In this document: positions 1-64,000 of the stretch, one piece after another
Numbering within the stretch: position 1 is the first letter of the stretch
Layout of the letters: each line of letters begins with the position of its first letter
DNA from: Clostridiales bacterium UBA1775
Lineage (GTDB): Bacteria > Bacillota > Clostridia > Monoglobales > Firm-18
Direction: 5' to 3'
DNA length: 64,000 bases
Assembly: GCA_002314595.1 (NCBI GenBank)
Contig: DCGP01000017.1
Span: 23,879-87,878 of the forward strand
Notes under the pieces: model-generated
The model's database searches: none
Seen by the model: the letters and a program-made list of their open reading frames with translations, nothing else
What the model was told of the DNA's origin: nothing
Made by a program: the position numbers and the translations under genes

Positions 1-1415
1 CTAATGACCTTGCAGAGGCTTGGATTGAAAAATGCTGGTATCCTTTTAGCGAATACGGCTATTTTATGAAAAACTTTATGAGAGGAATTAACCCTCCTTA
101 CAGTGGTATTATAAACAACTCATTTTACAAAGAGGGTATGGGTTGCCCAATCCGTTCGGAAATTTGGGGACTTATCAGTGTGGGTAATCCTAAATTAGCG
201 TCTGATTATGCTTACCTTGATGGTACATTAGACCATGCAGACAACTCTGTTTATGCCGAGCAATTTTTAGCAGTTGCAGAATCATTAGCATTCTTTGAAA
301 CAGATATGGAAAAGCTTTTGGACAAAGCAATGTCTTACGTTCCCACAGATTGCAAGCTTAAAAAATGCTATGATGATGTTGTAAAATACTATAAATCCGG
401 AATTTCTTGGATTGATGCAAGAAAAAAAGTATTGGACAAATATTCTCACCCTGACTTTACAAATGTTGTTCAAAACCTTGCATTTGTATTTATCTCTCTT
501 TTATATGGCAATGGGGACATCAGAAAGACAATTAACATCTCACTAAAATGTGGATATGACACAGACTGCACTTGTGCAAGTGCTGCATCAATCGTTGGTA
601 TTATGAAGGGATACAAGGGATTGGGAACAGAAATTACAGACCTTATCAAGGATTATTTTGTGTGTGGTGTTGATGTTGTAAGACCTTCCGACAGTATTAA
701 GGGTCTTGCAGAGGATACTGCAAAGATTGCACTTGCAATAGACAATGAATTTGTTAATATTACAGACATTCCTACTGAATTACAAGGTATTAAAAAGACA
801 AAGCCAAGCCTTGAAATTATCATACCAACTGAGGAAGGTATGAAAAAGGAAATTGCAAAAACAAGCCCTATTAAGTGGAAAATGTACGGCCCATACTTTG
901 AACAGCTTGACCTACCTATGAACCCCGATTACCCAAGCCCTCATGGTGAAGGTTGCGTATTGCCCGACTTGGTTTGTATGGTAAACAATCAAGTATTTTT
1001 GGACAAAAAGTACATTGATGAAACCAAACTTGAAATGCCAAAGGACGCATTTATTTGTAACATTGATGCTTATGAAGACCTTATTCCTATTGAAGAAAAT
1101 ATCAGTATGGAAGGTCAAATGTGTGTATATTTAAAGGCAAAAATTGTTTCCGATAAAGACCAACGTATTTGGGCAGTTATCGGTAATACTGATGGATTTA
1201 CGCTATGGGTAAACAAAAAAGAATTGCTTTCAAAAGATGAAATTCGTATGTATACTCCATACAACAACTTCTGCTTTGTTGACCTTAAAAAAGGTGAAAA
1301 TGAAGTAGTTATTAAATTACTCAGAAGAACTGATTTGCTTAAATTTGCTATTGGATTTAGAGAATATAACGGTGAGCATTGGCACAAAAACAAATGGTGC
1401 ACAGACTTAAAATAG
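1..1415 (+). CDS. ADP-ribosylglycohydrolase family protein, 5'-truncated by the window edge, with an extra C-terminal domain
   Basis: The frame of ORF 66..1415 stays open back to nt 3, so the gene starts upstream of the window. CGYDTDCTCASAASIVG matches the C-terminal G-x-D-T-D metal-binding block of the DraG/ARH fold. The last ~200 aa (KWKMYGPYF...VVIKLLRR) are an additional beta-sandwich-like region. Confidence 0.75.
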   Translation, partial: NDLAEAWIEKCWYPFSEYGYFMKNFMRGINPPYSGIINNSFYKEGMGCPIRSEIWGLISVGNPKLASDYAYLDGTLDHADNSVYAEQFLAVAESLAFFETDMEKLLDKAMSYVPTDCKLKKCYDDVVKYYKSGISWIDARKKVLDKYSHPDFTNVVQNLAFVFISLLYGNGDIRKTINISLKCGYDTDCTCASAASIVGIMKGYKGLGTEITDLIKDYFVCGVDVVRPSDSIKGLAEDTAKIALAIDNEFVNITDIPTELQGIKKTKPSLEIIIPTEEGMKKEIAKTSPIKWKMYGPYFEQLDLPMNPDYPSPHGEGCVLPDLVCMVNNQVFLDKKYIDETKLEMPKDAFICNIDAYEDLIPIEENISMEGQMCVYLKAKIVSDKDQRIWAVIGNTDGFTLWVNKKELLSKDEIRMYTPYNNFCFVDLKKGENEVVIKLLRRTDLLKFAIGFREYNGEHWHKNKWCTDLK

Positions 1416-1423
1416 CATTTAAT

Positions 1424-1449
1424 AAAGGGGTTGTAAATACAACCCCTTT
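1424..1449. terminator. Bidirectional intrinsic terminator between converging genes
   Basis: Perfect hairpin AAAGGGGTTGT-aaat-ACAACCCCTTT with A/T runs on both sides. It lies between the stop at 1415 (+) and the stop at 1474 (-). Confidence 0.6.
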
Positions 1450-1473
1450 AACTATGTTTTGAAGTATTGTAAA

Positions 1474-1626
1474 TTAGCAACCACAATCACAGTTGTCGCC
1501 TGCTACATTACCACAGCAACCTGTATTACTGAAAATAAGCAAGAACAAAATTATGAACCATAAAATTGTGTCATTTCCATTAAACACGCTACCACAGCTA
1601 TTACCACAACCACCGAATAAACTCAT
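1474..1626 (-). CDS. Small Cys/Gly-rich single-TM peptide (50 aa), tiny-TM/YjcZ-like by composition
   Basis: ORF below the track cut-off: MSLFGGCGNSCGSVFNGNDTILWFIILFLLIFSNTGCCGNVAGDNCDCGC. AGGAGGG Shine-Dalgarno (rev-comp of 1634-1640) sits 7 nt before the ATG at 1626. The terminator 1424-1449 follows the stop. Confidence 0.55.
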   Translation of the reverse strand: MSLFGGCGNSCGSVFNGNDTILWFIILFLLIFSNTGCCGNVAGDNCDCGC

Positions 1627-1688
1627 AAATACACCCTCCTTTTTTTAACTTCATTACATACTATGTTTAAACTAATTTTTTGTTACTG

Positions 1689-1717
1689 TTGTAAAAACCA
1701 CAAAAATAGTGTATTAT
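1689..1717 (+). promoter_or_regulatory. Putative sigma-A promoter of cca
   Basis: TTGTAA - 17 nt - TATTAT. This would put the transcript start after the GTG at 1709 and so supports the TTG 1742 start. Confidence 0.35.
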
Positions 1718-1741
1718 TATATTGATACGGAGGTGATTTTT

Positions 1742-2899
1742 TTGAAAATAAGCATTCCACAATATGTTAAAAGTGCAATTAAAACCTTAAATGACAACGG
1801 ATATGAGGCATTTGTTGTAGGTGGTGCTGTACGTGATGCAATTTTAGGCACTAATCCAAAAGATTGGGACATCACTACAAATGCAGATGTTACGGCTATC
1901 CAAAATTCCTTTGAAAAGCATTTTGACACAGGCATAAAACACGGTACAATTACTGTGCTTGTTGACAACAATCCCATAGAAATCACCACATATCGCATTG
2001 ACGGAGAATACAAGGACAATAGGCACCCAAAATCTGTGCAATTTACAAAAAATTTATCCGAAGATTTAAAACGCAGAGATTTTACCATAAATGCAATGGC
2101 TTACAACCACAAGGACGGCCTTGTTGACCTTGAAAATGGTATTGATGACCTTAAAAACGGTATAATTAGGTGTGTGGACAACCCAAATGTTAGATTTAAC
2201 GAAGATGCTCTTCGAATACTAAGAGCAATAAGATTTGCTTCAAGACTTAATTTTAAAATTGAAACAGCCACTTTTGATGCCATAAAAAAACACAAAGAAC
2301 TACTTAAAAACATTAGTGCAGAAAGAATAAGAGAGGAATTTTTAGGGATAATTATGACTGACTGTGGTGTTTCTATGCTATTTGAAACAGGCGTCGCAAA
2401 GGTTATAATGCCTAAAATTACGTTTGAAAGCAAGGCAGTTAAAAATGTTGATAATATCAAAATATTAAAGCTTGCCTCTATCTTAGCAGAATGCTCATTT
2501 AACGATGCAAAAGACTTTTTAACCACATATAAATTTGATAACAAAACTAAAAAAGATGTTTTAAAAATATTATCCGTCAAGGAGGAAAAGTTCCAAAACA
2601 GTGAATATTTTATAAGAAAACTAATTAGCAAATACGGCAAGGAGTCTGTAAATTATGGCATAAAATTAAGGCTTGCACTTGGTGAAAATACGAAGGAATA
2701 TCAAGACCTTTTTGATGTTGTAAAAGACCAGCCTTGCAGTATTAAATCACTTGATATTAACGGAAAAGACCTTGAAAGCTTAGGTATCACCGGTGTTAAA
2801 ACAGGAAATATTTTGAACAAATTATTGGAAGAAGTTTTAAAAAATCCAACCATTAACTGTAAAGAAACATTGACGCAATTAGCCAACAAGTTAAAATAA
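1742..2899 (+). CDS. cca: CCA tRNA nucleotidyltransferase (class II, poly(A) polymerase head domain)
   Basis: GGAVRD...DWD nucleotidyltransferase motif, RRDFTINAM and EDALRILRAIRF motifs. Start placed at TTG 1742, 6 nt after GGAGGTG (1729-1735), rather than the track's GTG at 1709. Confidence 0.85.
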   Translation: MKISIPQYVKSAIKTLNDNGYEAFVVGGAVRDAILGTNPKDWDITTNADVTAIQNSFEKHFDTGIKHGTITVLVDNNPIEITTYRIDGEYKDNRHPKSVQFTKNLSEDLKRRDFTINAMAYNHKDGLVDLENGIDDLKNGIIRCVDNPNVRFNEDALRILRAIRFASRLNFKIETATFDAIKKHKELLKNISAERIREEFLGIIMTDCGVSMLFETGVAKVIMPKITFESKAVKNVDNIKILKLASILAECSFNDAKDFLTTYKFDNKTKKDVLKILSVKEEKFQNSEYFIRKLISKYGKESVNYGIKLRLALGENTKEYQDLFDVVKDQPCSIKSLDINGKDLESLGITGVKTGNILNKLLEEVLKNPTINCKETLTQLANKLK

Positions 2900-2966
2900 T
2901 ATTGCATTTTTACAAAAATTATGATAAAATAAATAAGAGAATTAAAATAAAGAGAGGTGGCCGAAA

Positions 2967-3392
2967 ATGAATGGCGTTGCTTTCTTTTGGATTGTAGTTG
3001 CTGTAATATTAGGAATAATTGAGTGTGCTACACCACAACTTGTTTCAATTTGGTTTTGTGGTGGGGCGATTGTTTCAGCCCTTATTGCCTACTTTGTAAC
3101 AGATATGCTGTGGGTTTCGATAGTTGTTTTTATAATCGTTTCGACACTGCTACTTATCTTTACAAGACCTCTTGTAAAAAAGAAAATGTTGGTTAAGGCA
3201 GAGCCTACAAACGCTGACAGGATTTTAGGCAAAGAGGCTATTGTTATTGAAGACATTAACCCTATTGAAAATGTCGGTCAAATTAAGGTTGACGGTCAAA
3301 TATGGTCAGCCAAAAGCCAACAGCCGATTTTAAAAGGTGAAAAAGTTACTGTTTCCTCTATCGAGGGTGTAAAAGCAGTTGTTACAAAATAA
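2967..3392 (+). CDS. NfeD family membrane protein
   Basis: Three N-terminal TM helices plus a C-terminal OB-like segment (GQIKVDGQIWSAKS...GEKVTVSSIEG). It sits immediately upstream of an SPFH gene, the classic NfeD-SPFH pair. Confidence 0.8.
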   Translation: MNGVAFFWIVVAVILGIIECATPQLVSIWFCGGAIVSALIAYFVTDMLWVSIVVFIIVSTLLLIFTRPLVKKKMLVKAEPTNADRILGKEAIVIEDINPIENVGQIKVDGQIWSAKSQQPILKGEKVTVSSIEGVKAVVTK

Positions 3393-3410
3393 TATTTAGG
3401 AGGAATTTTT

Positions 3411-4325
3411 ATGATAATCTATATTATACTTGTTTTATTTCTTGTTCTAATAATTGCAAATATCAGGATTGTACCTCAGGCACAAGCGTATGTTGTTGAA
3501 AGGCTTGGCGCATATTATAAAACTTGGAATGTTGGTCTTAATGTCAAAATTCCGTTTATAGACAGAATTGAAAAAAAGGTTACTTTAAAAGAACAGGTTG
3601 TTGACTTTAAACCTCAACCGGTTATTACAAAAGATAATGTTACTATGCAAATTGATACTGTTGTGTATTTTCAAATTACAGACCCTAAACTTTACACATA
3701 CGGGGTTGACTACCCAATGAGTGCAATCGAAAACTTGACTGCCACTACACTTCGTAACATTGTCGGTGATTTAGAACTTGACCAAACACTTACTTCAAGG
3801 GATACAGTTAATACAAAAATGCGTTCAATTTTGGACGAAGCTACCGACCCTTGGGGCATTAAAATAAACAGAGTTGAGCTTAAAAACATCTTGCCTCCTC
3901 GTGAAATCCAAGATGCTATGGAAAAACAAATGAAGGCAGAGCGTGAACGACGTGAGTCCATCCTTAAAGCCGAAGGTGAAAAGAGGTCTGCAATACTTGT
4001 TGCAGAAGGTCAGAAGGAAGCTCAAATCCTTAATGCACAAGCAGACAAGGAAGCTGCAATTTTGCTTGCAGAAGCTAAAAAAGAAGCTCAAATTAGGGAA
4101 GCCGAAGGTCAAGCAGAAGCAATCTTGAAGGTTCAGGAGGCTACTGCAGAAGGTATTAAACGAATCAATGAAAGCAATCCGCAAAATGCGTATTTAACTA
4201 TAAAGGCACTTGAATCTTTAGAAAAAGTTGCAGATGGTAAATCTACTAAAATCGTTATTCCGTCGGAAATACAAGGTATTGCAGGTCTTGCGGCAGGCTT
4301 AAAAGAAATTATAAAAGAAGATTAG
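3411..4325 (+). CDS. SPFH/band-7 (stomatin-like) protein
   Basis: N-terminal TM helix, then SPFH core (VVERLGAYYKTWNVGLNVKIPFIDR...TKDNVTMQIDTVVYFQI) and a coiled-coil tail rich in AE/KEA repeats. Confidence 0.9.
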   Translation: MIIYIILVLFLVLIIANIRIVPQAQAYVVERLGAYYKTWNVGLNVKIPFIDRIEKKVTLKEQVVDFKPQPVITKDNVTMQIDTVVYFQITDPKLYTYGVDYPMSAIENLTATTLRNIVGDLELDQTLTSRDTVNTKMRSILDEATDPWGIKINRVELKNILPPREIQDAMEKQMKAERERRESILKAEGEKRSAILVAEGQKEAQILNAQADKEAAILLAEAKKEAQIREAEGQAEAILKVQEATAEGIKRINESNPQNAYLTIKALESLEKVADGKSTKIVIPSEIQGIAGLAAGLKEIIKED

Positions 4326-4341
4326 AAAAGGAAGTTGAAAC

Positions 4342-5082
4342 ATGTCAGGACATTCAAAATGGGCAACCATTAAAAGAAAAAAAGGTGCTAATGATGCACA
4401 AAGAGGTAAAATTTTTACAAAGTTAGGCAGAGAGCTTGCAGTTGCAGTTAAAACAGGCGGTGGCCCGGACCCTGCTTCAAATTCAAGACTTAAAGATGTT
4501 ATTGCAAAGTGTAAATCTAACAATATGCCTAATGATACAATTTCAAGAAGTATCAAAAAGGCTGCCGGTGAAGGTAGTGGAGATAACTACGAAGAAATCA
4601 CATACGAAGGCTACGGTCCAAATGGTGTTGCAGTTATCGTTGAAACTCTTACTGATAACAGAAACAGAACTGCTGCAGATATGCGCCATTATTTTGATAA
4701 ATTTGGTGGCAACTTGGGAACAAGCGGTTGCGTAATGTTTATGTTTGATAAAAAGGGTATCATCTTAATTGAAAACGATGGTTCATTAGATGAAGAACAG
4801 GTTATGATGGACGCATTAGACGCCGGTGCAGATGATGTTGAAACAAACGACGATGGGTTTGAAATCTCAACAGACCCAAATGGCGTTTCTAACGTAAGCG
4901 AAGCCTTAGAAGCAAAGGGATATTCAATCGCTCAGGCAGAAGCTCAATTTGTACCACAAACAGAAACTGCTCTTTCAGATGACCATGACATCTTGATGAT
5001 GAACAAGTTAATTGAACATTTAGAAGATAGCGACGACGTTCAAAACGTATGGCATAACTGGGAAAACCCAACAGAGGAATAA
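4342..5082 (+). CDS. yebC: YebC/PmpR family DNA-binding regulator
   Basis: Diagnostic N-terminus MSGHSKWATIKRKKG, plus YEGYGPNGVAVIVE and NRNRTAADMRH motifs. Confidence 0.95.
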   Translation: MSGHSKWATIKRKKGANDAQRGKIFTKLGRELAVAVKTGGGPDPASNSRLKDVIAKCKSNNMPNDTISRSIKKAAGEGSGDNYEEITYEGYGPNGVAVIVETLTDNRNRTAADMRHYFDKFGGNLGTSGCVMFMFDKKGIILIENDGSLDEEQVMMDALDAGADDVETNDDGFEISTDPNGVSNVSEALEAKGYSIAQAEAQFVPQTETALSDDHDILMMNKLIEHLEDSDDVQNVWHNWENPTEE

Positions 5083-5111
5083 TTTATTCTATTATTGTGT
5101 AGCAAAATGAT

Positions 5112-5148
5112 ATACACCTCCAAAAGTATCTAACTTTTGGAGGTGTAT
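5112..5148. terminator. Bidirectional intrinsic terminator (yebC / clpC convergence)
   Basis: 16-bp perfect hairpin ATACACCTCCAAAAGT-atcta-ACTTTTGGAGGTGTAT followed by a T-rich tract. Confidence 0.7.
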
Positions 5149-5175
5149 ATTTTATAAATTTATATTCTTTTAACT

Positions 5176-7578
5176 TTATACCTTTACTTTTTCTTTAATT
5201 ATAATTTCATTATTAAAATCTATTTCATATTCTTTAAATTTTAAAATATCGCCTTTTAAAACGGCGTCAGCAATTAAATCCTCCACCATACTTTGAATAT
5301 TTCTGCGAAGAAGTCTTGCTCCGTATTTTGAGTCATAGGACTTTCCGGCAATATACTCTTTTAAGTTATTTGAAAATTCCACGAAAATATCGTTTTCTTT
5401 TAATCTTTCGACAAGCTCTGAAAGCATAATTGATGAAATTTGTAAGATGTCATCTTTGGTTAATGAATTAAATACTATAATATCATCAACTCTGTTAATA
5501 AATTCAGGCTTTAATGACTTTTTTAGTTTGTCTAAAATAGTGTTTTTAATATCTTTTTGAACATTAGACTCACTAAATCCTAATGATTTCTGATTAAAAA
5601 TCTCTTCTGCACCTATGTTTGTAGTCATAATAATAATTGTGTTTTTAAAGTCCACCTTATGACCTAATGAATCCGTTAAAAATCCGTCTTCTAATATTTG
5701 AAGCAAAATATTTAACACATCAGGGTGCGCCTTTTCAATTTCATCTAAAAGCACAACAGAATAAGGCTTTCTGCGTACTAATTCTGTTAGCTTTCCACCA
5801 TCTTCGTGGCCTACGTATCCCGGAGGAGCACCAATAAGTTTGGCAACAGAATGTTTTTCCATAAGCTCACTCATATCCACACGAACAAGGGATTTATTAT
5901 CACCAAATACAGTTTCGGAAACAAGCTTGGCAAGTTCTGTTTTGCCTACGCCTGTTGCTCCTGCAAATATAAACGTACCAACCGGACGATTTGGATTTTT
6001 GATACCTACCCTGCCCCTGCGTATTGCCTTGGATACTGAGGAAACAGCATCTTTTTGACCAACTAATTTTTTAGAAATAGTTTCTTCCATATTAACAAGT
6101 GCCTTTTCGTCCCCTGACGATAGCTGTGTAACAGGTATCCCTGTCCATTGAGATAAAACCTCTGCAATATTTTCAGGCATAAGTTTTAAATTTTCATCAA
6201 TTATTTCTGCCTTACTTTCCTCATCTGCAAGTTGCTTTTTAACGTTAATAATATCCAATCTTTTTGCTGATGCTCCGTCAAAATCCGACTGATAAAGAAA
6301 GGAGTCCATTTGCTCCTCCAAGCTAACTATCATATTCTTTAAATCACTGATTTTTTTATTGTTATTTTGGGATTTTAATCTTAATTTTGAAGCAGATTCA
6401 TCAATTAAATCAATGGCCTTGTCCGGCAAAAATCTATCTTGTATATACCTTGATGATAATCTTACAGCTGTTTTTAGGCTATCGTCTGTTATTAAAATAT
6501 GGTGATGGTTTTCGTAATAAGGTTTTAGCCCCATTAAAATTTCAAAGGCTTCCTCCTCTGTTGGTTGGTCTACCATAACAGGTTGGAAACGGCGCTCTAA
6601 TGCAGTATCCTTTTCAATATGTTTTCTGTATTCGTTAATCGTAGTTGCACCAATAAGACGAATTTCTCCCCTTGCAAGCATTGGTTTTAGAATATTTGCA
6701 GCATCTATTGAACCCTCAGCCGAACCGGCGCCAATAATTGTGTGAACCTCATCAATAAACAAAATAATATTTCCTGCAAGGACAACTTCGTCTAAAATCT
6801 TTTTAAGACGCTCTTCAAATTCGCCTCTATACTTTGTACCTGCCACCATTGATGACATATCAAGTGCAACAAGTCGCTTTCCCTTAAATTCCGAATTAAC
6901 GCTTTCTTCTATTAGTTTAATGGCTATACCTTCTACAATCGCAGTTTTGCCAACACCCGGCTCACCAATTAGGCACGGATTATTTTTGGTACGTCTTGAA
7001 AGAATCTGTAACGTACGTTGGATTTCTTTATTTCTGCCAATGACATTATCTATCTTTCCGTCCTTGGCAAGCCTTGTTAAATCCTTTGAAAATTTATCAA
7101 GATTTGGAGTATTTTTATTAACGTTAGGTCTTTCTTTATCCTTTGTGCAAAATTCGGAAGTACGTTCTTTAATCCTATTGATATTTACATCTAACATTCC
7201 GAGTATTTCTAATGCCATATTATTTCCATCATCTAAAATTGCAAGTAAAATATGTTCTGTACCTATGGTATCAAGCTTTAAATTTTCGGCAATTTTATAT
7301 GCTTTTTCTATAATATCCCTAACCTTAGGTGTAATACCGATTGTGCCTAAATCATCAGGTTTATCTTGAACAATAAGCTCCTCTGCAAGTACATATAATT
7401 TTGACTCTGTTACTCCAAAGGAATTCAAAATTTTACCGGCAACACATTGGCTTACCTTTAACATTCCAAGTAAAATATGCTCTGTCGAAAGCACGTTTCT
7501 GCCAAGTTCTATTGCATATTCCTTTGCATATATAAGTGTCCTTTCGGAACTTTTTGTAAATTTTGTTTTAGGAAACAT
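5176..7578 (-). CDS. clpC: ATP-dependent Clp protease ATP-binding subunit ClpC
   Basis: Duplicated Clp_N repeats (TEHILLGML / TEHILLAIL). Two AAA+ modules (GEPGVGKTA, GATGVGKTE Walker A; DEVH / LDEIEKAH Walker B) and a short middle domain. Start moved to the ATG at 7578, preceded by AGGAGGTG. Confidence 0.9.
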   Translation of the reverse strand: MFPKTKFTKSSERTLIYAKEYAIELGRNVLSTEHILLGMLKVSQCVAGKILNSFGVTESKLYVLAEELIVQDKPDDLGTIGITPKVRDIIEKAYKIAENLKLDTIGTEHILLAILDDGNNMALEILGMLDVNINRIKERTSEFCTKDKERPNVNKNTPNLDKFSKDLTRLAKDGKIDNVIGRNKEIQRTLQILSRRTKNNPCLIGEPGVGKTAIVEGIAIKLIEESVNSEFKGKRLVALDMSSMVAGTKYRGEFEERLKKILDEVVLAGNIILFIDEVHTIIGAGSAEGSIDAANILKPMLARGEIRLIGATTINEYRKHIEKDTALERRFQPVMVDQPTEEEAFEILMGLKPYYENHHHILITDDSLKTAVRLSSRYIQDRFLPDKAIDLIDESASKLRLKSQNNNKKISDLKNMIVSLEEQMDSFLYQSDFDGASAKRLDIINVKKQLADEESKAEIIDENLKLMPENIAEVLSQWTGIPVTQLSSGDEKALVNMEETISKKLVGQKDAVSSVSKAIRRGRVGIKNPNRPVGTFIFAGATGVGKTELAKLVSETVFGDNKSLVRVDMSELMEKHSVAKLIGAPPGYVGHEDGGKLTELVRRKPYSVVLLDEIEKAHPDVLNILLQILEDGFLTDSLGHKVDFKNTIIIMTTNIGAEEIFNQKSLGFSESNVQKDIKNTILDKLKKSLKPEFINRVDDIIVFNSLTKDDILQISSIMLSELVERLKENDIFVEFSNNLKEYIAGKSYDSKYGARLLRRNIQSMVEDLIADAVLKGDILKFKEYEIDFNNEIIIKEKVKV

Positions 7579-7642
7579 ATTTTCACCTCCTAATAAATTA
7601 TATCCAAAAATTTCTGTCATAAAACTTTTATTTTGAAAAATC

Positions 7643-7669
7643 AACGCCAAAGGCTAACCCTTTGGCGTT
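7643..7669 (-). terminator. Intrinsic terminator after the cps triad
   Basis: Hairpin AACGCCAAAGG-ctaac-CCTTTGGCGTT, followed on the minus strand by GATTTTTCAAAAT. Confidence 0.55.
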
Positions 7670-7688
7670 TTGAATTACAAATATTATT

Positions 7689-8411
7689 TTAATAAATAAC
7701 CTCGTTATTAAGCATTTTTTCTGAATTTCTCATTAGTTCATCAAATTTGTCTTGACCCATACGTTTAATAATATAATCCTTAGCCTTGCCCATACACGGC
7801 TTTCTGCTGTCGGTATTATGACAATCCGAACCGATAAAATCTGCAATATCATACTTAATATACTTATGTTGCACAGATTTGCCGATAAATTGCTTGATAC
7901 AATCAACATTAACCTGAAACAGGTAATCCATTTCTTTTAATTTTAAAAGGCCAACATTGTCCAAAAACTTCTTGTTATATCTTTCAATGTGCGCCAAAAT
8001 AATATTAACATTATATTTTGAAGATATTCTAAATAATTCTTCAAAAACCCAATCATTTATTTTTGTAAGAGGAAGCTCTATAAGTATATAGTCTGTTCCA
8101 TCTATGCAAAGCTTGTCCATTTCAAGCTCTTGATGCATATTATATTCAAGCTGAACCTCTGCACCTAATACAATCTTAGGTAAATCAGTGGTATACAATT
8201 CTGAATTTATTAGCATTTCGTACGCATTTTGCCTACGCTTCAAAAAGCCCTCAACAGACATAGGGTGATAAAAATGAGGTGTTGCCAAAACCGTTGTTAC
8301 CCCTTGGTCCTTCATCATTTTTAACATCTCTATTGATTCTTCGATTGTTTTACTACCGTCATCCATTCCCGGTAATATATGAGAATGTAGGTCAATTATG
8401 GGAGATTTCAT
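7689..8411 (-). CDS. PHP-family protein-tyrosine phosphatase (CpsB/YwqE type)
   Basis: N-terminal IDLHSHILPGMDDGS motif and a later ATPH...H pattern typical of CpsB/YwqE Mn-dependent phosphatases. Confidence 0.85.
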   Translation of the reverse strand: MKSPIIDLHSHILPGMDDGSKTIEESIEMLKMMKDQGVTTVLATPHFYHPMSVEGFLKRRQNAYEMLINSELYTTDLPKIVLGAEVQLEYNMHQELEMDKLCIDGTDYILIELPLTKINDWVFEELFRISSKYNVNIILAHIERYNKKFLDNVGLLKLKEMDYLFQVNVDCIKQFIGKSVQHKYIKYDIADFIGSDCHNTDSRKPCMGKAKDYIIKRMGQDKFDELMRNSEKMLNNEVIY

Positions 8412-8416
8412 AATAA

Positions 8417-9214
8417 TTATCTTCCTGCTCTATAACTAATATATGTATCTGTATATTTGTATTTCTTTTTGTACTTATATGTATTTGTAACTTCTGCAAC
8501 ACCATTTAGAATAATGCCCAAAGGCTTAATGTTTGCAATTTCAAACTTTGCCATTGTCATATCAAGTGCTTGGAACTCTGTATAATTTGCCCTTACAACT
8601 AACAAATAGCCTGTAACAAATGAAGATAGTACCAATGAATCTGATACAACATTAACAGGTGGTGTATCTATAATGATAAAGTCATACTTGCTTTCATATT
8701 CCGAAACAAATGCTTCCATAGCATCTGAACTTAACAGTTCCATTGGGTTCGGTGGAATATGACCTGATGTAACAACATCTAAATTTTCACGAATATTTTT
8801 ATGAACAAATTCGTGGTTATCGTCATCAAACACGTTTGATAACACATTTGATAAACCTACTTTGTTTGATAGGTTAAACAATTTATGAATTTTTGGCTTA
8901 CGAAGGTCCCCGTCAACAAGCAAAACTTTTTTGCCTGTTTGTGCAAATGTGATAGCAATGTTTACAGAATTTGTAGTTTTGCCTTCACTTGGGAAAGAAC
9001 TTGTAACAACGAACTTTCTGCAACCTGTGCCTCTTGAAGTAAACAAGATGTTTGTACGTAAGTCCTTGTATGCTTCGATAATATTAAAGTTTGTACCTTC
9101 TGCTAAAATTGTGTTGTCAAAGCTTAATGTTTCAAATGACGACTTTCTTTTGCCAACGAAGCCAAGCTTTTTAACGGAGGTCTTGTTTGTTTTTTCTTTA
9201 CTTTTTTGGTTCAT
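8417..9214 (-). CDS. BY-kinase, cytoplasmic ATPase subunit (CpsD/CapB/YwqD type)
   Basis: Walker A SSFPSEGKTT, Walker A' VDGDLRKP and Walker B IIIDTPP. The C-terminal tail is Tyr-rich (YKYKKKYKYTDTYISY), which is the autophosphorylation cluster. Confidence 0.85.
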   Translation of the reverse strand: MNQKSKEKTNKTSVKKLGFVGKRKSSFETLSFDNTILAEGTNFNIIEAYKDLRTNILFTSRGTGCRKFVVTSSFPSEGKTTNSVNIAITFAQTGKKVLLVDGDLRKPKIHKLFNLSNKVGLSNVLSNVFDDDNHEFVHKNIRENLDVVTSGHIPPNPMELLSSDAMEAFVSEYESKYDFIIIDTPPVNVVSDSLVLSSFVTGYLLVVRANYTEFQALDMTMAKFEIANIKPLGIILNGVAEVTNTYKYKKKYKYTDTYISYRAGR

Positions 9215-9960
9215 TATTTTTTACCTCCTTTTTTTGCTGTGTTATAATCCATTTCATCAATGTCCGGAATAGTACCTATTACAGCAATATTCATTTTCTT
9301 TTCAACGTTGTATTTCTTTTCAATGTCCTCAACAGACTTAATTTTAACATCAAAGAAATTAACTAAGAATAGTCCTGCAATTGAAAGGAATGCGCCAAGC
9401 AACATACCGATAAATGTTGACTTTGTAACATTTGGGTATGAATGAGTAAGCGGTAATGTTGCATCGTCTATTGTCTTAACAGAACCAACCTCGGCTACGT
9501 CCATAATTGTGATATTAGCACACTCTAAAATAGCTTTACACAAGTCTTGCGCTTCCTTTGGAGATTGTGCTGTAACATTAACCTCGATAATAATTGAGTC
9601 TTCAACACTATTATATACAACCATATTCCTAAGTTGGTCTGTTGTATATGTAAAATCTGTATGCTTTCTAACTGTATTAAAGAAATTATTTGTTTTTAAG
9701 ATAGCAACATACGTTTCAACAAGCTTTTCAGATGTTGTTAAGTCCACAAGATTTGCAGTGTTATTTTGATCTTGGGGAGAAACAATTTGCTGAGCCTTAT
9801 TATTTACGTAAACAGAACCATAAGAAGTATATTTTTTAGGTACGAAATTATTATTATAAACAAAAAATGCAATGCCAAATGCAAAAACTGCAATTACTAT
9901 TACCCACCAGCTTCTTAGTATGTCTTCGATAAGTTCTTTAATATTTATTTCCTTTTCCAT
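9214..9960 (-). CDS. Wzz/CpsC-type chain-length determinant / BY-kinase membrane activator
   Basis: Two TM helices flank a periplasm-like loop. It overlaps the cpsD start by 1 nt (TAATG). Start set to the ATG at 9960, 5 nt after AGGTGG, rather than the GTG at 9969. Confidence 0.8.
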   Translation of the reverse strand: MEKEINIKELIEDILRSWWVIVIAVFAFGIAFFVYNNNFVPKKYTSYGSVYVNNKAQQIVSPQDQNNTANLVDLTTSEKLVETYVAILKTNNFFNTVRKHTDFTYTTDQLRNMVVYNSVEDSIIIEVNVTAQSPKEAQDLCKAILECANITIMDVAEVGSVKTIDDATLPLTHSYPNVTKSTFIGMLLGAFLSIAGLFLVNFFDVKIKSVEDIEKKYNVEKKMNIAVIGTIPDIDEMDYNTAKKGGKK

Positions 9961-9997
9961 AAGAGCCACCTACTTTTCATTAAAATTCGACCATATT

Positions 9998-10026
9998 ATT
10001 ATATCACACAAGTATTTTATTTGCAA
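9998..10026 (-). promoter_or_regulatory. Putative promoter of the cpsC-cpsD-cpsB operon
   Basis: On the minus strand: TTGCAA - 17 nt - TATAAT with an upstream TG (TGaTATAAT). Confidence 0.45.
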
Positions 10027-10046
10027 CAGTTTTTTGCATATTTTTG

Positions 10047-10075
10047 TTGACCTTAAAAAAATTATATACTATAAT
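10047..10075 (+). promoter_or_regulatory. Putative promoter of the phosphohexomutase gene
   Basis: TTGACC - 17 nt - TATAAT, 30 nt upstream of the ATG at 10106. Confidence 0.5.
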
Positions 10076-10105
10076 ATATATAAAGACTATTTTGGAGGCG
10101 AAAAA

Positions 10106-11830
10106 ATGAACTATATTAAAGAATATGAAAAATGGTTAAATTCAAACAAAATTGATGAAAACGAAAAAAAAATACTCGAAGCAATGAAAAATAACGAAAG
10201 TGAAATAAAAGAGTGCTTCTACCAAAGTCTTGCTTTTGGCACAGGCGGATTAAGAGGAGTTTTAGGTCTTGGCACTAATCGTATGAATAAATATATGGTA
10301 CGCCGAGCAACCCAGGGAATTGCAAACTACATTTTGGAACATGGTGATGAATTAAAATCAAGAGGTGTTGTAATTGCTTATGATTCAAGACATTACTCAC
10401 CTGAATTTGCACTTGAAACTGCACTTACAATGTGTGCTAACGGCATAAAGGCGTATCTTTTTGAATCCTTACGTCCTACGCCGGAGCTATCATTTGCTAT
10501 TAGACATTTACATGCAATTTCAGGTATTGTTATTACTGCTTCCCACAACCCTTCCGAATACAATGGCTACAAGGCTTATTGGGAAGATGGTGGACAGTTG
10601 CCCCCATCGGTTTCTGATGTTGTCTTGGCTGAAATCAATAATATTGATGTGTTTGACGCCAAAACTATGCCAAAGGACGATGCTGTAAAGTCCGGCTTGT
10701 TACAATACATCGGCAAAGAAGTTGACGATGCATACATTGATGCAGTTTATACACAGGCAATTAACCCTGACGTTGTTAAGGAAGTTGCTGATGAATTTAA
10801 GCTTGTATATACACCAATACACGGAAGTGGTAACATTCCGGTAAGGGCAATCCTTAAAAAGTCAGGCTTTAAGCACATTATTGTTGTAAAGGAGCAGGAG
10901 CAACCTGACGGAGCATTTCCCACGGTTAAATCCCCTAACCCTGAAAACAAGGAGTGCTTTACAAAGGCTATTGAGCTTGCAAAGGAAAATGACGTTAGCC
11001 TAATTATCGGCACAGACCCTGATGCTGACAGAATGGGTATAATGCTAAGAAACAAAGAAGGCGAATATGTACCAATGACCGGAAACCAAGTTGGCGCATT
11101 GCTTACAGACTATATTATATCTGCCAAAAAGGAACGTGGTACACTACCTGAAAACGGTGCTGTCATTTCCACAATTGTTTCAACAAAAATGACAAGAGTT
11201 ATGGCTGAAAGCTTTGGTATGAAATTTATCGAAACTCTAACAGGTTTTAAGTTTATTGGTGAGAAAATTCACGAATTTGAAACCACCGGTTGCAATGAAT
11301 TTTTGTTGGGCTTTGAAGAGAGCTACGGTTACCTTGTAGGCACTCACGCAAGGGATAAGGACTCTGTTGTTGCAAGTATGTTAATTGCCGAAATGGCTGC
11401 ATATTATTACAAAAAAGGCAAGACACTTTATGACGTTATGGAGGAGCTGTACGAAAGATTTGGTGGGTTTGCCGAAATAACCGAAAGCATTACTATGAAA
11501 GGTAGCGAAGGGTTAGCAAAAATCAAAGCTATAATGGACAATCTACGCAAGGACAAACCCACATCATTTGGTGATTTTAAAGTAAAAGCCATTAGAGATT
11601 ACAAGGTTGGTATAAGATATGACCTTGAAAATGGAACAGAAGAAAAGCTTGATTTACCAACATCTGACGTCCTTTACTTTGAAATGTCGGAGGGCGCAGA
11701 TTTTGTAGCCCGTCCCTCAGGCACAGAGCCAAAGATTAAAATGTATTATTTAGTACAATCCGACACTATAAAAAATGCTCATAAGACACTTGAAAAGGTA
11801 ACTGAGCAAGTTTCAAAATATTTTAATTAA
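10106..11830 (+). CDS. Phospho-sugar mutase (phosphoglucomutase/phosphomannomutase family)
   Basis: Active-site TASHNPSEYNGYK, Mg loop GTDPDADR and sugar-binding GFEESYGY. Start at ATG 10106 after GGAGG. The track's 9872 start is an N-terminal extension that overlaps cpsC on the opposite strand. Confidence 0.9.
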   Translation: MNYIKEYEKWLNSNKIDENEKKILEAMKNNESEIKECFYQSLAFGTGGLRGVLGLGTNRMNKYMVRRATQGIANYILEHGDELKSRGVVIAYDSRHYSPEFALETALTMCANGIKAYLFESLRPTPELSFAIRHLHAISGIVITASHNPSEYNGYKAYWEDGGQLPPSVSDVVLAEINNIDVFDAKTMPKDDAVKSGLLQYIGKEVDDAYIDAVYTQAINPDVVKEVADEFKLVYTPIHGSGNIPVRAILKKSGFKHIIVVKEQEQPDGAFPTVKSPNPENKECFTKAIELAKENDVSLIIGTDPDADRMGIMLRNKEGEYVPMTGNQVGALLTDYIISAKKERGTLPENGAVISTIVSTKMTRVMAESFGMKFIETLTGFKFIGEKIHEFETTGCNEFLLGFEESYGYLVGTHARDKDSVVASMLIAEMAAYYYKKGKTLYDVMEELYERFGGFAEITESITMKGSEGLAKIKAIMDNLRKDKPTSFGDFKVKAIRDYKVGIRYDLENGTEEKLDLPTSDVLYFEMSEGADFVARPSGTEPKIKMYYLVQSDTIKNAHKTLEKVTEQVSKYFN

Positions 11831-11835
11831 ATTAT

Positions 11836-11866
11836 AAAAGGAATTCGTTAGTAACGAATTCCTTTT
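11836..11866. terminator. Bidirectional intrinsic terminator (pgm / asnB convergence)
   Basis: 14-bp perfect hairpin AAAAGGAATTCGTT-agt-AACGAATTCCTTTT followed by GTTTTT. Confidence 0.7.
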
Positions 11867-11870
11867 GTTT

Positions 11871-13691
11871 TTATATACAAACATTGTATGTTTCAAGCCA
11901 AAAGTCAAACTGTATTAGCCAAGCCACCAGCTGTGGTCTACCCATTAGCTGACCGAACCAAGTTACGTTATCCTGCTTCATCATTTCGTTAAAGGTCTTT
12001 ACATTTAAAATTTCGCCAAGTTTACCTTTTTTAAGCCTTTTATTTAGAATTTCCGTTACATATTCTTCGTATTTTGGATTATGAGTTTTAGGATATGGGC
12101 TCTTTTTTCTGTTTATTATTTTATCAGGCAAAATGTCCTCCATTGCGTCCCTTAAAAGTGCTTTTTCCCTTCTGCCTTCAAACTTTATGCTCCATGGAAC
12201 ATTATAGACATATTCTAAAATCCGATGGTCTGCAAAGGGTACACGAACCTCTAAGCCGTGTGCCATACTCATTCTGTCCTTACGTTCTAAAAGCGAGGTC
12301 ATAAAGTAATTTACAGAAAGGACGGTAGCAATTCTTGAAATTTGCATTTCTTCGGTATCCGTATCCAACAAGGGTACATTTAAAATACTGTCTTTATAAA
12401 CCTGTGAAATGTATTCAAAGCCCTCTTTTACATTTACAACTTTTTCATTAAAAAGCTCTGCCCTTGCCATTGGCTTGTGTATCCATGGAAAAAAGCCGTT
12501 ATTTAACATTTCTTTTCTGTAAAACCAAGGGTAGCCACCGAATATTTCATCGGAGCATTCCCCTGACAGGGCTACTGTATGGTTGTTTTTTACCTCTCCA
12601 CAAAAATAGAGCAATGATGAATCTATGTCTGCTTGACCGGGAATATCCCTATAAACAGTTGCGGGAAACAAATTTTGAGCAACAGAAAAGGTTGGTGCTG
12701 TTAAAACCTTATGGTCTGTTCCTAACCACTTGCCTAAATCCTCTGCAAAATCCTCGTCCCCCTGTGGTTGAAACAGTGATTTTTTGAAATTTTGACGATT
12801 GTCCTCATATTCAAAGGAATATGTTGTAAGGGTTTTTCCTTGTTTTTTGTATTCTTCTGCCACTATTGCTGAAATTACCGAAGAATCTAACCCTCCTGAC
12901 AAAAATGTGCATAGTGGTACATCTGACTTGGTTTGCCTTGTAATTGCATCACAAACAAGGGTTTTGGTATGCTCTATTGCCTCCTCCCTTGTTTCCGTAA
13001 AGTCCTGTGCTGTAAGCTTCCAATAAGTATTAAGTTTTAACCCATCAGCATTATAATATCCGCACTGTGCCGGTTTAAGCTCATAGACGTCTTTGAAAAC
13101 CCCGCTGCCATTTATGGTTACAGGTGATAAAAACAATAACTCCCAAAGTCCGTATTTATCAAGCTTTGGCTCTACATTTGGGTGGGCAAGCAACGACTTA
13201 ATTTCCGACCCAAACAGTAATGAACTGCCTAAACGACAATAGAAAAATGGTTTGATACCAAACCTATCTCTTGCTAAAAATACTGCATCTTTACCTTCGT
13301 CATATACTGCAAAGGCAAAAATTCCGTTTAATTTAGACGGACAGCTATCACCAAAGATAATGTAAGAATAAAGCACAACTTCCGTATCACAATTTGTTTC
13401 ACACTCTATGCCGTAGGTTTTAAGCTCTGCCTTTAAATTATCTGTATTATATATTTCTCCATTATACACAATGGTGTAGCTATTGCCTTGATACAAAATT
13501 GTCATAGGTTGGTTGCCGTTTTGTATGTCCATTACCGACAATCTGTTATGCTGAAAAACAACATTTTTACCAACAAACACATTACTGTTGTCAGGGCCCC
13601 TATGCTTCATAGTCATTCCCATTTTGATTACTGTTTCTCTATCTAAATTTTTATTGTCCTTAAAATCAACAATTCCGCATATTGAACACAT
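11871..13691 (-). CDS. asnB: Asparagine synthase (glutamine-hydrolysing)
   Basis: Class-II amidotransferase N-terminus (MC..CGIVDF, HRGPD), SGGLDSS PP-loop, and a C-terminal synthetase domain. Start chosen at the ATG giving MCSICG (GAAAGGA upstream). The exact start and nucleophile Cys are ambiguous. Confidence 0.85.
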   Translation of the reverse strand: MCSICGIVDFKDNKNLDRETVIKMGMTMKHRGPDNSNVFVGKNVVFQHNRLSVMDIQNGNQPMTILYQGNSYTIVYNGEIYNTDNLKAELKTYGIECETNCDTEVVLYSYIIFGDSCPSKLNGIFAFAVYDEGKDAVFLARDRFGIKPFFYCRLGSSLLFGSEIKSLLAHPNVEPKLDKYGLWELLFLSPVTINGSGVFKDVYELKPAQCGYYNADGLKLNTYWKLTAQDFTETREEAIEHTKTLVCDAITRQTKSDVPLCTFLSGGLDSSVISAIVAEEYKKQGKTLTTYSFEYEDNRQNFKKSLFQPQGDEDFAEDLGKWLGTDHKVLTAPTFSVAQNLFPATVYRDIPGQADIDSSLLYFCGEVKNNHTVALSGECSDEIFGGYPWFYRKEMLNNGFFPWIHKPMARAELFNEKVVNVKEGFEYISQVYKDSILNVPLLDTDTEEMQISRIATVLSVNYFMTSLLERKDRMSMAHGLEVRVPFADHRILEYVYNVPWSIKFEGRREKALLRDAMEDILPDKIINRKKSPYPKTHNPKYEEYVTEILNKRLKKGKLGEILNVKTFNEMMKQDNVTWFGQLMGRPQLVAWLIQFDFWLETYNVCI

Positions 13692-13743
13692 ACTAATCAG
13701 TCCTTTCACCTATATTATATGCAATATGCGGAATACATTTACA

Positions 13744-14583
13744 CTATTTAATTTTGTACCCGTAGACAACTCGGTTTATGCCTGCAATATCCTTGCAAAA
13801 TCCAATATTTTTAAAATTATTATCTTCAAGAATTTCCTTGACAGCTTCACTTTGGTTATAGCCTACCTCATATGCAATAAAGCCACCATCATTTATTACA
13901 TCATAGCCAATCTTGGTGATATGTCTGTAAAAATCAAGCCCGTCCTTGCCACCTAAAAGGGCAATTTGTGGCTCGTAATCCTTAACATCTGTCATAAGTG
14001 TTGGCACAACATCGTCCTCTATATAGGGTGGGTTTGACACTATACCGTCTACCTTTATATTTGGAAAATCCTTAAAAACATCTCCGTTAATAAACTCTAT
14101 TCTATTACCTACACCGTTAGATTTGGCATTTTTTTCGGCAACAGAAATAGCATATTTAGATATGTCCATAGCAAAGGCTTTGGCGTTTTTACAAAAATGC
14201 AAAATGCTTATTGGAATACAACCACTGCCTGTACCAATTTCCAAAATGGTTTTTTTGCTGTCTGCTATTTCATCAATAACCTTTTCCACAAGGGCTTCCG
14301 TATCAGGGCGAGGTATTAAAACATTGCTGTCTACATAAAATTCCAACCCCATAAATTCTGCCTTACCTAAAATGTACTGCATTGGTTCGTGCATTTTCCT
14401 GCGATTAAGCAATTTTTCATATTCGCCATATTCTGCAATGTCATCGTCTTTGTTGGTAATCAAAAATATTTTATCCTTGTTAAATGCCTTGCAAAACAGC
14501 AATTTAGCATCTAACCTTGCAGACTCAATTTGTGCCTGTGCAAGGCTCTTTGTACCATACAAAATAAGTTCGTTAACCTTCAT
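13744..14583 (-). CDS. prmC: Release-factor glutamine N5-methyltransferase
   Basis: SAM motif ILEIGTGSG and catalytic NPPY (VSNPPYI). The length and N-terminal helical domain are typical of PrmC/HemK. Confidence 0.9.
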   Translation of the reverse strand: MKVNELILYGTKSLAQAQIESARLDAKLLFCKAFNKDKIFLITNKDDDIAEYGEYEKLLNRRKMHEPMQYILGKAEFMGLEFYVDSNVLIPRPDTEALVEKVIDEIADSKKTILEIGTGSGCIPISILHFCKNAKAFAMDISKYAISVAEKNAKSNGVGNRIEFINGDVFKDFPNIKVDGIVSNPPYIEDDVVPTLMTDVKDYEPQIALLGGKDGLDFYRHITKIGYDVINDGGFIAYEVGYNQSEAVKEILEDNNFKNIGFCKDIAGINRVVYGYKIK

Positions 14584-14584
14584 C

Positions 14585-15535
14585 TTACCACTTGTCGTCC
14601 TCTTTGTTATCTGTTAAAACTGCCTTTAATGAGGCAATGGCAACCTCTATTTGAGAGTCGTCCGGTTCACGTGTTGTAATGTATTGCAACCACATACCCG
14701 GCTGTGAAATCATATTTGTAAACCAATTATCATGCCTGCCTGCAAATTTGATAATTTCATAAGAAAGACCTGCCACAACAGGCAACAGCAATATTTTATA
14801 TATTGCCCTTGCATACCAAGTGATACCACCCGGAATTAGCAAAAATACAATAATACTTACAATCATTACAAAAATCAAGAAGCTTGTGCCACATCTTGGA
14901 TGAAGTCTTGGGTTCTTCCTTGCATTTTCAACTGTTAATTCTTCGCCATGCTCGTAAGTCCAAATAGTTTTGTGCTCTGCACCATGGTACATAAACACCC
15001 TTTGAATATCCTTCATTTTAGAAACTAAAACAAGATAGAAAATGAAAATACCCATTCTTATTGCACCTTCGATTAGTGTCCTGACTGTGCCTTCAACCTT
15101 AAACAAATTAAGCTTTGCAAGTAGCTCTGCAATAAAGTTTGGCAACAAGAAAAACAAACCTATTGAAAAAATGACTGATAAAATTACTGAAAAATAAATT
15201 ACAATATCCTTGATTTTATCACCAAATTTAGCATCTAACCACTTTTCAAACTTGGTTTGGCTTTCCTCCTCCCCTTCTATATCAAAAAATTCTGCCGAAA
15301 ACATTAACGCCTTTACCCCTGTTATTAAGCTTTCAAAAAAGGCTATGCAACCTCTGATAATAGGCAATTTTAAAACCTTATACTTTTGTAAAATTGACGA
15401 TATAGGCCTTTTCTCAACTATTATTTCATTATCCGGCTTTCTTACTGCCATAGCGATTTCCTTTGGGCCTCTCATCATAACGCCTTCCATTATGGCTTGA
15501 CCACCGATACTTGTTTTGTGTAATTTTTCTGCCAT
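14585..15535 (-). CDS. DUF1385 (YqhQ-like) membrane protein
   Basis: GGQAIMEGVMMRG N-terminal motif, GAEHKTI motif, multiple TM helices. It is tightly coupled to prmC, a common Firmicutes arrangement. Confidence 0.8.
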   Translation of the reverse strand: MAEKLHKTSIGGQAIMEGVMMRGPKEIAMAVRKPDNEIIVEKRPISSILQKYKVLKLPIIRGCIAFFESLITGVKALMFSAEFFDIEGEEESQTKFEKWLDAKFGDKIKDIVIYFSVILSVIFSIGLFFLLPNFIAELLAKLNLFKVEGTVRTLIEGAIRMGIFIFYLVLVSKMKDIQRVFMYHGAEHKTIWTYEHGEELTVENARKNPRLHPRCGTSFLIFVMIVSIIVFLLIPGGITWYARAIYKILLLPVVAGLSYEIIKFAGRHDNWFTNMISQPGMWLQYITTREPDDSQIEVAIASLKAVLTDNKEDDKW

Positions 15536-15537
15536 AT

Positions 15538-16206
15538 TTATACCTCCCTACGATAGGTTTTGCAAGATATGTACTTGTCATTGTTTACTATTATATGGTC
15601 TATAAGTTCAATGCCTATCTTTTCAAGCACTTCTTTAATATTTTGTGTTGTAATAACATCACTTTGGGACGGAACTAAAACTCCGGACGGGTGATTATGA
15701 CACAGAACAACCTTTGTTGTAGTTGTAAATGCCACAGCATCAACAATCTTTCGTGGGTCTATTATCAGCAGTCCCGGTACTCCCTCTGCAATCTTTTCTT
15801 CCTTGATAAGCTTATTATTTGAGTCCAAGCAAAGTACATACGCAGCTTCATTTGCAGTGCCTCTTAACAAGTCCATACACCTTTCACAAATTTCGTTCAT
15901 AGTCTTGTACTTTTTCTTGTTTTTATTGATGTTATAGGAATATCCTCTTGAAATATACGGCAACATCTTTATGTGAATTGCAACAGATTTGCCTACTCCA
16001 TCAATGGTCATAAGCTCCTCTATGGGTGCGTTACAGAGGTTTTCAAGAGTCTTAAATCTATTAAGCAAAGCATGAGCGATATCTGTTGTATTTCGACGTG
16101 CATAAACGCTGTACAAATACACTTCTAAAAATTCGTGCTCGTACAGTATATCAATCCCGTGTTTGAATATTTTTTCAAACATTCTTTGACGATGTCCCTC
16201 TGCCAT
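15538..16206 (-). CDS. radC: RadC-like JAB-domain protein
   Basis: HhH-type N-terminus (IDGVGKSVA) and JAMM-like HNHPSG...S..D motif. Confidence 0.85.
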   Translation of the reverse strand: MAEGHRQRMFEKIFKHGIDILYEHEFLEVYLYSVYARRNTTDIAHALLNRFKTLENLCNAPIEELMTIDGVGKSVAIHIKMLPYISRGYSYNINKNKKKYKTMNEICERCMDLLRGTANEAAYVLCLDSNNKLIKEEKIAEGVPGLLIIDPRKIVDAVAFTTTTKVVLCHNHPSGVLVPSQSDVITTQNIKEVLEKIGIELIDHIIVNNDKYISCKTYRREV

Positions 16207-16242
16207 TGATGTTGCTCCTTATCTAATAATACTTATCTTTAT

Positions 16243-16272
16243 ATTTTACTCCATTTCAAACACTATTGTCAA
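16243..16272 (-). promoter_or_regulatory. Putative promoter of radC-DUF1385-prmC-asnB
   Basis: On the minus strand: TTGACA - 18 nt - TAAAAT. Confidence 0.45.
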
Positions 16273-16308
16273 GGAATTTACAATAATTTTGGATTTTTGT
16301 ATTTATTC

Positions 16309-16337
16309 TTGACACTTATATTGTTTAGTGATATAAT
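16309..16337 (+). promoter_or_regulatory. Consensus sigma-A promoter of tRNA-Gln
   Basis: TTGACA - 17 nt - TATAAT, 12 nt upstream of the tRNA 5' end. Confidence 0.6.
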
Positions 16338-16349
16338 ATTTTCTGTTGA

Positions 16350-16423
16350 TGCCGGATTGTGTAAGGGTAGCACGACAGACTCTGACTCTGTTTGTCTGGG
16401 TTCGAATCCTAGTCCGGCAACCA
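16350..16423 (+). tRNA. tRNA-Gln (anticodon CUG), CCA encoded
   Basis: Hand-folded cloverleaf. Acceptor TGCCGGA/TCCGGCA (7 bp), D stem GTGT/GCAC, anticodon stem ACAGA/TCTGT with loop CTCTGAC (anticodon CTG), T arm CTGGG-TTCGAAT-CCTAG, discriminator A, then CCA. Total 74 nt. Confidence 0.9.
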
Positions 16424-16428
16424 AAGCG

Positions 16429-16458
16429 AAAATCCTGTCCGATTAGGGCAGGTTTTTT
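16429..16458 (+). terminator. Intrinsic terminator after tRNA-Gln
   Basis: AAAATCCTGTCC-gatta-GGGCAGGTTTTTT (one G-U pair). Confidence 0.6.
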
Positions 16459-16689
16459 GCTTTGTATTGTTCATTTTTCAATATTCATCATTCACTATTC
16501 ATTAAAGACGGATTTTCTAATTGAATAATGAATAAAAAGCATATTAATATCCTCCATAAACACCGCAAAATCAAATCAATCAAAATAAATCCTCGGTAGC
16601 CGGTTTAAATCCGATACGGAGGATTTTATTTATTTTATCTAAAATCATCTAATTCTTTTATGCAAATTAACATTTTTCTGCTTTTCATC

Positions 16690-16718
16690 TTTACTTTTTC
16701 CATAAATTATGTTACAAT
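16690..16718 (+). promoter_or_regulatory. Putative promoter driving the leader of the secreted amidase/lectin gene
   Basis: TTTACT - 17 nt - TACAAT. Confidence 0.4.
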
Positions 16719-16724
16719 GAGCTT

Positions 16725-16896
16725 GCTAAACGTAACTTAATAAGATTCCATGGGAGTAGTATATTCAAAGCATTATACTCTTTTTTCACTATGACACTTT
16801 TGAATTTGACAAAAATGCAAATTCCATTAAGTATCATGGTGAACTATTCCTGTATATTTAAGTTATGTTTAGCGACTATCGGAGTTTGCGTTTTTT
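16725..16896 (+). promoter_or_regulatory. Structured 5' leader (unclassified)
   Basis: A 16-bp long-range helix pairs GCTAAACGTAACTTAA (16725-16740) with TTAAGTTATGTTTAGC (16858-16873), with one G-U. It encloses 117 nt, including an internal hairpin plus T-run (about 16754-16786). Confidence 0.35.
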
Positions 16897-16925
16897 ATGC
16901 GTCTGCTTCGGTAGGCGCATTTTTT
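16897..16925 (+). terminator. Leader terminator/attenuator 20 nt before the start codon
   Basis: 10-bp stem ATGCGTCTGC/GGTAGGCGCAT capped by a C(UUCG)G tetraloop, followed by TTTTTT. There is no room for a promoter between it and the ATG at 16946. Confidence 0.5.
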
Positions 16926-16945
16926 AATTTATGGAGGATTTGAGG

Positions 16946-19900
16946 ATGAAAAAAATAGGATTATATGCAATAATCAGCGTTTTGTTTTTAATATCATTTA
17001 CTATTCAAGTTTTTGCGGAAGAAAACTGTCATAGTATGATTAACGAATGGTATGGAAATGAGACTATTGCAAACAGTATTCCAAAAACTGTAAAGGAATA
17101 CTTTGATGTAAGAAAAAATTCTTTAATTGATTCTTCTCTATTTACAAGTAATTATGCAAGTGAAAAAGTACAAAAAAATGAAAATGAGCGTCGTGTAAAA
17201 ATACTTGAAATGCAATGTAGAATGAATATTAATATAGTAGATGTAGATAAACATATACAAGTATTGGAAACAAAGGTGGAAAATTCAAACACAATATTAA
17301 CTATTAAGGAATGGTTTTTCTATGATTACGATGATTTAGATGTTGAAGGGTTTAAAATTAACACAGCCGGATTTGGTACAACTCACACTTTAATTATAGA
17401 TAAGAATGATACTATTATTGATGACTTATACGATGAATCAGAAACCACAGGTATAATTACAACAGAAAGTAAAAATACTAATTTAATTAGTAAAAATATG
17501 TCAAGTTCAATAGAAAATATAGAAGAATCAAATATAAGCTTAATGAGCACCAATTTTTATTCAAGTTATAATGTTGATGCTGTTGTCACATATGCTGATA
17601 AATATTGGCAAAATTATAATACTAACTTTGCAAACTATAATCCGTATGGTGGTGATTGCACAAATTTCACATCACAATGTATTCTTGCAGGAGGAATGCC
17701 ACAAGTGTTATGTAGTAGTGGTATGACAAATGGATGGTATTATAATTCAACAAATGACCGTAGCGGTACATGGACAGTTGCTGGATACCTTAGAAATTGG
17801 ATGGCAAACAACCGAGGTGTCTTAGTAAATAATCCATCACCTTCGCAAATATACAAAGGTAGTCCTGTATTTTATAGCAGTAATGGTGGTAGTACATGGG
17901 CTCATGCTACAATTTGTGTCGGAACAAATTCAGAAGGGACTCCAATAATTGATTCTCATAATAATGATTACTATCATACAAAATGGAATTACTGGGGGAG
18001 TTCTACAACATACAGTACTGTGCAGTTGACACCGAGTAATAATTATACCAATATTCCAGCTATACAACGTGTGGTATGCACTACCAACGACGCTTCAAAC
18101 ATAGGAAATCACTCAGCAACACTTTCCGGTCATTTTACAAATCCGGGCGGTGCAAAAATTGTAAAGAGAGGTTTTCAATGGAGTACAACAACCGATATGA
18201 CACATTATACTATGTTTGATTGCAATATTACATGGGAAGATGGATTGACACATAATCAAACAACATTTTCTCCAAATACCACTTATTATTATAAATTTGT
18301 TGTTCAAGGCGAAGATGGAACATATGTATATGGGAATATGAAAAGTCTCACAACAGGACCATTTGGAAATATGACAGTTACTACAAATGATGCATATAAT
18401 ATAAAAACCAACTCTGCAACATTTAGTGGTAGTTTTTCTAATCCAAATGGTTTTGATGTGAAAAAAAGAGGATTTGTAATAGGTACTTCTTCTAATAATT
18501 TAAATTGGGAAATTATTTTCGATTGTGATATCACATGGAGTGATGGATTGACACATACCCAACCAGGACTTAAAGCTGGTACTACATATTATTACAAATT
18601 TGTTATTGGTGACGGAAATGGAAATTATAAATATGGCGGTTTGAAGAGCTTCACAACAAGAACAGCATTAGACACCGTTACAGTTACAACAAAAGACGCT
18701 TATAATATAACATCAAATTCGGCCACTTTTCATGGAAGTTTTGAACCCGGTGATTATACAATTAAAAAACGAGGATATGTTATTGGGACGGATTCAAATA
18801 ATTTAAATTGGGAAATTATTTTCAATTGTGATATCACATGGAGTGATGGCTTAACTCATACACAGCCAGGTCTTCAACCAGGAACAACATACTACTACAG
18901 GATGGTTGTGGGAGATGGAAATGGGAATTATAAATATGGCGGATTGAAATCTTTTACTACAGCTTGTAATAATCTCTCCGGACTGTACGCTATTAGACAT
19001 GTTGCAACAGGGAAGTATATTACTATGGGAAATAATGATATTGAGGGGAATCCTACGACATTAGTTGAACCAAGGTATAGCGGAGCTTTAGACACCGATC
19101 AACAATTATATTTCGAGTTGTTGTCTAATGGCGCATATAAGATTACTTCAAAAAGAAATGGATACGCATTTGAGGTAGGAGGACTTAGTAAAGATAATGC
19201 TGCTGTAGTTCAACAATGGGGATATGGAGGGATTTCCAGTCAACAGTGGTACGTATTTCGAAGGAATGACGGATATTATAAACTTGTTAATGTTAATTCA
19301 AGAAAGGCATTAGATATTGGGTCTAAAGTTCAACAATATGAGGATAATAATGCAGATGCACAAAAGTTTGAAATTATTCCGTTAACGTACGAAATCATAT
19401 ATAATGCTAATGGTGGAACAGGTGCACCAGATACACAATATAAAGTTTATAACCAAAACTTAACTTTATGCAATTCTATTTTAACCCGTCCAGGATATGT
19501 TTTCTGGGGATGGGCGGACAATGTTCAAAATGCAGAAAATGCAACATATCCAGCAGGCGGAACATTTACCGGAAACTATAGCACTACATTATATGCTGTT
19601 TGGAAAAAAGCTACCTATACCAATCATGTTCAATATTGGACTTGGGGATACAAAAATGGTGAAGGTGACAATACAGATAAAAACGCATTTTTCGTTGGAG
19701 AATATTCGTGGAATGGTGCCTTTAGCGATAGCCAAACATTTACAGAAAATATGACGAAGGAAATTCGTGGATTTAATTATCAAAAGAAATTGGTTTCTCC
19801 AACATTTACAGGTGAGTGGATTTCGTATTCTTTACCTTATACTTTTAGTCAACCAGCACAAGATGTATGGGCAAATATTGACTATGTTCCTACAGCGTAT

Positions 19901-20434
19901 GAAATAAGGTATGAATTAGATGGTGGAGTTAACAATAATGATAATCCAACTGAATATAATATTCTTTATGGAGTGAAATTCAAAGAACCGACAAAAGAAG
20001 GCTATGTTTTTAAAGGTTGGAAGGATAAAAATGGAAACGATATTGCTGGAGTTAACGAAAACTGTAATGCTTCATTTACAAGTGTTGATGATTTTTATAA
20101 TGCAGTAAATTCGAGAACTATTGGTGAAATAACTGTAAAGGCAGATTGGGAACCCATAACACCTTATACGGAATCCGTAGTTTCAGAAGCTAATAACACC
20201 TATGCTATATCAACCGATTTTATCAACATCACATCAGGCAAAATCATTGTTGCCGGATATAAAGATAATAAATTAGTTAACTTTGTTATAAGAGATTATT
20301 CACAGGAAAATGAAAGCTTTGAACTAAGTGGCGATATTGACACCATCAAGGTTATGGTATGGGATGGGCTTAACACCTTAGTGCATCTTACATCAGCGGA
20401 AGTTATTCCACAAAGTAGCTGGGCGACTGAGTAA
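16946..20434 (+). CDS. Secreted multidomain protein: amidase-like domain, 3 tandem Ig/Fn3-like modules, ricin-type lectin, Listeria-Bacteroides repeats
   Basis: Signal peptide MKKIGLYAIISVLFLISFTIQVFAEE. YADKYW...NYNPYGGDCTNFTSQCILAGG resembles the 'putative amidase domain' (Amidase_6) Cys motif. Three ~97-aa repeats. QQW/QKF beta-trefoil motifs (SQQWYVFRR, AQKFEI). Two Flg_new-type repeats (YNANGGTGAP...GYVFWGW; YELDGG...GYVFKGW). Start set to ATG 16946 after GGAGG. Confidence 0.85.
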   Translation: MKKIGLYAIISVLFLISFTIQVFAEENCHSMINEWYGNETIANSIPKTVKEYFDVRKNSLIDSSLFTSNYASEKVQKNENERRVKILEMQCRMNINIVDVDKHIQVLETKVENSNTILTIKEWFFYDYDDLDVEGFKINTAGFGTTHTLIIDKNDTIIDDLYDESETTGIITTESKNTNLISKNMSSSIENIEESNISLMSTNFYSSYNVDAVVTYADKYWQNYNTNFANYNPYGGDCTNFTSQCILAGGMPQVLCSSGMTNGWYYNSTNDRSGTWTVAGYLRNWMANNRGVLVNNPSPSQIYKGSPVFYSSNGGSTWAHATICVGTNSEGTPIIDSHNNDYYHTKWNYWGSSTTYSTVQLTPSNNYTNIPAIQRVVCTTNDASNIGNHSATLSGHFTNPGGAKIVKRGFQWSTTTDMTHYTMFDCNITWEDGLTHNQTTFSPNTTYYYKFVVQGEDGTYVYGNMKSLTTGPFGNMTVTTNDAYNIKTNSATFSGSFSNPNGFDVKKRGFVIGTSSNNLNWEIIFDCDITWSDGLTHTQPGLKAGTTYYYKFVIGDGNGNYKYGGLKSFTTRTALDTVTVTTKDAYNITSNSATFHGSFEPGDYTIKKRGYVIGTDSNNLNWEIIFNCDITWSDGLTHTQPGLQPGTTYYYRMVVGDGNGNYKYGGLKSFTTACNNLSGLYAIRHVATGKYITMGNNDIEGNPTTLVEPRYSGALDTDQQLYFELLSNGAYKITSKRNGYAFEVGGLSKDNAAVVQQWGYGGISSQQWYVFRRNDGYYKLVNVNSRKALDIGSKVQQYEDNNADAQKFEIIPLTYEIIYNANGGTGAPDTQYKVYNQNLTLCNSILTRPGYVFWGWADNVQNAENATYPAGGTFTGNYSTTLYAVWKKATYTNHVQYWTWGYKNGEGDNTDKNAFFVGEYSWNGAFSDSQTFTENMTKEIRGFNYQKKLVSPTFTGEWISYSLPYTFSQPAQDVWANIDYVPTAYEIRYELDGGVNNNDNPTEYNILYGVKFKEPTKEGYVFKGWKDKNGNDIAGVNENCNASFTSVDDFYNAVNSRTIGEITVKADWEPITPYTESVVSEANNTYAISTDFINITSGKIIVAGYKDNKLVNFVIRDYSQENESFELSGDIDTIKVMVWDGLNTLVHLTSAEVIPQSSWATE
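18071..18963 (+). repeat. Three tandem ~97-codon intragenic repeats (units 2 and 3 spaced exactly 300 nt apart)
   Basis: Units begin VVCTTNDASNI / MTVTTNDAYNI / VTVTTKDAYNI and end KSLTT / KSFTT / KSFTT. Units 2 and 3 share long identical DNA stretches (for example aataatttaaattgggaaattattttc at 18494 and 18794). Confidence 0.75.
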
Positions 20435-20454
20435 AGCTTAATAAATCAAAAAAA

Positions 20455-20493
20455 GAGCAATAGGACAAATGAGCCTATTGTTCTTTCTTTTTG
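20455..20493 (+). terminator. Intrinsic terminator of the secreted-protein gene
   Basis: 11-bp hairpin AGAGCAATAGG-acaaatga-CCTATTGTTCT (one G-U), then TTCTTTTT. Confidence 0.65.
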
Positions 20494-20560
20494 CACCCCT
20501 TTTTAATAGGTTTTGCACCCCCTAAATCAATTCCATCAAAATATAGTTATCTACACAAAT

Positions 20561-20603
20561 AAGGACAAGTGTTTTGATACCAAAATGCTTGTCCTTTTTT
20601 TAT
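20561..20603 (+). terminator. Second, stronger orphan terminator
   Basis: 16-bp stem AAGGACAAGTGTTTTG-atac-CAAAATGCTTGTCCTT (two G-U) followed by TTTTTTT. There is no ORF between it and the previous terminator. Confidence 0.55.
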
Positions 20604-20735
20604 GCTCAATACACTTGTGAAGAGTCATTTTACAGATTTGTTAGTTTCAGAGGTACTGTCTTAAATGGGTTTATTGTGTTTTTGAACAAAGAAAACTGAG
20701 AAAAATATGGAAAAGGGAGAATTTTGTAAAGTCCA

Positions 20736-20764
20736 TTTACTTTTTTTATGAAATATGATATAAT
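20736..20764 (+). promoter_or_regulatory. Putative promoter of the NRPS operon
   Basis: TTTACT - 17 nt - TATAAT with extended TG (TGaTATAAT), 54 nt upstream of the ATG at 20818 (SD AAGGAG). Confidence 0.45.
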
Positions 20765-20817
20765 AAATGTGGAATATTAGAGTTTTTTAATATTATTTTG
20801 TTATAAGGAGCAAAGGA

Positions 20818-23800
20818 ATGGATAGATTTAAAGATACAAAAAAAGAGTCTATGTTAACAGACAGTCAATTTGGCATTTACCTTGAATGTATTGATGAAAA
20901 TAATTGTGCAGACTACTTATTGCCTATTTCTTTTGTTTTTCAAAAGGGAAAAATTGATGCAGTAAAATTGTCCGACGCATTTGATAAAGTGGCAAATACT
21001 TATTCGGCTTTTTCGACTGTTATCAAAACGGTTAATTCCGAGCCTATTATGACCATTTATGATAAGGAATTGCCAAAACTAAAAGTTAGAAAAATCTCTG
21101 AAAACGATGTCAAAACAAGAAAGATGGAGCTATTTAAGCCATTTTCCTTTAACGGAGAGCTTTTGTGGAGAGGCGAAATCCTTGAAACCGAAAACGATAT
21201 TATATTTTTGCTGATTATCCATCACAATATCTTTGACGGAACATCAATGGCAGTATTAAATAATGCCCTTGCACTTGCCTATGAGGGAAAGGACTTGTCG
21301 GAGGAAGGCACAGTTTTTGATGCAAAAAAAGCAGAAGATGATATGGTTGACAACGGAATTTCAAAAGAATCAATGGATTTTTATGACGAATATTTAGACG
21401 GTATTGAAACCGACTCAAACATAATTCCCGATATGCCACAGGTCAATACCTCAAAAATGGCAGTTGTTGATGTTGCTTGTGAAATACCAATGGATAAAAT
21501 CACAGCCTTTGCAAAGGAAAATTCAGTAACTGAGAATATTGTATTTTTAAGTGCATTTGCCTATACTCTTTGCAAGGTAAATGGTCAAAAAGATGCGCTT
21601 TTCTCCTCAGTTGAAAGTGGACGATTTGGTGGAGGATACAATAATTCGATAGGTATGTTTGTAAAGTCTTTTCCAATCCGAATAAATTATGACGAGGAAA
21701 TTGCGTCCTTTGATTTCGTTAAGGGAGTTAAAACAAACTTTTTTAATACGCTATCACATAATCACATAAAATTTTCTGATTTAATTCAAAATTATTCAGG
21801 AATTGCAGATGTTAGATACATATACCAAGGCGAAATGTTTAAGGGCATTGCAGTTGGTGGTGTTGCTCCTCGCATAGATGTGCTTGATACCTATGAGCCT
21901 GTGTCCAATTTTGACTTTATGGTATACAAAATTGACAACACATTCAGAATATGGTTGGGATATAAATGCACAATGTATACAAGGGAACTAATTGAGCATT
22001 TTGCAGATATGTTTTTTTGTGTTTTAAACGGAATGTTAGACGGCAAAAAACTTGGGGATATTTCCTTTGTATCACAAAAGGGTATGGAGGAATTAGACAA
22101 AATCAATAATACAAAGTTTACCTATGACGAGGGGTTGACGGTAAACAGTATTTTTGAAGAAGCAACCGAGAAATATCCCAATAACATCGCTGTTTTATAC
22201 AAGGATAAAAAGCTGACATACAGTGAGCTTAATACTCAAATCAACAAAGTGGCAACATATGTTTCACAAAAAGGAATAGGCAAAAATGAATTTGTATCGG
22301 TTTTAATTCCAAGAAACGAATTTATGCCAATAACAGCAATGGGAATAATTAAGGCAGGTGCAGGTTATCAGCCTCTTGACCCCACATATCCAAAGGACAG
22401 GCTTGACTTTATGGTATCGGACAGCAAGTCAAAACTTTTGATTGCCGACCGAAGCTTAATAGGATTGTTGTCAGAGTACAAGGGCGATATACTATATACC
22501 GATGAAATTGATAATATTTCCGAAATGCCTTTTAAAACAGACGTAAAACCTGACAACGCATTTGTTTTGATATATACATCGGGCACAACAGGTACGCCAA
22601 AGGGGTGTATTATTGAAAACAAAAATATAGTAGCGCTGTATTTTAATCATAAAAAATTAGTTGAATTGTCGCCTAATTCAAAAGTTGCAACCATTGCAAG
22701 TTTTGGATTTGACGCAGCAGTTATGGATATTTTTACAACGCTTATGGTAGGCGCAACTCTTTATATTATTCCGGATGAAATCAAATTGGATATTCCCGAA
22801 GTAGAAAAAATATACATAGAAAACGGCATAACAAATGGTTTTATGACAACGCAACTGGGACGAATGTTTTTGGAACAAACAAAATGCAAGACACTAAAAC
22901 ATTTCGTTTTAGGGGGAGAAAAGCTTGTGCCATTCACACCACCTGCTTGGGTTCAATGTCATAACTGCTATGGCCCAAGCGAAACAATAGCCTACGTTAC
23001 AGGCTATACCATAAAAGATGACAGTTCGATGCAGCCTATAGGAAAATTAAGCATAAATACAAAGGCATATATTGTAGATTCTACAAACAGGTTGCTTCCT
23101 ATCGGTGCTTGCGGTGAACTTTGTATTGCAGGCTTGCAAGTGGGTAGGGGTTATTTTGAACGCCCTGAAAAGACTGCAGAAGTGTTTGTTAAAAATCCAT
23201 TTTCTAACGAATGTGGTTATGACAGAATATATAAAACAGGCGATGTAGTAAGATTATTGCCCGATGGAAATTTAGACTTTATCGGTCGTCGAGACGGACA
23301 GGTGAAAATTCGTGGATTTAGAATTGAGCTAACAGAGGTTGAACAGGTTATAAGAAGTTTTGACGGCATTAAAAATGCTACTGTTCAAACCTATGATGAT
23401 GCAGTTTCGGGTAAATTTATTGCTGCCTTTATTGTGGCTGACAGCAAGATTGACATTGACAAATTAAACAAATATATTATGAGTCAAAAGCCTGCATATA
23501 TGGTGCCGGCAGTTACCATGCAGATAGATAACATTCCGGTCAATGCAAACGCAAAGGTTGATAAGAAAAAATTGCCAAAGCCGGAGTATAGTTTTGGTGA
23601 AATTGTCGCACCTCAAAACAACACGCAACAAGATATTTTTGATATAGTTACATCAGTTATCGGAACAACTGCAATAAGCATTGATACCGATTTGTATCTT
23701 GCAGGTCTTTCTTCGATAGGTAGTATTAAACTATGTTCACTTTTAGCAGAGAAATTTAATATAACTATTCAAATGAAGGATTTAAAGCAAAACAATACCA

Positions 23801-26800
23801 TAGTAAAACTCGAGACGTTTGTGGATACAGCCGGACAAAATGCTGAGTTTGAACGTACAATACTTGACGATTATCCATTAACTAAAACACAAGAGGGTAT
23901 TTTTGTTGAATGTATATCAAAGCCTGAAAGTACAGTCTACAATATCCCAATTTTGTTAAAACTTTCGGATAAGCTTGATATAAATAAGTTAAAATCGGCA
24001 ATAGTTAGTGCAGTTTCAGCTCATCCCTACATTAAAACAGAGCTATTTACCGATGAAAACGGAACTGTTCGTCAAAAGAAAATGGACGATGCTCATTTTG
24101 ATGTTGACAGTATTGACAATATAAACGAAGAAATAGACAGCATAAAAGAAACATTGATACAACCCTTTGAGCTGTTAAATTCAAGACTGTTTAGGGTAAA
24201 GATAATTAAAGATTCCTATTTGTTCTTGGAATTTCATCACATTATTCTTGACGGAACGAGCATTAACCTATTTCTACGTGATATTGAAAAGGCATATTGT
24301 GGTGAGGAGCTCCAAGAAGAACGTTATAATAGTTTTGACTTGTCATATAACGAGGAGCAAAAAAGAAAAACATCAGCACTTGATGAGGCTAAAAAACACT
24401 ACGACAATATTTTAGATGGACTTGATATGAACTTCTTGCCTGAGCCGGACAGACTTATGTCGGCAAAAAAGGATAGTGGAAGCCTTTTGATGAGTCAAAT
24501 GTTACCTTCTGTTGATAAGGTTTTGGAATATTGTAACAAGAACAATATAGGTATAAACGGCTTTTTGTCCGGTGTATTTGGGTTTGTGCTTGCAAAATAT
24601 GCAGGAACTGAATACTCTGTTTTCAACACAATTTATAATGGTCGAAACGATTCCAGGGCAATGACAACTATCGGTATGCTTGTAAAAACAATTCCTGTTG
24701 TTTGCAATATCGAAAAGGAAAATTCAGCAGATATAGCAAAGGCTGTTTCATCACAAATTATAGACAGTATGACAAATGACCTATATTCCTTTGCAGAAAT
24801 CTGTAATGAGTATGGCGTTAGAAACGATATTGTTTTTGTATACCAAGGAGACGACTTTGAGTTTAATACCTTCTGTGGTGAAACGGTTAGCGAGGTACAT
24901 CTTGAATTATCCGAATCAAAGGCACCCATTGCCTTTGAGGTTTCAATCGTAAATGGTAAATTTAATTATAAGGTTGACTATAATGCCGAAATATTTACCG
25001 AAAAACTAATACAGACCTTAGTATGTGCTTTTGATAAAGCTATTTATTCCTTTGTTAATGGCGAAAAGGTAAGTGAAATTTCCCTTTTGACTGATGAAAT
25101 CACTAAGGAACTTGATAAATATAACGAAACCGAATTCGTATATGATACATCTAAAACTATTATTGACCACTATATAGAGCAAGTGAAGTTGAACCCTGAT
25201 AGGAAATGTGTTGTATACAAAGATAAAACATACACCTACAAAGAGGCCAATGATTTATCACGAAAGGTTTCATCCCATTTGATTTCAAGTGGAATAAACA
25301 AGGGTGATATTGTCGCAATTTTAATAAACCGTGATGAAAATATGATTCTTGCGTCCTATGGTGTTATTATGTCAGGATGTGCTTATGTAGGACTTGACCC
25401 AACATATCCAAAGGATAGGCTTGACCTTATGATTACCGATAGTGGAGCAAAGGCGTTGATTGCCGACCGAAGCCTAATGGGACTTATAAGTAAACCTGAC
25501 TGTAAAATCATATATACCGATGAATTTGAAGCCTTGCCAACCAACGATGATGTTGTAGACCAAAGAATCAGCGAAATAACACCGAATGACAGATGTTTGG
25601 TAATATATTCATCAGGAACGACAGGAGTGCCAAAGGGTGCAGTTTTGTGCCATAAAAACGTTGTTAGTTTCTATTACAATTATACAAATGATATGGATAT
25701 TAAGGTAGGCTCTTGTGTTGCAACCTATGCAAGCTTTGGGTTTGACGGAGGTGCACAAGATGTGTTCTGTTGCCCTATGTCAGGGGCAAGTTTGTACGTT
25801 ATTCCTGATGATATTAGGCTTGATATGGACAAGCTTGAACAATTCTATATCCAAAACAAAATAACAAGTGGATTTATGACAACACAAGTTGGTGCAATGT
25901 TTGTAAACAATACAAAGTGCCGTACACTACGCAACTTCTTAGTTGGTGGAGAAAAGCTTATTCCTGCAATTCCACCTGCTTGGACAAACTTTATGAATGG
26001 TTACGGTCCCAGCGAAACTATGTGTTATGTAAACAAATACCATGTTGCAGATACAGGAAATCTTCAACCAATCGGAAAGACAAGCAAGAATGTTAAAGAA
26101 TACATAATTGATAAGTACGGAAACAGACTTCCCTTTGGTGCTTGTGGTGAGCTTTGTATTTCAGGTGGTCAAACAGGTATGGGTTATCTGAACAGACCTG
26201 AAAAAACAGCACAATCATTTGTAAAAAATCCGTTCTGCAACCTTGAACCTTATGACAGAATGTATAAAACCGGCGATATTGCAAGGATAATGCCTGACGG
26301 AAATTATGTATTTGTAGGCAGACGGGACGGCCAGGTTAAGATTCGAGGATTTAGAGTTGAACTTTCGGAAATCGAACAACAAATAAGAAAATTTGACGGA
26401 ATAACAAATGCCACTGTTGAAGCATTTGATAGTAGCACAGGTGGAAAATTCCTTGCTGCTTACATTGTAGCAAATAAAGAAATTGACATTGCAAAATTAA
26501 ATGAATTTATAGCATCGGAAAAGCCTGACTATATGGTGCCTGCCGTAACAATGCGACTTGACGAAATACCACTTACTTCAAATGGTAAGGTAGACAAGAA
26601 AAAACTTCCTAAGCCGACCCCAACAACAAGAAAGGGAATTGAGCCTGCAAACGAAACGGAAGAAACTATTTGCGATATTTTTGAAGAGGTTTTAGGACTT
26701 GAAAAAGTATATGCCGATGATGATTTCTTTGCAATAGGTGGTTCATCTATCTCGGCAATCCAAGTTGTTGTAAAATGTAATAACGCAGGGTATAGCATAG

Positions 26801-28077
26801 TATTTAAAAATCTATTTTCAAACCCTACACCTCACGGATTATGTGAGTTTATTCACGGAGGACGTGATACAAAAGTATTTGCTCCTGATGATAAAGAAGC
26901 AGACAAATATGATTACAGTGCTTTAAAATACAACACAGTGGACTATGTAAACGAAATTACCTCAGGAGAAATAGGCGATGTTCTTTTGACAGGCGTTACA
27001 GGATTTTTAGGTAGCCATATTTTAAAGGAATTGATTGAAAACACAAGTGGAAACGTCATTTGTTTGGTTAGAGCAAAGGGCGATATGAGTGGTGAAACAA
27101 GATTCCAAATGATGATGACCTACTATTTTGAAGATTGGTTTACCGATGAAATGAAAAAACGTGTTACTGTGATTGAAGGCGAGCTGGGCGACGAAGGTAT
27201 TTTGGAAAAAGTTAAGGATTGCCATTTTGACACTATTATCAACAGTGCTGCAAATGTAAAGCATTTCGCAGCAGGCGATGAATTATTAAAGGATAACTTT
27301 ACGGGTGTTGGGAATATGGTTGCTCTTGCAGAAGAAAAGAATGCGTTATTTGTGCAAATTTCTTCAACAAGTGTCAGTGGTGAAGCCGTTGAGGGTGGAG
27401 TTTCAGACGATTTCTTGTTTAGAGAATGCGACCTAAACATTGGTCAATCCCTTGAAAATAAGTATATTTTTTCAAAATATCAAGCAGAACAACTTGTTAT
27501 TGATGCAATTTCAAAGGGGAAAATTAGGGGCAAGGTAATTCGTTTAGGCAACCTTATGGCAAGAGAGAATGACAGCGAATTCCAAATAAATGCCGGTTCA
27601 AACGGATTCTTAAAACAATTTTCCGGTTATAAAAAACTTGCAATGTTCCCTGTTGATTTGATGGATAAGCATATTGAATTTTCTCCCATAGATTCGACGG
27701 CAAAGGCAATAGTGTTGTTATCGGGAACTCCTGACAAGTTTACCGTATTCCACGCAAAAAACTGCAACTCTATACATTACGGATACTTTATTAACGCAAT
27801 GATTAGCAAGGGAATAAATATAAATATTGTGCCTAATGAGGTTTTTACAAAGCGATATAAGCAAGCACTAAATGAGGAAACGGACATTTCGGATTTTACA
27901 TCATTTATTGCATATATGAGCAATGCAAACAGCGATAAAGTTATGCACCAAATTGAATCAAGTGCAGATTTTACCACAAAGGCGTTATACAGACTTGGCT
28001 TTGCTTGGCCGTTAATAAGTAGCAAATATTTAGAGGAAATGGTTAAAACACTAATTGATTTAAGCTTTTTCTCATAA
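20818..28077 (+). CDS. Dimodular non-ribosomal peptide synthetase, C-A-T-C-A-T-R (terminal thioester reductase)
   Basis: Motifs read directly. C1 HHNIFDG (nt ~21220). A1 LIYTSGTTGTPKG / NCYGPSE / GRRDGQVKIRGFRIEL / NAKVDKKKLP. T1 LAGLSSIGS (~23700). C2 HHIILDG (~24235). A2 VIYSSGTTGVPKG / NGYGPSE / GRRDGQVKIRGFRVEL / NGKVDKKKLP. T2 FAIGGSSIS (~26740). Reductase Rossmann LLTGVTGFLGSHIL (~26985) and Y-x3-K (YIFSK). No TE domain. Confidence 0.95.
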   Translation: MDRFKDTKKESMLTDSQFGIYLECIDENNCADYLLPISFVFQKGKIDAVKLSDAFDKVANTYSAFSTVIKTVNSEPIMTIYDKELPKLKVRKISENDVKTRKMELFKPFSFNGELLWRGEILETENDIIFLLIIHHNIFDGTSMAVLNNALALAYEGKDLSEEGTVFDAKKAEDDMVDNGISKESMDFYDEYLDGIETDSNIIPDMPQVNTSKMAVVDVACEIPMDKITAFAKENSVTENIVFLSAFAYTLCKVNGQKDALFSSVESGRFGGGYNNSIGMFVKSFPIRINYDEEIASFDFVKGVKTNFFNTLSHNHIKFSDLIQNYSGIADVRYIYQGEMFKGIAVGGVAPRIDVLDTYEPVSNFDFMVYKIDNTFRIWLGYKCTMYTRELIEHFADMFFCVLNGMLDGKKLGDISFVSQKGMEELDKINNTKFTYDEGLTVNSIFEEATEKYPNNIAVLYKDKKLTYSELNTQINKVATYVSQKGIGKNEFVSVLIPRNEFMPITAMGIIKAGAGYQPLDPTYPKDRLDFMVSDSKSKLLIADRSLIGLLSEYKGDILYTDEIDNISEMPFKTDVKPDNAFVLIYTSGTTGTPKGCIIENKNIVALYFNHKKLVELSPNSKVATIASFGFDAAVMDIFTTLMVGATLYIIPDEIKLDIPEVEKIYIENGITNGFMTTQLGRMFLEQTKCKTLKHFVLGGEKLVPFTPPAWVQCHNCYGPSETIAYVTGYTIKDDSSMQPIGKLSINTKAYIVDSTNRLLPIGACGELCIAGLQVGRGYFERPEKTAEVFVKNPFSNECGYDRIYKTGDVVRLLPDGNLDFIGRRDGQVKIRGFRIELTEVEQVIRSFDGIKNATVQTYDDAVSGKFIAAFIVADSKIDIDKLNKYIMSQKPAYMVPAVTMQIDNIPVNANAKVDKKKLPKPEYSFGEIVAPQNNTQQDIFDIVTSVIGTTAISIDTDLYLAGLSSIGSIKLCSLLAEKFNITIQMKDLKQNNTIVKLETFVDTAGQNAEFERTILDDYPLTKTQEGIFVECISKPESTVYNIPILLKLSDKLDINKLKSAIVSAVSAHPYIKTELFTDENGTVRQKKMDDAHFDVDSIDNINEEIDSIKETLIQPFELLNSRLFRVKIIKDSYLFLEFHHIILDGTSINLFLRDIEKAYCGEELQEERYNSFDLSYNEEQKRKTSALDEAKKHYDNILDGLDMNFLPEPDRLMSAKKDSGSLLMSQMLPSVDKVLEYCNKNNIGINGFLSGVFGFVLAKYAGTEYSVFNTIYNGRNDSRAMTTIGMLVKTIPVVCNIEKENSADIAKAVSSQIIDSMTNDLYSFAEICNEYGVRNDIVFVYQGDDFEFNTFCGETVSEVHLELSESKAPIAFEVSIVNGKFNYKVDYNAEIFTEKLIQTLVCAFDKAIYSFVNGEKVSEISLLTDEITKELDKYNETEFVYDTSKTIIDHYIEQVKLNPDRKCVVYKDKTYTYKEANDLSRKVSSHLISSGINKGDIVAILINRDENMILASYGVIMSGCAYVGLDPTYPKDRLDLMITDSGAKALIADRSLMGLISKPDCKIIYTDEFEALPTNDDVVDQRISEITPNDRCLVIYSSGTTGVPKGAVLCHKNVVSFYYNYTNDMDIKVGSCVATYASFGFDGGAQDVFCCPMSGASLYVIPDDIRLDMDKLEQFYIQNKITSGFMTTQVGAMFVNNTKCRTLRNFLVGGEKLIPAIPPAWTNFMNGYGPSETMCYVNKYHVADTGNLQPIGKTSKNVKEYIIDKYGNRLPFGACGELCISGGQTGMGYLNRPEKTAQSFVKNPFCNLEPYDRMYKTGDIARIMPDGNYVFVGRRDGQVKIRGFRVELSEIEQQIRKFDGITNATVEAFDSSTGGKFLAAYIVANKEIDIAKLNEFIASEKPDYMVPAVTMRLDEIPLTSNGKVDKKKLPKPTPTTRKGIEPANETEETICDIFEEVLGLEKVYADDDFFAIGGSSISAIQVVVKCNNAGYSIVFKNLFSNPTPHGLCEFIHGGRDTKVFAPDDKEADKYDYSALKYNTVDYVNEITSGEIGDVLLTGVTGFLGSHILKELIENTSGNVICLVRAKGDMSGETRFQMMMTYYFEDWFTDEMKKRVTVIEGELGDEGILEKVKDCHFDTIINSAANVKHFAAGDELLKDNFTGVGNMVALAEEKNALFVQISSTSVSGEAVEGGVSDDFLFRECDLNIGQSLENKYIFSKYQAEQLVIDAISKGKIRGKVIRLGNLMARENDSEFQINAGSNGFLKQFSGYKKLAMFPVDLMDKHIEFSPIDSTAKAIVLLSGTPDKFTVFHAKNCNSIHYGYFINAMISKGININIVPNEVFTKRYKQALNEETDISDFTSFIAYMSNANSDKVMHQIESSADFTTKALYRLGFAWPLISSKYLEEMVKTLIDLSFFS

Positions 28078-28093
28078 AAAGGAAGGTATAAAA

Positions 28094-28390
28094 ATGAATA
28101 TTGAAGTAAAAAAAGAAAACGGAAACACTGTGATTTGCCTAAACACAAGGCTTGACTCGACCACTGCCGGTGAATTAGATGAAGTAATTCAAAAAGAAGT
28201 GCAGGCTGTTGAAAACAATATGATAGTTGACTTGAAAAATGTTGATTTTGTATCATCTATCGGACTTCGTGTGCTTGTTTCTGCTTACAAGTCACTAGAC
28301 GGAAAGCAGATGATAATAAAAAATGCAAACAGTTCGATAATAGAGGTGTTAAAGCTATCCGGATTGTTATCTCTGTTTACAGTTGAGTAG
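28094..28390 (+). CDS. STAS-domain protein (anti-sigma-factor antagonist, SpoIIAA/RsbV type)
   Basis: 98 aa. DLKNVDFVSSIGLRVLV aligns with SpoIIAA LEDLSFMDSSGLGVIL, so the phospho-acceptor Ser (S54/S55, nt 28253-28258) is present. C-terminal LKLSGL motif. SD AGGAAGG, 16 nt after the NRPS stop. Confidence 0.85.
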   Translation: MNIEVKKENGNTVICLNTRLDSTTAGELDEVIQKEVQAVENNMIVDLKNVDFVSSIGLRVLVSAYKSLDGKQMIIKNANSSIIEVLKLSGLLSLFTVE

Positions 28391-28399
28391 GGTAACGTT

Positions 28400-30169
28400 A
28401 TGGAAAACAAAAAGAAAAGTATCGAATATACGAGAAATGAACGAACAACAAATAAAGTAGTAGCATTCTTTTTGCTTCTCTTCGTTGCAATGACTATCGT
28501 AAACGAGTTTATTCTAACAGTTGACTATGCAACAAACTTGGATTATGCAAACAAGTATGTATATTTTCCAATAAGCATTGTCTTAGTCTGCATTTTTGCG
28601 ATTGCATGGATATATAATTTTGAGGCATATTGGCTAAAACACGTACTGATGGGTGGACTTATTTTAGTGTCCATTATTGTGTTCTTTGTGTTTACAACCT
28701 ACGCATTGTATTCTGTCTTTATACCACTAATTATTGCAACACGATATTTTAATAAAAAAATGATTTACACAGTCTCTATAATTACCGGGGTGTTGTTTGT
28801 TGTTGCATGTATATTAAATGTCACACTGGAATCTGTTTCGGAAACAATTCAAATATTTCACCAAAATGTTGTATATAACATTTGGCAAAGTTATCTTGAC
28901 GCCATTGTTTATATAGCAATTCCTTGCCTTTTGGTTATGGTATTCATGTTAATTTTCGGAATAAATTTAACCAAAAGTGGAAGAAATTTGCTAATGGAAC
29001 AAATAGATAATAATAAAAAGATTGCATCAGTTGACGCCGAGCTTGAAATGGCAGCCAAAATACAAAAAAGCGTTCTTCCAAAGCCATATTTTCAAACGGA
29101 AAATAAAAACTTTACTTTGTCGGCATTTGAAACTCCGGCAAAGGAGGTTTGTGGAGATTTTTTTGACTATTTCATGGCAGGGGAAAACAGCATGGCGATA
29201 TTGGTTGCAGATGTGTCCGACAAAGGTGTTCCTGCAGCAATGTTTATGATGTCTGCCAAAAAGGTAATGCAATGCGCGATTGAAAGCTGCGATACATTAG
29301 ACGATGCCATTGAGCTTGCTAACAAACTAATATGCAACGACAACCAATACGGAATGTTCTTGACATTGTGGATGGGTGTAATAAATGTCAAAAGTGGTGT
29401 AGGAAAATATGTAAATGCAGGTCATCCATACCCCATTATAAAACACGCAGATGGCAGTGTTGAGTTTATTGAAAATGAACCCGATTTATTTCTTGGCAAT
29501 TTCCCAAAAAAGAACCCGAAAGTCAATACCTTTGTTATGAAGCCTGATGACGTGCTTTTTATTTACACTGATGGTTTGACTGACTCAATGAATCAGAAAA
29601 GGGAATGTTTTGGTATTAAAAGAGTTATTAACCAAATAGAGCAAAGTGAAAATGATGCTGAAAAGCTGGCCAAGTCTGTAATCGAGTCAGTAAAAGAGTT
29701 TTCAAAGGAAAGTGTTCAATTTGACGATATAACAACGCTTTGTCTAAAATGCAACAAAATTGATGAGCCGGATTTTGCAAGTTGTAAGATTACTAGTGGA
29801 ACAGAAGGCACTAAAATAATCAATGACAAAATTCAAGAGATGTTAATAAATGCAAAATGTCCTGATGAAAAGCGTCGCAATATTGGTGTAGTAGTTGATG
29901 AAATTTGCGCAAACATCAACGAACACGGCTATCACGAAAACGGAGAAATTGAAGTTAACGCACTTGTTGGAGATAATTATGCTAAAATCCAATTTTTAGA
30001 CAACGGCAAAGCCTTTAATCCTCTTGAAAAAACCGACCCGATTATAACCGACGAACCACAAATAGGTGGGTTGGGAATTTATTTTGTAAAGCAACTTTCC
30101 GACAACTTTTCCTATGAATATGTTGACGGAAAAAACAAACAGACAGTGTTATTTATATGGAATATGTAA
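28400..30169 (+). CDS. Membrane-anchored PP2C (SpoIIE/RsbU-type) phosphatase fused to an RsbW/SpoIIAB-type HATPase kinase domain
   Basis: About 5-6 TM helices (aa ~20-195). PPM motifs VCGDFFDYF, ILVADVSDKGVPAAMFM, IYTDGLTDS, FDDITTLCL. C-terminal GHKL ATPase N-box VVVDEICANINEHGY, G1 FLDNGKAFNP and G2 GGLGIYFVKQL. Starts 9 nt after the STAS stop. Confidence 0.85.
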   Translation: MENKKKSIEYTRNERTTNKVVAFFLLLFVAMTIVNEFILTVDYATNLDYANKYVYFPISIVLVCIFAIAWIYNFEAYWLKHVLMGGLILVSIIVFFVFTTYALYSVFIPLIIATRYFNKKMIYTVSIITGVLFVVACILNVTLESVSETIQIFHQNVVYNIWQSYLDAIVYIAIPCLLVMVFMLIFGINLTKSGRNLLMEQIDNNKKIASVDAELEMAAKIQKSVLPKPYFQTENKNFTLSAFETPAKEVCGDFFDYFMAGENSMAILVADVSDKGVPAAMFMMSAKKVMQCAIESCDTLDDAIELANKLICNDNQYGMFLTLWMGVINVKSGVGKYVNAGHPYPIIKHADGSVEFIENEPDLFLGNFPKKNPKVNTFVMKPDDVLFIYTDGLTDSMNQKRECFGIKRVINQIEQSENDAEKLAKSVIESVKEFSKESVQFDDITTLCLKCNKIDEPDFASCKITSGTEGTKIINDKIQEMLINAKCPDEKRRNIGVVVDEICANINEHGYHENGEIEVNALVGDNYAKIQFLDNGKAFNPLEKTDPIITDEPQIGGLGIYFVKQLSDNFSYEYVDGKNKQTVLFIWNM

Positions 30170-30214
30170 TACAGTCTCTATAAAAAAGAAAAATAGCATA
30201 AAATACAACTTTTT

Positions 30215-30260
30215 AAAAACGACTAACATTTAGTTAGTCGTTTTGTAGTTTATTTAAAAT
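30215..30260 (+). repeat. 46-bp direct repeat, copy A (contains terminator hairpin 30216-30244)
   Basis: AAAAACGACTAACATTTAGTTAGTCGTTTTGTAGTTTATTTAAAAT is identical to 33209-33254. The hairpin AAAACGACTAAC-attta-GTTAGTCGTTTT ends the NRPS operon. Confidence 0.9.
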
Positions 30261-30320
30261 AAAGCGTGAAAACAAAAAGCAGGTTGAAGAAAGACTTATT
30301 GAAAAATATATAGGCGAAAT

Positions 30321-31073
30321 CTAAATTGTCATATTCTTTCTCATTTTTAAAGGTGCAATTTTATATTTCTTTTCAAATTCTTTTCTAAAATATGAATAAG
30401 AACTAAATCCCAAATCGTCACTGATTTGGGATATTTTTTTATCTGTTGAAACTATCATATCCTTTGCTTTTTCAAGAATTATTTCTTTTCTCATAGAATT
30501 CAAGGTTGTATTTGATGATTTTCTGAAAGCAAAATAAATCCCTGACGGGCTAATATCAAATTTTTCGGAAATTTCGTAAATTGTGGCTTTGGGATTTTTA
30601 TACAAGTAATTGTTTATTTTTTCAACAAGCTTTATGGATTTATTAACCTTAATGCTTTTCATATTTTCCATTAAATGCCCAACCAAAAAATAAAATCTTC
30701 CTATATCTTTCGGAGAAAGCTTTCTTACATCTTTCAACTCGTCAAAGATTTTAATATTTTCTTTATCACACTCAACAACTTGAACAGGATAACTTTTACT
30801 GTCAACATTAGGCAAAAATTCAAAACCCAAGGAAACGAATTTAATCTTTGGAGTTCCGTACCAATATGATCTATACCCTTGCTTATTGGGAATATAAAAC
30901 ACATCGCCTTTATTTATTTCAACATAATAATCCTTTGTTACAATTTTACATCTTCCCTCTTCCATATATGCAAAATAATGAGCACCTATCCCCTTTTGAT
31001 TATCTGTGTAATGATATGAATCAAATGAAAAATAATTAAAATTAAAACTATTAGCGAAAATTATGTCATTCAT
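30321..31073 (-). CDS. AraC family transcriptional regulator (cupin + HTH)
   Basis: N-terminal cupin-like sensor (GDVFYIP) and C-terminal double HTH (ISQISDDLGFSSYSYFRKEFEKKYKIAPLKMR). Confidence 0.85.
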   Translation of the reverse strand: MNDIIFANSFNFNYFSFDSYHYTDNQKGIGAHYFAYMEEGRCKIVTKDYYVEINKGDVFYIPNKQGYRSYWYGTPKIKFVSLGFEFLPNVDSKSYPVQVVECDKENIKIFDELKDVRKLSPKDIGRFYFLVGHLMENMKSIKVNKSIKLVEKINNYLYKNPKATIYEISEKFDISPSGIYFAFRKSSNTTLNSMRKEIILEKAKDMIVSTDKKISQISDDLGFSSYSYFRKEFEKKYKIAPLKMRKNMTI

Positions 31074-31180
31074 ACCAAATCTCCCTAAAATACTTGAATA
31101 AAATTACCTGTTTTTTAAATTATATCATCTTTTTTTTATTCTGTCAATTTGCTATAATTAGGTTTAGAGGTGATGATTTT

Positions 31181-32203
31181 ATGAAAAACAAAAGAATAGT
31201 ATTTACAAAACCGTATACAGCAGAGCTTCTAGATGTTGAGATGAATCAGCTTAATGACAACGATGTTAAGGTTAAAACTATGTTTAGTACAATAAGCTGT
31301 GGAACGGAAAAAGCAAATTATATAGGCGACCCAAACTGCTCCGTATCAAGTAACGCAAAAACTACTTTCCCAAGGTCTGTTGGTTACAGCAGTTCAGGTG
31401 TTGTTGTAGAAGTAGGCAAAAACGTTAAAGACCTTAAGGTCGGTGACAGAGTTGTAACTTTTTGGGGAGTTCATACAAAATACAATATTTTAAATGAAGG
31501 CAGAGTTGTAAAAATCGAATATGACGACGTAGATTTTCAATCTGCAGCAATGACATTTATTTCAACATTTCCTCTTGCAGCAATCAGAAAAACAAAAATT
31601 GAAATTGGTGAAAGTGCTATGGTTATGGGACTTGGAATTCTTGGAATTTTTGCCGTTAAATATTTAAGACTTGCAGGAGCAACACCAATTATTGCAGTAG
31701 ATTTTAACAAAGAAAGACGAGAAATTGCTTTAAAAAACGGAGCAGATTTTGCCTTTGACCCGTCTAATGAAAACTTTTCCGAAAAGGTTAAACAGGTTAC
31801 AAACGGGGGAGTTAACGTTGCAATTGAGGTTACGGGTGTCGGAGAAGGACTTAATGAAGCCCTTGACTGTATGAAGAAAATGGGAAGAGTCGCTCTTCTC
31901 GGTTGCACAAGAAATTCCAATTTCACCGTTGATTACTATAAAAAAGTTCACGCACCGGGAATTTCTTTAATTGGCGCTCACACTAATGCAAGGCCCGGTA
32001 ATGAATCTTATCCTAATCATTTTACACATAGAGATGACATAAAAGTTGCTTTAAATTTGTTACATTCAAAAAGGGTTGAGTTTATTTCTTTAATTCAGGA
32101 ATTTCACTCACCAAAGGATTGCACAAAGGTTTATGATCGTCTTGTTAACGACAAAAGTTTCCCTATTGTTTCTCAATTTGATTGGAGGGACATTGATGAT
32201 TAA
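31181..32203 (+). CDS. Medium-chain (Zn-type) dehydrogenase/reductase family oxidoreductase
   Basis: GroES-like N-domain (SCGTE, GDRV) and Rossmann GLGILGIFAV. Start at ATG 31181. The track's extension to 31094 is AT-rich non-coding. Confidence 0.8.
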   Translation: MKNKRIVFTKPYTAELLDVEMNQLNDNDVKVKTMFSTISCGTEKANYIGDPNCSVSSNAKTTFPRSVGYSSSGVVVEVGKNVKDLKVGDRVVTFWGVHTKYNILNEGRVVKIEYDDVDFQSAAMTFISTFPLAAIRKTKIEIGESAMVMGLGILGIFAVKYLRLAGATPIIAVDFNKERREIALKNGADFAFDPSNENFSEKVKQVTNGGVNVAIEVTGVGEGLNEALDCMKKMGRVALLGCTRNSNFTVDYYKKVHAPGISLIGAHTNARPGNESYPNHFTHRDDIKVALNLLHSKRVEFISLIQEFHSPKDCTKVYDRLVNDKSFPIVSQFDWRDIDD

Positions 32204-33227
32204 AATTGCCCAAATCGGCATAGGTCATGACCATGCTGTTTGTATGATAAACTCACTTAAAAATCTTCCGGAAATTTTCGAAATTGTGGGGTACTGCATT
32301 GTTCCTGAAGAATACGAAACAGCCAAAGACAAGTTTGATGAAAAAACAAGAAAAAGTTATGACGATATTAAAGAAATGACCGTTGAAGAAATTTTGAATT
32401 TTGAAGGGCTTCAAGCAGTTACAATTGAAACAGAGGACAGAAGCTTAACCAAATATGCAATTCTTGCAGCAGAAAAAGGCCTTGCAATTCAAATGGACAA
32501 ACCGGGAAGTGCCTCTGATGAAGATTTTGACAAATTGATTGACCTTGTTAAAGAAAACAATCTTGTTTTTTCAACAGGTTATATGTATCGCTTTAACCCT
32601 GCAGTTATTGAACTTAAAGAAAAAATAAAAAAAGGTGACTTTGGAGAAATTTATTCCATTGATGCTACTATGAATTGTACTCACAACGTTCTAAAAAGAG
32701 AGTGGCTAAAAAATTATCCGTCAGGAATGTTATATTTTTTAGGTTGCCACTTAATTGATTTGGTTTACAGTATTTTAGGTGAGCCTAAAAATGTTATCCC
32801 TTTAAGCAGACACACAGGAATTGACAATGTTGATGCAGATGACTTCGGTATGGCAATTTTCGAATACGAAAACGGGGTTTCAACCGTTAAAAGTACCTCA
32901 GTTGAATGTGGTGGCTATTTGCAAAGGAGGTTAACTCTTTGTGGTTCAAAGGGAACCTTTGAAATTCAACCTCTCGAAAGCCATGCAGAAGAAAATTTGC
33001 CTTTTGCCTACGGATTGACAACATCAACAAAGGAAAATCATGATAATAATTGGGGGTCATCACCAATAATTAAGGATTATAAGCCATTCCCAAGATATAA
33101 CAATATGCTTTGTGCCTTTGCCGATTACATTTTAGGCAAAAAAGAAAATCCATACTCTTATGAGTATGAAAGAAATTTACATAAGCTTATATTAAAGGCT
33201 TGTACTAAAAAAACGACTAACATTTAG
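32196..33227 (+). CDS. Gfo/Idh/MocA family oxidoreductase
   Basis: N-terminal Rossmann MIKIAQIGIGHDHA. GGAGGG SD 5 nt before ATG 32196. It overlaps the upstream gene by 8 nt. The last six codons (KKTTNI) and the stop lie inside repeat copy B. Confidence 0.8.
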   Translation: MIKIAQIGIGHDHAVCMINSLKNLPEIFEIVGYCIVPEEYETAKDKFDEKTRKSYDDIKEMTVEEILNFEGLQAVTIETEDRSLTKYAILAAEKGLAIQMDKPGSASDEDFDKLIDLVKENNLVFSTGYMYRFNPAVIELKEKIKKGDFGEIYSIDATMNCTHNVLKREWLKNYPSGMLYFLGCHLIDLVYSILGEPKNVIPLSRHTGIDNVDADDFGMAIFEYENGVSTVKSTSVECGGYLQRRLTLCGSKGTFEIQPLESHAEENLPFAYGLTTSTKENHDNNWGSSPIIKDYKPFPRYNNMLCAFADYILGKKENPYSYEYERNLHKLILKACTKKTTNI

Positions 33228-33254
33228 TTAGTCGTTTTGTAGTTTATTTAAAAT
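33209..33254 (+). repeat. 46-bp direct repeat, copy B (bidirectional terminator 33210-33238)
   Basis: Perfect copy of 30215-30260. It spans the 3' ends of both converging genes (oxidoreductase stop 33225-33227, uxaC stop 33248-33250). Confidence 0.9.
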
Positions 33255-34615
33255 TCAAAATATTCTTTTGCGTTATAATAGCATATACCTTGTATTATTT
33301 TTTTAAGGTGCTTTTGGTCGTTTGGATATTCGCCTTTTTCTACCCATTCACCTATCATATTACATAGTATTCGTCTAAAATATTCGTGGCGTGGATAGGA
33401 TACAAAGCTACGAGAGTCTGTAAGCATACCAATAAAATTACCAAGTGTGCCAAGGTTTGCAAGGGCTTTTAGCTGTGCTTCCATACCATCTCTGTTATCA
33501 TTAAACCACCAGCCTGATCCAAACTGTATCTTACCCTTATAGGGTGCCTTTTGGAAGTTACCTAACATAGTGCCAAGCACATAGTTGTCCTTTGGATTTA
33601 ATGTGTAAAGTATTGTTTTTGGCAACACGTCGTTAAGTTCAAGATAGTTCATAAATGCAGAAAGCTTTTCGGCAATATTTAGGTCATTTATAGAGTCAAA
33701 GCCGGTATCTGCACCAAGTTTATTATACATTTTACTGTTGTTGTTTCTCAACGCACCAATGTGAAGCTGCATTGCCCAGTTGCGTTTGGAATATTCAGTA
33801 GCACATATTTTGAGCATAGCTGTCTTAAACGAGTCTATTTCCTCAATGGTAAGTGCTTCACCCTTCATCTTTTTGTTAAATGCTTTTCTTGCATCTCCTA
33901 TGGCAAATGGTACATATTCCATAGCGTGGTCGGATAGTTTGCAACCATTTTGCTCAAAATAATCTATCCTGTCTACAATCCACTTGGTTAGTTCTTCGTA
34001 TGTGCTGACGCCAATTTCTTTAAGATAAGGTACAAATGTTTCTTTGTCTATGTTTGTGGCATTGTCAGGTCTGAACGTAGGCAATACTTTTGTCCTAAAT
34101 CCATCTTTTTTTAGCTTAATGTGATATTCAAGATTGCTTGCCGGGTCATCTGTGGTGCATATTACCTCTACATTTGATTTTTCTATCAGGCTTTTACATG
34201 AAAACTCTTTTGATTTAAGCAGTACATTGCACCTATCCCAAATTTCCTTTGCATTATCCTCAGAAAGTGCATGGTCAATATCAAAATATCTCTTTAATTC
34301 AAGTGATGTCCAATGATAAAGTGGGTTGCCTATAAGAAGTGGCATAGTCTTTGCAAAGCAAAGCCATTTTTCATATTCGTCCTTATCGCCTGTGATATAT
34401 TCTTCATCAATGCCGTTACTGCGAATTTGACGCCATTTGTAGTGGTCGCCACCTAAAAATAATTCCTGAGCATTTTTAAACGTAGCGTCATTTGCTATCA
34501 TTTCCGGAACCAAATGGCAATGATAGTCTATTATAGGCAAGTTTTTTGCATATTCTTCATAGAGCTTTTTTCCTGTTTCGTTATATAACATAAAGTTCTT
34601 ATTTATTATTCCCAT
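33248..34615 (-). CDS. uxaC: Glucuronate/galacturonate isomerase
   Basis: N-terminal LPIIDYHCHL motif, DHYKWR, and ~455 aa length typical of UxaC. Confidence 0.9.
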   Translation of the reverse strand: MGIINKNFMLYNETGKKLYEEYAKNLPIIDYHCHLVPEMIANDATFKNAQELFLGGDHYKWRQIRSNGIDEEYITGDKDEYEKWLCFAKTMPLLIGNPLYHWTSLELKRYFDIDHALSEDNAKEIWDRCNVLLKSKEFSCKSLIEKSNVEVICTTDDPASNLEYHIKLKKDGFRTKVLPTFRPDNATNIDKETFVPYLKEIGVSTYEELTKWIVDRIDYFEQNGCKLSDHAMEYVPFAIGDARKAFNKKMKGEALTIEEIDSFKTAMLKICATEYSKRNWAMQLHIGALRNNNSKMYNKLGADTGFDSINDLNIAEKLSAFMNYLELNDVLPKTILYTLNPKDNYVLGTMLGNFQKAPYKGKIQFGSGWWFNDNRDGMEAQLKALANLGTLGNFIGMLTDSRSFVSYPRHEYFRRILCNMIGEWVEKGEYPNDQKHLKKIIQGICYYNAKEYFEF

Positions 34616-34652
34616 AATGTAAATCCCTTTTTATTTTATAATTATTTATCGG

Positions 34653-36031
34653 TTATAGTGTTACTCCGTCTTTAAATATAGATATTTCTTCAAAACCGTT
34701 TATTTCATTTTTTGTCTTTTTGCCCGATGCAATATCTATAATAAAATCTAATAAATTATCTGCTAAATCATCTAATGAAATTCCGTCTAATATAGGTGAT
34801 GAGTCAAAATCTATCCAATGTGCTTTTTTGGTAGCAAGAGCTTTGTTGGTAGATATTTTAACCGTAGGCACTGTACTGCCAAGAGGCGTACCTCTGCCTG
34901 TGGTAAACAATATTATATGTACCCCTGATGCCATAAGGTTGGTTACGGCAACCATGTCATTGCCGGGCCCGTTAAGCAAGGATAATCCGTTTTTTGATAC
35001 AGTATCACCATAGTTAAGCACATCTACAACATTAGCAAGTCCTCCCTTTTGCACACATCCTAAGGACTTTTCTTCCAATGTGGTAATTCCTCCTTTTTTG
35101 TTGCCGGGCGATGGGTTTTCATATATTACCTGATTATGAAGTCTGTAATAATCTTTGAAGTTGTTAATAAGGTCAACTGTTTTGTCAAAAACCTTTTTGT
35201 TTTTGCATCTTTCCATTAAAAGATGCTCTGCGCCAAACATTTCCGGTACCTCGGTTAGAACACAGCTTCCTCCAAAGGATATAACCTTATCTGAAAGCTT
35301 GCCAACCAACGGATTGGCGCTAATACCACTAAACCCATCACTGCCACCACATTTCAAGCCAATACGCAAATGTGAGATATTTATAGGCTTTCTTTCAAAT
35401 GTGCTTGCGTATGCTTTTAGTTCATTTATTAGCTCTATACCCTTTGCAATTTCATCTTCCTCATCTTGGCAATTTAGAAACTTAACTCTTTTTTCTTGGT
35501 AATCACCAAGTATTTTTTAAATTCATCAATATTATTATTTTCACAGCCAAGGCCAAGTACAAGCACACCACCGGCGTTAGGGTGGTTAACCATACCCTTT
35601 AATATCAGTTGTGTTGTGGTTTGGTCGTCCCCAAGCTGTGAGCAACCAAATGGGTGAGGAAAACACTTTGCCCCTGTCTCTTGGGCAAGCTTTTGTGCAA
35701 CCTTATTTACACAGCCCACAGTATTTACTATCCATACGTCATTGCGAATACCAACATCCCCATTTTCTCTCACATATCCCATAAATGTTCTGTCGCTTTT
35801 ACAATACTCTATTCCATAATCCTTATAGTTGTATGTATATTGCAAATTATCCGATAAATTAGTTTTAATATTGTGGGTGTGAACGTGTTCACCTTTTTTT
35901 ATATCGCATATTGCATGGCCTATGGGGTAGCCGTATTTTATAATATTTTCACCACGTTTGATGTTACATACGGCATACTTGTGTCCGTTATCAAGGTTAA
36001 CCTCTACATTATCTCTTTCACTAATCAACAT
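34653..36031 (-). pseudogene. uxaA: Altronate dehydratase interrupted by a -1 nt frameshift near 35506-35509
   Basis: ORF 35474..36031 gives the SAF domain plus ...GLGCENNNIDEFKKYL and then stops. Shifting one base continues GDYQEKRVKFLNCQDEEDEIAKGIELINELKAYASTFERKPINISHLRIGLKCGGSDGFSG into ORF 34653..35369. TACTTGGTGAT would read TAC TTN GGT GAT with one extra base. Confidence 0.75.
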
Positions 36032-37316
36032 ATTTTATGACCTCATCATATAAAAATGTTAAATCCGTATCCCAAAAATTTTTGTTTGCCAAAATTTCTT
36101 TTACAGATTTTTCTTTCATAAAGTCTATTACATCTTGTGCGTCATTGGGTGTACCCTTTTTATAGAACTCGATAAGCTTTGCCAAAGAAAAGATTAAATT
36201 TTCAGGCATTTTATCCATTCTCTTAATATATTCCAAAAGTGAAGGCAATACCCTTACTTTAAATTTGCTTACAGAGTTTAGAGATATTGATGCACAAAGG
36301 TGCTTAATATACGGGTTGTTAAACCTTTCAAGTACGTTGTTGGCGTAGTCCACAAGCTCTTCCTTGGGCAAATCAATGGTAGGTATTATCTCATCAAACA
36401 CACATTTTTTTACAAAGGAAAGCATCTTTTCATCTTCCATACAATCTTTTACGGTTTCTATACCACATAGCATTGCATAGGGTATCATAGATGTATGCGC
36501 TCCGTTTAATATTCTTACTTTCCTTGTACGATACATATCAAGGTTGTCCGTTAGTATGATATTGAGCCCTGTTTTGTCAAAGGGTATTTCTTTTAAAATA
36601 TCATTAGCGCCTTCTATTACCCATAGGTGAAACAACTCACTTGTATTTAGCATATTGTCCTCATAACCAAGGTCAATTTTTTCATCTCTTGGATAGCCTG
36701 TTACAATACGGTCAACAAGAGTGTTGCAAAATATATTTTCTTTTTTTACCCAATTTTCAAAATCGGAGCCAAGGTTCCAATCCTTTGCATATTGCAAAAC
36801 AATTTTCTTTAAGGTTTCGCCGTTTTTATCTATCAATTCACAAGGCAAAAAGATAAATCCTTTTAAACCAAGTTGGTACCTTTTATACAAAAGTACAGTT
36901 ACCTTTGCCGGAAAGGATTTTGGTGGAGTATCTTGAAGTCTATCATCTTTATCATAAGAAATACCTGATTCTGTTGTGTTTGAAAACACAAAACGAATGT
37001 CTTTATTTTCAGCCAATTTTATATATTCTTCCCATTGGTCGTAGGGCTTTACTGTGTTGTTAATAACATCAACAACCTTGGTGTCCACAGTAGGCTTACC
37101 ATTTTGCATACCTCTCATAATGTGAGTGTATACACAATTTTGTTCTTCAAGCCTATCACACATACCTTGTGGTATTGGTTGCACCACGGTAACACTTCCG
37201 TTAAAGGCAGTTTTTTCATTGATTATTTGCAATATCCAATCTACAAAGCCTCTTAAAAACCCTCCTTCGCCAAATTGTATTGCTTTTACCGGTCTAACTG
37301 TTTTATTTTTTATCAT
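36021..37316 (-). CDS. uxaB: Tagaturonate reductase (altronate oxidoreductase), mannitol dehydrogenase family
   Basis: N-terminal Rossmann (VKAIQFGEGGFLRGF) and the mannitol-DH C-terminal helical domain. Located between GH4 and uxaA. Confidence 0.8.
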   Translation of the reverse strand: MIKNKTVRPVKAIQFGEGGFLRGFVDWILQIINEKTAFNGSVTVVQPIPQGMCDRLEEQNCVYTHIMRGMQNGKPTVDTKVVDVINNTVKPYDQWEEYIKLAENKDIRFVFSNTTESGISYDKDDRLQDTPPKSFPAKVTVLLYKRYQLGLKGFIFLPCELIDKNGETLKKIVLQYAKDWNLGSDFENWVKKENIFCNTLVDRIVTGYPRDEKIDLGYEDNMLNTSELFHLWVIEGANDILKEIPFDKTGLNIILTDNLDMYRTRKVRILNGAHTSMIPYAMLCGIETVKDCMEDEKMLSFVKKCVFDEIIPTIDLPKEELVDYANNVLERFNNPYIKHLCASISLNSVSKFKVRVLPSLLEYIKRMDKMPENLIFSLAKLIEFYKKGTPNDAQDVIDFMKEKSVKEILANKNFWDTDLTFLYDEVIKYVD

Positions 37317-37331
37317 TTTTATCTCCTATTT

Positions 37332-38732
37332 TTACTTTAATAAGGAAAGGTCATAAGATGTTAGATATTTTTCCGTATTAAAGACCATTTCTGTAAATAA
37401 TTTTTTGGCATCATCAAGAGAACAAGTAACAAGTGGGTCATTGCAAAATGCAATAAATATCTTGTCAATGTCTCTTTTGGCAATAGCGTCTGACAGCATC
37501 TCTTGTTCCCCACATATTCTTGATACAAGAGGATATATGCTTTGTGGTATTTCCCCTGCAAACACAGGTGTAACCGTTCCTGCACGAAATACTGCATTTG
37601 TTTCCACTACTGCCCCCTTAGGCAAGTTAGGTATCTGCCCTTGGTTTGGTATGTTTACATTTGTTACAAGGTCGCATAAACCTAACAATGCTCGTATCTG
37701 GTTTACTCCTTCCTCCCCTGTGCCCTTTATTTCTACCTTCTTTGTTCCGTTTCTAAAATCTTCACTTTTTTGAAGTTTTTCTTTAAGGTAATTTTTTCTC
37801 CATGAAACAGGTGTTAAACCAAAGCCCCACTCCTTTGCAGTTTCCGGGCTTTTTAAATACCAACCTCCCTCGCAAAATTCGGCCAAGTGTCTGTCCCCTG
37901 CAGCTGCAATATATCCATACTTGTTAAACAAGTCAAATTTTAATTTGTTTGAGCATGAAAAGAAGTTGTTCATCCAATTATCATCAAGGTTTTTAGTATA
38001 TCCGTCTTTATATTTTAAAGAGAATGATTTATAAACAGGGAATAAGTCAATATTTTTATACTTTGCACTTGTTAGCCATGTAAAGTGATTTACAGCCACC
38101 GGATTTACTTTAATTTCACTTCTGTCAACATTTTCTATACCAAGCTCGGATTTTATTGCTTCCACTAATAATTTTTGTGTTCCAAACACCTCATGGCAGC
38201 ATCCGAATGCCTTTATTTCCGGAAATACTCTGTAAAGAGTCTTTACGCACAATGTCATAGGATTTGTGTAGTTAATAACCCAAGCATTTGGGCAATATTT
38301 TTTTATATTCTCGGCGATTTCTTCGTACATCGGTATGGTTCTCATTGCCCTTATAATGCCTCCCGGGCCTGATGTATCCCCAACAGATTGGTATATGCCG
38401 TATTTCTCAGGTGTATGAACATCGGATTCCATTTCGTCAAATGTGCCCGGAAGTATGGACAACACTACAAAGTCAGCATCGGTCATTGCTTCCTTTGGAG
38501 TTTTGCAAGCGTGATAGTTCCATTTTGACTTTGCATTTTCACAATCCTTGTATAGGTTGCCTATAACCTCGTTATGCTGTGCCGCCTCATAGTCTATATC
38601 ATATAGGTACATATCTCCGGATATGTCATCACAGGACGCCAAATCACTCATTAGCCCCCATGCCCAACCTTTTGAGCCCCCGCCTACATAAGCTATTTTA
38701 ATATTCTCTGCCTTGTTGTTTTTGTAATTCAT
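37332..38732 (-). CDS. Glycoside hydrolase family 4 (NAD/Mn-dependent), alpha-galacturonidase-like by context
   Basis: IKIAYVGGGSKGWA NAD-binding start, NYTNPM and CHEV motifs typical of GH4. Start moved to ATG 38732 (GGAGAG SD). The track's upstream extension is leader sequence. Confidence 0.8.
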   Translation of the reverse strand: MNYKNNKAENIKIAYVGGGSKGWAWGLMSDLASCDDISGDMYLYDIDYEAAQHNEVIGNLYKDCENAKSKWNYHACKTPKEAMTDADFVVLSILPGTFDEMESDVHTPEKYGIYQSVGDTSGPGGIIRAMRTIPMYEEIAENIKKYCPNAWVINYTNPMTLCVKTLYRVFPEIKAFGCCHEVFGTQKLLVEAIKSELGIENVDRSEIKVNPVAVNHFTWLTSAKYKNIDLFPVYKSFSLKYKDGYTKNLDDNWMNNFFSCSNKLKFDLFNKYGYIAAAGDRHLAEFCEGGWYLKSPETAKEWGFGLTPVSWRKNYLKEKLQKSEDFRNGTKKVEIKGTGEEGVNQIRALLGLCDLVTNVNIPNQGQIPNLPKGAVVETNAVFRAGTVTPVFAGEIPQSIYPLVSRICGEQEMLSDAIAKRDIDKIFIAFCNDPLVTCSLDDAKKLFTEMVFNTEKYLTSYDLSLLK

Positions 38733-38774
38733 AAACTCTCCATTCCGCCGCTGTGCGTCGGCACAATAGTATTT

Positions 38775-38820
38775 AAAAATTTCTCTTATCTGCACAGCAA
38801 GGAATGATAAGAGATTTTTT
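38775..38820 (-). promoter_or_regulatory. Terminator-like hairpin in the GH4-uxa leader
   Basis: 9-bp stem TCTCTTATC / GATAAGAGA with a 15-nt loop, flanked by A- and T-runs, about 45 nt upstream of the GH4 start. Confidence 0.3.
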
Positions 38821-39050
38821 GCACATGTGCGTTTCAAACCAAAGGTCTGAAAATTTCGCAGGTGCAATTAAATCCACCGGAGGCATAACAAAAAAGGAAC
38901 TTTCACGTTATCACTCCTGAATATTTATTATGATCATATTATATTACAAAAGTATCGTGTTTTCTATAAAAAAATAGATAATTTTTAAAAAAACATTAAA
39001 AATTGGTTGTAATTATGAAAGTTTATGATATAATATAATTGGTGATGTAA

Positions 39051-39863
39051 ATGAAAAATATAGTAGATGAAAAAATAAATTTTTTACAAAGACAGGTTAG
39101 AAACAAGGATTATGCTCTTAAAAAGCCTCACGCTCACGAGAAAAATGAAATGTATTATCTTGAAAAGGGCAGTACAGAGTATTTTATCGGAAATGAAATT
39201 TATATATTGGACGAGGGGGATTTCATCTTTGTGCCTAAAAGGGTATATCATAAAAATATCTATCATTCGGACTTTGCAGAAAGGCTACTCTTTGTATTTG
39301 ATGATGATTTTGTAGGGGAGGATTACAGTCATATATTAGGAGATTTATGCAAGGACAAGCTTGTAAAAATTCCTCAAAATCAACAGTACAGGATAAAAAA
39401 TATTCTAAATGCCATAGAGCATGAGAATAAACAAAAGTGTAGCAATTATGAAAAGATGATGAAGCTTTATTTTAAGCAACTGTTAATTGAAATTGACAGA
39501 TTAAGAATAAGGAAAAAGGTTACCAAATTTACCGAGTCTCAAATAATAGTGCAAAATTGTGCAAAATTTATCAGTCAAAATTACGGGTCGGAATTATCTC
39601 TTGATATTCTTGCCAAAAGGTTTGCAGTAAGCTCCGGATACTTGTCAAAGCTATTTAAAAAGAATACAGGGCTGGGTATCAATGAGTATATCAATATATC
39701 AAGGGTAAGTGAGGCAGAAAAAAAGCTTGAACAAGGTGGTAAATCTATTACAGAAATTGCCTCGGAATGTGGTTTCAATGACAGCAATTACTTTGCTTCT
39801 GTATTTAAAAAAATAAAAGGTATAACTCCAAAGAAATATTCATTACAAAATAAAAACGGCTGA
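39051..39863 (+). CDS. AraC family transcriptional regulator (cupin + HTH), divergent from the GH4-uxa operon
   Basis: Cupin N-domain (GDFIFVP) and C-terminal HTH pair (ITEIASECGFNDSNYFASVFKKIKGITPKKY). Confidence 0.85.
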   Translation: MKNIVDEKINFLQRQVRNKDYALKKPHAHEKNEMYYLEKGSTEYFIGNEIYILDEGDFIFVPKRVYHKNIYHSDFAERLLFVFDDDFVGEDYSHILGDLCKDKLVKIPQNQQYRIKNILNAIEHENKQKCSNYEKMMKLYFKQLLIEIDRLRIRKKVTKFTESQIIVQNCAKFISQNYGSELSLDILAKRFAVSSGYLSKLFKKNTGLGINEYINISRVSEAEKKLEQGGKSITEIASECGFNDSNYFASVFKKIKGITPKKYSLQNKNG

Positions 39864-39979
39864 GAACTATTAAAAACAGCAAAACACGAAGGATTTAGCG
39901 TTGTTTTGTAAAAATATTTATGATATACTTACTGTGTTAATAATTGATTGTGAAAATACAAAATAGGAGGAAATATTAA

Positions 39980-40618
39980 ATGAACCTTGGGAATGTTTTT
40001 ATTTTAGGTGATAGTTATTCAACATACAAAGGTTATATACCAAATGAAAATTCACCATATTACAGTGATGACGGAAAGGATTCACTTGATGTTACAAACG
40101 TTAACCTTACTTGGTGGAAAAAATTGATTGATGAAACAGGGTCTAACCTTGTTTTAAATGAAAGTTATTCTGGCTCTACATACTGTTATACCGGATATAA
40201 CGGAGATTATGTTCCCAAAACTTCATTTGTTGGAAGGCTTAGACGATGTGTTGAAAGTGGTGTTTTTAAAACGAAAATTGACACGGTCTTAGTTATGGGA
40301 GGCACTAATGACACTTGGGCAAAATCCCCTGTCGGCAAGCTGATGTATGAAAATCGTACTGAGGAAGATTTAAAAGAAGCTCTTCCTGCATTTTGTGAAG
40401 TAATGGAAATATTAAAGGCAAATGTTAAAGATGCAAGAATAATTATAATATTAAACAAGGAATTAAGCAACGAAATCACAGAGGGTTATAAAGCTGCCTG
40501 CAAGCACTATTCCGTTGAATATATGGAGCTTTTGCCGTTGTCATTAAAAGTAGGCCACCCAACAAAAGCAGGTATGGAAGAAATCAAAGACCAAATTATT
40601 AAATATATTGAAAAATAA
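39980..40618 (+). CDS. SGNH/GDSL hydrolase family protein (possible carbohydrate esterase)
   Basis: Block I FILGDSYS, block III GGTND, and a C-terminal H (GHPT). Confidence 0.7.
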   Translation: MNLGNVFILGDSYSTYKGYIPNENSPYYSDDGKDSLDVTNVNLTWWKKLIDETGSNLVLNESYSGSTYCYTGYNGDYVPKTSFVGRLRRCVESGVFKTKIDTVLVMGGTNDTWAKSPVGKLMYENRTEEDLKEALPAFCEVMEILKANVKDARIIIILNKELSNEITEGYKAACKHYSVEYMELLPLSLKVGHPTKAGMEEIKDQIIKYIEK

Positions 40619-40654
40619 AAAAGGATTGCAGTTTAAATTAACTGCAATCCTTTT
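40619..40654. terminator. Bidirectional intrinsic terminator
   Basis: 15-bp perfect hairpin AAAAGGATTGCAGTT-taaatt-AACTGCAATCCTTTT. Confidence 0.7.
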
Positions 40655-40661
40655 GATTTAC

Positions 40662-40892
40662 TTATTTACAAATAAATTCTGAAAGTTCCTTTTCTAATGC
40701 GTCTGCATCTACGCCGTGGGCGTCAACCCTAATAGGCTTTGAAAGGTCTAATGAAAAGATACCCATAATTGACTTGCCGTCAACAACATATCTGCCTGAT
40801 GTAAGGTCAACATCAAAGTCATACTTGCCAACAATGTTAACAAATTTTTTAACACTAATAATTGAGTCTAACATAATATCAAATGATTTCAT
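40662..40892 (-). CDS. HPr-family (Crh-like) protein lacking the His15 phosphorylation site
   Basis: Aligns with B. subtilis HPr. DSGIHARPA corresponds to DSIISVKKF (His15 replaced by Ser), while the Ser46 region KSIMGV is conserved as GKSIMGI. Start set to the second ATG, 9 nt after GGAGG. Confidence 0.65.
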   Translation of the reverse strand: MKSFDIMLDSIISVKKFVNIVGKYDFDVDLTSGRYVVDGKSIMGIFSLDLSKPIRVDAHGVDADALEKELSEFICK

Positions 40893-40963
40893 ATACATAT
40901 ACCTCCATATATTATTTATACTATAATAATATACTATTTTTTTCCATTTGTCAAATTTTATTA

Positions 40964-40992
40964 TTGAGAATTGCTAACAAATGTGTTACAAT
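40964..40992 (+). promoter_or_regulatory. Putative promoter of mtaB-rlmD
   Basis: TTGAGA - 17 nt - TACAAT with extended TG. Confidence 0.45.
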
Positions 40993-41023
40993 AGAATATA
41001 GGAAAAATAATGAGGTTAATATT

Positions 41024-42298
41024 ATGAAAAAAGTAAGGTTTTATACTCTTGGTTGCAAGGTGAATTTATACGAAACAGAAGCATTGAAGGGCTTATTTGA
41101 AAAGTCAAACTATAAAGTAGTTGATAATGGGTTTGCAGATGTTTTTGTTGTAAACACTTGCACCGTTACGGCAGTTAGCGATAAAAAGTCCAGACAGATG
41201 ATTAGAAGAATGAAAAAGCTAAACCCTAAAAGCATTGTTGTGGTTTTAGGCTGTTATTCCCAAATTGCACCTGAGGACGTTAAAAATATTAAAGATGTTG
41301 ATATTATTTTAGGTACAACAGACCGAACAAAAATAGTTGAATTTGTTGAAAATTATGATGGCAATCAGGTGTGCTATGTTAAAAAGGACATACCTTGTGA
41401 ATTTGAAAATTTAAAGTCTGTTCATCAATCCCGTACGAGAGCAACCTTAAAAATTCAAGATGGGTGCAGGAATTTCTGCTCATACTGCATTATTCCATTT
41501 GCAAGAGGGCCTCTACGCTCCAAGCCTATTTTGGACACAGTAAATGAGGTTAAGGAGCTTGCAAAAAACGGATACAAGGAAATTGTTTTGGTAGGTATAA
41601 ACCTTGCAATGTACGGTGTCGACATAAAAAGCAGTCTAACAGAAATAATTGAGGAAGTATGCAAGGTTGAGGGTATTGAAAGGGTAAGGCTTGGCTCAAT
41701 AGAACCAAACCTTATAACAGACGAGTTTATAAGCAGAATTTCAAAGCTTGATAATTTTTGCCATCAGTTTCATTTGGCATTGCAAAGTGGCTCTTCCTCT
41801 GTTTTAAAGCGTATGAACAGACGATATAATACAGAAGAGTATTTAGATGCAGTAAAAAGACTAAACTGTGCATTTTCGGACTGTGCTATGACTACCGATG
41901 TTATGGTAGGCTTTCCCGGTGAAACAGATGAGGAATTTGCAGAAAGTATGAAAACTGTTGAGGAAAGTGGATTTAGTGCTATTCACGTTTTCCCATACTC
42001 TCGCAGAAGGGGAACGGTTGCAGACAAAATGGAAAACCAAGTACCGGAAAACGTCAAGACACAGCGTTCCGAAAAAATGATTGCCTTAGGCAAAAAATTA
42101 AAGCAAAAATACTATGAAAAATATGTTGGTAAAACAGTTTCTGTACTGTTTGAAAGGGAAATTTCCACTAATGTCTTTGAAGGGCATACTATGAACTTTA
42201 TTCAAGTAATTGCTAACGGAAATGGTACTGAGGGGAAATGCCAAAATGTTGTTTTAAAAGGCTACAAAGAGGATTGTATGACAGGTGAAATAATATGA
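41024..42298 (+). CDS. mtaB: tRNA t6A37 methylthiotransferase (MiaB-like, MtaB type)
   Basis: UPF0004 N-domain (FYTLGCKVNLYE...NTCTVT), radical-SAM CRNFCSYC, and a C-terminal TRAM-like region. Start at ATG 41024. Confidence 0.85.
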   Translation: MKKVRFYTLGCKVNLYETEALKGLFEKSNYKVVDNGFADVFVVNTCTVTAVSDKKSRQMIRRMKKLNPKSIVVVLGCYSQIAPEDVKNIKDVDIILGTTDRTKIVEFVENYDGNQVCYVKKDIPCEFENLKSVHQSRTRATLKIQDGCRNFCSYCIIPFARGPLRSKPILDTVNEVKELAKNGYKEIVLVGINLAMYGVDIKSSLTEIIEEVCKVEGIERVRLGSIEPNLITDEFISRISKLDNFCHQFHLALQSGSSSVLKRMNRRYNTEEYLDAVKRLNCAFSDCAMTTDVMVGFPGETDEEFAESMKTVEESGFSAIHVFPYSRRRGTVADKMENQVPENVKTQRSEKMIALGKKLKQKYYEKYVGKTVSVLFEREISTNVFEGHTMNFIQVIANGNGTEGKCQNVVLKGYKEDCMTGEII

Positions 42299-43614
42299 TT
42301 GAAAAAAATCAAACATACCAAGTTACAATAACAGGAATGGGCGAAAAAGGTGAAGGGGTTGCCAAAATTGACAACTTTGCCGTATTTATTCCTTATGCCT
42401 TAATTGGTGAAACTATTGAGGTTTTAATTGTAAAAGTCCTTAAAAGCTATGCTTATGGTAAGATGTTAAACATTATTAAACCGTCAAGGGAAAGGATTGA
42501 GCCAAAGTGCCCTGTCTTTTACAAGTGTGGTGGGTGCGATTTGCAGCATTGCACCTATAATCAAGAATTAGAATTTAAAACCAACAAGGTAAAGGACTGC
42601 ATAAAACGAATTGGCAGTTTAAACATAAAGGTAAATAATACGTTAGGATATGAACAAAATTATTACAGAAACAAATCACAATTTCCGGTTTCTCCTGACG
42701 GAATAGGGTTTTACTCACCAAGAAGTCATCGTGTTGTGCCTATTGAAAACTGCTTAACTCAAAATGAAAATTCCAACAAAGCAATGAACATTGTAAAGGA
42801 ATTTATGGAGCTTTTTCACATTAAGCCATACGATGAGTCTACCAAAAAAGGTGTTATTCGTCATATTTTTACACGCTGTGCACTTACAAACCAAGTTATG
42901 GTTTGCATTGTTACTGCTACTGAAAATCTAAAATCTGCCGATTCTTTGGTAAGTATGCTTAAAAATGAATTTGGTGAAGATGTTTCGGTAATTCAAAACA
43001 TCAACACAAAAAATACTAATATTATTTTAGGCGATAAAAATAAAATCTTAAACGGAAACGGTGTAATTATTGACAAAATCGGTGATAAATTCTTTGAAAT
43101 ATCGCCTCATTCATTCTTTCAAATTAACCCCCATCAAACAAAGGCTTTGTATGACAAGGTTTTGGAGGTTGCACAATTTGAGGGTAATGAAAGGGTACTT
43201 GATTTATACTGTGGAATTGGTACAATAAGCCTTTATGTTGCACCATATGTAGAGTCTGTAATCGGTGTTGAATGTGTGCCACAAGCAATTGAAAATGCCA
43301 AGAAAAACTCAATGCTTAACAACATTAAAAATGCTGAATTTTACGTTGGAAATGCAGAGGATATGGCAGAAAAATTCCCAGACAACGATGTTATCATCGT
43401 AGACCCTCCACGCAAGGGCTGTGATGAGAAATTACTTAATACAATTAAGGATTTGGCACCAAAAAAGATTATTTATGTTTCTTGCAACCCGGCAACACTT
43501 GCAAGGGATTTGAAAATATTAACAGGATATGGCTACACTGCCCACGAAGTTTGGCCGGTGGATATGTTTCCAAGAACGGCACATGTGGAAAATGTAGTGT
43601 TGTTGACGAAATAA
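42295..43614 (+). CDS. 23S rRNA (uracil-C5)-methyltransferase, RlmD/RumA family
   Basis: TRAM domain (GEKGEGVAKI), Fe-S Cys cluster CPVFYKCGGCDLQHC, SAM motif DLYCGIGT, and catalytic VSCNP. Confidence 0.85.
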   Translation: MIEKNQTYQVTITGMGEKGEGVAKIDNFAVFIPYALIGETIEVLIVKVLKSYAYGKMLNIIKPSRERIEPKCPVFYKCGGCDLQHCTYNQELEFKTNKVKDCIKRIGSLNIKVNNTLGYEQNYYRNKSQFPVSPDGIGFYSPRSHRVVPIENCLTQNENSNKAMNIVKEFMELFHIKPYDESTKKGVIRHIFTRCALTNQVMVCIVTATENLKSADSLVSMLKNEFGEDVSVIQNINTKNTNIILGDKNKILNGNGVIIDKIGDKFFEISPHSFFQINPHQTKALYDKVLEVAQFEGNERVLDLYCGIGTISLYVAPYVESVIGVECVPQAIENAKKNSMLNNIKNAEFYVGNAEDMAEKFPDNDVIIVDPPRKGCDEKLLNTIKDLAPKKIIYVSCNPATLARDLKILTGYGYTAHEVWPVDMFPRTAHVENVVLLTK

Positions 43615-43703
43615 TTGCAACAGCAAGAATGTCCCTTTTTCTTCTATTATGTGTAATTTAAAAAACCAACTTATTTTATAATAAATTTAATATATAAATG
43701 TTA

Positions 43704-43732
43704 TTGAAACATCTGCAAACATATGGTAAAAT
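43704..43732 (+). promoter_or_regulatory. Putative promoter
   Basis: TTGAAA - 17 nt - TAAAAT with extended TG (TGgTAAAAT). Confidence 0.45.
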
Positions 43733-43763
43733 ATAATAAATACATAAAAAGGATAATTAAATT

Positions 43764-44201
43764 ATGCTTACTGACCACGGAATAAAGTACAAATATTTAA
43801 GAATACACGGCAGAGTTCTTGCTGAAAATACAATGTACCCAAAGGGCTTTTTTGCTATGATTGAGAAAATAGCCAATGACGGAACTATGGACGAAGAGGA
43901 CAGAGGTCTGTTTGAGGAGCTGGATAAATGGTTTGCAGAAATACTTCCCTTTCCTCCACCTTGTCAAAGAGGGGAAAAGGTTGTTTGCTTTTTCAAAACC
44001 GAAAATACAGAGGAAATGATGAAGTTAGTTAGACCACTTTTATGGCTTTTGGACAGATACAAGCAACCATATTATTTAGTATATACCAACTATCCCGGCG
44101 AAATTGTATATGAAGATGAATACCAGGTAGTTGTAAAAGTATCTGACACAGAAATTGAAAAGGTTGTTAAAAAAACAACCGGAATAAGTGATAATAAATA
44201 G
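43764..44201 (+). CDS. Hypothetical protein (145 aa)
   Basis: ORF with an AAAGGA SD. I recognise no motif. Confidence 0.5.
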   Translation: MLTDHGIKYKYLRIHGRVLAENTMYPKGFFAMIEKIANDGTMDEEDRGLFEELDKWFAEILPFPPPCQRGEKVVCFFKTENTEEMMKLVRPLLWLLDRYKQPYYLVYTNYPGEIVYEDEYQVVVKVSDTEIEKVVKKTTGISDNK

Positions 44202-44212
44202 GGGGTTATTTT

Positions 44213-44980
44213 ATGAATAAAATTATTAAATCATTATTACCATTAACATTAGCAACCTTTATGCTTACAGGCTGTGGAAACAAAATTTCCTTTGAAAAGC
44301 ACGTTATTCCATACCCAACAAATATGGAGACAACAAAGGACGAATTAGGTGCTGACTATGCAGATTCACGACTTGACCACCCTGATACAAAATACTATTC
44401 TGCAAATAATTATTACAGTATGAAGCCAAACGAAACATTACATATTGTTAGAAATTTTAAAACATATCAACAAACAACGGAATACACAGCCGGTCCGGCA
44501 TCAACATTGATGATTTTACACCATTATGGTGTTGATGACTACACAGAAATGGACATTGCCGAAAGGACAAAAACAGATAATACAACAGGCACAACCGTTG
44601 AAAACATTTGTGCTTTTTTAGGCGATATTGGCTTAAAATGTAATTCACACGCAGACACAAATGCACAATTTGAAACAATCGAAGAGGCAGAAAAGTTCTT
44701 TATTAACCTAATTGATGCTGATATGCCTATTATGGTTAATTGGGAGGACTGGGGCGGACATTGGCAGGTTCTTATTGGTATTGATACCTGTGGCACAGAG
44801 TCTTGCCTTGACGATGTTATGATTTTTGCAGACCCTTATGATATTACCGACCACTATCAAGACGGATATTATACATATTCATTAGGCAGATTCTTCTACC
44901 AATGGAAAGAGGGCGCGATGTTGCAAAAAGAAAACCCCTATGTTCAACCGTTTATTGTAATCTATAAAGATTTTACTTAA
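44213..44980 (+). CDS. Lipoprotein with a peptidase-C39-like (papain-fold) domain, Ala at the expected nucleophile position
   Basis: Lipobox LTGC (signal MNKIIKSLLPLTLATFMLTGC). QQTTEYTAGPASTLMILHHYG resembles the C39_2 Q...CGPAS...G block with Cys replaced by Ala. GGHWQVLIGID and ADPYD resemble the His and Asp blocks. Confidence 0.55.
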   Translation: MNKIIKSLLPLTLATFMLTGCGNKISFEKHVIPYPTNMETTKDELGADYADSRLDHPDTKYYSANNYYSMKPNETLHIVRNFKTYQQTTEYTAGPASTLMILHHYGVDDYTEMDIAERTKTDNTTGTTVENICAFLGDIGLKCNSHADTNAQFETIEEAEKFFINLIDADMPIMVNWEDWGGHWQVLIGIDTCGTESCLDDVMIFADPYDITDHYQDGYYTYSLGRFFYQWKEGAMLQKENPYVQPFIVIYKDFT

Positions 44981-44991
44981 TACTTATTTAT

Positions 44992-45669
44992 ATGGGACTG
45001 GTTAAATTGAAAAAAATATTATCTCCGTCTATTATTTCATATTTATTGCTTGCATTATCCGGTGGATGTATGGATGCCTACTCATACATTTGCAGGTCAA
45101 AGGTTTTTGCAAATGCGCAAACAGGAAATGTCTTGCTTTTTGGCATTAACCTTTCGGAAGGTAATTGGAATATGGCTTTCAAATATTTATTGCCAATAGT
45201 TGCTTTTATTTTGGGAGTTGTGATTTTAGATATTTTAAAAAGATTATCAAAACATAATAATTGTTGGGAAAGGTATGCAATAATTATTCAGTTAATCGCA
45301 CTTTCCATTGTTTGTTTTATTCCAAACACCTATGACAAATTTGCAAATATGATAATATCATTTACCTGTGGAATTCAGGTAGAAGCATTTAAATCGGTTA
45401 ATAACACAGATGTTGCCACAACAATGTGCATTGGTAATTTAAGTAAGGGAACACATCAATTAGTTGAATATATAAAAACAAAAAATACGGTAAATTTAAA
45501 ACGATTTTCAATTTATTTTTTGATTATTATTTTCTTTACCATAGGTGCTGTTATTGAAAATATCATTATTTATTATTGGGGCAATTTGGCAATACTATTA
45601 TCGGTTTTATTACTATCAATCGTGCTATTACTTTCAATTTTAAAAAATCAAAAAAAGGAGATACAATGA
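44992..45669 (+). CDS. DUF1275 (YoaK-like) membrane protein
   Basis: LSGGCMDAYSY and ANAQTGN motifs plus six predicted TM helices. Confidence 0.75.
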   Translation: MGLVKLKKILSPSIISYLLLALSGGCMDAYSYICRSKVFANAQTGNVLLFGINLSEGNWNMAFKYLLPIVAFILGVVILDILKRLSKHNNCWERYAIIIQLIALSIVCFIPNTYDKFANMIISFTCGIQVEAFKSVNNTDVATTMCIGNLSKGTHQLVEYIKTKNTVNLKRFSIYFLIIIFFTIGAVIENIIIYYWGNLAILLSVLLLSIVLLLSILKNQKKEIQ

Positions 45670-47084
45670 AAGCGTACATATTACAGCCTCAATATTCAAA
45701 CGATTTGCAAAAATCCGATGAGTTGTTTTACAAAAAAATAGAGATGCTAAATGATATTGGCAATGATGCTGACATAGTTGTGTTACCTGAGTACAGTGAT
45801 GTGCCCTGTGCAGTTAAAACAAAGGAAGAGCTATCACTATTTCACGAAAAATATATGGATATACTTGTAACCGAATGTATTAAAACAGCTAAAAAAAATC
45901 AATGTGTTGTATTTTTTAATGCTCTTGACAAGGTAAATAACAGGTACAGAAACACAACATTTGCTGTTAATAAAAATGGTGAAATAGTTGGAAAATACTA
46001 CAAAACCCATATTCCACCCGGTGAAAAGGCACTTGATATTGATGACAAATATACAATAGAAAGTTCTGAACCATACATATTAGAAATTGATGGTATAAGA
46101 TACGGCTTTTTGACATGCTATGATTTTTACTTTTATGAAGCATTCCCAAGGATTGCAAGATACAATGTTGATATAATTATCGGTTGTTCATTACAACGAA
46201 GCGACAGCCACTATGCACTTGAAACTATGTGCAGATTTTTGGCATATAACACAAACGCCTATGTTTTGCGCTCTTCGGTAAGCTATGACGAAAATGCAAC
46301 CATTTGTGGTGCAAGTATGGCAGTTACACCTGAGGGCAGGTTACTAATGAATATGGAGGGCAAATTTGGATATGGCACCTGTGAATTTGACCCACATTCA
46401 AAATACTTAAAGCCTGCCGGATTTGGCAGACCATTAGCACCACACTACGAATATATTGAAGAGGGCAGAAACCCTTGGCAATACAGAAATTGTGGAAGTG
46501 CAATATGTCCAACTGATAAATTGATGAAATTTCCAAGGATATGCGCTGAAAGCAACCTTTTAGGTAATGATAATATTAACATTATGGCATCAATTGGTAG
46601 TTTAGTTGGCATAGGAGTAAATGAAATTAAGTTAAACGTATCCTCAATCAATAATGAACCGATTACAAAATGTGGTATCGGATATGTTAATTTGGAAAAA
46701 ATCTTACAAAAGTTTGCTTGTCATTCCATTCTTAATTTACAAATAGAAGATATTAGTTTAATTGAAAAGGTTGCACCTCTTATTAAAAAATATGACTGCA
46801 TTTATCATACATATTTTACATCAAGTAATGTTGAAGTGCTGAATAAAGTTAAAAACCTATTGGCTGAATGTAAAACTTGTTCTGTTGGCAGTACAGAAAA
46901 TCAAGTGGATAAAATTCAGCTAAATGCAAGTGAAATTAGTGAAGAAATCATTAAAAAATTGCACTCTAAAAGTATTGTCTGTAATGTTGTTTGCAATGAT
47001 ATTAAAGAAGTAAACAACGCTTTAAAATCAGGTGCAGACACTATAATTTACAACAAGTGTATAGATGTAATAGATTTATTTTAA
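45666..47084 (+). CDS. Carbon-nitrogen hydrolase (nitrilase superfamily) with a C-terminal degenerate GDPD-like region
   Basis: E-K-C triad candidates VLPEYS, YYKTH, FLTCYD. The last ~170 aa weakly resemble a glycerophosphodiesterase TIM barrel (LNLQIEDIS, GADTIIYNK) without the catalytic His residues. ATG 45666 overlaps the upstream stop (ATGA). Confidence 0.65.
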   Translation: MKAYILQPQYSNDLQKSDELFYKKIEMLNDIGNDADIVVLPEYSDVPCAVKTKEELSLFHEKYMDILVTECIKTAKKNQCVVFFNALDKVNNRYRNTTFAVNKNGEIVGKYYKTHIPPGEKALDIDDKYTIESSEPYILEIDGIRYGFLTCYDFYFYEAFPRIARYNVDIIIGCSLQRSDSHYALETMCRFLAYNTNAYVLRSSVSYDENATICGASMAVTPEGRLLMNMEGKFGYGTCEFDPHSKYLKPAGFGRPLAPHYEYIEEGRNPWQYRNCGSAICPTDKLMKFPRICAESNLLGNDNINIMASIGSLVGIGVNEIKLNVSSINNEPITKCGIGYVNLEKILQKFACHSILNLQIEDISLIEKVAPLIKKYDCIYHTYFTSSNVEVLNKVKNLLAECKTCSVGSTENQVDKIQLNASEISEEIIKKLHSKSIVCNVVCNDIKEVNNALKSGADTIIYNKCIDVIDLF

Positions 47085-47089
47085 AACAG

Positions 47090-47110
47090 TAATAGTAATT
47101 ATTACTATTA
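47090..47110. promoter_or_regulatory. 21-nt AT-rich perfect palindrome upstream of luxS
   Basis: TAATAGTAAT-T-ATTACTATTA, centred at 47100, 6 nt before the luxS SD (GGAGG). Confidence 0.25.
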
Positions 47111-47126
47111 TATACGGAGGAATAAA

Positions 47127-47642
47127 ATGGATTTAATACCAAGTTTTCAAGTAGACCACACAAAGATTGTGGCAGGAATTTATGAATCAAGGGTAGATAC
47201 ATTGGGTACAGAATACGCCACTACATTTGACATTAGAATGAAAGTGCCAAACAAAGAGCCTGCAATTCACTCCAACGCTATGCACACAATAGAGCATATT
47301 GTTGCAACATTCCTGCGCAACGATAAAGAGTGGAAGGATAAAATTATCTATTGGGGACCAATGGGTTGCCTAACAGGTTGCTATTTAATTGTTAAAGGTC
47401 GTCCTACACCAAAGGAAATATTGCCTCTTATGATTAGAGCCTTTGAATACTGTGCAAAATATGACGATGTTGTGCCCGGTGCAAACGCCGTAAACTGTGG
47501 CAACTACATTTTGCACGACCTTAATATGGCAAAATATGAGGCCCGAAAATACTGTGAAATACTAAAAAATAATCCTTGCTTTGAATATCCGACAGAGCAA
47601 AGAATTAAAACAGAAAAAGGACAAATATTTTACGATTCCTAA
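47127..47642 (+). CDS. luxS: S-ribosylhomocysteine lyase
   Basis: HTIEHIVATFLRN (H-x-x-E-H metal site) and the GC.TGCY Cys motif. 171 aa. Confidence 0.95.
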   Translation: MDLIPSFQVDHTKIVAGIYESRVDTLGTEYATTFDIRMKVPNKEPAIHSNAMHTIEHIVATFLRNDKEWKDKIIYWGPMGCLTGCYLIVKGRPTPKEILPLMIRAFEYCAKYDDVVPGANAVNCGNYILHDLNMAKYEARKYCEILKNNPCFEYPTEQRIKTEKGQIFYDS

Positions 47643-47645
47643 ATT

Positions 47646-47681
47646 AAAAATACAGTTGCATTATTTTGCAACTGTATTTTT
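47646..47681. terminator. Bidirectional terminator overlapping the 3' end of the minus-strand SGNH-like gene
   Basis: 15-bp perfect hairpin AAAAATACAGTTGCA-ttattt-TGCAACTGTATTTTT. Confidence 0.6.
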
Positions 47682-48311
47682 AAATATATCTATTTTTTCT
47701 TGTGTTAAGTTTAATGAAGCTGTGTTCTTTGGAAATTCTCCAAAAATCGTGTAATAGTGTGTCAATGCAGAAAGGCAACTTCCCTTGTATGATGGGTGCT
47801 TGCAGTCCTCGTGATAAAGTTCAATATCACTATTTTCAAAAACTTCTAAAAAGTTTTTACCAACGGGAGAAACCTTAAAACCAAGTTCTTTTCCTATTTT
47901 ATCGTATGCCTTTTTTATTATTTCAAACATACTTTTTGTTGTTAAGTTGTTTTCTAAAATAAATTTATGATTAGAATGGCTACCCCAAGTTTGATATAAT
48001 ATAACCTTATCTACCGAACCCTTGACCATATCATATACTTCTTTAACACCCTTTTCAAACAAGTCGGGGCTTGTTATAGTTATTGTACTGTAATCTTGCA
48101 AAATGCAGTAATCATAACGGTTTCCCTCCACTGCATCATACACGTTTTTAGTATATTCATCGTTAGCCTCTGCATATTCAATTAACTTATGTCCACCCTT
48201 AGTTACAGCAATTGTTTGCACATCTTTGTCATTATCAATAGCTAATTTTTCAAAGATTTTAGGCATATCATTATAAAAAGTATAACTATTGCCGATAAAC
48301 AATGTTTTCAA
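47661..48311 (-). CDS. SGNH-hydrolase-like protein
   Basis: LFIGNSYT N-terminal block and a late D..H pair (HEDCKHP). Weak family call. Confidence 0.5.
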   Translation of the reverse strand: MKTLFIGNSYTFYNDMPKIFEKLAIDNDKDVQTIAVTKGGHKLIEYAEANDEYTKNVYDAVEGNRYDYCILQDYSTITITSPDLFEKGVKEVYDMVKGSVDKVILYQTWGSHSNHKFILENNLTTKSMFEIIKKAYDKIGKELGFKVSPVGKNFLEVFENSDIELYHEDCKHPSYKGSCLSALTHYYTIFGEFPKNTASLNLTQEKIDIFKNTVAK

Positions 48312-48324
48312 TCAAAGCACCTCT

Positions 48325-49413
48325 CTATTTTAGTAATTTATTTACCTCTTCATATATTATTTCTGCTGAATTTTTTATGCCTAATTTTGCAGAATTTTCT
48401 GCCATTGTTTTTAATTTGTTGCTATCATCTAATAGCTCCATAACCAGCTTATTAAACAATTCATTTGACAGGTCTTTTTCTTCAATTAGCATTGCACAGC
48501 CATTGTCTGCAAGTGCCTTTGCATTAAAATATTGATGATTGTCCGTAACATTTGGCGACGGAATTAGCACAGACGGCTTGCCAAGAGCATTAAGCTCGCT
48601 GACTGTAATTGCTCCTGCCCTACATACAAGCAGGTCTGCTCCGTTCATAGCCTCATCCATATTATAAATATATTTTACTACCGAAATTCCTTCTTTTTCT
48701 ATGCCCTTTAGCTGTTTTGAAACTGTTTCATATTCTCTTTCGCCGGTAGCAAACAAAATATTATACTTTCCCTTTGGAACTTGCTTAATAAAGTCTATCA
48801 TACAATCGTTAATTCTCTTTGCACCCAAGCTGCCACCAAAGGACACTATAAAAGGTCTGTTATCCACTCCCAAGCTCTTTCGTGCCTCTTCCTTGGTTGT
48901 TTTAAACAGTTCTGTCCTTAATGGATTGCCGGTAAGCACCACATTTTTTGCACCGGTAAATTTTGCTCTGCTTTTTTCAAAGCTAATACATACTGTATCC
49001 ACAGATTTTGAAAGCATCTTGCTTGTCATTCCTGCAAATACATTTTGCTCGTGAATAAGTGTAGGAATACCCATAGACGACGCTGTTTTCAAAAGAGGCC
49101 CTGATACATAACCACCTGTGCCGATTACAATATCAGGATTGAAATCTTTTATTATCCCTCTGCACCTTACACAAGCAACACACGCCTTTAATACAGAAAC
49201 CATATTTTTAATTGTTATGGCTCGTTTAATGCCATTAACATCAATAAATTTAATATTATAGCCACTTTTGGGTACTAATGTACTTTCCATACCTTTTTTT
49301 GTACCTACAAAGAGAAATTCGCTTTCCGGCTGATGTTCTTTAATTGTATTTGCAATAGTAAGTGCAGGGTTAATATGCCCTGCTGTTCCTCCACCTGAAA
49401 GTAACACTCTCAT
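48325..49413 (-). CDS. murG: UDP-GlcNAc:lipid I N-acetylglucosaminyltransferase
   Basis: SGGGTAGHINPAL N-terminus, GGSLGA, and the ITVSEL motif in the C-terminal region. Confidence 0.95.
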   Translation of the reverse strand: MRVLLSGGGTAGHINPALTIANTIKEHQPESEFLFVGTKKGMESTLVPKSGYNIKFIDVNGIKRAITIKNMVSVLKACVACVRCRGIIKDFNPDIVIGTGGYVSGPLLKTASSMGIPTLIHEQNVFAGMTSKMLSKSVDTVCISFEKSRAKFTGAKNVVLTGNPLRTELFKTTKEEARKSLGVDNRPFIVSFGGSLGAKRINDCMIDFIKQVPKGKYNILFATGEREYETVSKQLKGIEKEGISVVKYIYNMDEAMNGADLLVCRAGAITVSELNALGKPSVLIPSPNVTDNHQYFNAKALADNGCAMLIEEKDLSNELFNKLVMELLDDSNKLKTMAENSAKLGIKNSAEIIYEEVNKLLK

Positions 49414-49426
49414 AACCTAAACTCCT

Positions 49427-50488
49427 TTATTTTGAGCCTTGCCTTGAAATATTTAACACTATTCCCATACTTGCCATAATAATAGAAAGTGCTGTACCAC
49501 CGTATGAGAAGAATGGTAGTGAAATACCTGTTACCGGAATTGATGATGTTACAACGGCAATGTTCATTATAACCTCAAGACCTATAAGTGATGTTATACC
49601 AATAGCCATTAAACAACCTAATTTATCCTTTGCCTTTAACCCAATTCTAATACCTCGATAAACTAAAAATCCAAACAGTACCAACACAACAAGAGCACCT
49701 ACAAAGCCCGTTTCTTCGCATAATATTGCAAAGATAAAGTCGTTGTGAGGCTCCGGAATATACAAGAACTTCTGCCTGCTTTGACCTATGCCCAAACCAA
49801 ATAATCCCCCACTGCCTATGGCGTAAAGTGATTGAATAACTTGGTAGCCATCGCCTAATGGGTCTGCAAAGGGATCCATAAAAGAAAATAGTCTGGCTCG
49901 TCTGTATGAAGATGTAAGTACCAAAATCACTGCAAGAATTCCACCACCGACACCCAAAGGTACCAATTTTTTAAGGTCTGCATCACCAACAACAAGCATA
50001 ATTATGCCAACTGCGGCAATAATCAATGTAGCACTAAGATGTGGTTCTAAAACTATCAATCCACATACCAAGCCGATTGCAATAAGGTTTGGCAACAAGC
50101 CTCTTTTAAAGGTTTTTATGTATTTCTTATTTTTGGATATTGATTCACTTAAAAATATAATCAACCCTATTTTTGCAACCTCTGAAGGTTGGAAACCAAA
50201 AAGCCATCTTTTTCCACCCTTTGCCTCTGTTCCAATTGCAAGGACTAAAATAAGCAATAGCACTGTTAAAGCAAATATATATCCTGACATCTTTGCAAGC
50301 TTGTGGTAATCAAAGTTTGCGAAGAAAAGCAAAAGCACTACCGAAACCAGCGCCCAAATAGATTGTCTTTTAATAAAATAATATGCGTCCCCCATTGTAC
50401 TTCTTGCAGACTCTGAACTTGATGACATTACCATTATAAGCCCAAAAGCCAAAAGAACAAATACGGTTATTAGAAAATAAAAATCCAT
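49427..50488 (-). CDS. ftsW: FtsW/SpoVE (SEDS family) peptidoglycan polymerase
   Basis: Ten-TM SEDS protein with QPSE.AK, PEPHNDFIF and GTALS motifs. ATG 50488 is preferred (AAAGGA SD) over the TTG at 50506. Confidence 0.9.
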   Translation of the reverse strand: MDFYFLITVFVLLAFGLIMVMSSSSESARSTMGDAYYFIKRQSIWALVSVVLLLFFANFDYHKLAKMSGYIFALTVLLLILVLAIGTEAKGGKRWLFGFQPSEVAKIGLIIFLSESISKNKKYIKTFKRGLLPNLIAIGLVCGLIVLEPHLSATLIIAAVGIIMLVVGDADLKKLVPLGVGGGILAVILVLTSSYRRARLFSFMDPFADPLGDGYQVIQSLYAIGSGGLFGLGIGQSRQKFLYIPEPHNDFIFAILCEETGFVGALVVLVLFGFLVYRGIRIGLKAKDKLGCLMAIGITSLIGLEVIMNIAVVTSSIPVTGISLPFFSYGGTALSIIMASMGIVLNISRQGSK

Positions 50489-50506
50489 TTGTCCTTTTTT
50501 ATTCAA

Positions 50507-51469
50507 CTAAATCACCCCAATACCTAATAAACCGATTATACAAAATACTATTGTAACACTTGTAAACACTAACACTATTTTGCGTTCGCTCCAACCACTC
50601 ATTTCAAAATGATGATGAATAGGACTCATTTTAAACACTCTTTTGCCGGTTAACTTAAAAGATGTTACCTGAATAATTACTGATAATGTTTCAATAAAGT
50701 AGATAATTCCAACTAAAATTACGATAAACGGGCTTTGAATCATTAGTGCAAAGGCACCAACTGTACCACCTAACATTAGAGAACCTGTATCGCCCATAAA
50801 CACCTTTGCCGGATTTTTGTTGAACATTAAAAACCCCAACAAAGCACCGATAAGCCCAACTGCAAACAGGGATAATGACGAGTAATTCATAAATACAGAC
50901 GCTATTGCAAAGAACATCATTACAACAGTTGTAACCGATGTTGCAAGGCCGTCAATACCGTCCGTTAAATTAACCCCATTTGTTGTTGCAAGTAATACAA
51001 AAATTGCAAACGGAATATATAGCCAGCCCATATTCCAACAAATATCGGTAAACGGAATATTTATTGAAAATGAAAGTATACCTTTTTCTATACCTACAAG
51101 CACAAATACTACTGAAACAATTATTTGAAGTGCCAATTTCTGCCATGCCTTTAAGCCTAAATTTCTCTTTAAAACAACCTTGATAAAGTCATCTAAAAAT
51201 CCGATTAAACCAAAGCCTAATGAACAGAACAAAAGCAACAGAACATTTGCATCAATTCGTCTAAAATTAGCCAAAACTGCAACAATTAGTGCCAAAATAA
51301 ATATTATGCCACCCATTGTAGGAGTACCACTCTTTTTTTGGTGCCATTTTGGACCTATTTCCCTAATACTTTGACCAAATTTTAACTTTATTAGCAATGG
51401 AATAAATATAGGGCCAAAAAGCATAGAAGCTATTAGACCTATTACCATTGTAACAGCAAATATACTCAT
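50507..51469 (-). CDS. mraY: Phospho-N-acetylmuramoyl-pentapeptide transferase
   Basis: KKSGTPTMGG, NLTDGIDGLA, MGDTGSL and PIHHHFE motifs. Confidence 0.95.
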   Translation of the reverse strand: MSIFAVTMVIGLIASMLFGPIFIPLLIKLKFGQSIREIGPKWHQKKSGTPTMGGIIFILALIVAVLANFRRIDANVLLLLFCSLGFGLIGFLDDFIKVVLKRNLGLKAWQKLALQIIVSVVFVLVGIEKGILSFSINIPFTDICWNMGWLYIPFAIFVLLATTNGVNLTDGIDGLATSVTTVVMMFFAIASVFMNYSSLSLFAVGLIGALLGFLMFNKNPAKVFMGDTGSLMLGGTVGAFALMIQSPFIVILVGIIYFIETLSVIIQVTSFKLTGKRVFKMSPIHHHFEMSGWSERKIVLVFTSVTIVFCIIGLLGIGVI

Positions 51470-51470
51470 T

Positions 51471-52859
51471 TTAATTTCTTCCTTTCAAAAGTTCCTGTAA
51501 TTTTGATGAAATCTCTTCAAACTTCATACCTCTTGAAGCTTTGAAAAGCACCACATCGTCATCTAAAATATAGTTACCTAAAAATTCTGCGGCAGAATTA
51601 TTATTTTCAAATTCATATACATTATTGTTACCGTTTTTTCTAACCTCATCTGCAATATATTTTGCATCATTGCCGACGGTAACGAGTGTGTTTATTTTGT
51701 GATTTATTGCATATTCCCCAACCTTGCGATGGTTTTCTTCTGCAAAGTTTCCCTGTTCTAAAATATCCCCTAAAACTGCAATTGTACGCCTTTTATTTGC
51801 CATTGCACTTAGCATACAAAGTGAAGAATCCATTGAAGATGTGCTTGCATTGTAGCAATCCTCAACCAGTGTTACCCTTCCAACTTTAATTTCCTTTTGC
51901 CTCATACCTGACGGAGCAAAATTCGAAACCCCTTTTATAATGTCTTTAACTTCCATTCCAAGCTCTATACCACAAGCTATTGCTGACAAAGCATTATAAA
52001 TGTGATGCTTGCCCACAACATTTATTTTAAATTCATATTCCTTATTTTTAATCTTTACCTTAAAGCTACTGCCATTGGCATCTGTTAAAATATCATATGC
52101 AACATAGTCTGCATCTGCTTTTTCTATGGCTACATAAACTATTTTGCAGTTTAGCTTATCCTTAACCGTAACAAGCATATCATCATCTGCGTTTGTAATT
52201 AAAGTGCCGTTAGGTTGCAGGCCCTCTAAAATTTCAAGCTTTGCCTTTAAAATATTTTCTCTGCTTCCCAAATTACCAATATGAGCTGTACCTATATTTG
52301 TTATAACAGCAATTTTAGGCTTGGCAATTTTAGTTAGTACGGATATTTCCCCAAGACTGCTCATACCCATTTCTATTATTGCCTTTTCTACTGTACTGTC
52401 AAGCTCAAATACAGTTAACGGAACACCGATTTCGTTATTAAAATTCCCCTTTGTGGCAAAGGTTTTAAAGCCACAACCAATTACAGAATTTAGCATATCC
52501 TTGGTACTTGTTTTGCCTACACTACCTGTAACGCCGATTACATCTAATCCTAATTTAACTCTATAATATTCTGCAATGTCCCTTAATGCCTTTTTGGTAT
52601 CATCTACAAAGATGGCAGCTTTACCGTTAGGAACTTCAAAGTCTTTTTCCGAAACTGCACAGGTTCCACCATTTTCCAAGAAGCTTTTTGCAAAATCATT
52701 TCCGTCAAATCTATCCCCTTTTATACCTACAAACAGAACTTGACCATCTGTTATTCGGCTGTCTGTTGTTATTTTATTTATTATTTTATCATCGCCCACT
52801 AAATTACCACCGATGAAATCCGATATTGATTTTAGGGATAAATTATCCAAAATATTCAC
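51471..52859 (-). CDS. murF: UDP-MurNAc-tripeptide--D-Ala-D-Ala ligase
   Basis: GVTGSVGKTSTK P-loop, Mur ligase central and C-terminal domains, and its position after murE. Confidence 0.9.
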   Translation of the reverse strand: MNILDNLSLKSISDFIGGNLVGDDKIINKITTDSRITDGQVLFVGIKGDRFDGNDFAKSFLENGGTCAVSEKDFEVPNGKAAIFVDDTKKALRDIAEYYRVKLGLDVIGVTGSVGKTSTKDMLNSVIGCGFKTFATKGNFNNEIGVPLTVFELDSTVEKAIIEMGMSSLGEISVLTKIAKPKIAVITNIGTAHIGNLGSRENILKAKLEILEGLQPNGTLITNADDDMLVTVKDKLNCKIVYVAIEKADADYVAYDILTDANGSSFKVKIKNKEYEFKINVVGKHHIYNALSAIACGIELGMEVKDIIKGVSNFAPSGMRQKEIKVGRVTLVEDCYNASTSSMDSSLCMLSAMANKRRTIAVLGDILEQGNFAEENHRKVGEYAINHKINTLVTVGNDAKYIADEVRKNGNNNVYEFENNNSAAEFLGNYILDDDVVLFKASRGMKFEEISSKLQELLKGRN

Positions 52860-52863
52860 CTAC

Positions 52864-54270
52864 TTACAGCTTATTTAAAACGTCCTTAATTACTTCTCTC
52901 TCATCAAAATGAATTGTCTTGTCCTTTAAAATTTGATAGTCCTCGTGTCCCTTTCCTGCAAAGACAATTACATCGTCTGTTTTTGCGTGTTTTATAGCAT
53001 ATTCTATGGCATCTCGCCTATTTTCAATTACCACATATTCTGCCATTGCATCGTCCATACCATCTAAAATATCTCTTATAATTTCTGACGGTTCTTCGCT
53101 ACGTGGATTGTCGGACGTTACTATGCACAAATCTGCAAGTTTACCTGCAATTTTACCCATTTTTGGTCGCTTTGTCTTGTCCCTGTCTCCTCCACAACCA
53201 AACACTGCAACCACTCTGCCCTTTGCAAAGCCTCTAACGCTTTTTAGTATGTTTTCAAGTCCGTCAGGAGTGTGTGCATAATCAATCAACAAGGTGTAAT
53301 CTTTATCACAGTCTACAACCTCTGCTCTGCCTTTTACCCCTTTTGCCTTGCCAAGAGCCGATGCAATAACATCATTAGAAATACCACATTGCTTACAAAT
53401 TGAAATGGCAGTAAGAGCATTGTAAACAGAAAATTCACCGGGTATAGCAAGATTTATTTTCATATTATCACAGTCAAACCTTACACCATTTGACAAATAC
53501 TCAATATTTTCTGCCTTTAATTTACCATCATTGATACCAAAGGTTAAAACATCGCACTTTGCATTTTCTAATATTTTAAACCCGTATTCATCGTCAACGT
53601 TAATTACGCCCTTTTTGCAAACATCAAACAACTTTGACTTTGCCTTCATATAATTTTCCATTGTACCATGGAAATCTAAATGGTCCTGGGTTAAATTTGT
53701 AAAAGCCCCTACCTGATAGTTGCAACCATCTACTCTATGCAAGCATAAGGAATGAGATGAAACCTCCATAATTGCATAAGTGCAGTTTGCCTTTACCATT
53801 TCGCTAAATAATTCCATTAGCTCCAAGGATTCCGGAGTTGTTCTTTCTGTATGGAACTCCTCATTGCCTATCATATTTTTATTTGTACCGATTAGCCCAA
53901 CTTTTTCACCATTTTCCTCTAAAATGCTCTTTACAAGATATGTAACAGTTGTTTTGCCATTTGTGCCTGTTACGCCAATTAGTTTTAGCTTGCTTGTTGG
54001 GTCATTATAATAATTTTTAGCCATTTGAGCTAATGCTTTACGGCTGTTATCCACTATGATACAAGGAATTTTAACACCTTCAATTTGGTGCTCACACACT
54101 ATACAAGATGCCCCTAATTCTTCTGCTTTTTTACCATAAATATGCCCATCTGTTGCAAAGCCTGTTATTGCAACAAACACATTTCCTTCCTTTACAAGTC
54201 GGGAATCATAAGCTATCCCTGTAACATCTATATCTAAATTTGTATTGCATAAAATGTCATTTAGTTTCAT
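52864..54270 (-). CDS. murE: UDP-MurNAc-L-Ala-D-Glu--2,6-diaminopimelate ligase
   Basis: GVTGTNGKTT P-loop. The DNPR motif (SDNPRSE) is associated with meso-DAP specificity. Confidence 0.9.
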   Translation of the reverse strand: MKLNDILCNTNLDIDVTGIAYDSRLVKEGNVFVAITGFATDGHIYGKKAEELGASCIVCEHQIEGVKIPCIIVDNSRKALAQMAKNYYNDPTSKLKLIGVTGTNGKTTVTYLVKSILEENGEKVGLIGTNKNMIGNEEFHTERTTPESLELMELFSEMVKANCTYAIMEVSSHSLCLHRVDGCNYQVGAFTNLTQDHLDFHGTMENYMKAKSKLFDVCKKGVINVDDEYGFKILENAKCDVLTFGINDGKLKAENIEYLSNGVRFDCDNMKINLAIPGEFSVYNALTAISICKQCGISNDVIASALGKAKGVKGRAEVVDCDKDYTLLIDYAHTPDGLENILKSVRGFAKGRVVAVFGCGGDRDKTKRPKMGKIAGKLADLCIVTSDNPRSEEPSEIIRDILDGMDDAMAEYVVIENRRDAIEYAIKHAKTDDVIVFAGKGHEDYQILKDKTIHFDEREVIKDVLNKL

Positions 54271-54291
54271 ATTCCCATCCCTTCGCCTTGA

Positions 54292-56499
54292 CTATTCTCC
54301 TGCCTCTACACGCCTAAATTCAACTGTTATAGTCGTGCCTATTTCAATTACGGACCCTGCTGGTACTGATTGTTGGTATGACAGCACTGCTTCGTTTGAA
54401 ACTGTTGAGCCTGCACCTTGAATTTTTAGGTTCAGCCTTGCATTTGACACTGCCGTTGCAACATCGTTAACTGTCATATTTAACAAATTAGGCACGGTTG
54501 TTGTGGTTGTTTTCATTGTTTCCTCTGTATACGCCATTACTGTTGAGCCTCGATTTACCTTAACTCCTGCCTTTGGCAACTGATTAAGTACCTTTTCCCC
54601 TGCACCCTCAATTGAAGGATTTAGATTTGCCCTTGCAAGTGCGTCCTTGGCGTTTTGAGTAGGCATACCAATTACGTTCGGAACTGTTGTTTCCATCGTT
54701 GCAAGCTCTTCTGCCGTGTACGAGGGCTCTACCTTTAAGTAATTTAGAACCTCTTCCATAATATTTCTTGCAATAGGTGTTGCAATTACACCACCAAAAT
54801 GAGAGTCGCCGTTTGGTTCGTCAAGCATTACCAAGCAGATAACCTCAGGGTCATCACAAGGTGCCATACATACAAATGACGCAACATACTTACCGTTACC
54901 ACGAGGTATTTTTTCCGATGTACCTGTTTTACCTCCTACACGGAAGCCTTTGATATATGCTCCGGAGCCTGAACCCTCCGATACAACAGATTCTAAAACT
55001 TCTTTAATTTTTTTACTTGTTGACTCGGAAACTATTTGTCTAACGTTTTCTGCACCAAATTCCTTTACAACATTACCCTTTTGGTCTTCAAGACGTTTGA
55101 TAATATGTGGCTTAATCATCATACCATTGTTTGCAATAGCGTTAACAGCTGTAACCATTTGGATAGGCGTTATTGTAAAGCCCTGACCAAATGATGATGT
55201 TGCAAGCTCAACTTCATTAAAATTCTCGTACGCAGGAATAAGGCCAATTGTTTCGCCCGGCAAATCAATACCTGTCTTTTCACGGAAGCCTAAGCCTGAC
55301 ATATATGTATAAAATTTTTCTCTGCCAACCCTTGCTCCAATTTCAATAAATGCCGGATTACAAGAATTTTGAACTGCCTTTTTAAAGTTTTGTTGACCAT
55401 GTCCTCCTGCTTTCCAACAGTGAATATCATAATTTTCTACATGCTTTGAACCACCACAGTAAAACGTATCATTATCAGACACTACATTTTCTTCTACTGC
55501 CATTGATGCTGTAAAAATTTTAAAGGTTGAGCCGGGTTCGTATGAATCAACAACTGCCTTGTTTCTCCAAAGCTTTTGTAATGCGTCAGAGTATTTTTGA
55601 TTACGTTCCTTTCCCTCAGGATACGCCTTTACTGCTTCTAACGTTTCCGGGTCTGTGATAGTAAACGGGTCATTTAAGTTAAAGTCAGGCTTTGTTGTCA
55701 TTGCCAAGATACCACCTGATTTAACGTCCATAATTATACAGCATACACCGTTATTGATTTTATTATCAATTAACGCCTGTTCCAAGTACTTTTCTGCAAT
55801 ACGTTGTATATTTTCATCAATTGTAAGGACTACATTAAGACCGTCTTCCGGGTCAATAAGTTTTTCATAGTCAAATGGCATATCACCACCGGCTGCGTCC
55901 TTGGCACTAACAAGCCTACCTGATGAGCCTTTTAAATATTTATCATATTGCAGCTCCACACCTGCAAGACCTTGTTTATCCGTTCCGGTAAAGCCTATTA
56001 CATGGGCTGCCAAATTATCAAATGGGTAGTATCTTTTTGTATCGGAAACTAATGTAAATCCTGAAATTTTCTTATCACTTAAAAACTTCCTTACATTATC
56101 AGCAACTTTTTTGTCAACCTTTTTCTTAACAACTACATATGCTGTATCTTGGTCTAATTTTTTATAAATATCATCATATTTTTCATCTATAATTGGAGAT
56201 AATCCTTGTGCAATTTCCGAAATAGACATATGGTTCTTCTTTACATCTCTTGGCGAAGCTGTTATTGTTTCAACCGATATTGATGCAGCAAGTACATTGC
56301 CGTTTCTGTCAAGTATTGAACCCCTTTTTGAGTTAATTGTTTTATCTCTTGTCTGTTGTTGAACTGCAGCCTCTGAAAGCTCAGCTCCTTTAATAATCTG
56401 CCAATATCCTACACGAAGTATTAAAGCTATGAAAAATATTGCAAATAATATTATTATAACAGTTATTTTTTTCTTCATATTTAAAGTTGTGCGTTCCAT
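54292..56499 (-). CDS. Class B penicillin-binding protein (FtsI/SpoVD/PBP2B type) with two C-terminal PASTA domains
   Basis: N-terminal TM, STFK active site, SCN, KTGT, and two VPN...-type PASTA repeats at the C-terminus. GGGGGTG SD 5 nt before the ATG. Confidence 0.9.
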   Translation of the reverse strand: MERTTLNMKKKITVIIILFAIFFIALILRVGYWQIIKGAELSEAAVQQQTRDKTINSKRGSILDRNGNVLAASISVETITASPRDVKKNHMSISEIAQGLSPIIDEKYDDIYKKLDQDTAYVVVKKKVDKKVADNVRKFLSDKKISGFTLVSDTKRYYPFDNLAAHVIGFTGTDKQGLAGVELQYDKYLKGSSGRLVSAKDAAGGDMPFDYEKLIDPEDGLNVVLTIDENIQRIAEKYLEQALIDNKINNGVCCIIMDVKSGGILAMTTKPDFNLNDPFTITDPETLEAVKAYPEGKERNQKYSDALQKLWRNKAVVDSYEPGSTFKIFTASMAVEENVVSDNDTFYCGGSKHVENYDIHCWKAGGHGQQNFKKAVQNSCNPAFIEIGARVGREKFYTYMSGLGFREKTGIDLPGETIGLIPAYENFNEVELATSSFGQGFTITPIQMVTAVNAIANNGMMIKPHIIKRLEDQKGNVVKEFGAENVRQIVSESTSKKIKEVLESVVSEGSGSGAYIKGFRVGGKTGTSEKIPRGNGKYVASFVCMAPCDDPEVICLVMLDEPNGDSHFGGVIATPIARNIMEEVLNYLKVEPSYTAEELATMETTVPNVIGMPTQNAKDALARANLNPSIEGAGEKVLNQLPKAGVKVNRGSTVMAYTEETMKTTTTTVPNLLNMTVNDVATAVSNARLNLKIQGAGSTVSNEAVLSYQQSVPAGSVIEIGTTITVEFRRVEAGE

Positions 56500-56593
56500 T
56501 ACTGCACCCCCTATACAATAAAATCTATATATTTTATGCCTTTAAAGATGACTATAAGAGGAGCCATACGACTCCTCTTATTCTATTTATGTT

Positions 56594-57052
56594 TTATTTA
56601 AAATATTCCAAAATACCCGCAAAAAAGCCCTTGATTCCCCCTGATGAAGAACCACTGTTTGATACATTTTTCATAACATTCTGATTTTGTGGTGTTAGGT
56701 AAACAACTTGTGCTGAGGTTGTCTTTTTTAGACCTAATGTATTTTCTGCGTATGCTGATATTTTGCTTTTATCAGTCATACTTTCTATATCAAGCTTTGC
56801 TTGTTCATTTTTAGCAACAATTTCGTTTAACATTGCTGTCTTTTCGTTGATAGTATTATGAAGGTCGTAAATATGCACACTTCTAAGCACAATAACAGCA
56901 ACTATCGCAAATGTAATTGCCAAAACCTTGGTAAGCTTTTTCTTGAACCTTTTGACTTTAATTTGTCTTTTACGTTCAAGCTCTGCCTTTTTATCAACCT
57001 TGGTTTCAATATATCTATCAAGCTGATAAGCACTGCTATTTTGCACGTACAT
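56594..57052 (-). CDS. ftsL: FtsL-like cell division protein (single-TM plus coiled coil)
   Basis: Position between rsmH and the PBP gene. Basic N-terminus, one TM (VLAITFAIVAVIVL) and a coiled-coil segment. The call rests mainly on synteny. Confidence 0.6.
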   Translation of the reverse strand: MYVQNSSAYQLDRYIETKVDKKAELERKRQIKVKRFKKKLTKVLAITFAIVAVIVLRSVHIYDLHNTINEKTAMLNEIVAKNEQAKLDIESMTDKSKISAYAENTLGLKKTTSAQVVYLTPQNQNVMKNVSNSGSSSGGIKGFFAGILEYFK

Positions 57053-57068
57053 ATTGGTCTTCCTTTCT

Positions 57069-57992
57069 TTATATTTTTTCTGCTACCCTAAGCTTAGCAC
57101 TTGCTGAGCGTGAATTATACACAAGCTCTTCCTTAGATGGAAGTATTGGTTTTTTTGAAATAATTTTTACTTTTGGCTTGTTGTTACAAACACAAACCGG
57201 AAATTCCTTTGGGCAAATACAACCTTTTGCAAGGTCTGCAAATGCTGTTTTAATAATTCTGTCTTCAAGTGAATGAAACGTAATTACTGCAATTCGTCCA
57301 CCGGGATTTAAAACCTCTGAAATATCCTTTATTGTTTGAGCTAATTTTGAAAGTTCATCATTAACAGCAATTCTAATTCCTTGAAAAACTCTTTTTTCAG
57401 GGTTTTTTTCGTTTTTTCTTGTCTTAAAGGGTATGCATTCCTTAACGATTTCGGCAAGCTCAAATGTGGTTTTTATTGGGCTTTCTTGCCTTTTTTCTAT
57501 AATTCTTCGAACAATTGGTTTTGTAAACTTTTCCTCACCATATTCAAATAATATCTTTTCTAATTGTTCCTTAGAATAATTATTAACAACATCATATGCG
57601 CTGATTGGGTCGTTAACATTCATTCTCATATCAAGAGGTGCGTCGTATCTGTAACTAAATCCTCTTTCCGGAGTATCAAGCTGATGAGAAGAAACCCCTA
57701 AATCCAACAACACTCCATCAATTTTTTCTATATTTTTATCAATTAGTATCTGTTTAATATTATTAAAATTGTCATTAACAAATGTTACGTCATAGCCTGA
57801 CAAACGTTCCTTGGCAGTGTTTATTGCCGTCATATCTCGGTCTATGCCAATAAGCCTTCCGTCATTTTTGACAATATATGAAGAATGCCCTGCGCCACCC
57901 AATGTGCCGTCAACATATATTCCGCCTTTTTTAATATTAAGAGCATCTATACATTCGTTAAGCATTACCGGGATATGGGAAAATTCTGTCAT
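57069..57992 (-). CDS. rsmH: 16S rRNA (cytosine1402-N4)-methyltransferase
   Basis: HIPVML, DGTLGGAGHS, DLGVSSHQLD and ITFHSLEDR motifs. Confidence 0.95.
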   Translation of the reverse strand: MTEFSHIPVMLNECIDALNIKKGGIYVDGTLGGAGHSSYIVKNDGRLIGIDRDMTAINTAKERLSGYDVTFVNDNFNNIKQILIDKNIEKIDGVLLDLGVSSHQLDTPERGFSYRYDAPLDMRMNVNDPISAYDVVNNYSKEQLEKILFEYGEEKFTKPIVRRIIEKRQESPIKTTFELAEIVKECIPFKTRKNEKNPEKRVFQGIRIAVNDELSKLAQTIKDISEVLNPGGRIAVITFHSLEDRIIKTAFADLAKGCICPKEFPVCVCNNKPKVKIISKKPILPSKEELVYNSRSASAKLRVAEKI

Positions 57993-58414
57993 ATTCCAAG
58001 CTCCTCCATTTGAAGTGCAACATCTTCGGCATCTTCAATAAAGTCTGCATTTTGTTTGCTCCACTCTTCCTTGCTCCATAGTTCGGCACGTTTTGAAAGG
58101 CCAACAAACACAACGTCCTTTAATAATTCAGAATAATCTCTCAAAGCCTGTGGGACTAAAATACGTCCTTGCTTATCGATTTCACATTCTGTCATACCAC
58201 CATAGAAAAATCTTTGAATCTTTCTACCCTTTGAAAGTGATAATTCCGAAAGTTCCTTTTCAAGCTTATCCCATTCTGCTTTCGGAAACACAAATAAGCA
58301 CTTGTCAAGGCCCTTTGTGATAACTATTGTATCCCCAAGCTCATCACGAAATTTAGCAGGTACGATTACTCTGCCTTTTGAATCAATATTATGTTGAAAT
58401 TCTCCTGCTAACAT
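57989..58414 (-). CDS. mraZ: Transcriptional regulator MraZ
   Basis: Duplicated SpoVT/AbrB-like halves with D.KGR motifs (IDSKGRVIVP, IDKQGRILVP). Start at ATG 58414 after AAGAGGGTG. Confidence 0.95.
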   Translation of the reverse strand: MLAGEFQHNIDSKGRVIVPAKFRDELGDTIVITKGLDKCLFVFPKAEWDKLEKELSELSLSKGRKIQRFFYGGMTECEIDKQGRILVPQALRDYSELLKDVVFVGLSKRAELWSKEEWSKQNADFIEDAEDVALQMEELGI

Positions 58415-58446
58415 TCCGTCACCCTCTTTCTGTTTTGGGAATTGTA

Positions 58447-58472
58447 ACCACAATTTACCACCTTTTTACCAC
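58447..58472 (-). promoter_or_regulatory. Three direct GTGGT repeats (candidate MraZ operator)
   Basis: On the minus strand: GTGGT-aaaaag-GTGGT-aaatt-GTGGT, periodicity 11 and 10 nt, immediately downstream of the -10 element. Confidence 0.5.
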
Positions 58473-58480
58473 TTTATTAT

Positions 58481-58509
58481 ATTATATAGCAAATTTACAT
58501 AAAAATCAA
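58481..58509 (-). promoter_or_regulatory. Putative dcw (Pmra) promoter
   Basis: On the minus strand: TTGATT - 17 nt - TATAAT. Confidence 0.5.
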
Positions 58510-58532
58510 GGGGTTTTTAACAATTTTATTAC

Positions 58533-58570
58533 AAAAAAATGACCATACACAATATATTGTGTATGGTCAT
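58533..58570 (-). terminator. Intrinsic terminator of the upstream membrane-protein gene
   Basis: 15-bp perfect hairpin ATGACCATACACAAT-at-ATTGTGTATGGTCAT, followed on the minus strand by TTTTTTT. Confidence 0.7.
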
Positions 58571-58613
58571 TGCCATTATACTATATCTTGAAAAAATTGT
58601 TATAAAATCGTAA

Positions 58614-59456
58614 TTATTCTTCTGTTTTTTCTTCTTTCGGTTCTTCTACAACTTCTTCAATATTTTCTTCGATAACTTCATTATTTTCTTCTTCTAAAAT
58701 CTTTTCAATTTCTTCGTTTGAAATGGTTTCTTCTGCCTTTGGTTCTTCTACAACATCACCGTTAGCTTTGCCTTGCTTTTTCTTAACTACAAGGATTACA
58801 ACGATTAAAATAATAACAATTAGAAGCATAATTGCAATTAGTGTGTTAATCCAGTTGATTTTAAATGTTGTAAACATAAATGAATTATTTTCGCCGGCTT
58901 TAACTTCTTTAATAACACCATCTTTGTTTGCAACTGCTTGTGTGCATGAGCATGGTCTTGAACCTAAATCAAATACATAAGTTTGCAATACCTTACCTGG
59001 TGTTGTTTCCCCTGAATTTTTTGATGGGTCTCCAATTGGATAAACATAAGTTGTTTTTGTACCAAATAAGCCCTTTTCTTCAAATGTTGCTAAACCAACA
59101 TCGATTAGCCCGTCCTTTGTAAGTGGAAGTTCCTGAACAATAAGAGCTTTTTTGCCCATATATTCGCCGTCTTTAACATCGCTGCTACCGTATTGAGCAT
59201 ACATATTTTTGTAGTAACTAATTACTGCATCATTACCTGTCATATAAACAGTTGCCTTTAATGACTCAGGGTCTTTAAAATCAAATACGATGTAGTGCAT
59301 TAAAGTTTCTTGGTCTTTTTCTGATGGTTCTGCAACTGCAGGTGTTTCCTCTGCAACAGCAGGTTCTTCTGTTGGTTCATCTGCTAATGCAGTAAAACCT
59401 GCTACAACTGAGAAAATCATAACTGTTGCCATTAACATTGCTAATAATTTCTTCAT
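58614..59456 (-). CDS. Type-I membrane protein with acidic cytoplasmic tail (hypothetical)
   Basis: Signal peptide MKKLLAMLMATVMIFSVVAGFTALA, a ~180-aa ectodomain, a TM helix (LIAIMLLIVIILIVVILVV) and a Glu-rich C-terminus. Confidence 0.6.
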   Translation of the reverse strand: MKKLLAMLMATVMIFSVVAGFTALADEPTEEPAVAEETPAVAEPSEKDQETLMHYIVFDFKDPESLKATVYMTGNDAVISYYKNMYAQYGSSDVKDGEYMGKKALIVQELPLTKDGLIDVGLATFEEKGLFGTKTTYVYPIGDPSKNSGETTPGKVLQTYVFDLGSRPCSCTQAVANKDGVIKEVKAGENNSFMFTTFKINWINTLIAIMLLIVIILIVVILVVKKKQGKANGDVVEEPKAEETISNEEIEKILEEENNEVIEENIEEVVEEPKEEKTEE

Positions 59457-59519
59457 TTTTATCTCTCCTATATAAATATATTTTTAACACTAAAATTCAT
59501 TATACAACTAATAAACCTA

Positions 59520-60752
59520 TTAGTCAACAATTTTTTCTTTTCTTATCATACTATTTTCATCAACCTTACATGGTAATTTGATTTTAACCAACATTTTGCC
59601 ATGTGGTGCGCAATCTATTTCCCTATCTCTTTCGTCCTTCATATTGTCAATTTTATAGGACAATGTTTTGCCAAATGGTTGCATTATTTCAACGGTTTCG
59701 CCTACTGAAAATTTGTTTTTTTGCAAAATGATAGCATTTCCGTCATCATCACATTCCTTGACAACGCCTACCACCTCGTAGTCCCTAATATATGCACTGC
59801 TGTTATAAATTTGACCGTCATTTGTAGGTGCTCCGTGCCAAAATCCGTATGAATAAACTCTGTGGCTGACCTTGCCAAGCTCTTCAAGCTGGCTTTTGTC
59901 AAACACATATTTATCAGGATTTTCAAAGTATCTGTCAAGCTCTTGCCTGTATGCCTTAACTGTATTTGCCACATAGTATTCACTTTTTACCCTACCCTCA
60001 ATTTTCAAACTTGACACACCTGCATCAACAATTTCAGGTAAAAATTCAATTAAGCACAAGTCCTTTGAATTAAAAAAGTAACTGCCACTGTCATTTTCAA
60101 ACACCGGCATATATTCACCAGGTCGCTTTTCTTCCATTAAGTAGTATTTCCATCTGCAAGGCTGAGCACAAGCACCTCTGTTTGCCTCCCTGCCTGTCAT
60201 AAAGCTACTTAAAAGGCATCTGCCTGAATATGAGACACACATTGCACCGTGAACAAACAGTTCAAGTTCAAGGTCTTTATCTGTTTTTTCTCTAACTTTT
60301 TTTACCTCATCGTATGTCATTTCACGAGAAAGCACAACCCTTGAAGCACCAAGCTTGTGCCACATATTTGCGCTTGCATAATTATTTGTGTTTGCCTGAG
60401 TGCTAATATGAATATCAAGATTTGGAACATTACGCTTAATTACGTCAAATGCCCCAATATCAGATACAATTACTGCATCTGCACCATAATTGTAGATTTT
60501 ATTTGCAAAATCGGCAATAATATCTATATTTTCATTTTTCATAATTACATTTGCTGCAATATATATCTTTCTGCCGTTTTCCTTAGCAAAATCTATGCCT
60601 TTTTTTAGCTGGTCATCACTAAAATTATCACAAGCCACCCTCATAGAAAATTCCTCTCCACCAAGGTATACTGCATCTGCACCATATTGAATTGCCGCAA
60701 CTAATTTGTCATAATCTCCCGCAGGAGCAAGTATTTCCGGCTTTGTGTTCAA
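59520..60752 (-). CDS. Peptidase U32 family protein (YrrO/TrhP-like)
   Basis: U32 signature region E.F.HGA.C.SYSGRC..S plus synteny with mltG and the yrrM-type methyltransferase. Confidence 0.85.
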   Translation of the reverse strand: MNTKPEILAPAGDYDKLVAAIQYGADAVYLGGEEFSMRVACDNFSDDQLKKGIDFAKENGRKIYIAANVIMKNENIDIIADFANKIYNYGADAVIVSDIGAFDVIKRNVPNLDIHISTQANTNNYASANMWHKLGASRVVLSREMTYDEVKKVREKTDKDLELELFVHGAMCVSYSGRCLLSSFMTGREANRGACAQPCRWKYYLMEEKRPGEYMPVFENDSGSYFFNSKDLCLIEFLPEIVDAGVSSLKIEGRVKSEYYVANTVKAYRQELDRYFENPDKYVFDKSQLEELGKVSHRVYSYGFWHGAPTNDGQIYNSSAYIRDYEVVGVVKECDDDGNAIILQKNKFSVGETVEIMQPFGKTLSYKIDNMKDERDREIDCAPHGKMLVKIKLPCKVDENSMIRKEKIVD

Positions 60753-60765
60753 ATTATCGTCCCCT

Positions 60766-61419
60766 TTATTTTAGTCTGTAACTAATGGTTGCACCATCGC
60801 CGATTGGCACTATAACCGTGTTAAGCTCGTCCATATTGCAAATAGTATCTAAATACTTACGTAAACGCCTAATGATAGTTATTTTTCTGCGTTTGTAAAG
60901 CTCATCTGTTGCAACCATACCCTTATATAGAATGTTGTCGGAAAACAGTATTCCCCCAACCTTTAACATTCTCATACAATGTGGTAAAAATTCAGAATAC
61001 TGCCCTTTTGCAGCATCTACAAATATAAAGTCAAAGGTATCATCTACGCCCTCTAAAATTTCAAGTGCATCACCTTTTAAAAGCTTGATTTTATCACCAT
61101 AGCCGGACTTTGAAATATTGCTTTCCAGCACATCAAATATTTCTTCGTTACGCTCTATGGTTGTAACCTCTGCCCCTGCCCCTGCCATAATAATTGATGA
61201 ATAGCCAATGGCAGAGCCAATTTCCAGCACTTTTTTAGCCCCTGACATAAGTATGATATTCTCAATCAATTTTGCAGTTTCAGGCTGTGCGATAGGAACT
61301 TCATTTTCCTTAGCATAGGCTTCCATTTCTGCAAGCAGGCCTGTGCTTTTCTTCATAGTACGCCTTATGTACCTTGAAATATATTCATAATTGATATTAT
61401 ATTCTTCGTTATTTTCCAT
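60766..61419 (-). CDS. trmR: Class I SAM-dependent O-methyltransferase (YrrM/TrmR-like)
   Basis: O-MTase family 3 motifs (VLEIGSAIGYS, FIFVDAAK). The position between mltG and the U32 gene matches B. subtilis yrrL-yrrM-yrrN-yrrO. The symbol is assigned by synteny only. Confidence 0.7.
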   Translation of the reverse strand: MENNEEYNINYEYISRYIRRTMKKSTGLLAEMEAYAKENEVPIAQPETAKLIENIILMSGAKKVLEIGSAIGYSSIIMAGAGAEVTTIERNEEIFDVLESNISKSGYGDKIKLLKGDALEILEGVDDTFDFIFVDAAKGQYSEFLPHCMRMLKVGGILFSDNILYKGMVATDELYKRRKITIIRRLRKYLDTICNMDELNTVIVPIGDGATISYRLK

Positions 61420-61428
61420 AGTTTTCCT

Positions 61429-62442
61429 CTATTTTTGATTTTCACTCATTGCCTTTTGATGCTCTTCAAAGGTTTTTGAAAAGACATTACCACTTCCATC
61501 TGCCTTGGCAACAAAGTAGTAATAATCACTTTTTTCAGGATACAAGGCTGCCTCTATTGACGATTTACCCGGTGAGGCAATAGGACCAATAGGCAAGCCG
61601 GAATTTTTATATGTATTATATGGCGAATCGATTTTGGTATCCTTAATCGAAAGCACTAATTTTCTATCCTCTAAAACATATTGAACAGTTGCGCAAGATT
61701 GCAAAGCCATTCCCTTGTTAAGCCTGTTGTGGAACACTCCTGAAACCTTTTTTTGCTCTGCTACCGTGCCTGCCTCACGCTCTATTACCGACGCCAATGT
61801 AATAACCTCATAATCTGTTAAGCCAAGCTCCTTGGCACGGCTTGAATATTTTTTAGTATACGCATTTTCAAAGGCTTTTAGCATAGTGTCAATAATTTCG
61901 TGTGGGTCTGTATTATAGTCAAACTCATAGGTTGCAGGGTATAAAAAGCCTTCAAGTTTATGTTTTACACCACTTATATTCTCAATAAAAGGGTAGTCAA
62001 AGCTGTCATTATCGGCAGACTTAATAACTGCATCTGCCTTGGCAATTCCTAACCTTTCACACTCCCCAGCAATAAGGGAAAGCTCATAGCCCTCAGGAAT
62101 AGCAAGTGAAACCTTTTTGGAAACACCAACTTGACTTAAACTATCGCATATTTCACCATAGGACATAGAAGTGTTAAAAATATGCCCTCCATACTGAAAT
62201 GACGGATATTTACCCTTTGCATAAATGTGAAATGCTAATTTAATATTTATAATATCCTTTTGCACTAACAAGTCTTCAATTTGTGATAAGCTTGCACTTT
62301 GAGGAATTTCTACATATATTGCATTGTCGTCCCCACCTATGCCGGCAAAATCCCTAATGCCGATAACACCAAAGACAACTATTACAATAATCAGCAAAAT
62401 TCCTATTATTTTAAACCTTGTGCGATTTTTTAAAACGCCCAT
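61429..62442 (-). CDS. mltG: Endolytic murein transglycosylase MltG (YceG family)
   Basis: N-terminal TM, and the YceG catalytic region ASVIEREA...VFHNRL...LQSCATVQY...SPYNTY. Confidence 0.9.
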   Translation of the reverse strand: MGVLKNRTRFKIIGILLIIVIVVFGVIGIRDFAGIGGDDNAIYVEIPQSASLSQIEDLLVQKDIINIKLAFHIYAKGKYPSFQYGGHIFNTSMSYGEICDSLSQVGVSKKVSLAIPEGYELSLIAGECERLGIAKADAVIKSADNDSFDYPFIENISGVKHKLEGFLYPATYEFDYNTDPHEIIDTMLKAFENAYTKKYSSRAKELGLTDYEVITLASVIEREAGTVAEQKKVSGVFHNRLNKGMALQSCATVQYVLEDRKLVLSIKDTKIDSPYNTYKNSGLPIGPIASPGKSSIEAALYPEKSDYYYFVAKADGSGNVFSKTFEEHQKAMSENQK

Positions 62443-62459
62443 TTACTTCACCTTTACTG

Positions 62460-63002
62460 CTATTTGTACTGTGTAGTTGATGCAATATTATCAGCAGTTT
62501 CTTTGTCCTTAATGTATTCTACTATTGCAAGAGCAAAGTCCATAGCAGTACCCATACCCTTTGATGTAATAAACCTGCCATCAACCTCAACCTTGCTATT
62601 TGTATATTCTGCACCCTTTAAATGTTCCTCACACCCCGGGAAGCAAGTAGCATTTTTGCCTCTTAAATATCCTAACTTGCCATAGATTGTAGGTGCTGCA
62701 CAAATTGCACACATTAGCTTGTTGCTATCGTACATATACTCTAAAAGATGCTTTACATCTCTACACCCTTCAAGGTTTTCAGTTCCCTTTAATCCACCGG
62801 GTAATATTACTGCCTCTACCTCTTCGTAGTCAATATTATCAATGAAGTCGTCTGCGTCCACCATAATGTTATGAGCCCCATATACTGATTGTTCCTTACC
62901 TATTGCAAAGGTTACAACCTCTATACCTGCCCTGCGTAATATATCCACAGGTGTAATTGCTTCTACTTCTTCAAATCCGTCTGCCAATAATAGTGCTACC
63001 AT
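62460..63002 (-). CDS. DJ-1/PfpI family protein
   Basis: Nucleophile-elbow motif AICAAP and GGLKG. Start at ATG 63002 (GGAGA SD). The longer track ORF would overlap the upstream gene. Confidence 0.8.
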   Translation of the reverse strand: MVALLLADGFEEVEAITPVDILRRAGIEVVTFAIGKEQSVYGAHNIMVDADDFIDNIDYEEVEAVILPGGLKGTENLEGCRDVKHLLEYMYDSNKLMCAICAAPTIYGKLGYLRGKNATCFPGCEEHLKGAEYTNSKVEVDGRFITSKGMGTAMDFALAIVEYIKDKETADNIASTTQYK

Positions 63003-63006
63003 AAAA

Positions 63007-63873
63007 TTATCTCCTAACTGCTCTGTATTTTTCAACCATAAATATTGGTTGATATGACTGCTTGGCTTTTTTCAAGCCCTCTATTCCACAGTCGTCTTCC
63101 CTGTTTATGTACTTATAATCCTTCCATCTGTTTTCTGCAAACATTTGGTTTATTGCCGTATAGGCTCCCTTGATGTTTGGGTCTGCCTTTTCAATATGTA
63201 TAACGGCTGTATCCTTGTTAAGTTCCTCACCAAGCGTAAATGCAACTATATTACCGTCAACTTTAAGCATTGCCCCGCTAATATCCAAAGCATACATATT
63301 TGTTAAAACATCTGAAATAGAGTCCCTTTCGGCTTCTAAATACTTGTCGGTAACCTTGCCCCAACCTTCGTACGCCTTTAATATTTCGTCCTTATCATTT
63401 GGAGTAATGGGACAATATTGATAATTATATGTATTCTTAAATTGATTTAAGTGATTTTTCTTAGAGTGTAGCTTCTTACCGGAAAGGCTGATAAGCTTTT
63501 CTGTTTCGTAAACATAGTCGGAATATATGCTCATTTCACCAATTTCAAAATCCTCTGAAATATCATTTGCAATCCGGTTGGTTACTCCAAGAAACTGTGG
63601 TTTTTCCCCTATGCTTTCCATATAGTCGCACGCCTTATGGGCAACAGAAATCTTGTTGCCGTTACCTATTGGAAAACGCAAGCCGGCAGGGTTGTTGCCG
63701 TCCTTGGACATAATAACCAAGCAATCGTCTAAAATTGCATATTGGTAGTTATACACATTTCTCCAAATATATAAGGTACCAAACGAAGCTTCACAGCTCA
63801 TAGAGTATTCACTTTTTAAAAACCCTTTAATAACCTTAATGTCTTTAAGTTCAATAGGCTTAAATGATATCAT
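63007..63873 (-). CDS. DUF2156-like protein (GNAT-fold, lysyl-PG synthase C-terminal-like)
   Basis: Size and N-terminal pattern (FKPIELKD...SCEASFGTLYIWR) recall DUF2156. Call made by eye only. Confidence 0.55.
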   Translation of the reverse strand: MISFKPIELKDIKVIKGFLKSEYSMSCEASFGTLYIWRNVYNYQYAILDDCLVIMSKDGNNPAGLRFPIGNGNKISVAHKACDYMESIGEKPQFLGVTNRIANDISEDFEIGEMSIYSDYVYETEKLISLSGKKLHSKKNHLNQFKNTYNYQYCPITPNDKDEILKAYEGWGKVTDKYLEAERDSISDVLTNMYALDISGAMLKVDGNIVAFTLGEELNKDTAVIHIEKADPNIKGAYTAINQMFAENRWKDYKYINREDDCGIEGLKKAKQSYQPIFMVEKYRAVRR

Positions 63874-64000
63874 TTACCAATCACCAAGTTATATACTTCC
63901 TCGCCAATGTCATCTATACTGCGAATATTACCGTCCTTAACACAATTAACAACGCTCCACCCACATTTTTTTGCAACGTAAAGTGCATTTTCATAAGAGT
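63870..64000 (-). CDS. 3' end of an unidentified gene (5' part outside the window)
   Basis: Open frame ...SYENALYVAKKCGWSVVNCVKDGNIRSIDDIGEEVYNLVIGK*. Its stop overlaps the next ATG (ATGA at 63870-63873). Confidence 0.4.
   Translation of the reverse strand, partial: SYENALYVAKKCGWSVVNCVKDGNIRSIDDIGEEVYNLVIGK

Follow-up and report, generated by a model that had tools for sequence, protein, structure and literature searches.

What does a partner-switching module control when it is encoded beside a non-ribosomal peptide synthetase (NRPS) and no sigma factor gene accompanies it? Triads of a STAS protein, a PP2C phosphatase and a GHKL kinase are partner-switching modules, and their usual output is a sigma factor. 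In the window analysed here (the whole stretch of DNA, 64 kb in length), an NRPS gene is followed by a STAS gene and by a gene for a membrane protein in which phosphatase and kinase are fused, and a Pfam search of all substantial ORFs of the window revealed no gene for a sigma factor, PPTase, MbtH protein or exporter.

Organisation of the locus and its three proteins

The NRPS, STAS and fusion genes are built like one operon (Table 1) and are probably co-transcribed, as the first-pass annotation had proposed; every coordinate that it gave for the three ORFs holds, as do the short spacings between them. The NRPS/STAS junction consists of 16 nt (AAAGGAAGGTATAAAA) and contains a GGAAGG Shine-Dalgarno sequence, while the STAS/fusion junction measures 9 nt (GGTAACGTT). 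Both are too short to accommodate a terminator, in agreement with the earlier report of none at either place. The strong predicted terminator of the preceding gene isolates the unit from the gene upstream, and the promoter-like element and the downstream hairpin described previously were both found again. Promoter-like sites are not commoner than in shuffled sequences (80 observed versus 75.5 ± 8.4), which makes the promoter call weak if taken by itself; a comparable site, TTTACT-17-TACAAT, lies 5' of the NRPS gene of the orthologous locus L006. A promoter motif shared among relatives was considered and rejected, as the upstream regions are too diverged and TTTACT-17-TAnAAT occurs only in the window and L006. 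In L003, the NRPS gene starts about 20 nt after an upstream acetyltransferase gene. An Rfam scan of nt 15000–35000 returned one tRNA and one sub-threshold match, and no RNA element in the leader.

Table 1. Features of the NRPS-STAS-fusion unit (positions in the window)
Feature	Position (nt)	Strand	Description
Intrinsic terminator of preceding gene	20561-20596	+	16-bp stem then T-run; 5' boundary of unit
Sigma-70-like promoter candidate	20736-20764	+	TTTACT-17-TATAAT, TG-extended
NRPS gene	20818-28077	+	2419 aa; C-A-T-C-A-T-R
NRPS, C1 domain	~20818-22137	+	Pfam Condensation
NRPS, A1 domain	~22153-23607	+	Pfam AMP-binding
NRPS, T1 domain	23713-23715 (codon of carrier Ser966)	+	motif AGLSSIG
NRPS, C2 domain	~23866-25113	+	Pfam Condensation
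NRPS, A2 domain	~25150-26613	+	Pfam AMP-binding
NRPS, T2 domain	~26662-26853	+	motif GGSS
NRPS, R domain	~26980-28074	+	NAD_binding_4; GVTGFLG and YxxxK
STAS gene	28094-28390	+	98 aa; anti-sigma-factor-antagonist type, single-domain
5TM-PP2C-GHKL kinase fusion gene	28400-30169	+	589 aa
Fusion, five-helix membrane domain	28400-28999	+	aa 1-200; presumed signal input
Fusion, PP2C (SpoIIE-type) phosphatase domain	29075-29755	+	~aa 226-452; Pfam SpoIIE 1.3e-43
Fusion, GHKL serine-kinase domain (RsbW/SpoIIAB-like)	29825-30169	+	~aa 476-589; HATPase_c_2 5.3e-17
Terminator hairpin	30216-30244	+	12-bp stem; 3' boundary of unit

Intergenic junctions in related loci range from -17 to +16 nt, with frequent overlaps. 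Gaps of 100–160 nt separate NRPS from STAS in L003 and L006, with hairpins there in L003, so that some relatives may transcribe these genes separately. The hairpin at the 3' boundary is part of a 46-nt element with a second copy at nt 33209–33254, and these repeats bracket a 3-kb segment shared by an AraC gene (nt 30321–31073) and sugar oxidoreductases. The AraC gene was rejected as a regulator of the cluster, being absent from all orthologous loci.

The NRPS has two modules and a thioester reductase terminus (Pfam: two Condensation, two AMP-binding and two PP-binding domains and one NAD_binding_4), and its catalytic motifs are intact, including HHxxxDG at aa 135 and 1140 and the A-domain core motifs. 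From its domain order (starter C domain, two modules, terminal reductase), the NRPS is predicted to release an N-acyl dipeptide aldehyde. The specificity codes of the A domains, DAMFVGCAYK and DGQFLGGCYK, were extracted using a PheA reference that was self-consistent at all ten positions. Both are kept among orthologues, and neither could be confidently matched to a canonical Stachelhaus code. The best NCBIfam model is AusA, with a score (1104.5 bits) under the equivalog cutoff of 2500; the match starts at aa 359, leaving the N-terminal C domain as an addition relative to AusA.

The downstream STAS protein (Pfam STAS, 3.4e-15; TIGR00377, 62.5 bits, above the cutoff of 53.45) is a single domain with a conserved phosphorylatable serine. 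Where Ser54/55 had been put forward as the phospho-site, it is Ser55 (codon at nt 28256–28258) that aligns with the phospho-acceptor position and is predicted to take this role, and it is invariant in all 23 related STAS proteins compared.

In the fusion protein, AlphaFold2 places the membrane helices at residues 8–41, 45–71, 79–116, 119–144 and 165–225 (pLDDT about 90), in agreement with hydropathy, and residues N13, P109, Y116 and P175 are conserved. This sensor domain is fully membrane-embedded with short loops, and occupies the N-terminus; no Response_reg match, the sign of a REC input domain, was found in the fusion. The metal-binding aspartates of the PP2C domain (D253, D271, D391, D442 and D443) are invariant in 36 sequences, as are the residues of the N, G1 and G2 boxes of the GHKL kinase (N505, D534/G536 and G556/G557/G559). 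Structural matches of the PP2C domain include SiaA, RssB and SpoIIE, and the closest PDB match of the fusion is the Rv1364c RsbU-RsbW structure (3KE6, E = 1.3e-18). Kinase and phosphatase thus share one polypeptide and the STAS protein is separate, as in systems of the SypE/SypA and HsbR/HsbA type.

Linkage of switch and NRPS in related genomes

Gene neighbourhoods were surveyed in both directions. Starting from the fusion, every orthologue of at least 47% identity adjoins an NRPS of the C-A-T-C-A-T-R type (P0003, P0005, P0007 and P0011), and the flanking genes of these loci are unrelated; at one such locus the order is STAS-fusion-NRPS-PPTase. Paludibacteraceae loci, with fusions of 32–33% identity, have the order NRPS-STAS-fusion-PPTase, a Fibrobacter MAG carries a STAS-fusion pair convergent with an R-terminated NRPS, and in L012 a PPTase gene lies between STAS and fusion. 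A homology search with the T-R region returned mostly short fragments, with no characterised names among the matches. When the survey started from the T-R end of the NRPS, 17 loci were informative and 11 of them had STAS and/or fusion genes, arranged as NRPS-fusion-STAS, NRPS-PPT-fusion-STAS, PPT-NRPS-fusion-STAS, NRPS-PPT-STAS and STAS-NRPS-PPT. Adjacency in related genomes with the same NRPS, the absence of which had been named beforehand as evidence against a joint unit, is therefore largely present.

The coupling is facultative, as some relatives of each partner occur alone. The module is missing from six NRPS relatives (L096, L097, L098, L102, L103 and L112), and some fusion relatives have no NRPS (L011, L016, L136 and L137). 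A neighbourhood that is coincidental or the result of hitch-hiking, with a switch unrelated to the NRPS, would accommodate these solitary partners but is very unlikely, given that the association recurs beside unrelated neighbouring genes, with five or more gene orders, in three or more phyla, and whichever partner the survey started from. Judged from the two neighbourhood surveys, the linkage is more than chance, and a functional link between the switch and the NRPS pathway is well supported. The module-free NRPSs also bear on a resemblance between the T1 motif (AGLSSIG) and the STAS sequence FVSSIGL, which had raised the T1 carrier serine as a kinase target. This candidate was rejected, because the T1 motif is found in L096, L097, L103 and L112 as well, and the four-residue match is a family trait or due to chance.

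Output of the switch

The first-pass annotation had noted the lack of sigma factor, transporter, PPTase and MbtH genes, which is correct for the window but does not extend to the cassette as a whole, as many relatives include PPTase and exporter genes. For sigma factors the picture is uniform: no Sigma70 family member was detected in the window or in any Pfam-annotated related neighbourhood, so the module has no gene for a cognate sigma factor beside it. Because the NRPS/switch pairing recurs across several phyla without a sigma factor, the switch probably acts directly on the peptide pathway.

Proteins that join parts of the switch to pathway enzymes or exporters point the same way, and these clues come from sister cassettes, since that of the window has no PPTase or MATE gene. 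L106 encodes an ACPS::TM-PP2C-GHKL protein in a single 848-aa ORF, on one metagenomic contig where a sequencing artefact is possible. A MatE::HATPase_c_2 fusion is encoded between NRPS and STAS in L081, L051 and L076, and L049 has the same layout with only MatE detected by Pfam. The G2 ATP-lid motif has been lost from the MATE-fused GHKL domain in L049, L051 and L081, so these domains look like docking domains. STAS::AMP-binding fusions make up a large family that retains the phospho-serine, being found in 118 of the best 120 clusters; one cultured strain has a STAS::AMP-binding gene without a neighbouring PP2C or kinase gene, which counts against a dedicated switch. Fusions to sigma-related domains were not seen, the partners being pathway proteins. 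Together with the lack of sigma genes, the PPTase, MATE and adenylating-enzyme fusions indirectly favour a non-sigma output.

On this genomic evidence we lean towards a partner-switching gate that is dedicated to the cluster, probably does without a sigma factor, and acts on the making, priming or exporting of the N-acyl dipeptide aldehyde. The three genes would form one operon and a minimal biosynthetic cluster with its own phospho-switch, in which the GHKL domain of the fusion would phosphorylate STAS on Ser55 and the PP2C domain would remove this phosphate when the five-helix domain perceives a cue. This cue may be lipophilic or come from the envelope, and could be the NRPS product itself. 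Unphosphorylated STAS, or the STAS-occupied GHKL domain, would then contact a pathway component rather than a co-encoded sigma factor, the candidate targets being the adenylating NRPS, PPTase-dependent priming and product export. More tentatively, phospho-STAS or an occupied GHKL domain may gate the NRPS post-translationally by binding an adenylation domain, the PPTase or the exporter.

Classical anti-sigma logic with a sigma factor encoded elsewhere, as in the sigma-directed switches Rv1364c/SigF and CrsR/RpoS, is less likely. Under it, the GHKL domain would sequester a sigma factor that dephosphorylated STAS sets free, and the freed sigma would drive either the NRPS operon, giving autoregulation, or a larger regulon. 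The lack of a sigma gene nearby is weak logic for a non-sigma output, since Rv1364c-like fusions target sigma factors encoded elsewhere, and the closest structural match of the fusion is that very system. The kinase domain also weakly matches RsbW and SpoIIAB models, and its PP2C-GHKL architecture is of a very common type, shared by over 5,000 relatives, most of them not linked to an NRPS. Against this stand the window and annotated related loci, all without a sigma gene, the best NRPS promoter candidates (in the window and L006), which look housekeeping-type, and the fusion partners described above. Moreover, the cassette is found in Firmicutes-like, Bacteroidota and Fibrobacter genomes, and because their alternative sigma repertoires differ, a self-contained output is more parsimonious.

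It is improbable that the module is a receptor for the NRPS product instead of a regulator. NRPS and module would then resemble the synthase and receptor of a quorum-sensing system, the module sensing the lipophilic peptide aldehyde or a pyrazinone and directing its phospho-STAS output to other cell functions. A fully membrane-embedded, short-loop sensor suits a lipophilic ligand, genes for synthase and receptor are typically adjacent, and the linkage statistics fit this arrangement as well as they fit regulation. It leaves the PPTase, MATE exporter and adenylating-enzyme fusions unexplained, however, no downstream effector is encoded nearby, and it overlaps in part with the pathway gate if the latter works as a feedback loop.

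Comparison with known systems

The three activities of the module are those of RsbU/RsbV/RsbW (sigma-B) and SpoIIE/SpoIIAA/SpoIIAB (sigma-F) of Bacillus, but here a single membrane protein combines kinase and phosphatase, the switch genes sit within an NRPS operon, and no sigma factor is encoded in the operon or the 64 kb. Rv1364c of M. tuberculosis (PDB 3KE6) has the same PP2C-then-GHKL order. Its chain additionally contains PAS and STAS domains, its target is SigF, and unlike the present fusion it has neither a membrane domain nor a biosynthetic context. In V. fischeri, the dual kinase/phosphatase SypE and the STAS protein SypA are, as here, encoded within the biosynthetic locus that they control (the syp polysaccharide locus), and unphosphorylated SypA is the active output, with a non-sigma target (PMC8256260, PMC4517449). 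SypE is a soluble kinase-REC-PP2C protein of a polysaccharide pathway, whereas the present fusion is 5TM-PP2C-kinase and accompanies a non-ribosomal peptide. The SiaABCD system of P. aeruginosa likewise combines a membrane PP2C (SiaA), a kinase and a phospho-switch protein with an enzyme as output, but there kinase and phosphatase are individual proteins, the phosphorylated residue of SiaC is a Thr and the target is a diguanylate cyclase (PMC8457831, PMC7647112). In Anabaena (HenR/All4160/Alr3423), a PP2C/kinase switch on a STAS domain directly regulates a biosynthetic enzyme (bioRxiv 10.64898/2026.04.08.717354), a parallel to both the present model and the STAS::AMP-binding fusions; that system differs in serving exopolysaccharide in a cyanobacterium, from dispersed genes and not one cassette.

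In gut and rumen bacteria, dipeptide NRPSs with a terminal reductase belong to the most widespread biosynthetic clusters, and their aldehydes inhibit proteases. The present NRPS resembles the gut dipeptide-aldehyde enzymes of that habitat (Guo 2017; rup/ruminopeptin, Schneider & Balskus 2018; both as cited in PMC12327764) and S. aureus AusA in being bimodular with a thioester reductase end. No description of an NRPS-embedded partner switch was found in the literature, in line with the earlier statement that none was known, and the cluster maps of Guo 2017 and Schneider & Balskus 2018 may already include such genes as unstudied 'regulatory' ORFs. If the pathway gate is real, it would be the first case of an NRPS pathway under the control of a partner switch and would extend partner switching from sigma factors to secondary metabolism, in the form of a portable, sigma-free cassette spread horizontally through gut Firmicutes, Bacteroidota and Fibrobacter. 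Such a gate could also account for the silence of gut dipeptide-aldehyde clusters in culture; according to a review, the native products of Ruminococcus bromii could not be isolated despite exhaustive efforts (PMC12327764). The switch would then offer a way to activate such clusters, through a STAS that cannot be phosphorylated, a fusion with an inactive kinase, or heterologous expression without the module. Finally, judging from the MATE::pseudo-kinase and STAS::adenylating-enzyme fusions, STAS/GHKL pairs may serve anaerobes more widely, in a role so far undescribed, as plug-in modules that regulate enzymes and exporters.

Operon-like layout and switch proteins

The first-pass annotation had described an NRPS gene followed, apparently in the same transcript, by a partner-switching module that lacks a sigma factor, and the region proved to be as described: three same-strand ORFs with agreeing coordinates, separated by 16 nt between NRPS and STAS (AAAGGAAGGTATAAAA) and by 9 nt between STAS and the 589-aa membrane PP2C-GHKL kinase protein, here called the fusion (GGTAACGTT). 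Also in agreement, Pfam searches of every substantial ORF detected neither a sigma factor nor a PPTase, MbtH or exporter in the 64 kb. The promoter-like site upstream of the NRPS is a weak call taken alone, because such sites in the window are not enriched relative to shuffled sequences.

Features of the window and of related loci
Feature	Location	Strand	Description
tRNA promoter	16309-16337		perfect 12/12 TTGACA-17-TATAAT with TG
tRNA gene	16350-16420		58 bits
tRNA terminator	16434-16452
Upstream gene	16931-20434		1167 aa; Amidase_6, ricin-type lectin, Listeria-Bacteroides repeat domains
Strong terminator of upstream gene	20561-20596	+	16-bp stem, T-run
Promoter-like site	20736-20764	+	TG-extended TTTACT-17-TATAAT
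NRPS	20818-28077	+	2419 aa
STAS	28094-28390	+	98 aa
Fusion	28400-30169	+	589 aa
Direct repeat, copies 1 and 2	30215-30260, 33209-33254		perfect, 46 nt
Hairpin 3' of fusion	30216-30244	+	12-bp stem
Altronate/galactarate dehydratase ORFs	34653-35369, 35474-36031	-	C-terminal domain; second domain
NRPS-fusion gaps	L099:11429-11989, L101:4890-5444, L105:2943-3509		about 560 nt
PPTase::fusion	L106:7475-10021		848 aa
Exporter::GHKL proteins	L049:6068-7822, L081:6964-8703, L051:6515-8284, L076:15261-16922		MatE with C-terminal RsbW-like HATPase_c_2
STAS::AMP-binding protein	L059:7280-9157		PP2C gene adjacent
Tandem modules	L016:7062-10992		Fibrobacter MAG

A STAS domain makes up the 98-aa protein (Pfam, 3.4e-15; TIGR00377 above cutoff), and the fusion combines SpoIIE-type PP2C (1.3e-43) and HATPase_c_2 (5.3e-17) domains. 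An alignment of 36 full-length relatives showed the PP2C metal-binding residues D253, D271, D391, D442 and D443 to be invariant, as were the GHKL N-box (N505), G1 box (D534, G536) and G2 box (G556, G557, G559). The serine equivalent to Ser58 of SpoIIAA and Ser56 of RsbV (Ser55 in the window) was invariant in STAS proteins from all cassette types (23/23). An AlphaFold2 model of the fusion (mean pLDDT 89.1) has five long membrane helices joined by very short loops; the fifth helix runs on, as a lengthy connector, to the PP2C domain, and the GHKL domain comes after it. Its best solved structural match was the RsbU-RsbW fusion Rv1364c of M. tuberculosis (3KE6, E 1.3e-18), and the next were the PP2C domains of SiaA, RssB and SpoIIE. 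Judged by motifs and model, the switch proteins look functional; the module has the enzymatic components that define a partner-switching system, and its operon has no cognate sigma factor.

The NRPS has the domain order C-A-T-C-A-T-R (Pfam and NCBIfam) and complete catalytic motifs, including HHxxxDG in both C domains, the core motifs in both A domains, the carrier serines (T1 AGLSSIG, T2 GGSS), and GVTGFLG and YxxxK in the reductase (R) domain. The best NCBIfam model was AusA, with a score far under the equivalog cutoff; as this match begins only at residue 359, the C domain at the N-terminus is an addition. By established NRPS logic, the predicted product is an N-acylated dipeptide freed as an aldehyde. 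Proteins closely related to the T-R end (P0125, P0155, P0242) carry annotations from MAGs of methanogens (Methanocorpusculum, Methanosphaera and Methanobrevibacter) and also from Bacteroidales, Fibrobacter and Thermoguttaceae, a distribution that suggests wide horizontal spread of the reductase-terminated family in gut ecosystems.

Linkage of NRPS and switch in related loci

The cassette was surveyed from the fusion and, in reverse, from the NRPS. The PP2C-GHKL architecture is very common (>5,000 relatives), and the subfamily with the membrane domain of the window is small. Four relatives of the fusion had no NRPS: P0017, a second Fibrobacter MAG (L016), P0034 (MatE-STAS-fusion) and an Agathobaculum-type protein. 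No sigma-70-family gene was found in any Pfam-annotated neighbourhood of the fusion relatives. The second Fibrobacter MAG carries two tandem modules (STAS-fusion, then a PP2C protein with a 5TM-LytS-like domain, then a second STAS), with no NRPS within about 7-10 kb.

Gene orders in related loci (identity is to the fusion of the window)
Locus	Identity (%)	Gene order
P0003	53	acetyltransferases-NRPS-STAS-fusion
P0005	50	NRPS-STAS-fusion, adjoining ribosomal protein, UvrD and SecA genes
P0007	49	STAS-fusion-NRPS (3002 aa)-PPTase
P0011	47	NRPS-STAS-fusion-PPTase
P0029, P0028 (Paludibacteraceae MAG, Bacteroidota-type flanks)	33, 32	NRPS-STAS-fusion-PPTase
L015 (Fibrobacter MAG)	34	STAS-fusion convergent with R-terminated NRPS
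P0020	34	STAS-PPTase-fusion, contig start
L099		PPT-NRPS-fusion-STAS
L100, L105		NRPS-fusion-STAS
L101		NRPS-fusion-STAS; PPTase on opposite strand
L104		NRPS-fusion, contig end
L109, L111		NRPS-PPT-fusion-STAS
L106		NRPS-[PPT::fusion]-STAS
L095, L108		NRPS-PPT-STAS; L095 contig stops soon after
L110		STAS-NRPS-PPT

Over their T-R ends, six cassette NRPSs share 59-75% identity with the NRPS of the window. For the reverse survey, metagenomes were scanned with an alignment of the cassette T-R ends, which returned 18 NRPS relatives (R domains 41-56% identical), and the ORFs of these relatives were then searched with profiles. Absence of the adjacency from relatives with the same NRPS would have spoken against the link proposed initially; leaving aside the uninformative L107, the module was present in part or whole at 11 of 17 loci, in at least five gene orders, a result that favours the link. 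The profile searches did not find it beside the NRPS in L096, L097, L098, L102, L103 and L112. Gene junctions in cassette relatives are mostly -17 to +16 nt. Because gene order varies while proximity is kept, with unrelated flanks and in several phyla, these comparisons argue for functional coupling rather than inherited synteny, and adjacency by chance is effectively excluded. The longer NRPS-fusion gaps of L099, L101 and L105 seem to encode a small, conserved single-pass membrane protein, about 180 aa long, which the window lacks.

Fusions to pathway proteins and the output of the switch

Three kinds of domain fusion link switch parts to pathway proteins, namely to a PPTase, a MATE exporter and an adenylating enzyme. 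The first, in L106, is a single ORF encoding ACPS (PPTase), membrane, PP2C and GHKL domains; the PPTase and fusion are separate genes in its relatives L109 and L111, and since it is known from one metagenomic contig only it is possibly a sequencing artefact. The second occurs in a sister cassette of Ruminococcus sp. JE7B6 (complete genome), another Ruminococcus MAG, Blautia and Erysipelotrichaceae, where a MatE exporter ending in a HATPase_c_2 domain is encoded between, or next to, an R-terminated NRPS and STAS, together with a separate sensor-PP2C-GHKL protein. In JE7B6 (NZ_CP162391.1, locus L049) the order is NRPS-MatE::GHKL-STAS-HAMP-PP2C-GHKL. We have not seen this exporter architecture described (in L049, Pfam finds the MatE part only). 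In L049, L051 and L081, the GHKL domain attached to the exporter lacks the G2 ATP-lid motif, and in L049 the N-box Asn is missing as well; the PP2C-linked GHKL domains retain both. The exporter domains thus resemble non-catalytic docking sites for STAS, which, if true, would make this a literal partner switch between kinase and exporter. Plain MatE genes also lie next to the module in L136 and L012. The third kind, STAS fused to an adenylate-forming (AMP-binding) enzyme, belongs to a large, conserved family of rumen and gut Clostridia, with both domains in 118 of the best 120 clusters (P0243-P0362), down to 52% identity. Its members keep the phospho-serine; in the cultured Ruminococcaceae strain YRB3002, no PP2C or kinase gene adjoins the STAS::AMP-binding gene.

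Combined with the lack of sigma genes and the mobility of the cassette across phyla, these fusions provide moderate evidence that the switch acts on a pathway protein instead of a sigma factor. As the main alternative, a sigma factor from another locus could be sequestered by the GHKL domain, as in Rv1364c; since the promoter candidates of both the window and the related locus L006 are of housekeeping type, and the cassette hops phyla, we regard this as rather unlikely. That the module is a receptor for the NRPS product would fit the linkage but leaves the fusions unexplained, and appears quite improbable. Architecture, motifs, linkage and fusions are established at the sequence level. In the mechanism proposed here, the GHKL domain would phosphorylate Ser55 of STAS, and a cue perceived at the membrane, perhaps lipophilic or from the envelope and maybe the acyl-dipeptide aldehyde itself, would tip the balance of kinase and phosphatase. 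Unphosphorylated STAS may then bind and modulate the NRPS, its priming or product export; in the window, the NRPS is the only pathway protein encoded beside the switch.

Known systems and genomic surroundings

The system most alike in its working is SypE/SypA, a dual kinase/phosphatase and STAS pair inside the biosynthetic locus it controls, which acts on a non-sigma target whose identity is not known (PMC8256260). SiaABCD (PMC8457831) also resembles the module, and a third parallel is the Anabaena HenR/All4160 switch, recently reported to regulate a biosynthetic enzyme directly (bioRxiv 10.64898/2026.04.08.717354). The module described here differs from all three in its input, a five-helix membrane bundle instead of REC, in domain order and in its pathway, an NRPS. 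Full-text literature, outside the original reports of dipeptide-aldehyde NRPSs from the gut, whose cluster maps may depict these genes, gave no link of partner switching, STAS, SpoIIE or RsbW to an NRPS cluster. The principle is not new; the regulatory cassette is conserved and portable, has not been discussed before and accompanies an NRPS family of ecological prominence.

The cassette (GC of the region about 35%) is surrounded by housekeeping genes (ClpC-like, dcw cell-wall cluster, LuxS) and genes of hexuronate catabolism. The 1167-aa upstream protein is probably a secreted hydrolase that acts on the cell wall or binds glycans; a terminator lies between its gene and the NRPS, and the gene does not recur beside the orthologous cassettes (neighbourhoods P0003, P0005, P0007 and P0011). 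Downstream, the direct repeats, which include the terminator hairpin, flank a 2,994-bp segment with an AraC-family regulator and two oxidoreductases (Zn-ADH, GFO/IDH/MocA), an arrangement suggesting that the terminator separating the switch operon from uxaC was either duplicated or received an insertion. Two ORFs divide the altronate/galactarate dehydratase between them, which makes it either a pseudogene with a frameshift or an enzyme naturally encoded by two genes. Elsewhere in the window, a tRNA gene has a perfect promoter and its own terminator.

Follow-up and report, generated by a model that had tools for sequence, protein, structure and literature searches.

A reductase-terminated two-module NRPS, predicted to make an N-acyl dipeptide aldehyde, in a putative operon with STAS and PP2C/kinase genes in an uncultured gut Clostridia bacterium

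An uncultured gut Clostridia bacterium of a herbivore-gut lineage carries a non-ribosomal peptide synthetase (NRPS) of the order C-A-T-C-A-T-R directly ahead of two signalling genes, and we consider it probable that this is a functional, reductase-ended synthetase of an N-acyl dipeptide aldehyde sharing an operon with a partner-switching module. Architecture, motifs, operon layout and synteny are established for this locus, which lies in a stretch of 64,000 nt (the window, to which all coordinates refer) of contig DCGP01000017.1 (GCA_002314595.1) from Clostridiales bacterium UBA1775. Three genes follow one another on the + strand: first the NRPS gene, then a gene for a STAS protein, and then one for a membrane protein in which a PP2C phosphatase is fused to an RsbW-like kinase. 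The NRPS and STAS genes are separated by 16 nt, the STAS and fusion genes by 9 nt.

The NRPS is encoded by a single unbroken open reading frame (20818..28077, +; 2419 aa) that starts with ATG and has a ribosome-binding site, AGGAG, 8 nt upstream. Scanning the whole protein with Pfam returned two Condensation, two AMP-binding and two PP-binding domains and one NAD_binding_4 domain, that is, all seven domains of the original prediction; a single chain thus holds two complete A-T modules with a C domain linking them. C1, A1, T1, A2, T2 and R were also excised and scanned singly, and each scored above its Pfam gathering score; with E-values down to 1e-130, chance matches are ruled out. The first condensation domain, C1 (aa 10-425; 20845..22092, +), scores 132 bits alone and covers profile positions 4-454 of 456, and the internal C2 (aa 1017-1432; 23866..25113, +) was found in the whole-protein scan. 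Both C domains had been credited with an intact HHxxxDG, and re-translation of the window bears this out, giving HHNIFDG in C1 (aa 135-141; nt 21220-21240, +) and HHIILDG in C2 (aa 1140-1146; nt 24235-24255, +), each conserved in six relatives. The adenylation domains A1 (aa 446-913; 22153..23556, +) and A2 (aa 1454-1924; 25177..26589, +) score 225 and 216 bits alone.

Two carrier domains with an attachment serine had likewise been predicted, and both exceed the PF00550 threshold: T1 (aa 940-1002; 23635..23823, +; 39.8 bits alone) has Ser966 in a GLSSI motif (aa 963-967; nt 23704-23718, +), and T2 (aa 1949-2012; 26662..26853, +; 42.3 bits alone) has Ser1977 in a GGSSI motif (aa 1974-1978; nt 26737-26751, +). 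In T1 the usual GGxS is replaced by a GLSS variant; both carrier domains are conserved in the clade described below. At the C-terminus, no thioesterase domain was found in the protein by Pfam, and its place is taken, as predicted, by an SDR-type reductase, R (aa 2057-2419; 26986..28074, +; PF07993, 130 bits alone), with the Rossmann motif TGVTGFLG (aa 2058-2065; nt 26989-27012, +) and the catalytic Tyr/Lys motif YIFSK (aa 2216-2220; nt 27463-27477, +).

An identical protein is recorded in NCBI, JGI and Logan assemblies, and the nearest other relatives in the databases, 59-65% identical, were found in elephant-faeces metagenomes and among uncultured MAGs. The clade has seven NRPS members with 59-100% identity, whose flanking genes are unrelated between loci; within it, identity is about 51% for C1, which is comparable to T1 (53%) and C2 (57%). 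Other homologues include the nearest three-module relatives, P0009-P0011, which are 46-50% identical and have an in-cis A-T ahead of the domain equivalent to C1, and the archaeal NRPS fragments P0059 and P0068.

What can be said of the function of C1? The original prediction held that the first residue might be N-acylated, provided that C1 is not degenerate, and degenerate it is not: its Pfam match is full length and HHxxxDG is intact in seven of seven clade members. A tree was built from 120 related C domains, all from within the family. In it the ten nearest neighbours of C1 outside its own clade all either stand at an N-terminus or follow an acid loader (494/500 bootstraps), and C1 does not join the internal, peptide-bond-forming C domains, with which C2 groups (500/500 bootstraps). 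The loaders in question are the loading A domains of the three-module relatives, in which G, A, I or V replaces Asp235, so that they load carboxylic acids and not amino acids. The grouping of C1 therefore favours N-acylation. Comparison with solved domains gives a different picture, since in phmmer searches against the PDB C1 is closest to BacC (68 bits) and TycC6 (67.7 bits), both of LCL type, and scores 27.8 bits against the starter C of surfactin synthetase (8F7H). By position, motif and in-family grouping C1 thus behaves as a starter C, but it is nearer to LCL domains than to canonical starters such as SrfA-A C1; we take it to be starter-like by family context and outside the canonical lipo-initiation C domains by solved-domain similarity, and we predict from that context that it accepts an acyl group.

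The similarity to solved LCL domains, and the in-cis A-T before the equivalent C domain in P0009-P0011, would also suit a C1 of LCL type fed by a separate A-T protein, in which case the product would be a tripeptide aldehyde or an acid-capped one. We regard this as highly improbable. The in-cis loaders lack Asp235 and would hence supply acids, neither a stand-alone A-T nor a carrier protein was found in the window, and no separate A-T gene is present in any of the seven clade loci. Moreover, C1 begins at residue 10, with no docking sequence ahead of it and no room for a docking domain.

A more serious competitor, though still a doubtful one, is that C1 is silent in vivo and that, as with the aureusimines, a free dipeptide aldehyde spontaneously forms a cyclic dihydropyrazinone, which is then oxidised to the pyrazinone. 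The C-A-T-C-A-T-R architecture is canonical for pyrazinone and dipeptide-aldehyde synthetases and enzymes built this way have made pyrazinones lacking an acyl group when expressed in heterologous hosts (PMC10979478), it was in pyrazinone form that the dipeptide aldehydes of the gut were first isolated (PMC12327764), and the window holds no acyl-activating gene. Preservation of a full-length C1 with HHxxxDG throughout the clade, and its grouping with C domains that follow acid-loading modules, speak however against a silent domain. So do the N-acyl products that a related Clostridium cluster made from host acyl pools (PMC8518294); N-octanoyl-Met-Phe-H was obtained by expressing an NRPS cluster from Clostridium in E. 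coli (PMC8518294). The link drawn in the original prediction between this architecture in gut Clostridia and either pyrazinones or N-acyl dipeptide aldehydes is borne out by published work (PMC10979478, PMC8518294, PMC8210680), and N-acylation by an active C1 is the outcome that we prefer for this locus.

Specificity codes were derived by aligning 183 related A domains with MAFFT, and this reproduced exactly the codes previously aligned by hand, DAMFVGCAYK for A1 and DGQFLGGCYK for A2. The A2 code comes nearest to DGFFLGVVYK, which we take to be an Ile code, agreeing at 7 of 10 positions. Neither code, nor any of four related codes, had a match in the searchable full-text literature. The substrates of both A1 and A2 are predicted to be hydrophobic, which is as fine a call as the codes allow.

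The terminal domain is a thioester reductase, as was predicted: beyond its PF07993 match, its nearest solved relatives are NRPS R domains, the best being the Mru_0351 PCP-R didomain (6VTJ; 199 bits, E 9e-58) and the second the aldehyde-forming R of AusA (4F6C; 114 bits). Neither TGxxGxxG nor YxxxK varies among 13 relatives. Whether such a domain carries out a two- or a four-electron reduction is unreadable from sequence, and MxaA and Mtb-R show that NRPS R domains with this fold can produce alcohols (PMC8024701); a four-electron reduction by R would make the product a dipeptide alcohol or its acylated form. We consider this very unlikely, given that R scores much lower against the two alcohol-forming domains, MxaA at 67 bits and Mtb-R at 36 bits, than against AusA R, and that aldehydes are what the characterised enzymes of the gut family release (PMC8518294, PMC8210680). 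Within our own comparisons, the one hint of two-electron release to the aldehyde is this higher similarity to AusA R.

Under the N-acyl dipeptide aldehyde reading, a PPTase encoded outside the window would prime Ser966 of T1 and Ser1977 of T2, A1 and A2 would each load one hydrophobic amino acid, C1 would place an acyl group from the cellular acyl-CoA or acyl-ACP pool on the amine of residue 1, and C2 would make the peptide bond. R, with NAD(P)H, would reductively cleave the T2 thioester, and the N-acyl dipeptide aldehyde so released could act as a covalent-reversible protease inhibitor; a chain left without its acyl group would instead close into a dihydropyrazinone or pyrazinone ring. Production would be coupled to a membrane or envelope signal by way of the STAS serine and its phosphorylation state.

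The three genes are predicted to form one operon, as judged from the small gaps between them and the hairpins that bracket them. A terminator-like hairpin ending the gene upstream of the NRPS (20561-20596) lies upstream of a promoter-like site, TTTACT-17-TATAAT with a TG extended -10 (20736..20764, +; consensus scan, a pattern match only), and a second terminator-like hairpin, again a pattern match only, marks the 3' end (30216..30244, +). An Rfam scan of the whole window returned only a tRNA-Gln, and hence neither a riboswitch nor a leader RNA ahead of the NRPS gene. We searched for accessory genes with Pfam over 30 flanking ORFs, with tblastn using two clade PPTases, and with a T-domain HMM over all six-frame ORFs, and found no PPTase, free ACP/PCP, fatty-acyl ligase, type II thioesterase, MbtH or exporter in the window. 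Two sets of neighbours were rejected as cluster members: a 1167-aa Amidase_6/RicinB protein encoded upstream has its own terminator and is missing from all related loci, and AraC, ADH and GFO oxidoreductase genes downstream adjoin hexuronate-catabolism genes. Recent horizontal transfer of the operon was likewise rejected, its GC content being no different from that of the window elsewhere.

The STAS and PP2C/kinase genes beside the NRPS did not feature in the original prediction. The first (28094..28390, +) encodes a 98-aa STAS protein of anti-sigma-factor-antagonist type (PF01740, 56 bits; TIGR00377, 62.5 bits, above the cutoff of 53.45). Its phosphorylatable-serine motif reads KNVDFVSSIGLR, and orthologues 52-65% identical occur in all six other clade loci, with S54, S55 and G57 invariant in the six. 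The second (28400..30169, +) encodes the fusion, identified by Pfam and hydropathy as a 589-aa protein with 5-6 TM segments in its N-terminal part (aa 16-194), a PP2C/SpoIIE phosphatase (aa 262-451; PF07228, 149.6 bits) and an RsbW-like HATPase_c_2 kinase (aa 476-584; PF13581, 62.5 bits). Its best solved relative is Rv1364c (3KE6). Both the PP2C metal-binding aspartates and the N and G boxes of the kinase are present; in the orthologues from four other clade loci, 47-53% identical, D253, D271, D274, D391, D395, D442 and D443 are invariant, as are E501, N505, G556, G557 and G559.

That these genes belong with the NRPS is suggested by their distribution. The STAS gene directly follows the NRPS in seven of seven clade loci and the fusion lies downstream in five, in two of which a PPTase gene comes next after the pair (L017, 15045-15764; L098, 17416-18048). 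Divergence of both proteins across the clade is similar to that of the NRPS, and independent neighbourhoods of NRPS, STAS and PP2C/kinase genes occur in L092 and L022. One of the two loci without the fusion, L009, was searched by tblastn, which found no PP2C/kinase remnant after the STAS gene; a decayed copy there was accordingly rejected. From this we infer that the pair is a dedicated partner-switching module of the NRPS operon.

The pair could instead be a neighbour that serves an unrelated stress or sigma circuit. Such pairs are very common by themselves (among 80 distant relatives that we fetched, only three have NRPS genes nearby), the PP2C/kinase gene is gone from two members of the clade, and our literature search found neither a mechanism linking such pairs to an NRPS nor a report of this cassette in dipeptide-aldehyde NRPS clusters. 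Coincidence of this kind nonetheless seems unlikely to us, because the STAS gene adjoins the NRPS in every clade locus despite unrelated flanks, gaps are 9-16 nt, two loci have the pair flanked by the NRPS on one side and the PPTase on the other, its divergence matches that of the NRPS, and the arrangement recurs in L092 and L022.

How a dedicated module would act is a separate question. No sigma-factor gene or other obvious STAS target is present in any of the seven loci: where a classical partner switch has a cognate sigma factor or defined output partner, no sigma-factor gene adjoins the pair here or in the six related loci. We tentatively suggest, as a possibility and not as the expected outcome, that the pair is an integral, dedicated control of the assembly line, with a membrane or envelope signal toggling production through STAS phosphorylation; unphosphorylated STAS might contact the synthetase or its carrier domains directly, bypassing a sigma factor. 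Whatever its output, this conserved signalling pair is the one unusual feature of the locus.

Peptide aldehydes from gut Clostridia potently inhibit host cathepsins and other proteases, and each divergent synthetase widens the chemical space of host-active gut metabolites. The present NRPS has new specificity codes and is at most 65% identical to anything else recorded, and as a near single-gene cluster it can be used directly for heterologous expression. If the role proposed for the cassette is correct, no partner-switching module before it would have been shown to control the making of a non-ribosomal peptide, and the L092 and L022 neighbourhoods point to a possible recurrent design in NRPS clusters of gut Firmicutes. 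The cassette also offers a testable lead on which signals turn on such pathways in gut anaerobes, and hence touches on why these clusters are mostly silent in culture and their native products hard to observe.

Among known systems, the closest in kind is the family of dipeptide-aldehyde NRPSs from gut Clostridia reportedly described by Guo et al. 2017, of which MIBiG BGC0001686, said to make N-octanoyl-Met-Phe-H, is an example. Our NRPS shares with that family its C-A-T-C-A-T-R order, a gut Clostridia host, a near single-gene cluster and a predicted aldehyde (N-acylated or not) or pyrazinone product, and it has the N-terminal C domain before module 1 that marks the Guo subfamily (C1, aa 10-425). 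We therefore place it as a further member on the strength of architecture and published descriptions; among the homologues returned, no name tied any to BGC0001686 or to the rup clusters. Ruminopeptin (rup, Ruminococcus bromii; Schneider & Balskus 2018) is a similar case, also from gut Clostridia and with an N-acylated dipeptide aldehyde predicted (PMC12327764, PMC8518294), a likeness drawn from published descriptions of the product. It is an N-acyl Leu-Glu aldehyde (PMC8518294), ending in a Glu-derived aldehyde, whereas the A2 pocket here appears to have no basic residue for an acidic side chain. In such compounds the N-acyl tail stabilises the aldehyde (PMC8210680).

AusA/PznA, the aureusimine synthetase of Staphylococcus aureus, is also dimodular, with a terminal R that releases a dipeptide aldehyde (PMC8210680). 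The AusA model NF047350 is the best NCBIfam match of our NRPS (aa 359-2412), but at 1104 bits the match falls far short of the 2500 bits set for an equivalog, so that our NRPS is AusA-like but not an AusA orthologue. C1 matches only the internal C of that model (positions 997-1399, 43 bits) and not its N-terminus, and the products of AusA are un-acylated pyrazinones, in contrast to the acylated product predicted here. Mru_0351, source of the closest solved R domain, shares a gut or rumen habitat but is itself a larger, multi-module enzyme (PMC8024701), unlike the present two-module NRPS. For the signalling pair, the nearest parallels are SypE/SypA of Vibrio fischeri and Rv1364c of Mycobacterium tuberculosis, which also combine an RsbW-like serine kinase and a PP2C phosphatase in one chain and target a STAS protein of one domain whose serine is conserved. 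For SypE/SypA the output is not a sigma factor encoded in cis (PMC8256260, PMC10120452). Compared with SypE and Rv1364c, the fusion described here has an N-terminus of 5-6 TM segments, is without a receiver domain, and is encoded inside an NRPS operon.

The NRPS is encoded by an uninterrupted open reading frame of 2419 aa (20818-28077, + strand), with an ATG start and an AGGAG ribosome-binding site 8 nt upstream. The original prediction, made from the sequence alone, of a C-A-T-C-A-T-R enzyme carrying a defined set of motifs is borne out. Across the whole protein, Pfam recovers two Condensation domains, two AMP-binding domains (AMP-binding_C on each), two PP-binding domains and one NAD_binding_4 domain, and no thioesterase domain. 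When the protein is cut into its domains and each is scanned separately, all pass the Pfam gathering scores: among them are C1 (aa 10-425; 132 bits, profile positions 4-454 of 456), A1 (225 bits), T1 (39.8 bits), A2 (216 bits), T2 (42.3 bits) and R (130 bits). All of the motifs could be located, namely HHNIFDG (aa 135-141) in C1, HHIILDG (aa 1140-1146) in C2, GLSSI (aa 963-967; a GLSS variant of GGxS) in T1, GGSSI (aa 1974-1978) in T2, and TGVTGFLG (aa 2058-2065) and YIFSK (aa 2216-2220) in R. As an identical protein is recorded in NCBI, JGI and Logan assemblies, the NRPS is no assembly artefact.

The expected terminal reductase in place of a thioesterase is likewise present: every one of the solved structures nearest to the C-terminal 394 residues is an NRPS or CAR thioester reductase, and neither the nucleotide-binding glycines nor the Tyr/Lys pair varies in 13 relatives. 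The closest solved R domain, in the PCP-R didomain structure 6VTJ (199 bits), belongs to Mru_0351 of Methanobrevibacter ruminantium, a methanogen of the rumen. For AusA, the aureusimine enzyme that releases an aldehyde, the R domain (4F6C) scores 114 bits, against 67 bits for alcohol-forming MxaA and 36 bits for the alcohol-forming M. tuberculosis R domain. From this resemblance to family members we infer that the product is released at the aldehyde oxidation level. Archaeal NRPS fragments also occur among the homologues (P0059 and P0068, from Methanobrevibacter sp. and Methanomethylophilaceae); together with the closest solved R domain, they hint at an NRPS family common to gut Clostridia and gut archaea.

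Whether the product is N-acylated, as had been suggested as a possibility, turns on C1. The domain is not degenerate: it is full-length, and the clade formed by this NRPS and its six nearest relatives (P0002-P0007) keeps an intact HHxxxDG motif in all seven proteins. Mean within-clade identity is about 51% for C1, 53% for T1 and 57% for C2, and this similarity in divergence argues for purifying selection on C1 rather than decay. C1 shares only 25.5% identity with C2 of the same protein, and among solved structures it lies nearer to the LCL-type domains of BacC (68 bits) and TycC6 (67.7 bits) than to the surfactin starter C domain (27.8 bits), so that it cannot be assigned to the canonical Cs clade.

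The wider family is informative in this respect. Many relatives, from outside the window, are about 2980 aa long with the architecture A-T-C-A-T-C-A-T-R (P0009-P0011, P0017-P0030 and P0035-P0043), and some of their clusters are large (P0026, 92 members; P0025, 32). Asp235 is a residue present in amino-acid-activating A domains. In a MAFFT alignment of 183 A domains, the first A domain of these relatives has G, A, I or V at this position, and because Asp235 is replaced these domains are built-in carboxylic-acid loaders; the proteins presumably make N-acyl dipeptide aldehydes and activate the acyl group in cis. We sorted 120 C domains by the element preceding them (N-terminal, after an acid loader, or internal), and found that N-terminal and after-acid-loader domains form one group, apart from the internal ones. 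In 494 of 500 column bootstraps, the ten domains nearest to C1 from beyond its clade are all N-terminal or after-acid; for C2, such domains are among the ten nearest in none of 500. Since C1 starts at residue 10, there is no room for a docking domain before it. Family context and the missing docking domain considered, the best reading of C1 is a starter-like domain that accepts an acyl group and whose donor must come in trans. The suggestion of N-acylation is thus favoured by family context. Acyl ligase, free carrier protein and PPTase genes are all lacking from the window, so the acyl group would likely be drawn from the acyl-CoA or acyl-ACP of the cell itself, which is consistent with a related Clostridium cluster which, in E. 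coli, yields N-octanoyl-Met-Phe-H and a congener whose acyl chain is four carbons longer with an internal double bond (PMC8518294).

The specificity codes first read by hand (A1, DAMFVGCAYK; A2, DGQFLGGCYK) were exactly reproduced by the independent alignment of 183 A domains, which settles an earlier concern over an off-by-one error: position 299 is V/L and 301 is G. Neither code occurs in the full-text literature searched. Both pockets are apolar and hold small residues at positions 301, 322 and 330, pointing to hydrophobic substrates for both domains. Among P0002-P0007 and the window NRPS, position 322 of A1 (pocket region 22711-23562) is Cys, Asp or Gly, and position 299 of A2 (25177-26589) is Leu, Gln, Met, Ile or Thr. 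Because the codes differ at these two sites, the clade is diversifying its choice of substrates with all else kept.

The sole unusual feature of the locus is that the NRPS lies in a conserved predicted operon with a membrane-linked partner-switching cassette. A terminator-like hairpin (20561-20596) ends the gene upstream, and between it and the NRPS lies a promoter-like site (20736-20764) whose -10 is extended. The STAS protein that begins 16 nt past the NRPS stop (98 aa; 28094-28390, +) passes the TIGR00377 anti-sigma-antagonist threshold and has the phosphorylatable-serine motif. Starting 9 nt past STAS is a 589-aa fusion protein (28400-30169, +) in which 5-6 hydrophobic segments (aa 16-194) are followed by a PP2C/SpoIIE phosphatase (aa 262-451) and an RsbW-like HATPase_c_2 kinase (aa 476-584); a second terminator-like hairpin follows (30216-30244).

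STAS is found downstream of the NRPS in 7/7 clade loci and the fusion in 5/7, and the flanks are unrelated from locus to locus. Both genes follow P0002 (locus L007; 65% NRPS identity to the window) and P0005 (L013; 61%), and both plus a PPTase follow P0003 (L098; 64%) and P0007 (L017; 59%); STAS only follows P0004 (L012; 63%) and P0006 (L009; 61%), with no detectable fusion remnant after STAS in L009. The more distant P0008, P0009 and P0012 (48-53% NRPS identity) are without the pair. Orthologue identities of 52-65% for STAS and 47-53% for the fusion, with all catalytic residues invariant, indicate that the cassette has co-diverged with the NRPS. Chance adjacency can hardly account for the position of the pair between NRPS and PPTase in L017 and L098.

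Of 80 distant fusion relatives (28-38% identity) fetched from metagenomes, the majority lie beside a STAS gene and only three have NRPS genes nearby. Two of these three are operon-like, on unrelated contigs: L092 (1-6071; NRPS R-domain end, MATE, TIM-like, STAS, HAMP-PP2C-kinase) and L022 (4890-13744; PP2C-kinase, STAS, MATE, A-T-C, MATE). NRPS association is thus no general trait of the fusion family, yet it has arisen more than once, and on the basis of these two arrays it may be recurrent in gut Firmicutes. No sigma factor gene adjoins the window, clade, L092 or L022 loci, and a literature search combining STAS or partner switching with NRPS returned no paper connecting them.

The window itself belongs to an uncultured Clostridia lineage, whose ClpC has no recorded match above 71% identity and whose best named ClpC hits carry the label 'Clostridia bacterium'. 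Faeces of a six-year-old Asian elephant (IMG metagenome 3300001598; PMC4160196) are the source of P0004 and P0006, and other relatives derive from UBA MAGs labelled Clostridiales. Nothing in the GC content points to a recent transfer of the NRPS locus. Directly upstream of P0004, on the same strand, L012 carries a RiPP-like set (PqqD, ScmC-like, radical SAM) and a beta-lactamase-fold gene (2439-6909). In the window, the gene directly upstream of the NRPS (16931-20434) has a terminator to itself and is missing from all related NRPS loci. Its 1167-aa product combines Amidase_6 with three Ricin-B lectin repeats and with Listeria-Bacteroides (Flg_new) repeats, and is probably an enzyme that is secreted and binds cell wall or glycans, with no relation to the cluster. 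A lone tRNA-Gln (CTG anticodon; 16350-16423) has a perfect 12/12 sigma-70 consensus promoter with extended -10 (16309-16337) and a terminator-like hairpin after it (16434-16452). Within a hexuronate-utilisation cluster (UxaC, mannitol-dehydrogenase-family, GH4), an altronate/galactarate dehydratase occupies two minus-strand ORFs about 100 nt apart (GD_AH_second, 35474-36031; GD_AH_C, 34653-35369), either a naturally two-subunit form or a disrupted gene. At 44213-47642, a stand-alone Peptidase_C39-like protein (255 aa) sits beside DUF1275, a 502-aa CN_hydrolase protein and LuxS, with no bacteriocin or ABC-transporter partner among the scanned ORFs.

The original interpretation of the NRPS is supported overall, and the enzyme is a divergent addition to the already known dipeptide-aldehyde family of gut Clostridia. 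In architecture and predicted chemistry it matches published descriptions of that family and of ruminopeptin (PMC10979478, PMC8518294, PMC12327764, PMC8210680). It is AusA-like but no orthologue of AusA, scoring 1104 bits against a cutoff of 2500 for the AusA model, in which C1 aligns only to the internal C domain. Among solved structures, the 589-aa fusion is most like Rv1364c, a fusion protein of M. tuberculosis. The nearest described logic to the cassette is that of SypE/SypA in Vibrio fischeri, where a dual kinase/phosphatase governs a STAS protein whose target is non-sigma (PMC8256260).

Follow-up and report, generated by a model that had tools for sequence, protein, structure and literature searches.

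Rv1364c of Mycobacterium tuberculosis is a cytosolic protein with an N-terminal PAS domain and a STAS domain fused at its C-terminus. The sporulation protein SpoIIE has about 10 transmembrane (TM) segments, an FtsZ-binding region and a PP2C domain, has no kinase domain and pairs with spoIIAA-AB-sigF. SypE of Vibrio fischeri, in the order RsbW-like kinase, REC, PP2C, also carries a PP2C domain in the same protein, and its output is not a sigma factor. SypE is reported to act as a serine kinase on the STAS protein SypA (PMC10120452). CrsR of Shewanella oneidensis and HsbR of Pseudomonas aeruginosa (PA3346) have the arrangement REC-PP2C-kinase, with CrsA and HsbA as their partners; both enzyme domains control the adjacent single-domain STAS protein, and which of the two activities prevails depends on the input (PMC6482189). 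In SpoIIE and RsbU, an alpha1/alpha2 switch governs the binding of metal (PMC11418112).

An association of such genes with NRPS clusters was noted in 2010 for mru0066-0071 and mru0512-0516 of Methanobrevibacter ruminantium M1; in the second cluster a PPTase is accompanied by a phosphatase, an antagonist and an anti-sigma kinase. The authors suggested that such genes take part in sensing and in the regulation of the NRPS (PMC2812497). That paper (Leahy 2010) is the only one our literature search found on a STAS/SpoIIE-NRPS link; Guo 2017 and Schneider and Balskus 2018 lay outside the search. Reductase-terminated NRPS clusters of gut Clostridia have been connected with dipeptide aldehydes, pyrazinones and ruminopeptin, and attempts to isolate the products predicted for ruminopeptin from cultures did not succeed (PMC12327764). 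Here we describe a locus within a 64,000-nucleotide stretch of DNA from Clostridiales bacterium UBA1775 (contig DCGP01000017.1, positions 23,879 to 87,878; hereafter the window), which we judge from its genes to be a putative NRPS-dedicated partner-switching module.

Operon layout and the STAS protein

The NRPS gene, a STAS gene and the gene of a kinase-phosphatase fusion are predicted to constitute one three-gene operon, with the STAS and fusion genes last (Table 1), because the gaps between them are 16 nt (NRPS to STAS, holding the RBS AAAGGAAGG) and 9 nt (STAS to fusion), there is a single promoter-like site, 54 nt before the NRPS start, and terminator-like hairpins flank the group, the downstream one 47 nt past the fusion stop codon. 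The NRPS gave Pfam matches to two Condensation, two AMP-binding and two PP-binding domains and to NAD_binding_4. It should be added that a preliminary description of this DNA had missed the NRPS operon context, which is the most informative feature of the locus.

We considered, and rejected, an alternative-sigma promoter in front of the NRPS gene, as only the sigma-70-type extended -10 site was found there, and no shared alternative-sigma motif was conserved when the upstream region of the window was aligned with the three orthologous ones. The promoter is housekeeping-looking and gives no hint of sigma-mediated autoregulation. A look for other STAS or sigma-B/F-like genes, suggested earlier, came back empty for the 30 window ORFs scanned with Pfam, and the same scan contained no further PP2C or kinase genes. 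No paralogues were found by tblastn within the window, nor is there a sigF-type operon in it, and none of the related NRPS clusters sampled has a sigma factor gene.

Table 1. Positions in the window of the operon, its boundaries and the features of its STAS and fusion products
Feature	Position (nt)	Strand	Basis or description
Terminator-like hairpin closing the upstream gene; 5' operon boundary	20561..20596	+	16-bp stem + T-run
Sigma-70-type promoter-like site, TTTACT, 17 nt, TG-n-TATAAT (extended -10)	20736..20764	+	Consensus match only
NRPS, 2,419 aa, C-A-T-C-A-T-R, terminal NAD_binding_4 reductase	20818..28077	+	Pfam
Single-domain STAS protein, anti-sigma-antagonist type, 98 aa	28094..28390	+	PF01740, TIGR00377
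STAS phospho-acceptor position Ser55	28256-28258	+	Alignment to SpoIIAA/TM1442
Fusion gene: 6-TM sensor + PP2C phosphatase + RsbW-type kinase	28400..30169	+	589 aa, ATG start
Cytoplasmic N-terminal tail, then six-helix membrane domain (aa 1-199)	28400..28996	+	Kyte-Doolittle, AlphaFold
Linker: TM6 continued as one long cytoplasmic helix into PP2C	28997..29182	+	DSSP on AlphaFold model
SpoIIE-type PP2C/PPM phosphatase, PF07228, aa 262-451	29183..29752	+	Pfam
PP2C metal-ligand Asp codons	D253 29156-29158; D271 29210-29212; D391 29570-29572; D442+D443 29723-29728	+	
RsbW/SpoIIAB-type GHKL Ser kinase, PF13581 HATPase_c_2, aa 476-584	29825..30151	+	Pfam
GHKL motifs	N-box E501/N505 29900-29914; G1 D534/G536 29999-30007; G2 G556-G559 30065-30076	+	
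Terminator-like hairpin; 3' operon boundary	30216..30244	+	12-bp stem, T-rich tail

The STAS protein matches PF01740 (E 3.4e-15) and TIGR00377 (62.5 bits, above its cut-off). It had been proposed to keep the phospho-acceptor serine, and the alignments agree: nt 28253-28258 encode S54-S55, and S55 aligns to the first Ser of DSSG in Geobacillus SpoIIAA (1TH8) and to the Ser of DSAG in TM1442, which we take to be the phosphorylated serines of these proteins. Across 8 orthologues, residues S54, S55, G57, L58 and R59 do not vary, and a STAS gene adjoins the fusion gene in every TM-clade locus examined (L001-L013).

The fusion protein and its domains

From N- to C-terminus, the fusion consists of six membrane helices, a SpoIIE-type PP2C domain and an RsbW/SpoIIAB-type GHKL domain, all in one ORF, which is the arrangement of PP2C and GHKL domains behind a polytopic membrane region that the preliminary description had read from it. 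The full-length AlphaFold model (pLDDT 91.3) has as its top Foldseek match in the PDB the RsbU+RsbW domains of Rv1364c (3KE6, E 1.6e-18), which are also the best solved relative by sequence (phmmer E 2.7e-12). Rv1364c had been named as an analogue, and this choice stands. The accompanying remark that fused kinase-phosphatases are not well understood does not, given more than 5,300 relatives and the characterised CrsR and HsbR. A PP2C domain followed by HATPase_c_2 in one chain is common to all these database proteins, with many different sensor domains; the Pfam pair is present in 120/120 of the best relatives of the fusion, and "ATP-binding SpoIIE family protein phosphatase" is the established database name for such fusions. 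The best full-length relatives in a GTDB scan are from Fibrobacter MAGs (34-37%). By these matches, the PP2C-kinase architecture is a common and already studied one, and what sets the fusion apart from an otherwise ordinary enzyme core is its 6-TM sensor, which is undescribed.

The phosphatase domain matches PF07228 with an E-value of 1.3e-43 (149.6 bits, cut-off 25) over profile positions 2-191 of 192. All four Asp-containing PPM blocks reported before are indeed present (G252-D253, D271-VSDKG276, T390-D391-G392 and D442-D443), D253 lying just upstream of the Pfam SpoIIE envelope. D253, D271, D391 and D443 align (phmmer) to D610, D628, D746 and D795 of SpoIIE 5MQH, the metal ligands of that enzyme (PMC3517971), and the metal-ligand Asp residues are invariant in 67 relatives. 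The model has the PPM fold, matching SiaA-PP2C 6K4E (target TM-score 0.82), RssB 3F79, SpoIIE 5UCG and RsbX 3W40. The sporulation-SpoIIE model is not among the 6 NCBIfam matches of the fusion.

For the kinase domain the match is to PF13581 (E 5.3e-17, 62.5 bits, cut-off 27.4); the E-values of the two fusion domains and of the STAS protein are thus, as profile matches, far beyond chance. The N-box (E501/N505), G1 (D534-x-G536) and G2 (G556-G557-x-G559), which had been recognised in the letters, align to RsbW 6M36 and are all intact: across 67 relatives N505, D534, G557 and G559 never vary, and conservation of E501, G536 and G556 is at least 90%. The alignments revealed no substitutions of catalytic residues, the finding that would have spoken against the earlier reading, and both active sites are intact and conserved. 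The RsbW and SpoIIAB models of NCBIfam match the fusion partially, far below their equivalog cut-offs, and none of the equivalogs RsbW, SpoIIAB and SpoIIAA was reached at its cut-off.

In Kyte-Doolittle plots the hydrophobic stretches fall within aa 16-194, and a conserved motif, Y-x-x-N-E-x-x-T-N-K (N13, E14, N18), lies in the N-terminal tail. An AlphaFold model of aa 1-205 (pLDDT 89.6) has six helices (8-41, 45-71, 79-97, 103-114, 119-144 and 165-204). We adopt the six-helix topology because this TM-only model splits aa 79-116, a single helix in the full-length model, and because of the charge distribution; the five to six hydrophobic helices counted earlier in the first ~195 aa are thereby resolved to six. 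Nearly all K/R residues of the membrane region are found either N-terminally or in the loops 72-80, 115-120 and 191-195, a distribution that fits an N-in/C-in topology, with both the PP2C and the kinase domain in the cytoplasm. Residues 165-225 form one TM6-linker helix in the full-length model (DSSP), which likely would transmit the signal to the PP2C domain. No Pfam or NCBIfam model matches the sensor domain, and no analogue was found in a PDB fold search with it. The 6-TM membrane domain is shared by 464 clusters at 50% identity, and about half of this family are TM+SpoIIE proteins only (~450-490 aa), without the C-terminal kinase domain; the same sensor type occurs again in NRPS-linked fusions (L094-L102).

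Linkage to NRPS operons and possible outputs

The NRPS-STAS-fusion cassette is present in 4/4 distinct close orthologous loci with unrelated flanks, one of which has an extra PPTase directly downstream. The NRPS orthologues in these cassettes are 59-65% identical, and identities fall in the same rank order for the NRPS (65/61/59%), the STAS protein (66/63/55%) and the PP2C-kinase part (57/54/53%). In the reverse test, 80 metagenomic relatives of the T-R end of the NRPS gave 41 clusters at 90% identity, and the count was taken on the 35 dereplicated relatives with at least 1.5 kb downstream. A STAS, PP2C or RsbW-type domain or a MatE-kinase fusion follows on the same strand in 27 of these 35, and among the raw loci whose downstream sequence reaches 5 kb or more, partner-switch parts follow the NRPS in 30/30. 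The T-R region of the window NRPS (480 aa) is 37-56% identical to the 80 metagenomic loci; those with partner-switch genes include human-gut Blautia clusters, and T-R relatives in Blautia faecis, Blautia wexlerae, Suilimivivens and Ruminococcus sp. are each followed by a STAS gene. The closest metagenomic relative of the NRPS, L092, is not followed by partner-switch genes; it was considered as a counter-example and rejected, as an XRE/primase-type mobile insertion comes right after its NRPS. From the side of the fusion, two TM-clade relatives (P0012, 41%; P0017, 35%) keep the STAS partner and have no NRPS nearby, which shows that sensor and enzymes can occur together without being tied to an NRPS; in the wider fusion family, an NRPS lies within 10 kb in only 5/80 GTDB loci. 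On gene order, the STAS and fusion genes are a conserved part of this predicted gut-bacterial NRPS operon.

We consider it probable that the fusion is a membrane-bound bifunctional kinase/phosphatase acting on the adjacent STAS protein, and that the two serve as an accessory dedicated to the NRPS, with which they are presumably co-transcribed. The STAS and fusion genes would form a two-component partner-switching module, in which the C-terminal RsbW-type domain would phosphorylate STAS Ser55 with ATP and the central PP2C domain would take the phosphate off again. The six-helix domain, which has almost no extracytoplasmic loops, would serve as the input, most likely for a membrane-borne or lipophilic cue. 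Such a cue may travel along the TM6-linker helix into the PP2C domain, reach the alpha1/alpha2 switch region there and shift the balance between kinase and phosphatase. The output of the module would be the fraction of unphosphorylated STAS, and the switch would most probably tune synthesis or export of the NRPS product, or answer the product as feedback. From the sequences we infer, as probable, that both activities act on this particular STAS protein, that the TM domain gates them and that the switch is linked to what the NRPS does. The idea of a signal-gated switch setting STAS phosphorylation, already voiced in the preliminary description, gains support from the intact catalytic sites and the adjacent Ser-keeping STAS and, by analogy, from Rv1364c and the CrsR/HsbR precedent.

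How the STAS state would be read out may be viewed in more than one way. On one hand, the kinase domain might, as in CrsR, also sequester a sigma factor encoded at a distance, which unphosphorylated STAS would displace; the output would then be transcriptional, with a regulon that might or might not take in the NRPS operon. We regard this as possible, if rather doubtful. The C-terminal domain is of RsbW/SpoIIAB type, its equivalent binds RpoS in CrsR and HsbR (PMC6482189), and this would be the classical logic of the family (PMC11418112). However, a sigma factor gene is found neither in the 30 window ORFs scanned nor in any NRPS-linked cluster variant scanned, and the promoter-like site is of sigma-70 type, with no alternative-sigma motif conserved among orthologues. 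On the other hand, STAS is the most constant companion of the NRPS family: of the 30 loci with 5 kb or more of downstream sequence, 21 have it within 500 nt of the NRPS stop. In four Blautia-type clusters that lack PP2C and kinase genes within 6 kb, it stands between the NRPS and its PPTase; at least five verified loci have an RsbW-type domain fused to a MATE exporter immediately behind the NRPS; and non-sigma STAS targets are known, for example HsbD and FlgM for HsbA (PMC6482189). Such observations would suit a direct output, tentative as it is and drawn from gene context, in which STAS, depending on its phospho-state, binds the NRPS or an exporter and gates synthesis or export, while the fusion only sets the STAS state; the window operon, however, has no MATE gene. 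A bolder version, which we offer as speculation, is that the exchanged STAS partner is the NRPS or exporter, that the 6-TM domain senses the lipophilic peptide-aldehyde product or the state of the membrane, and that gating is post-translational. If true, this would be a family-wide, uncharacterised control layer of prevalent gut-microbiome NRPS clusters, Blautia included.

It may also be asked whether the kinase-like domain is a non-catalytic docking module, so that the protein would be only a regulated phosphatase and another kinase would phosphorylate STAS. The TM-domain family members that lack the C-terminal domain would be in line with this, as would the clusters that encode stand-alone or MATE-fused kinase domains, but the ATP-binding residues listed above are conserved across 67 relatives, which makes a dead kinase domain, and with it this explanation, unlikely. 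Least probable by far, in our opinion, is that the NRPS adjacency is incidental and the locus a general envelope-stress or sporulation-type (SpoIIE/sigma-F-like) module. The phosphatase domain does bear the Pfam name SpoIIE, and distant TM-clade members are not NRPS-linked; against this, the cassette is kept in all four close loci with different flanks, 27 of the 35 dereplicated NRPS relatives have partner-switch parts, the RsbW, SpoIIAB and SpoIIAA equivalogs stay below their cut-offs, and the fusion is without the ~10-TM and FtsZ-binding architecture of SpoIIE and has the kinase domain that SpoIIE lacks.

On its own the fusion is of modest interest, since proteins that join an input, PP2C and kinase domains and act on a STAS partner are plentiful and some have been studied; what matters is the NRPS context. 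The partner-switch module, above all STAS, appears as a near-constant companion of reductase-terminated dimodular NRPSs in Clostridia of the rumen and the human gut. Those enzymes of this reductase-terminated gut family that have been characterised make protease-inhibiting dipeptide aldehydes, and a 2017 study by Guo is said to have found that the gut-Clostridia NRPS family makes dipeptide aldehydes. We may indirectly place the window NRPS in the dipeptide-aldehyde family by its 37-40% T-R identity to Blautia-type enzymes and by the product class ascribed to that family. To our knowledge, no regulation of these clusters is known, and the linkage described here provides a concrete regulatory candidate: one Ser, two enzyme domains and one membrane sensor. 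A STAS protein locked in one phospho-state could switch on NRPS clusters that are hard to express natively. The locus is also a compact case for a partner switch without a nearby sigma factor gene.

Comparison with known systems

The sporulation protein SpoIIE, whose membrane and FtsZ-binding region is much larger, differs from the window fusion, which at 589 aa combines 6 TM helices with a kinase domain and is not a member of that group. With the Bacillus systems RsbU/RsbW/RsbV and SpoIIE/SpoIIAB/SpoIIAA the locus shares the same three families and, presumably, the same chemistry; there, the phosphatase is controlled via the alpha1/alpha2 switch (PMC11418112). In the Bacillus systems, however, kinase and phosphatase are separate proteins and the output is a sigma factor encoded in the same operon. 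SypE/SypA differs in domain order, and SypE is cytoplasmic and regulates biofilm polysaccharide. Rv1364c (3KE6) resembles the fusion in having PP2C and then the GHKL kinase in one chain. Identity is, however, ~20%, the window fusion has a membrane-embedded sensor and STAS is a separate gene; Pfam detects neither a PAS nor a fused STAS domain in it, and only the RsbU+RsbW core matches Rv1364c.

On the NRPS side, the M. ruminantium clusters differ in having separate proteins, an archaeal host (with a probable bacterial origin of the genes) and a terminal domain described as a thioesterase. The reductase-terminated NRPSs of gut Clostridia are dimodular, C-A-T-C-A-T-R or A-T-C-A-T-R, as is the window NRPS, which is only 37-40% identical to the Blautia type in the T-R region.

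The closest likeness in design is to CrsR and HsbR, in which input, PP2C and RsbW-type kinase/anti-sigma domain follow one another in one chain. Their input, however, is a cytoplasmic REC domain fed by a phosphorelay, whereas that of the window fusion is the 6-TM domain, with no Response_reg match in Pfam; they sequester RpoS, whereas no sigma partner was found for the fusion in the window or the sampled clusters; and they are proteobacterial and not NRPS-linked. Judged by its domains, the fusion would work like the CrsR/HsbR type but is strictly not a member of it.

The NRPS-STAS-fusion operon and its relatives

The ORF of the fusion protein, in which a membrane domain precedes a PP2C phosphatase and an RsbW-type kinase, starts 9 nt past the stop codon of the STAS gene, which itself starts 16 nt past that of the NRPS gene. 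Given these short gaps, the promoter-like site and the flanking terminator-like hairpins, the three genes look like one operon. Its surroundings are housekeeping genes of an uncultured Clostridia MAG. The protein encoded just upstream combines Amidase_6, a RicinB lectin and a Listeria-Bacteroides repeat (Flg_new), and its gene is not kept beside the cassette in orthologous loci. Capsule-type regulatory genes about 11 kb upstream (CpsB/CapC phosphatase, AAA_31 tyrosine-kinase-like ATPase, Wzz chain-length protein) are unrelated to the finding described here; a LuxS gene (S-ribosylhomocysteinase, AI-2 synthase) lies 17 kb off the operon, and an altronate/galactarate dehydratase gene is split by a frameshift near 35,470 into ORFs of 185 and 238 aa, which marks it as a pseudogene or points to an assembly error.

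The order NRPS(C-A-T-C-A-T-R)-STAS-fusion is kept in all four distinct loci with the closest orthologues, namely the window and the loci of the fusion relatives P0003 (53% identity), P0005 (50%) and P0011 (47%). Their flanks are completely different, with a PPTase gene directly downstream in one. Identity to the window across the other three loci is 65/61/59% for the NRPS, 66/63/55% for STAS, 57/54/53% for the PP2C-kinase part and 47/42/34% for the TM domain, a shared rank order of divergence that would be expected if the genes were inherited or transferred as a unit. Relatives of the fusion at 41% and 35% identity retain the STAS partner and lack the NRPS. Of the 80 wider-family loci taken from GTDB, five further ones (L012, L061, L074, L077, L079) have an NRPS beside the module. 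In L074, L079 and L061, which come from MAGs of Lachnospiraceae, Ruminococcus and Saccharofermentans, STAS and TM-PP2C genes also flank an NRPS of a second kind (about 990 aa, A-T-C only).

In the reverse test, alignment of the NRPS T-R end gave 80 metagenomic loci (37-56% identity), which formed 41 clusters when dereplicated at 90% identity, 35 of them with at least 1.5 kb downstream. A same-strand STAS, PP2C, RsbW-type or MatE-kinase gene lay just downstream of the NRPS in 27 of the 35, and where 5 kb or more of downstream sequence was available (30 raw loci), such a gene was present in every case. The arrangements were NRPS-STAS-[2TM/HAMP]-PP2C-kinase (L131, L105, L129), NRPS-[6TM]-PP2C-kinase-STAS (L094, L095, L097, L128), NRPS-[MatE-kinase fusion]-PP2C-kinase-STAS (L136; L141 has the same parts in another order) and NRPS-STAS-PPTase. 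Exact-sequence look-up of the STAS proteins assigned the last to Blautia faecis, Blautia wexlerae, Suilimivivens, Ruminococcus sp. AF37-6AT and Eubacterium sp. 14-2; several of these proteins, including the B. faecis, B. wexlerae and Suilimivivens matches, occur on at least 1,000 contigs. In the human-gut Blautia-type clusters L118, L145, L166 and L138, NRPS, STAS and PPTase are followed by nusG, rplK and rplA, and no PP2C or kinase gene was found within 6 kb. STAS is the most constant element among the arrangements. L092, whose NRPS is the closest of the metagenomic relatives (56% identity over the T-R end), lacks the module and carries XRE/primase-type genes in its place, which looks like a mobile-element insertion. 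Judging from gene order, the putative NRPS-associated partner-switching module is conserved and reaches abundant human-gut Blautia.

In the MatE-kinase proteins (about 580-600 aa), a MATE efflux transporter is followed at the C-terminus by an RsbW-type HATPase_c_2 domain; their genes lie directly 3' of reductase-terminated NRPS genes, 16-65 nt away or overlapping the NRPS stop. We know of no description of this architecture in the literature.

We take the Blautia-type clusters found here to be those studied for dipeptide aldehydes and pyrazinones. Gut NRPSs that end in a reductase reportedly yield dipeptide aldehydes, which are isolated as pyrazinones; ruminopeptin is one example (reviewed in PMC12327764). 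A similar gene association was remarked on in Methanobrevibacter ruminantium by Leahy et al., who also described a second cluster in which PPTase, phosphatase, antagonist and anti-sigma kinase genes occur together, and proposed environmental sensing and NRPS regulation roles for such genes (PMC2812497). Our literature search found no experimental follow-up of this NRPS/partner-switch link.

Coordinates of the features discussed
Feature	Sequence	Position	Strand	Remarks
Capsule-type regulatory genes	window	7689-9969	-	
Amidase_6/RicinB/Flg_new gene	window	16931-20434	+	1,167 aa
Terminator-like hairpin	window	20561-20596		upstream of NRPS
Promoter-like site	window	20736-20764		upstream of NRPS; sigma-70-type extended -10
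NRPS gene	window	20818-28077		2,419 aa; C-A-T-C-A-T plus terminal NAD_binding_4 reductase (Pfam)
STAS gene	window	28094-28390	+	98 aa; PF01740 E 3.4e-15; TIGR00377 over its cut-off
STAS S54-S55 codons	window	28253-28258		S55, 28256-28258
Fusion ORF	window	28400-30169	+	589 aa
N-terminal motif of fusion	window	28427-28456		aa 10-19
SpoIIE-type PP2C domain	fusion	aa 262-451	+	Pfam E 1.3e-43, well over curated cut-off
D274 codon	window	29219-29221		
RsbW/SpoIIAB-type HATPase_c_2 domain	fusion	aa 476-584	+	Pfam E 5.3e-17, well over curated cut-off
Terminator-like hairpin	window	30216-30244		downstream of fusion gene
Split dehydratase	window	34653-36031	-	
LuxS gene	window	47127-47642	+	
MatE-kinase gene	L079	6515-8284		
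MatE-kinase gene	L077	6068-7822		
MatE-kinase gene	L136	7435-9222		
MatE-kinase gene	L103	4450-6180		
MatE-kinase gene	L107	7464-9278		
MatE-kinase gene	L108	2725-4533		
A-T-C NRPS locus genes	L074	5036-6487, 6958-7251, 7268-10240		
A-T-C NRPS locus genes	L079	4927-6486, 8298-8591, 8600-11593		
A-T-C NRPS locus genes	L061	5746-8709, 9458-9733, 9791-11689		
STAS gene	L118	7469-7771		
PPTase gene	L118	8000-8635		
Likely insertion	L092	7962-10399		XRE-type regulator and primase-like genes directly after NRPS

Catalytic residues and the STAS partner

The observation made in the preliminary description was borne out in every item, and its domain-level reading is correct. It had claimed four PPM Asp blocks: D253, D271, D391 and D443 match D610, D628, D746 and D795 of SpoIIE (5MQH, phmmer alignment), which are Mn2+ ligands (PMC3517971). 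Across 67 full-length relatives (identity down to 24%), G252, D253, D271, V272, S273, K275, G276, T390, D391, G392, D442 and D443 are invariant in the PP2C domain, as are N505, D534, G557 and G559 in the kinase domain, where E501, G536 and G556 show conservation of 90% or more. The GHKL N-box, G1 and G2 of RsbW/SpoIIAB type, likewise claimed, align to RsbW (6M36), VDEICANINEHGY with VSEACTNAVQHAY, LDNGKAF with ADEGDSF and GGLGIYF with GGLGLYL. A check for loss-of-function substitutions in catalytic residues found the aligned PP2C and GHKL motifs intact. NCBIfam matches (SiaA, RssB, RsbW, SpoIIAB) are all partial and sub-threshold, and the fusion is therefore no orthologue of any named regulator. 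D274, which sits in the metal-binding loop at a non-ligand position, is invariant in 20 sequences: the NRPS-linked clade and nearest relatives have DVSDKG, the wider family DVSGKG.

The phospho-acceptor Ser said to be kept in the STAS protein proved to be S55, which aligns with the acceptor Ser of the SpoIIAA DSSG and TM1442 DSAG motifs; S54, S55, G57, L58 and R59 are invariant in 8 orthologues (41-65% identical to the window protein). All the parts for a putative self-contained phospho-switch on S55 are shown at the sequence level to be present, intact, adjacent and conserved, and the switch is shown to be genetically tied to the NRPS.

The predicted six-helix membrane domain

Five to six hydrophobic helices had been proposed for the first ~195 residues; hydropathy indicates hydrophobic stretches from aa 16 to aa 194, and the AlphaFold model of aa 1-205 has six helices (pLDDT 89.6). 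Despite the full-length model (pLDDT 91.3, pTM 0.71), which draws residues 79-116 as a single helix, six predicted membrane helices are the better reading, because the N-terminal K/R cluster and loops 72-80, 115-120 and 191-195 then share the enzyme-domain side, and a kinase using ATP has to be cytoplasmic. With about 12, 5 and 20 residues, the extracytoplasmic loops are very short, and thus any signal would be read within or at the membrane.

Residues 1-200 have no Pfam or NCBIfam match. A relation to ECF-transporter S components had been suspected and was left unsupported by Foldseek, which found no PDB analogue of the TM-only model (best E about 1). The six-TM sensor is an undescribed domain. 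Its profile, built from the first ~205 residues of 17 relatives, was run against a set of 1.84 billion representative proteins and matched 464 clusters with E no higher than 1e-3, of which 166 reach 1e-10 or better. The matches fall into two length classes, about 580-630 aa (TM, PP2C and kinase) and about 445-490 aa (TM and PP2C only, as seen in 7 of 7 sampled). The hybrid histidine kinase P0227 (1,392 aa; GAF-PAS-HisKA-HATPase_c-REC) starts with the first ~150 residues, or four helices, of the sensor, which thus also occurs with an output other than PP2C. The domain is apparently a portable sensor, mainly paired with PP2C outputs. Conserved positions include K80, P109, Y116, H154 and P175, together with a cytoplasmic N-terminal motif (consensus Y-x-E-N-E-x-x-T-N-K; YTRNERTTNK in the window). 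Among sequences as distant as 30% identity, N13 and N18 of this motif never vary and E14 shows 90% conservation or more.

In the AlphaFold model, TM6 and the stretch leading to the PP2C domain form a single continuous helix (165-225), and helices 277-296 and 300-313 are at the position of the alpha1/alpha2 switch, which in SpoIIE and RsbU positions the metal cofactor and so sets activity (PMC11418112). By analogy, the membrane domain probably gates activity by passing its signal on to this switch.

Mechanism, target and precedents

At least 5,304 homologues of the fusion were found at E 1e-5 or better among 8,000 candidates scored, and PF07228 and PF13581 are both present in all of the 120 best. 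They bear database names such as "SpoIIE family protein phosphatase" and "ATP-binding SpoIIE family protein phosphatase", and the sensors ahead of their PP2C-kinase cores are HAMP, dCache, Cache3-Cache2, 5TMR-LYT, ECF-S-like or none recognised. The enzyme core is already known in kind, and members of the family normally differ through swapped input domains. CrsR (Shewanella) and HsbR (Pseudomonas), in which REC is followed by PP2C and then by the kinase/anti-sigma domain, add phosphate to their adjacent STAS proteins, CrsA and HsbA, and remove it, depending on input-domain state (PMC6482189). Bifunctional PP2C-kinase proteins are also on record from Campylobacterota (PMC9239204).

We consider it probable that the fusion is a bifunctional membrane kinase/phosphatase forming a phospho-switch on STAS, tied to the NRPS. 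On the model of CrsR/HsbR and RsbU/SpoIIE, the membrane domain would bias the kinase-to-phosphatase ratio, and the output would be the level of unphosphorylated STAS. As to what STAS acts on within this model, a sigma factor encoded elsewhere, which the kinase domain would hold in the manner of CrsR, seems a somewhat doubtful candidate, and the lack of a sigma factor gene in any NRPS-linked variant sampled speaks against it. The constancy of STAS beside the NRPS and the RsbW-type domains fused to MATE pumps suggest a direct route, with STAS binding the NRPS or an exporter, a reading which we rate as about equally doubtful; binding of some other target is a further option.

The fusion, which we continue to read as a probable bifunctional phospho-switch, is less novel than the preliminary description held. 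Its added interest lies in the undescribed 6-TM sensor and in membership of a conserved NRPS-associated partner-switching module. Rv1364c was aptly named as an analogue: among solved structures, its RsbU and RsbW domains (3KE6) come closest to the fusion in both sequence (E 2.7e-12) and fold (Foldseek E 1.6e-18). The statement that fused versions are not well understood does not hold for a common, named architecture with studied precedents, and CrsR and HsbR are better characterised than Rv1364c as precedents for a PP2C-kinase fusion.
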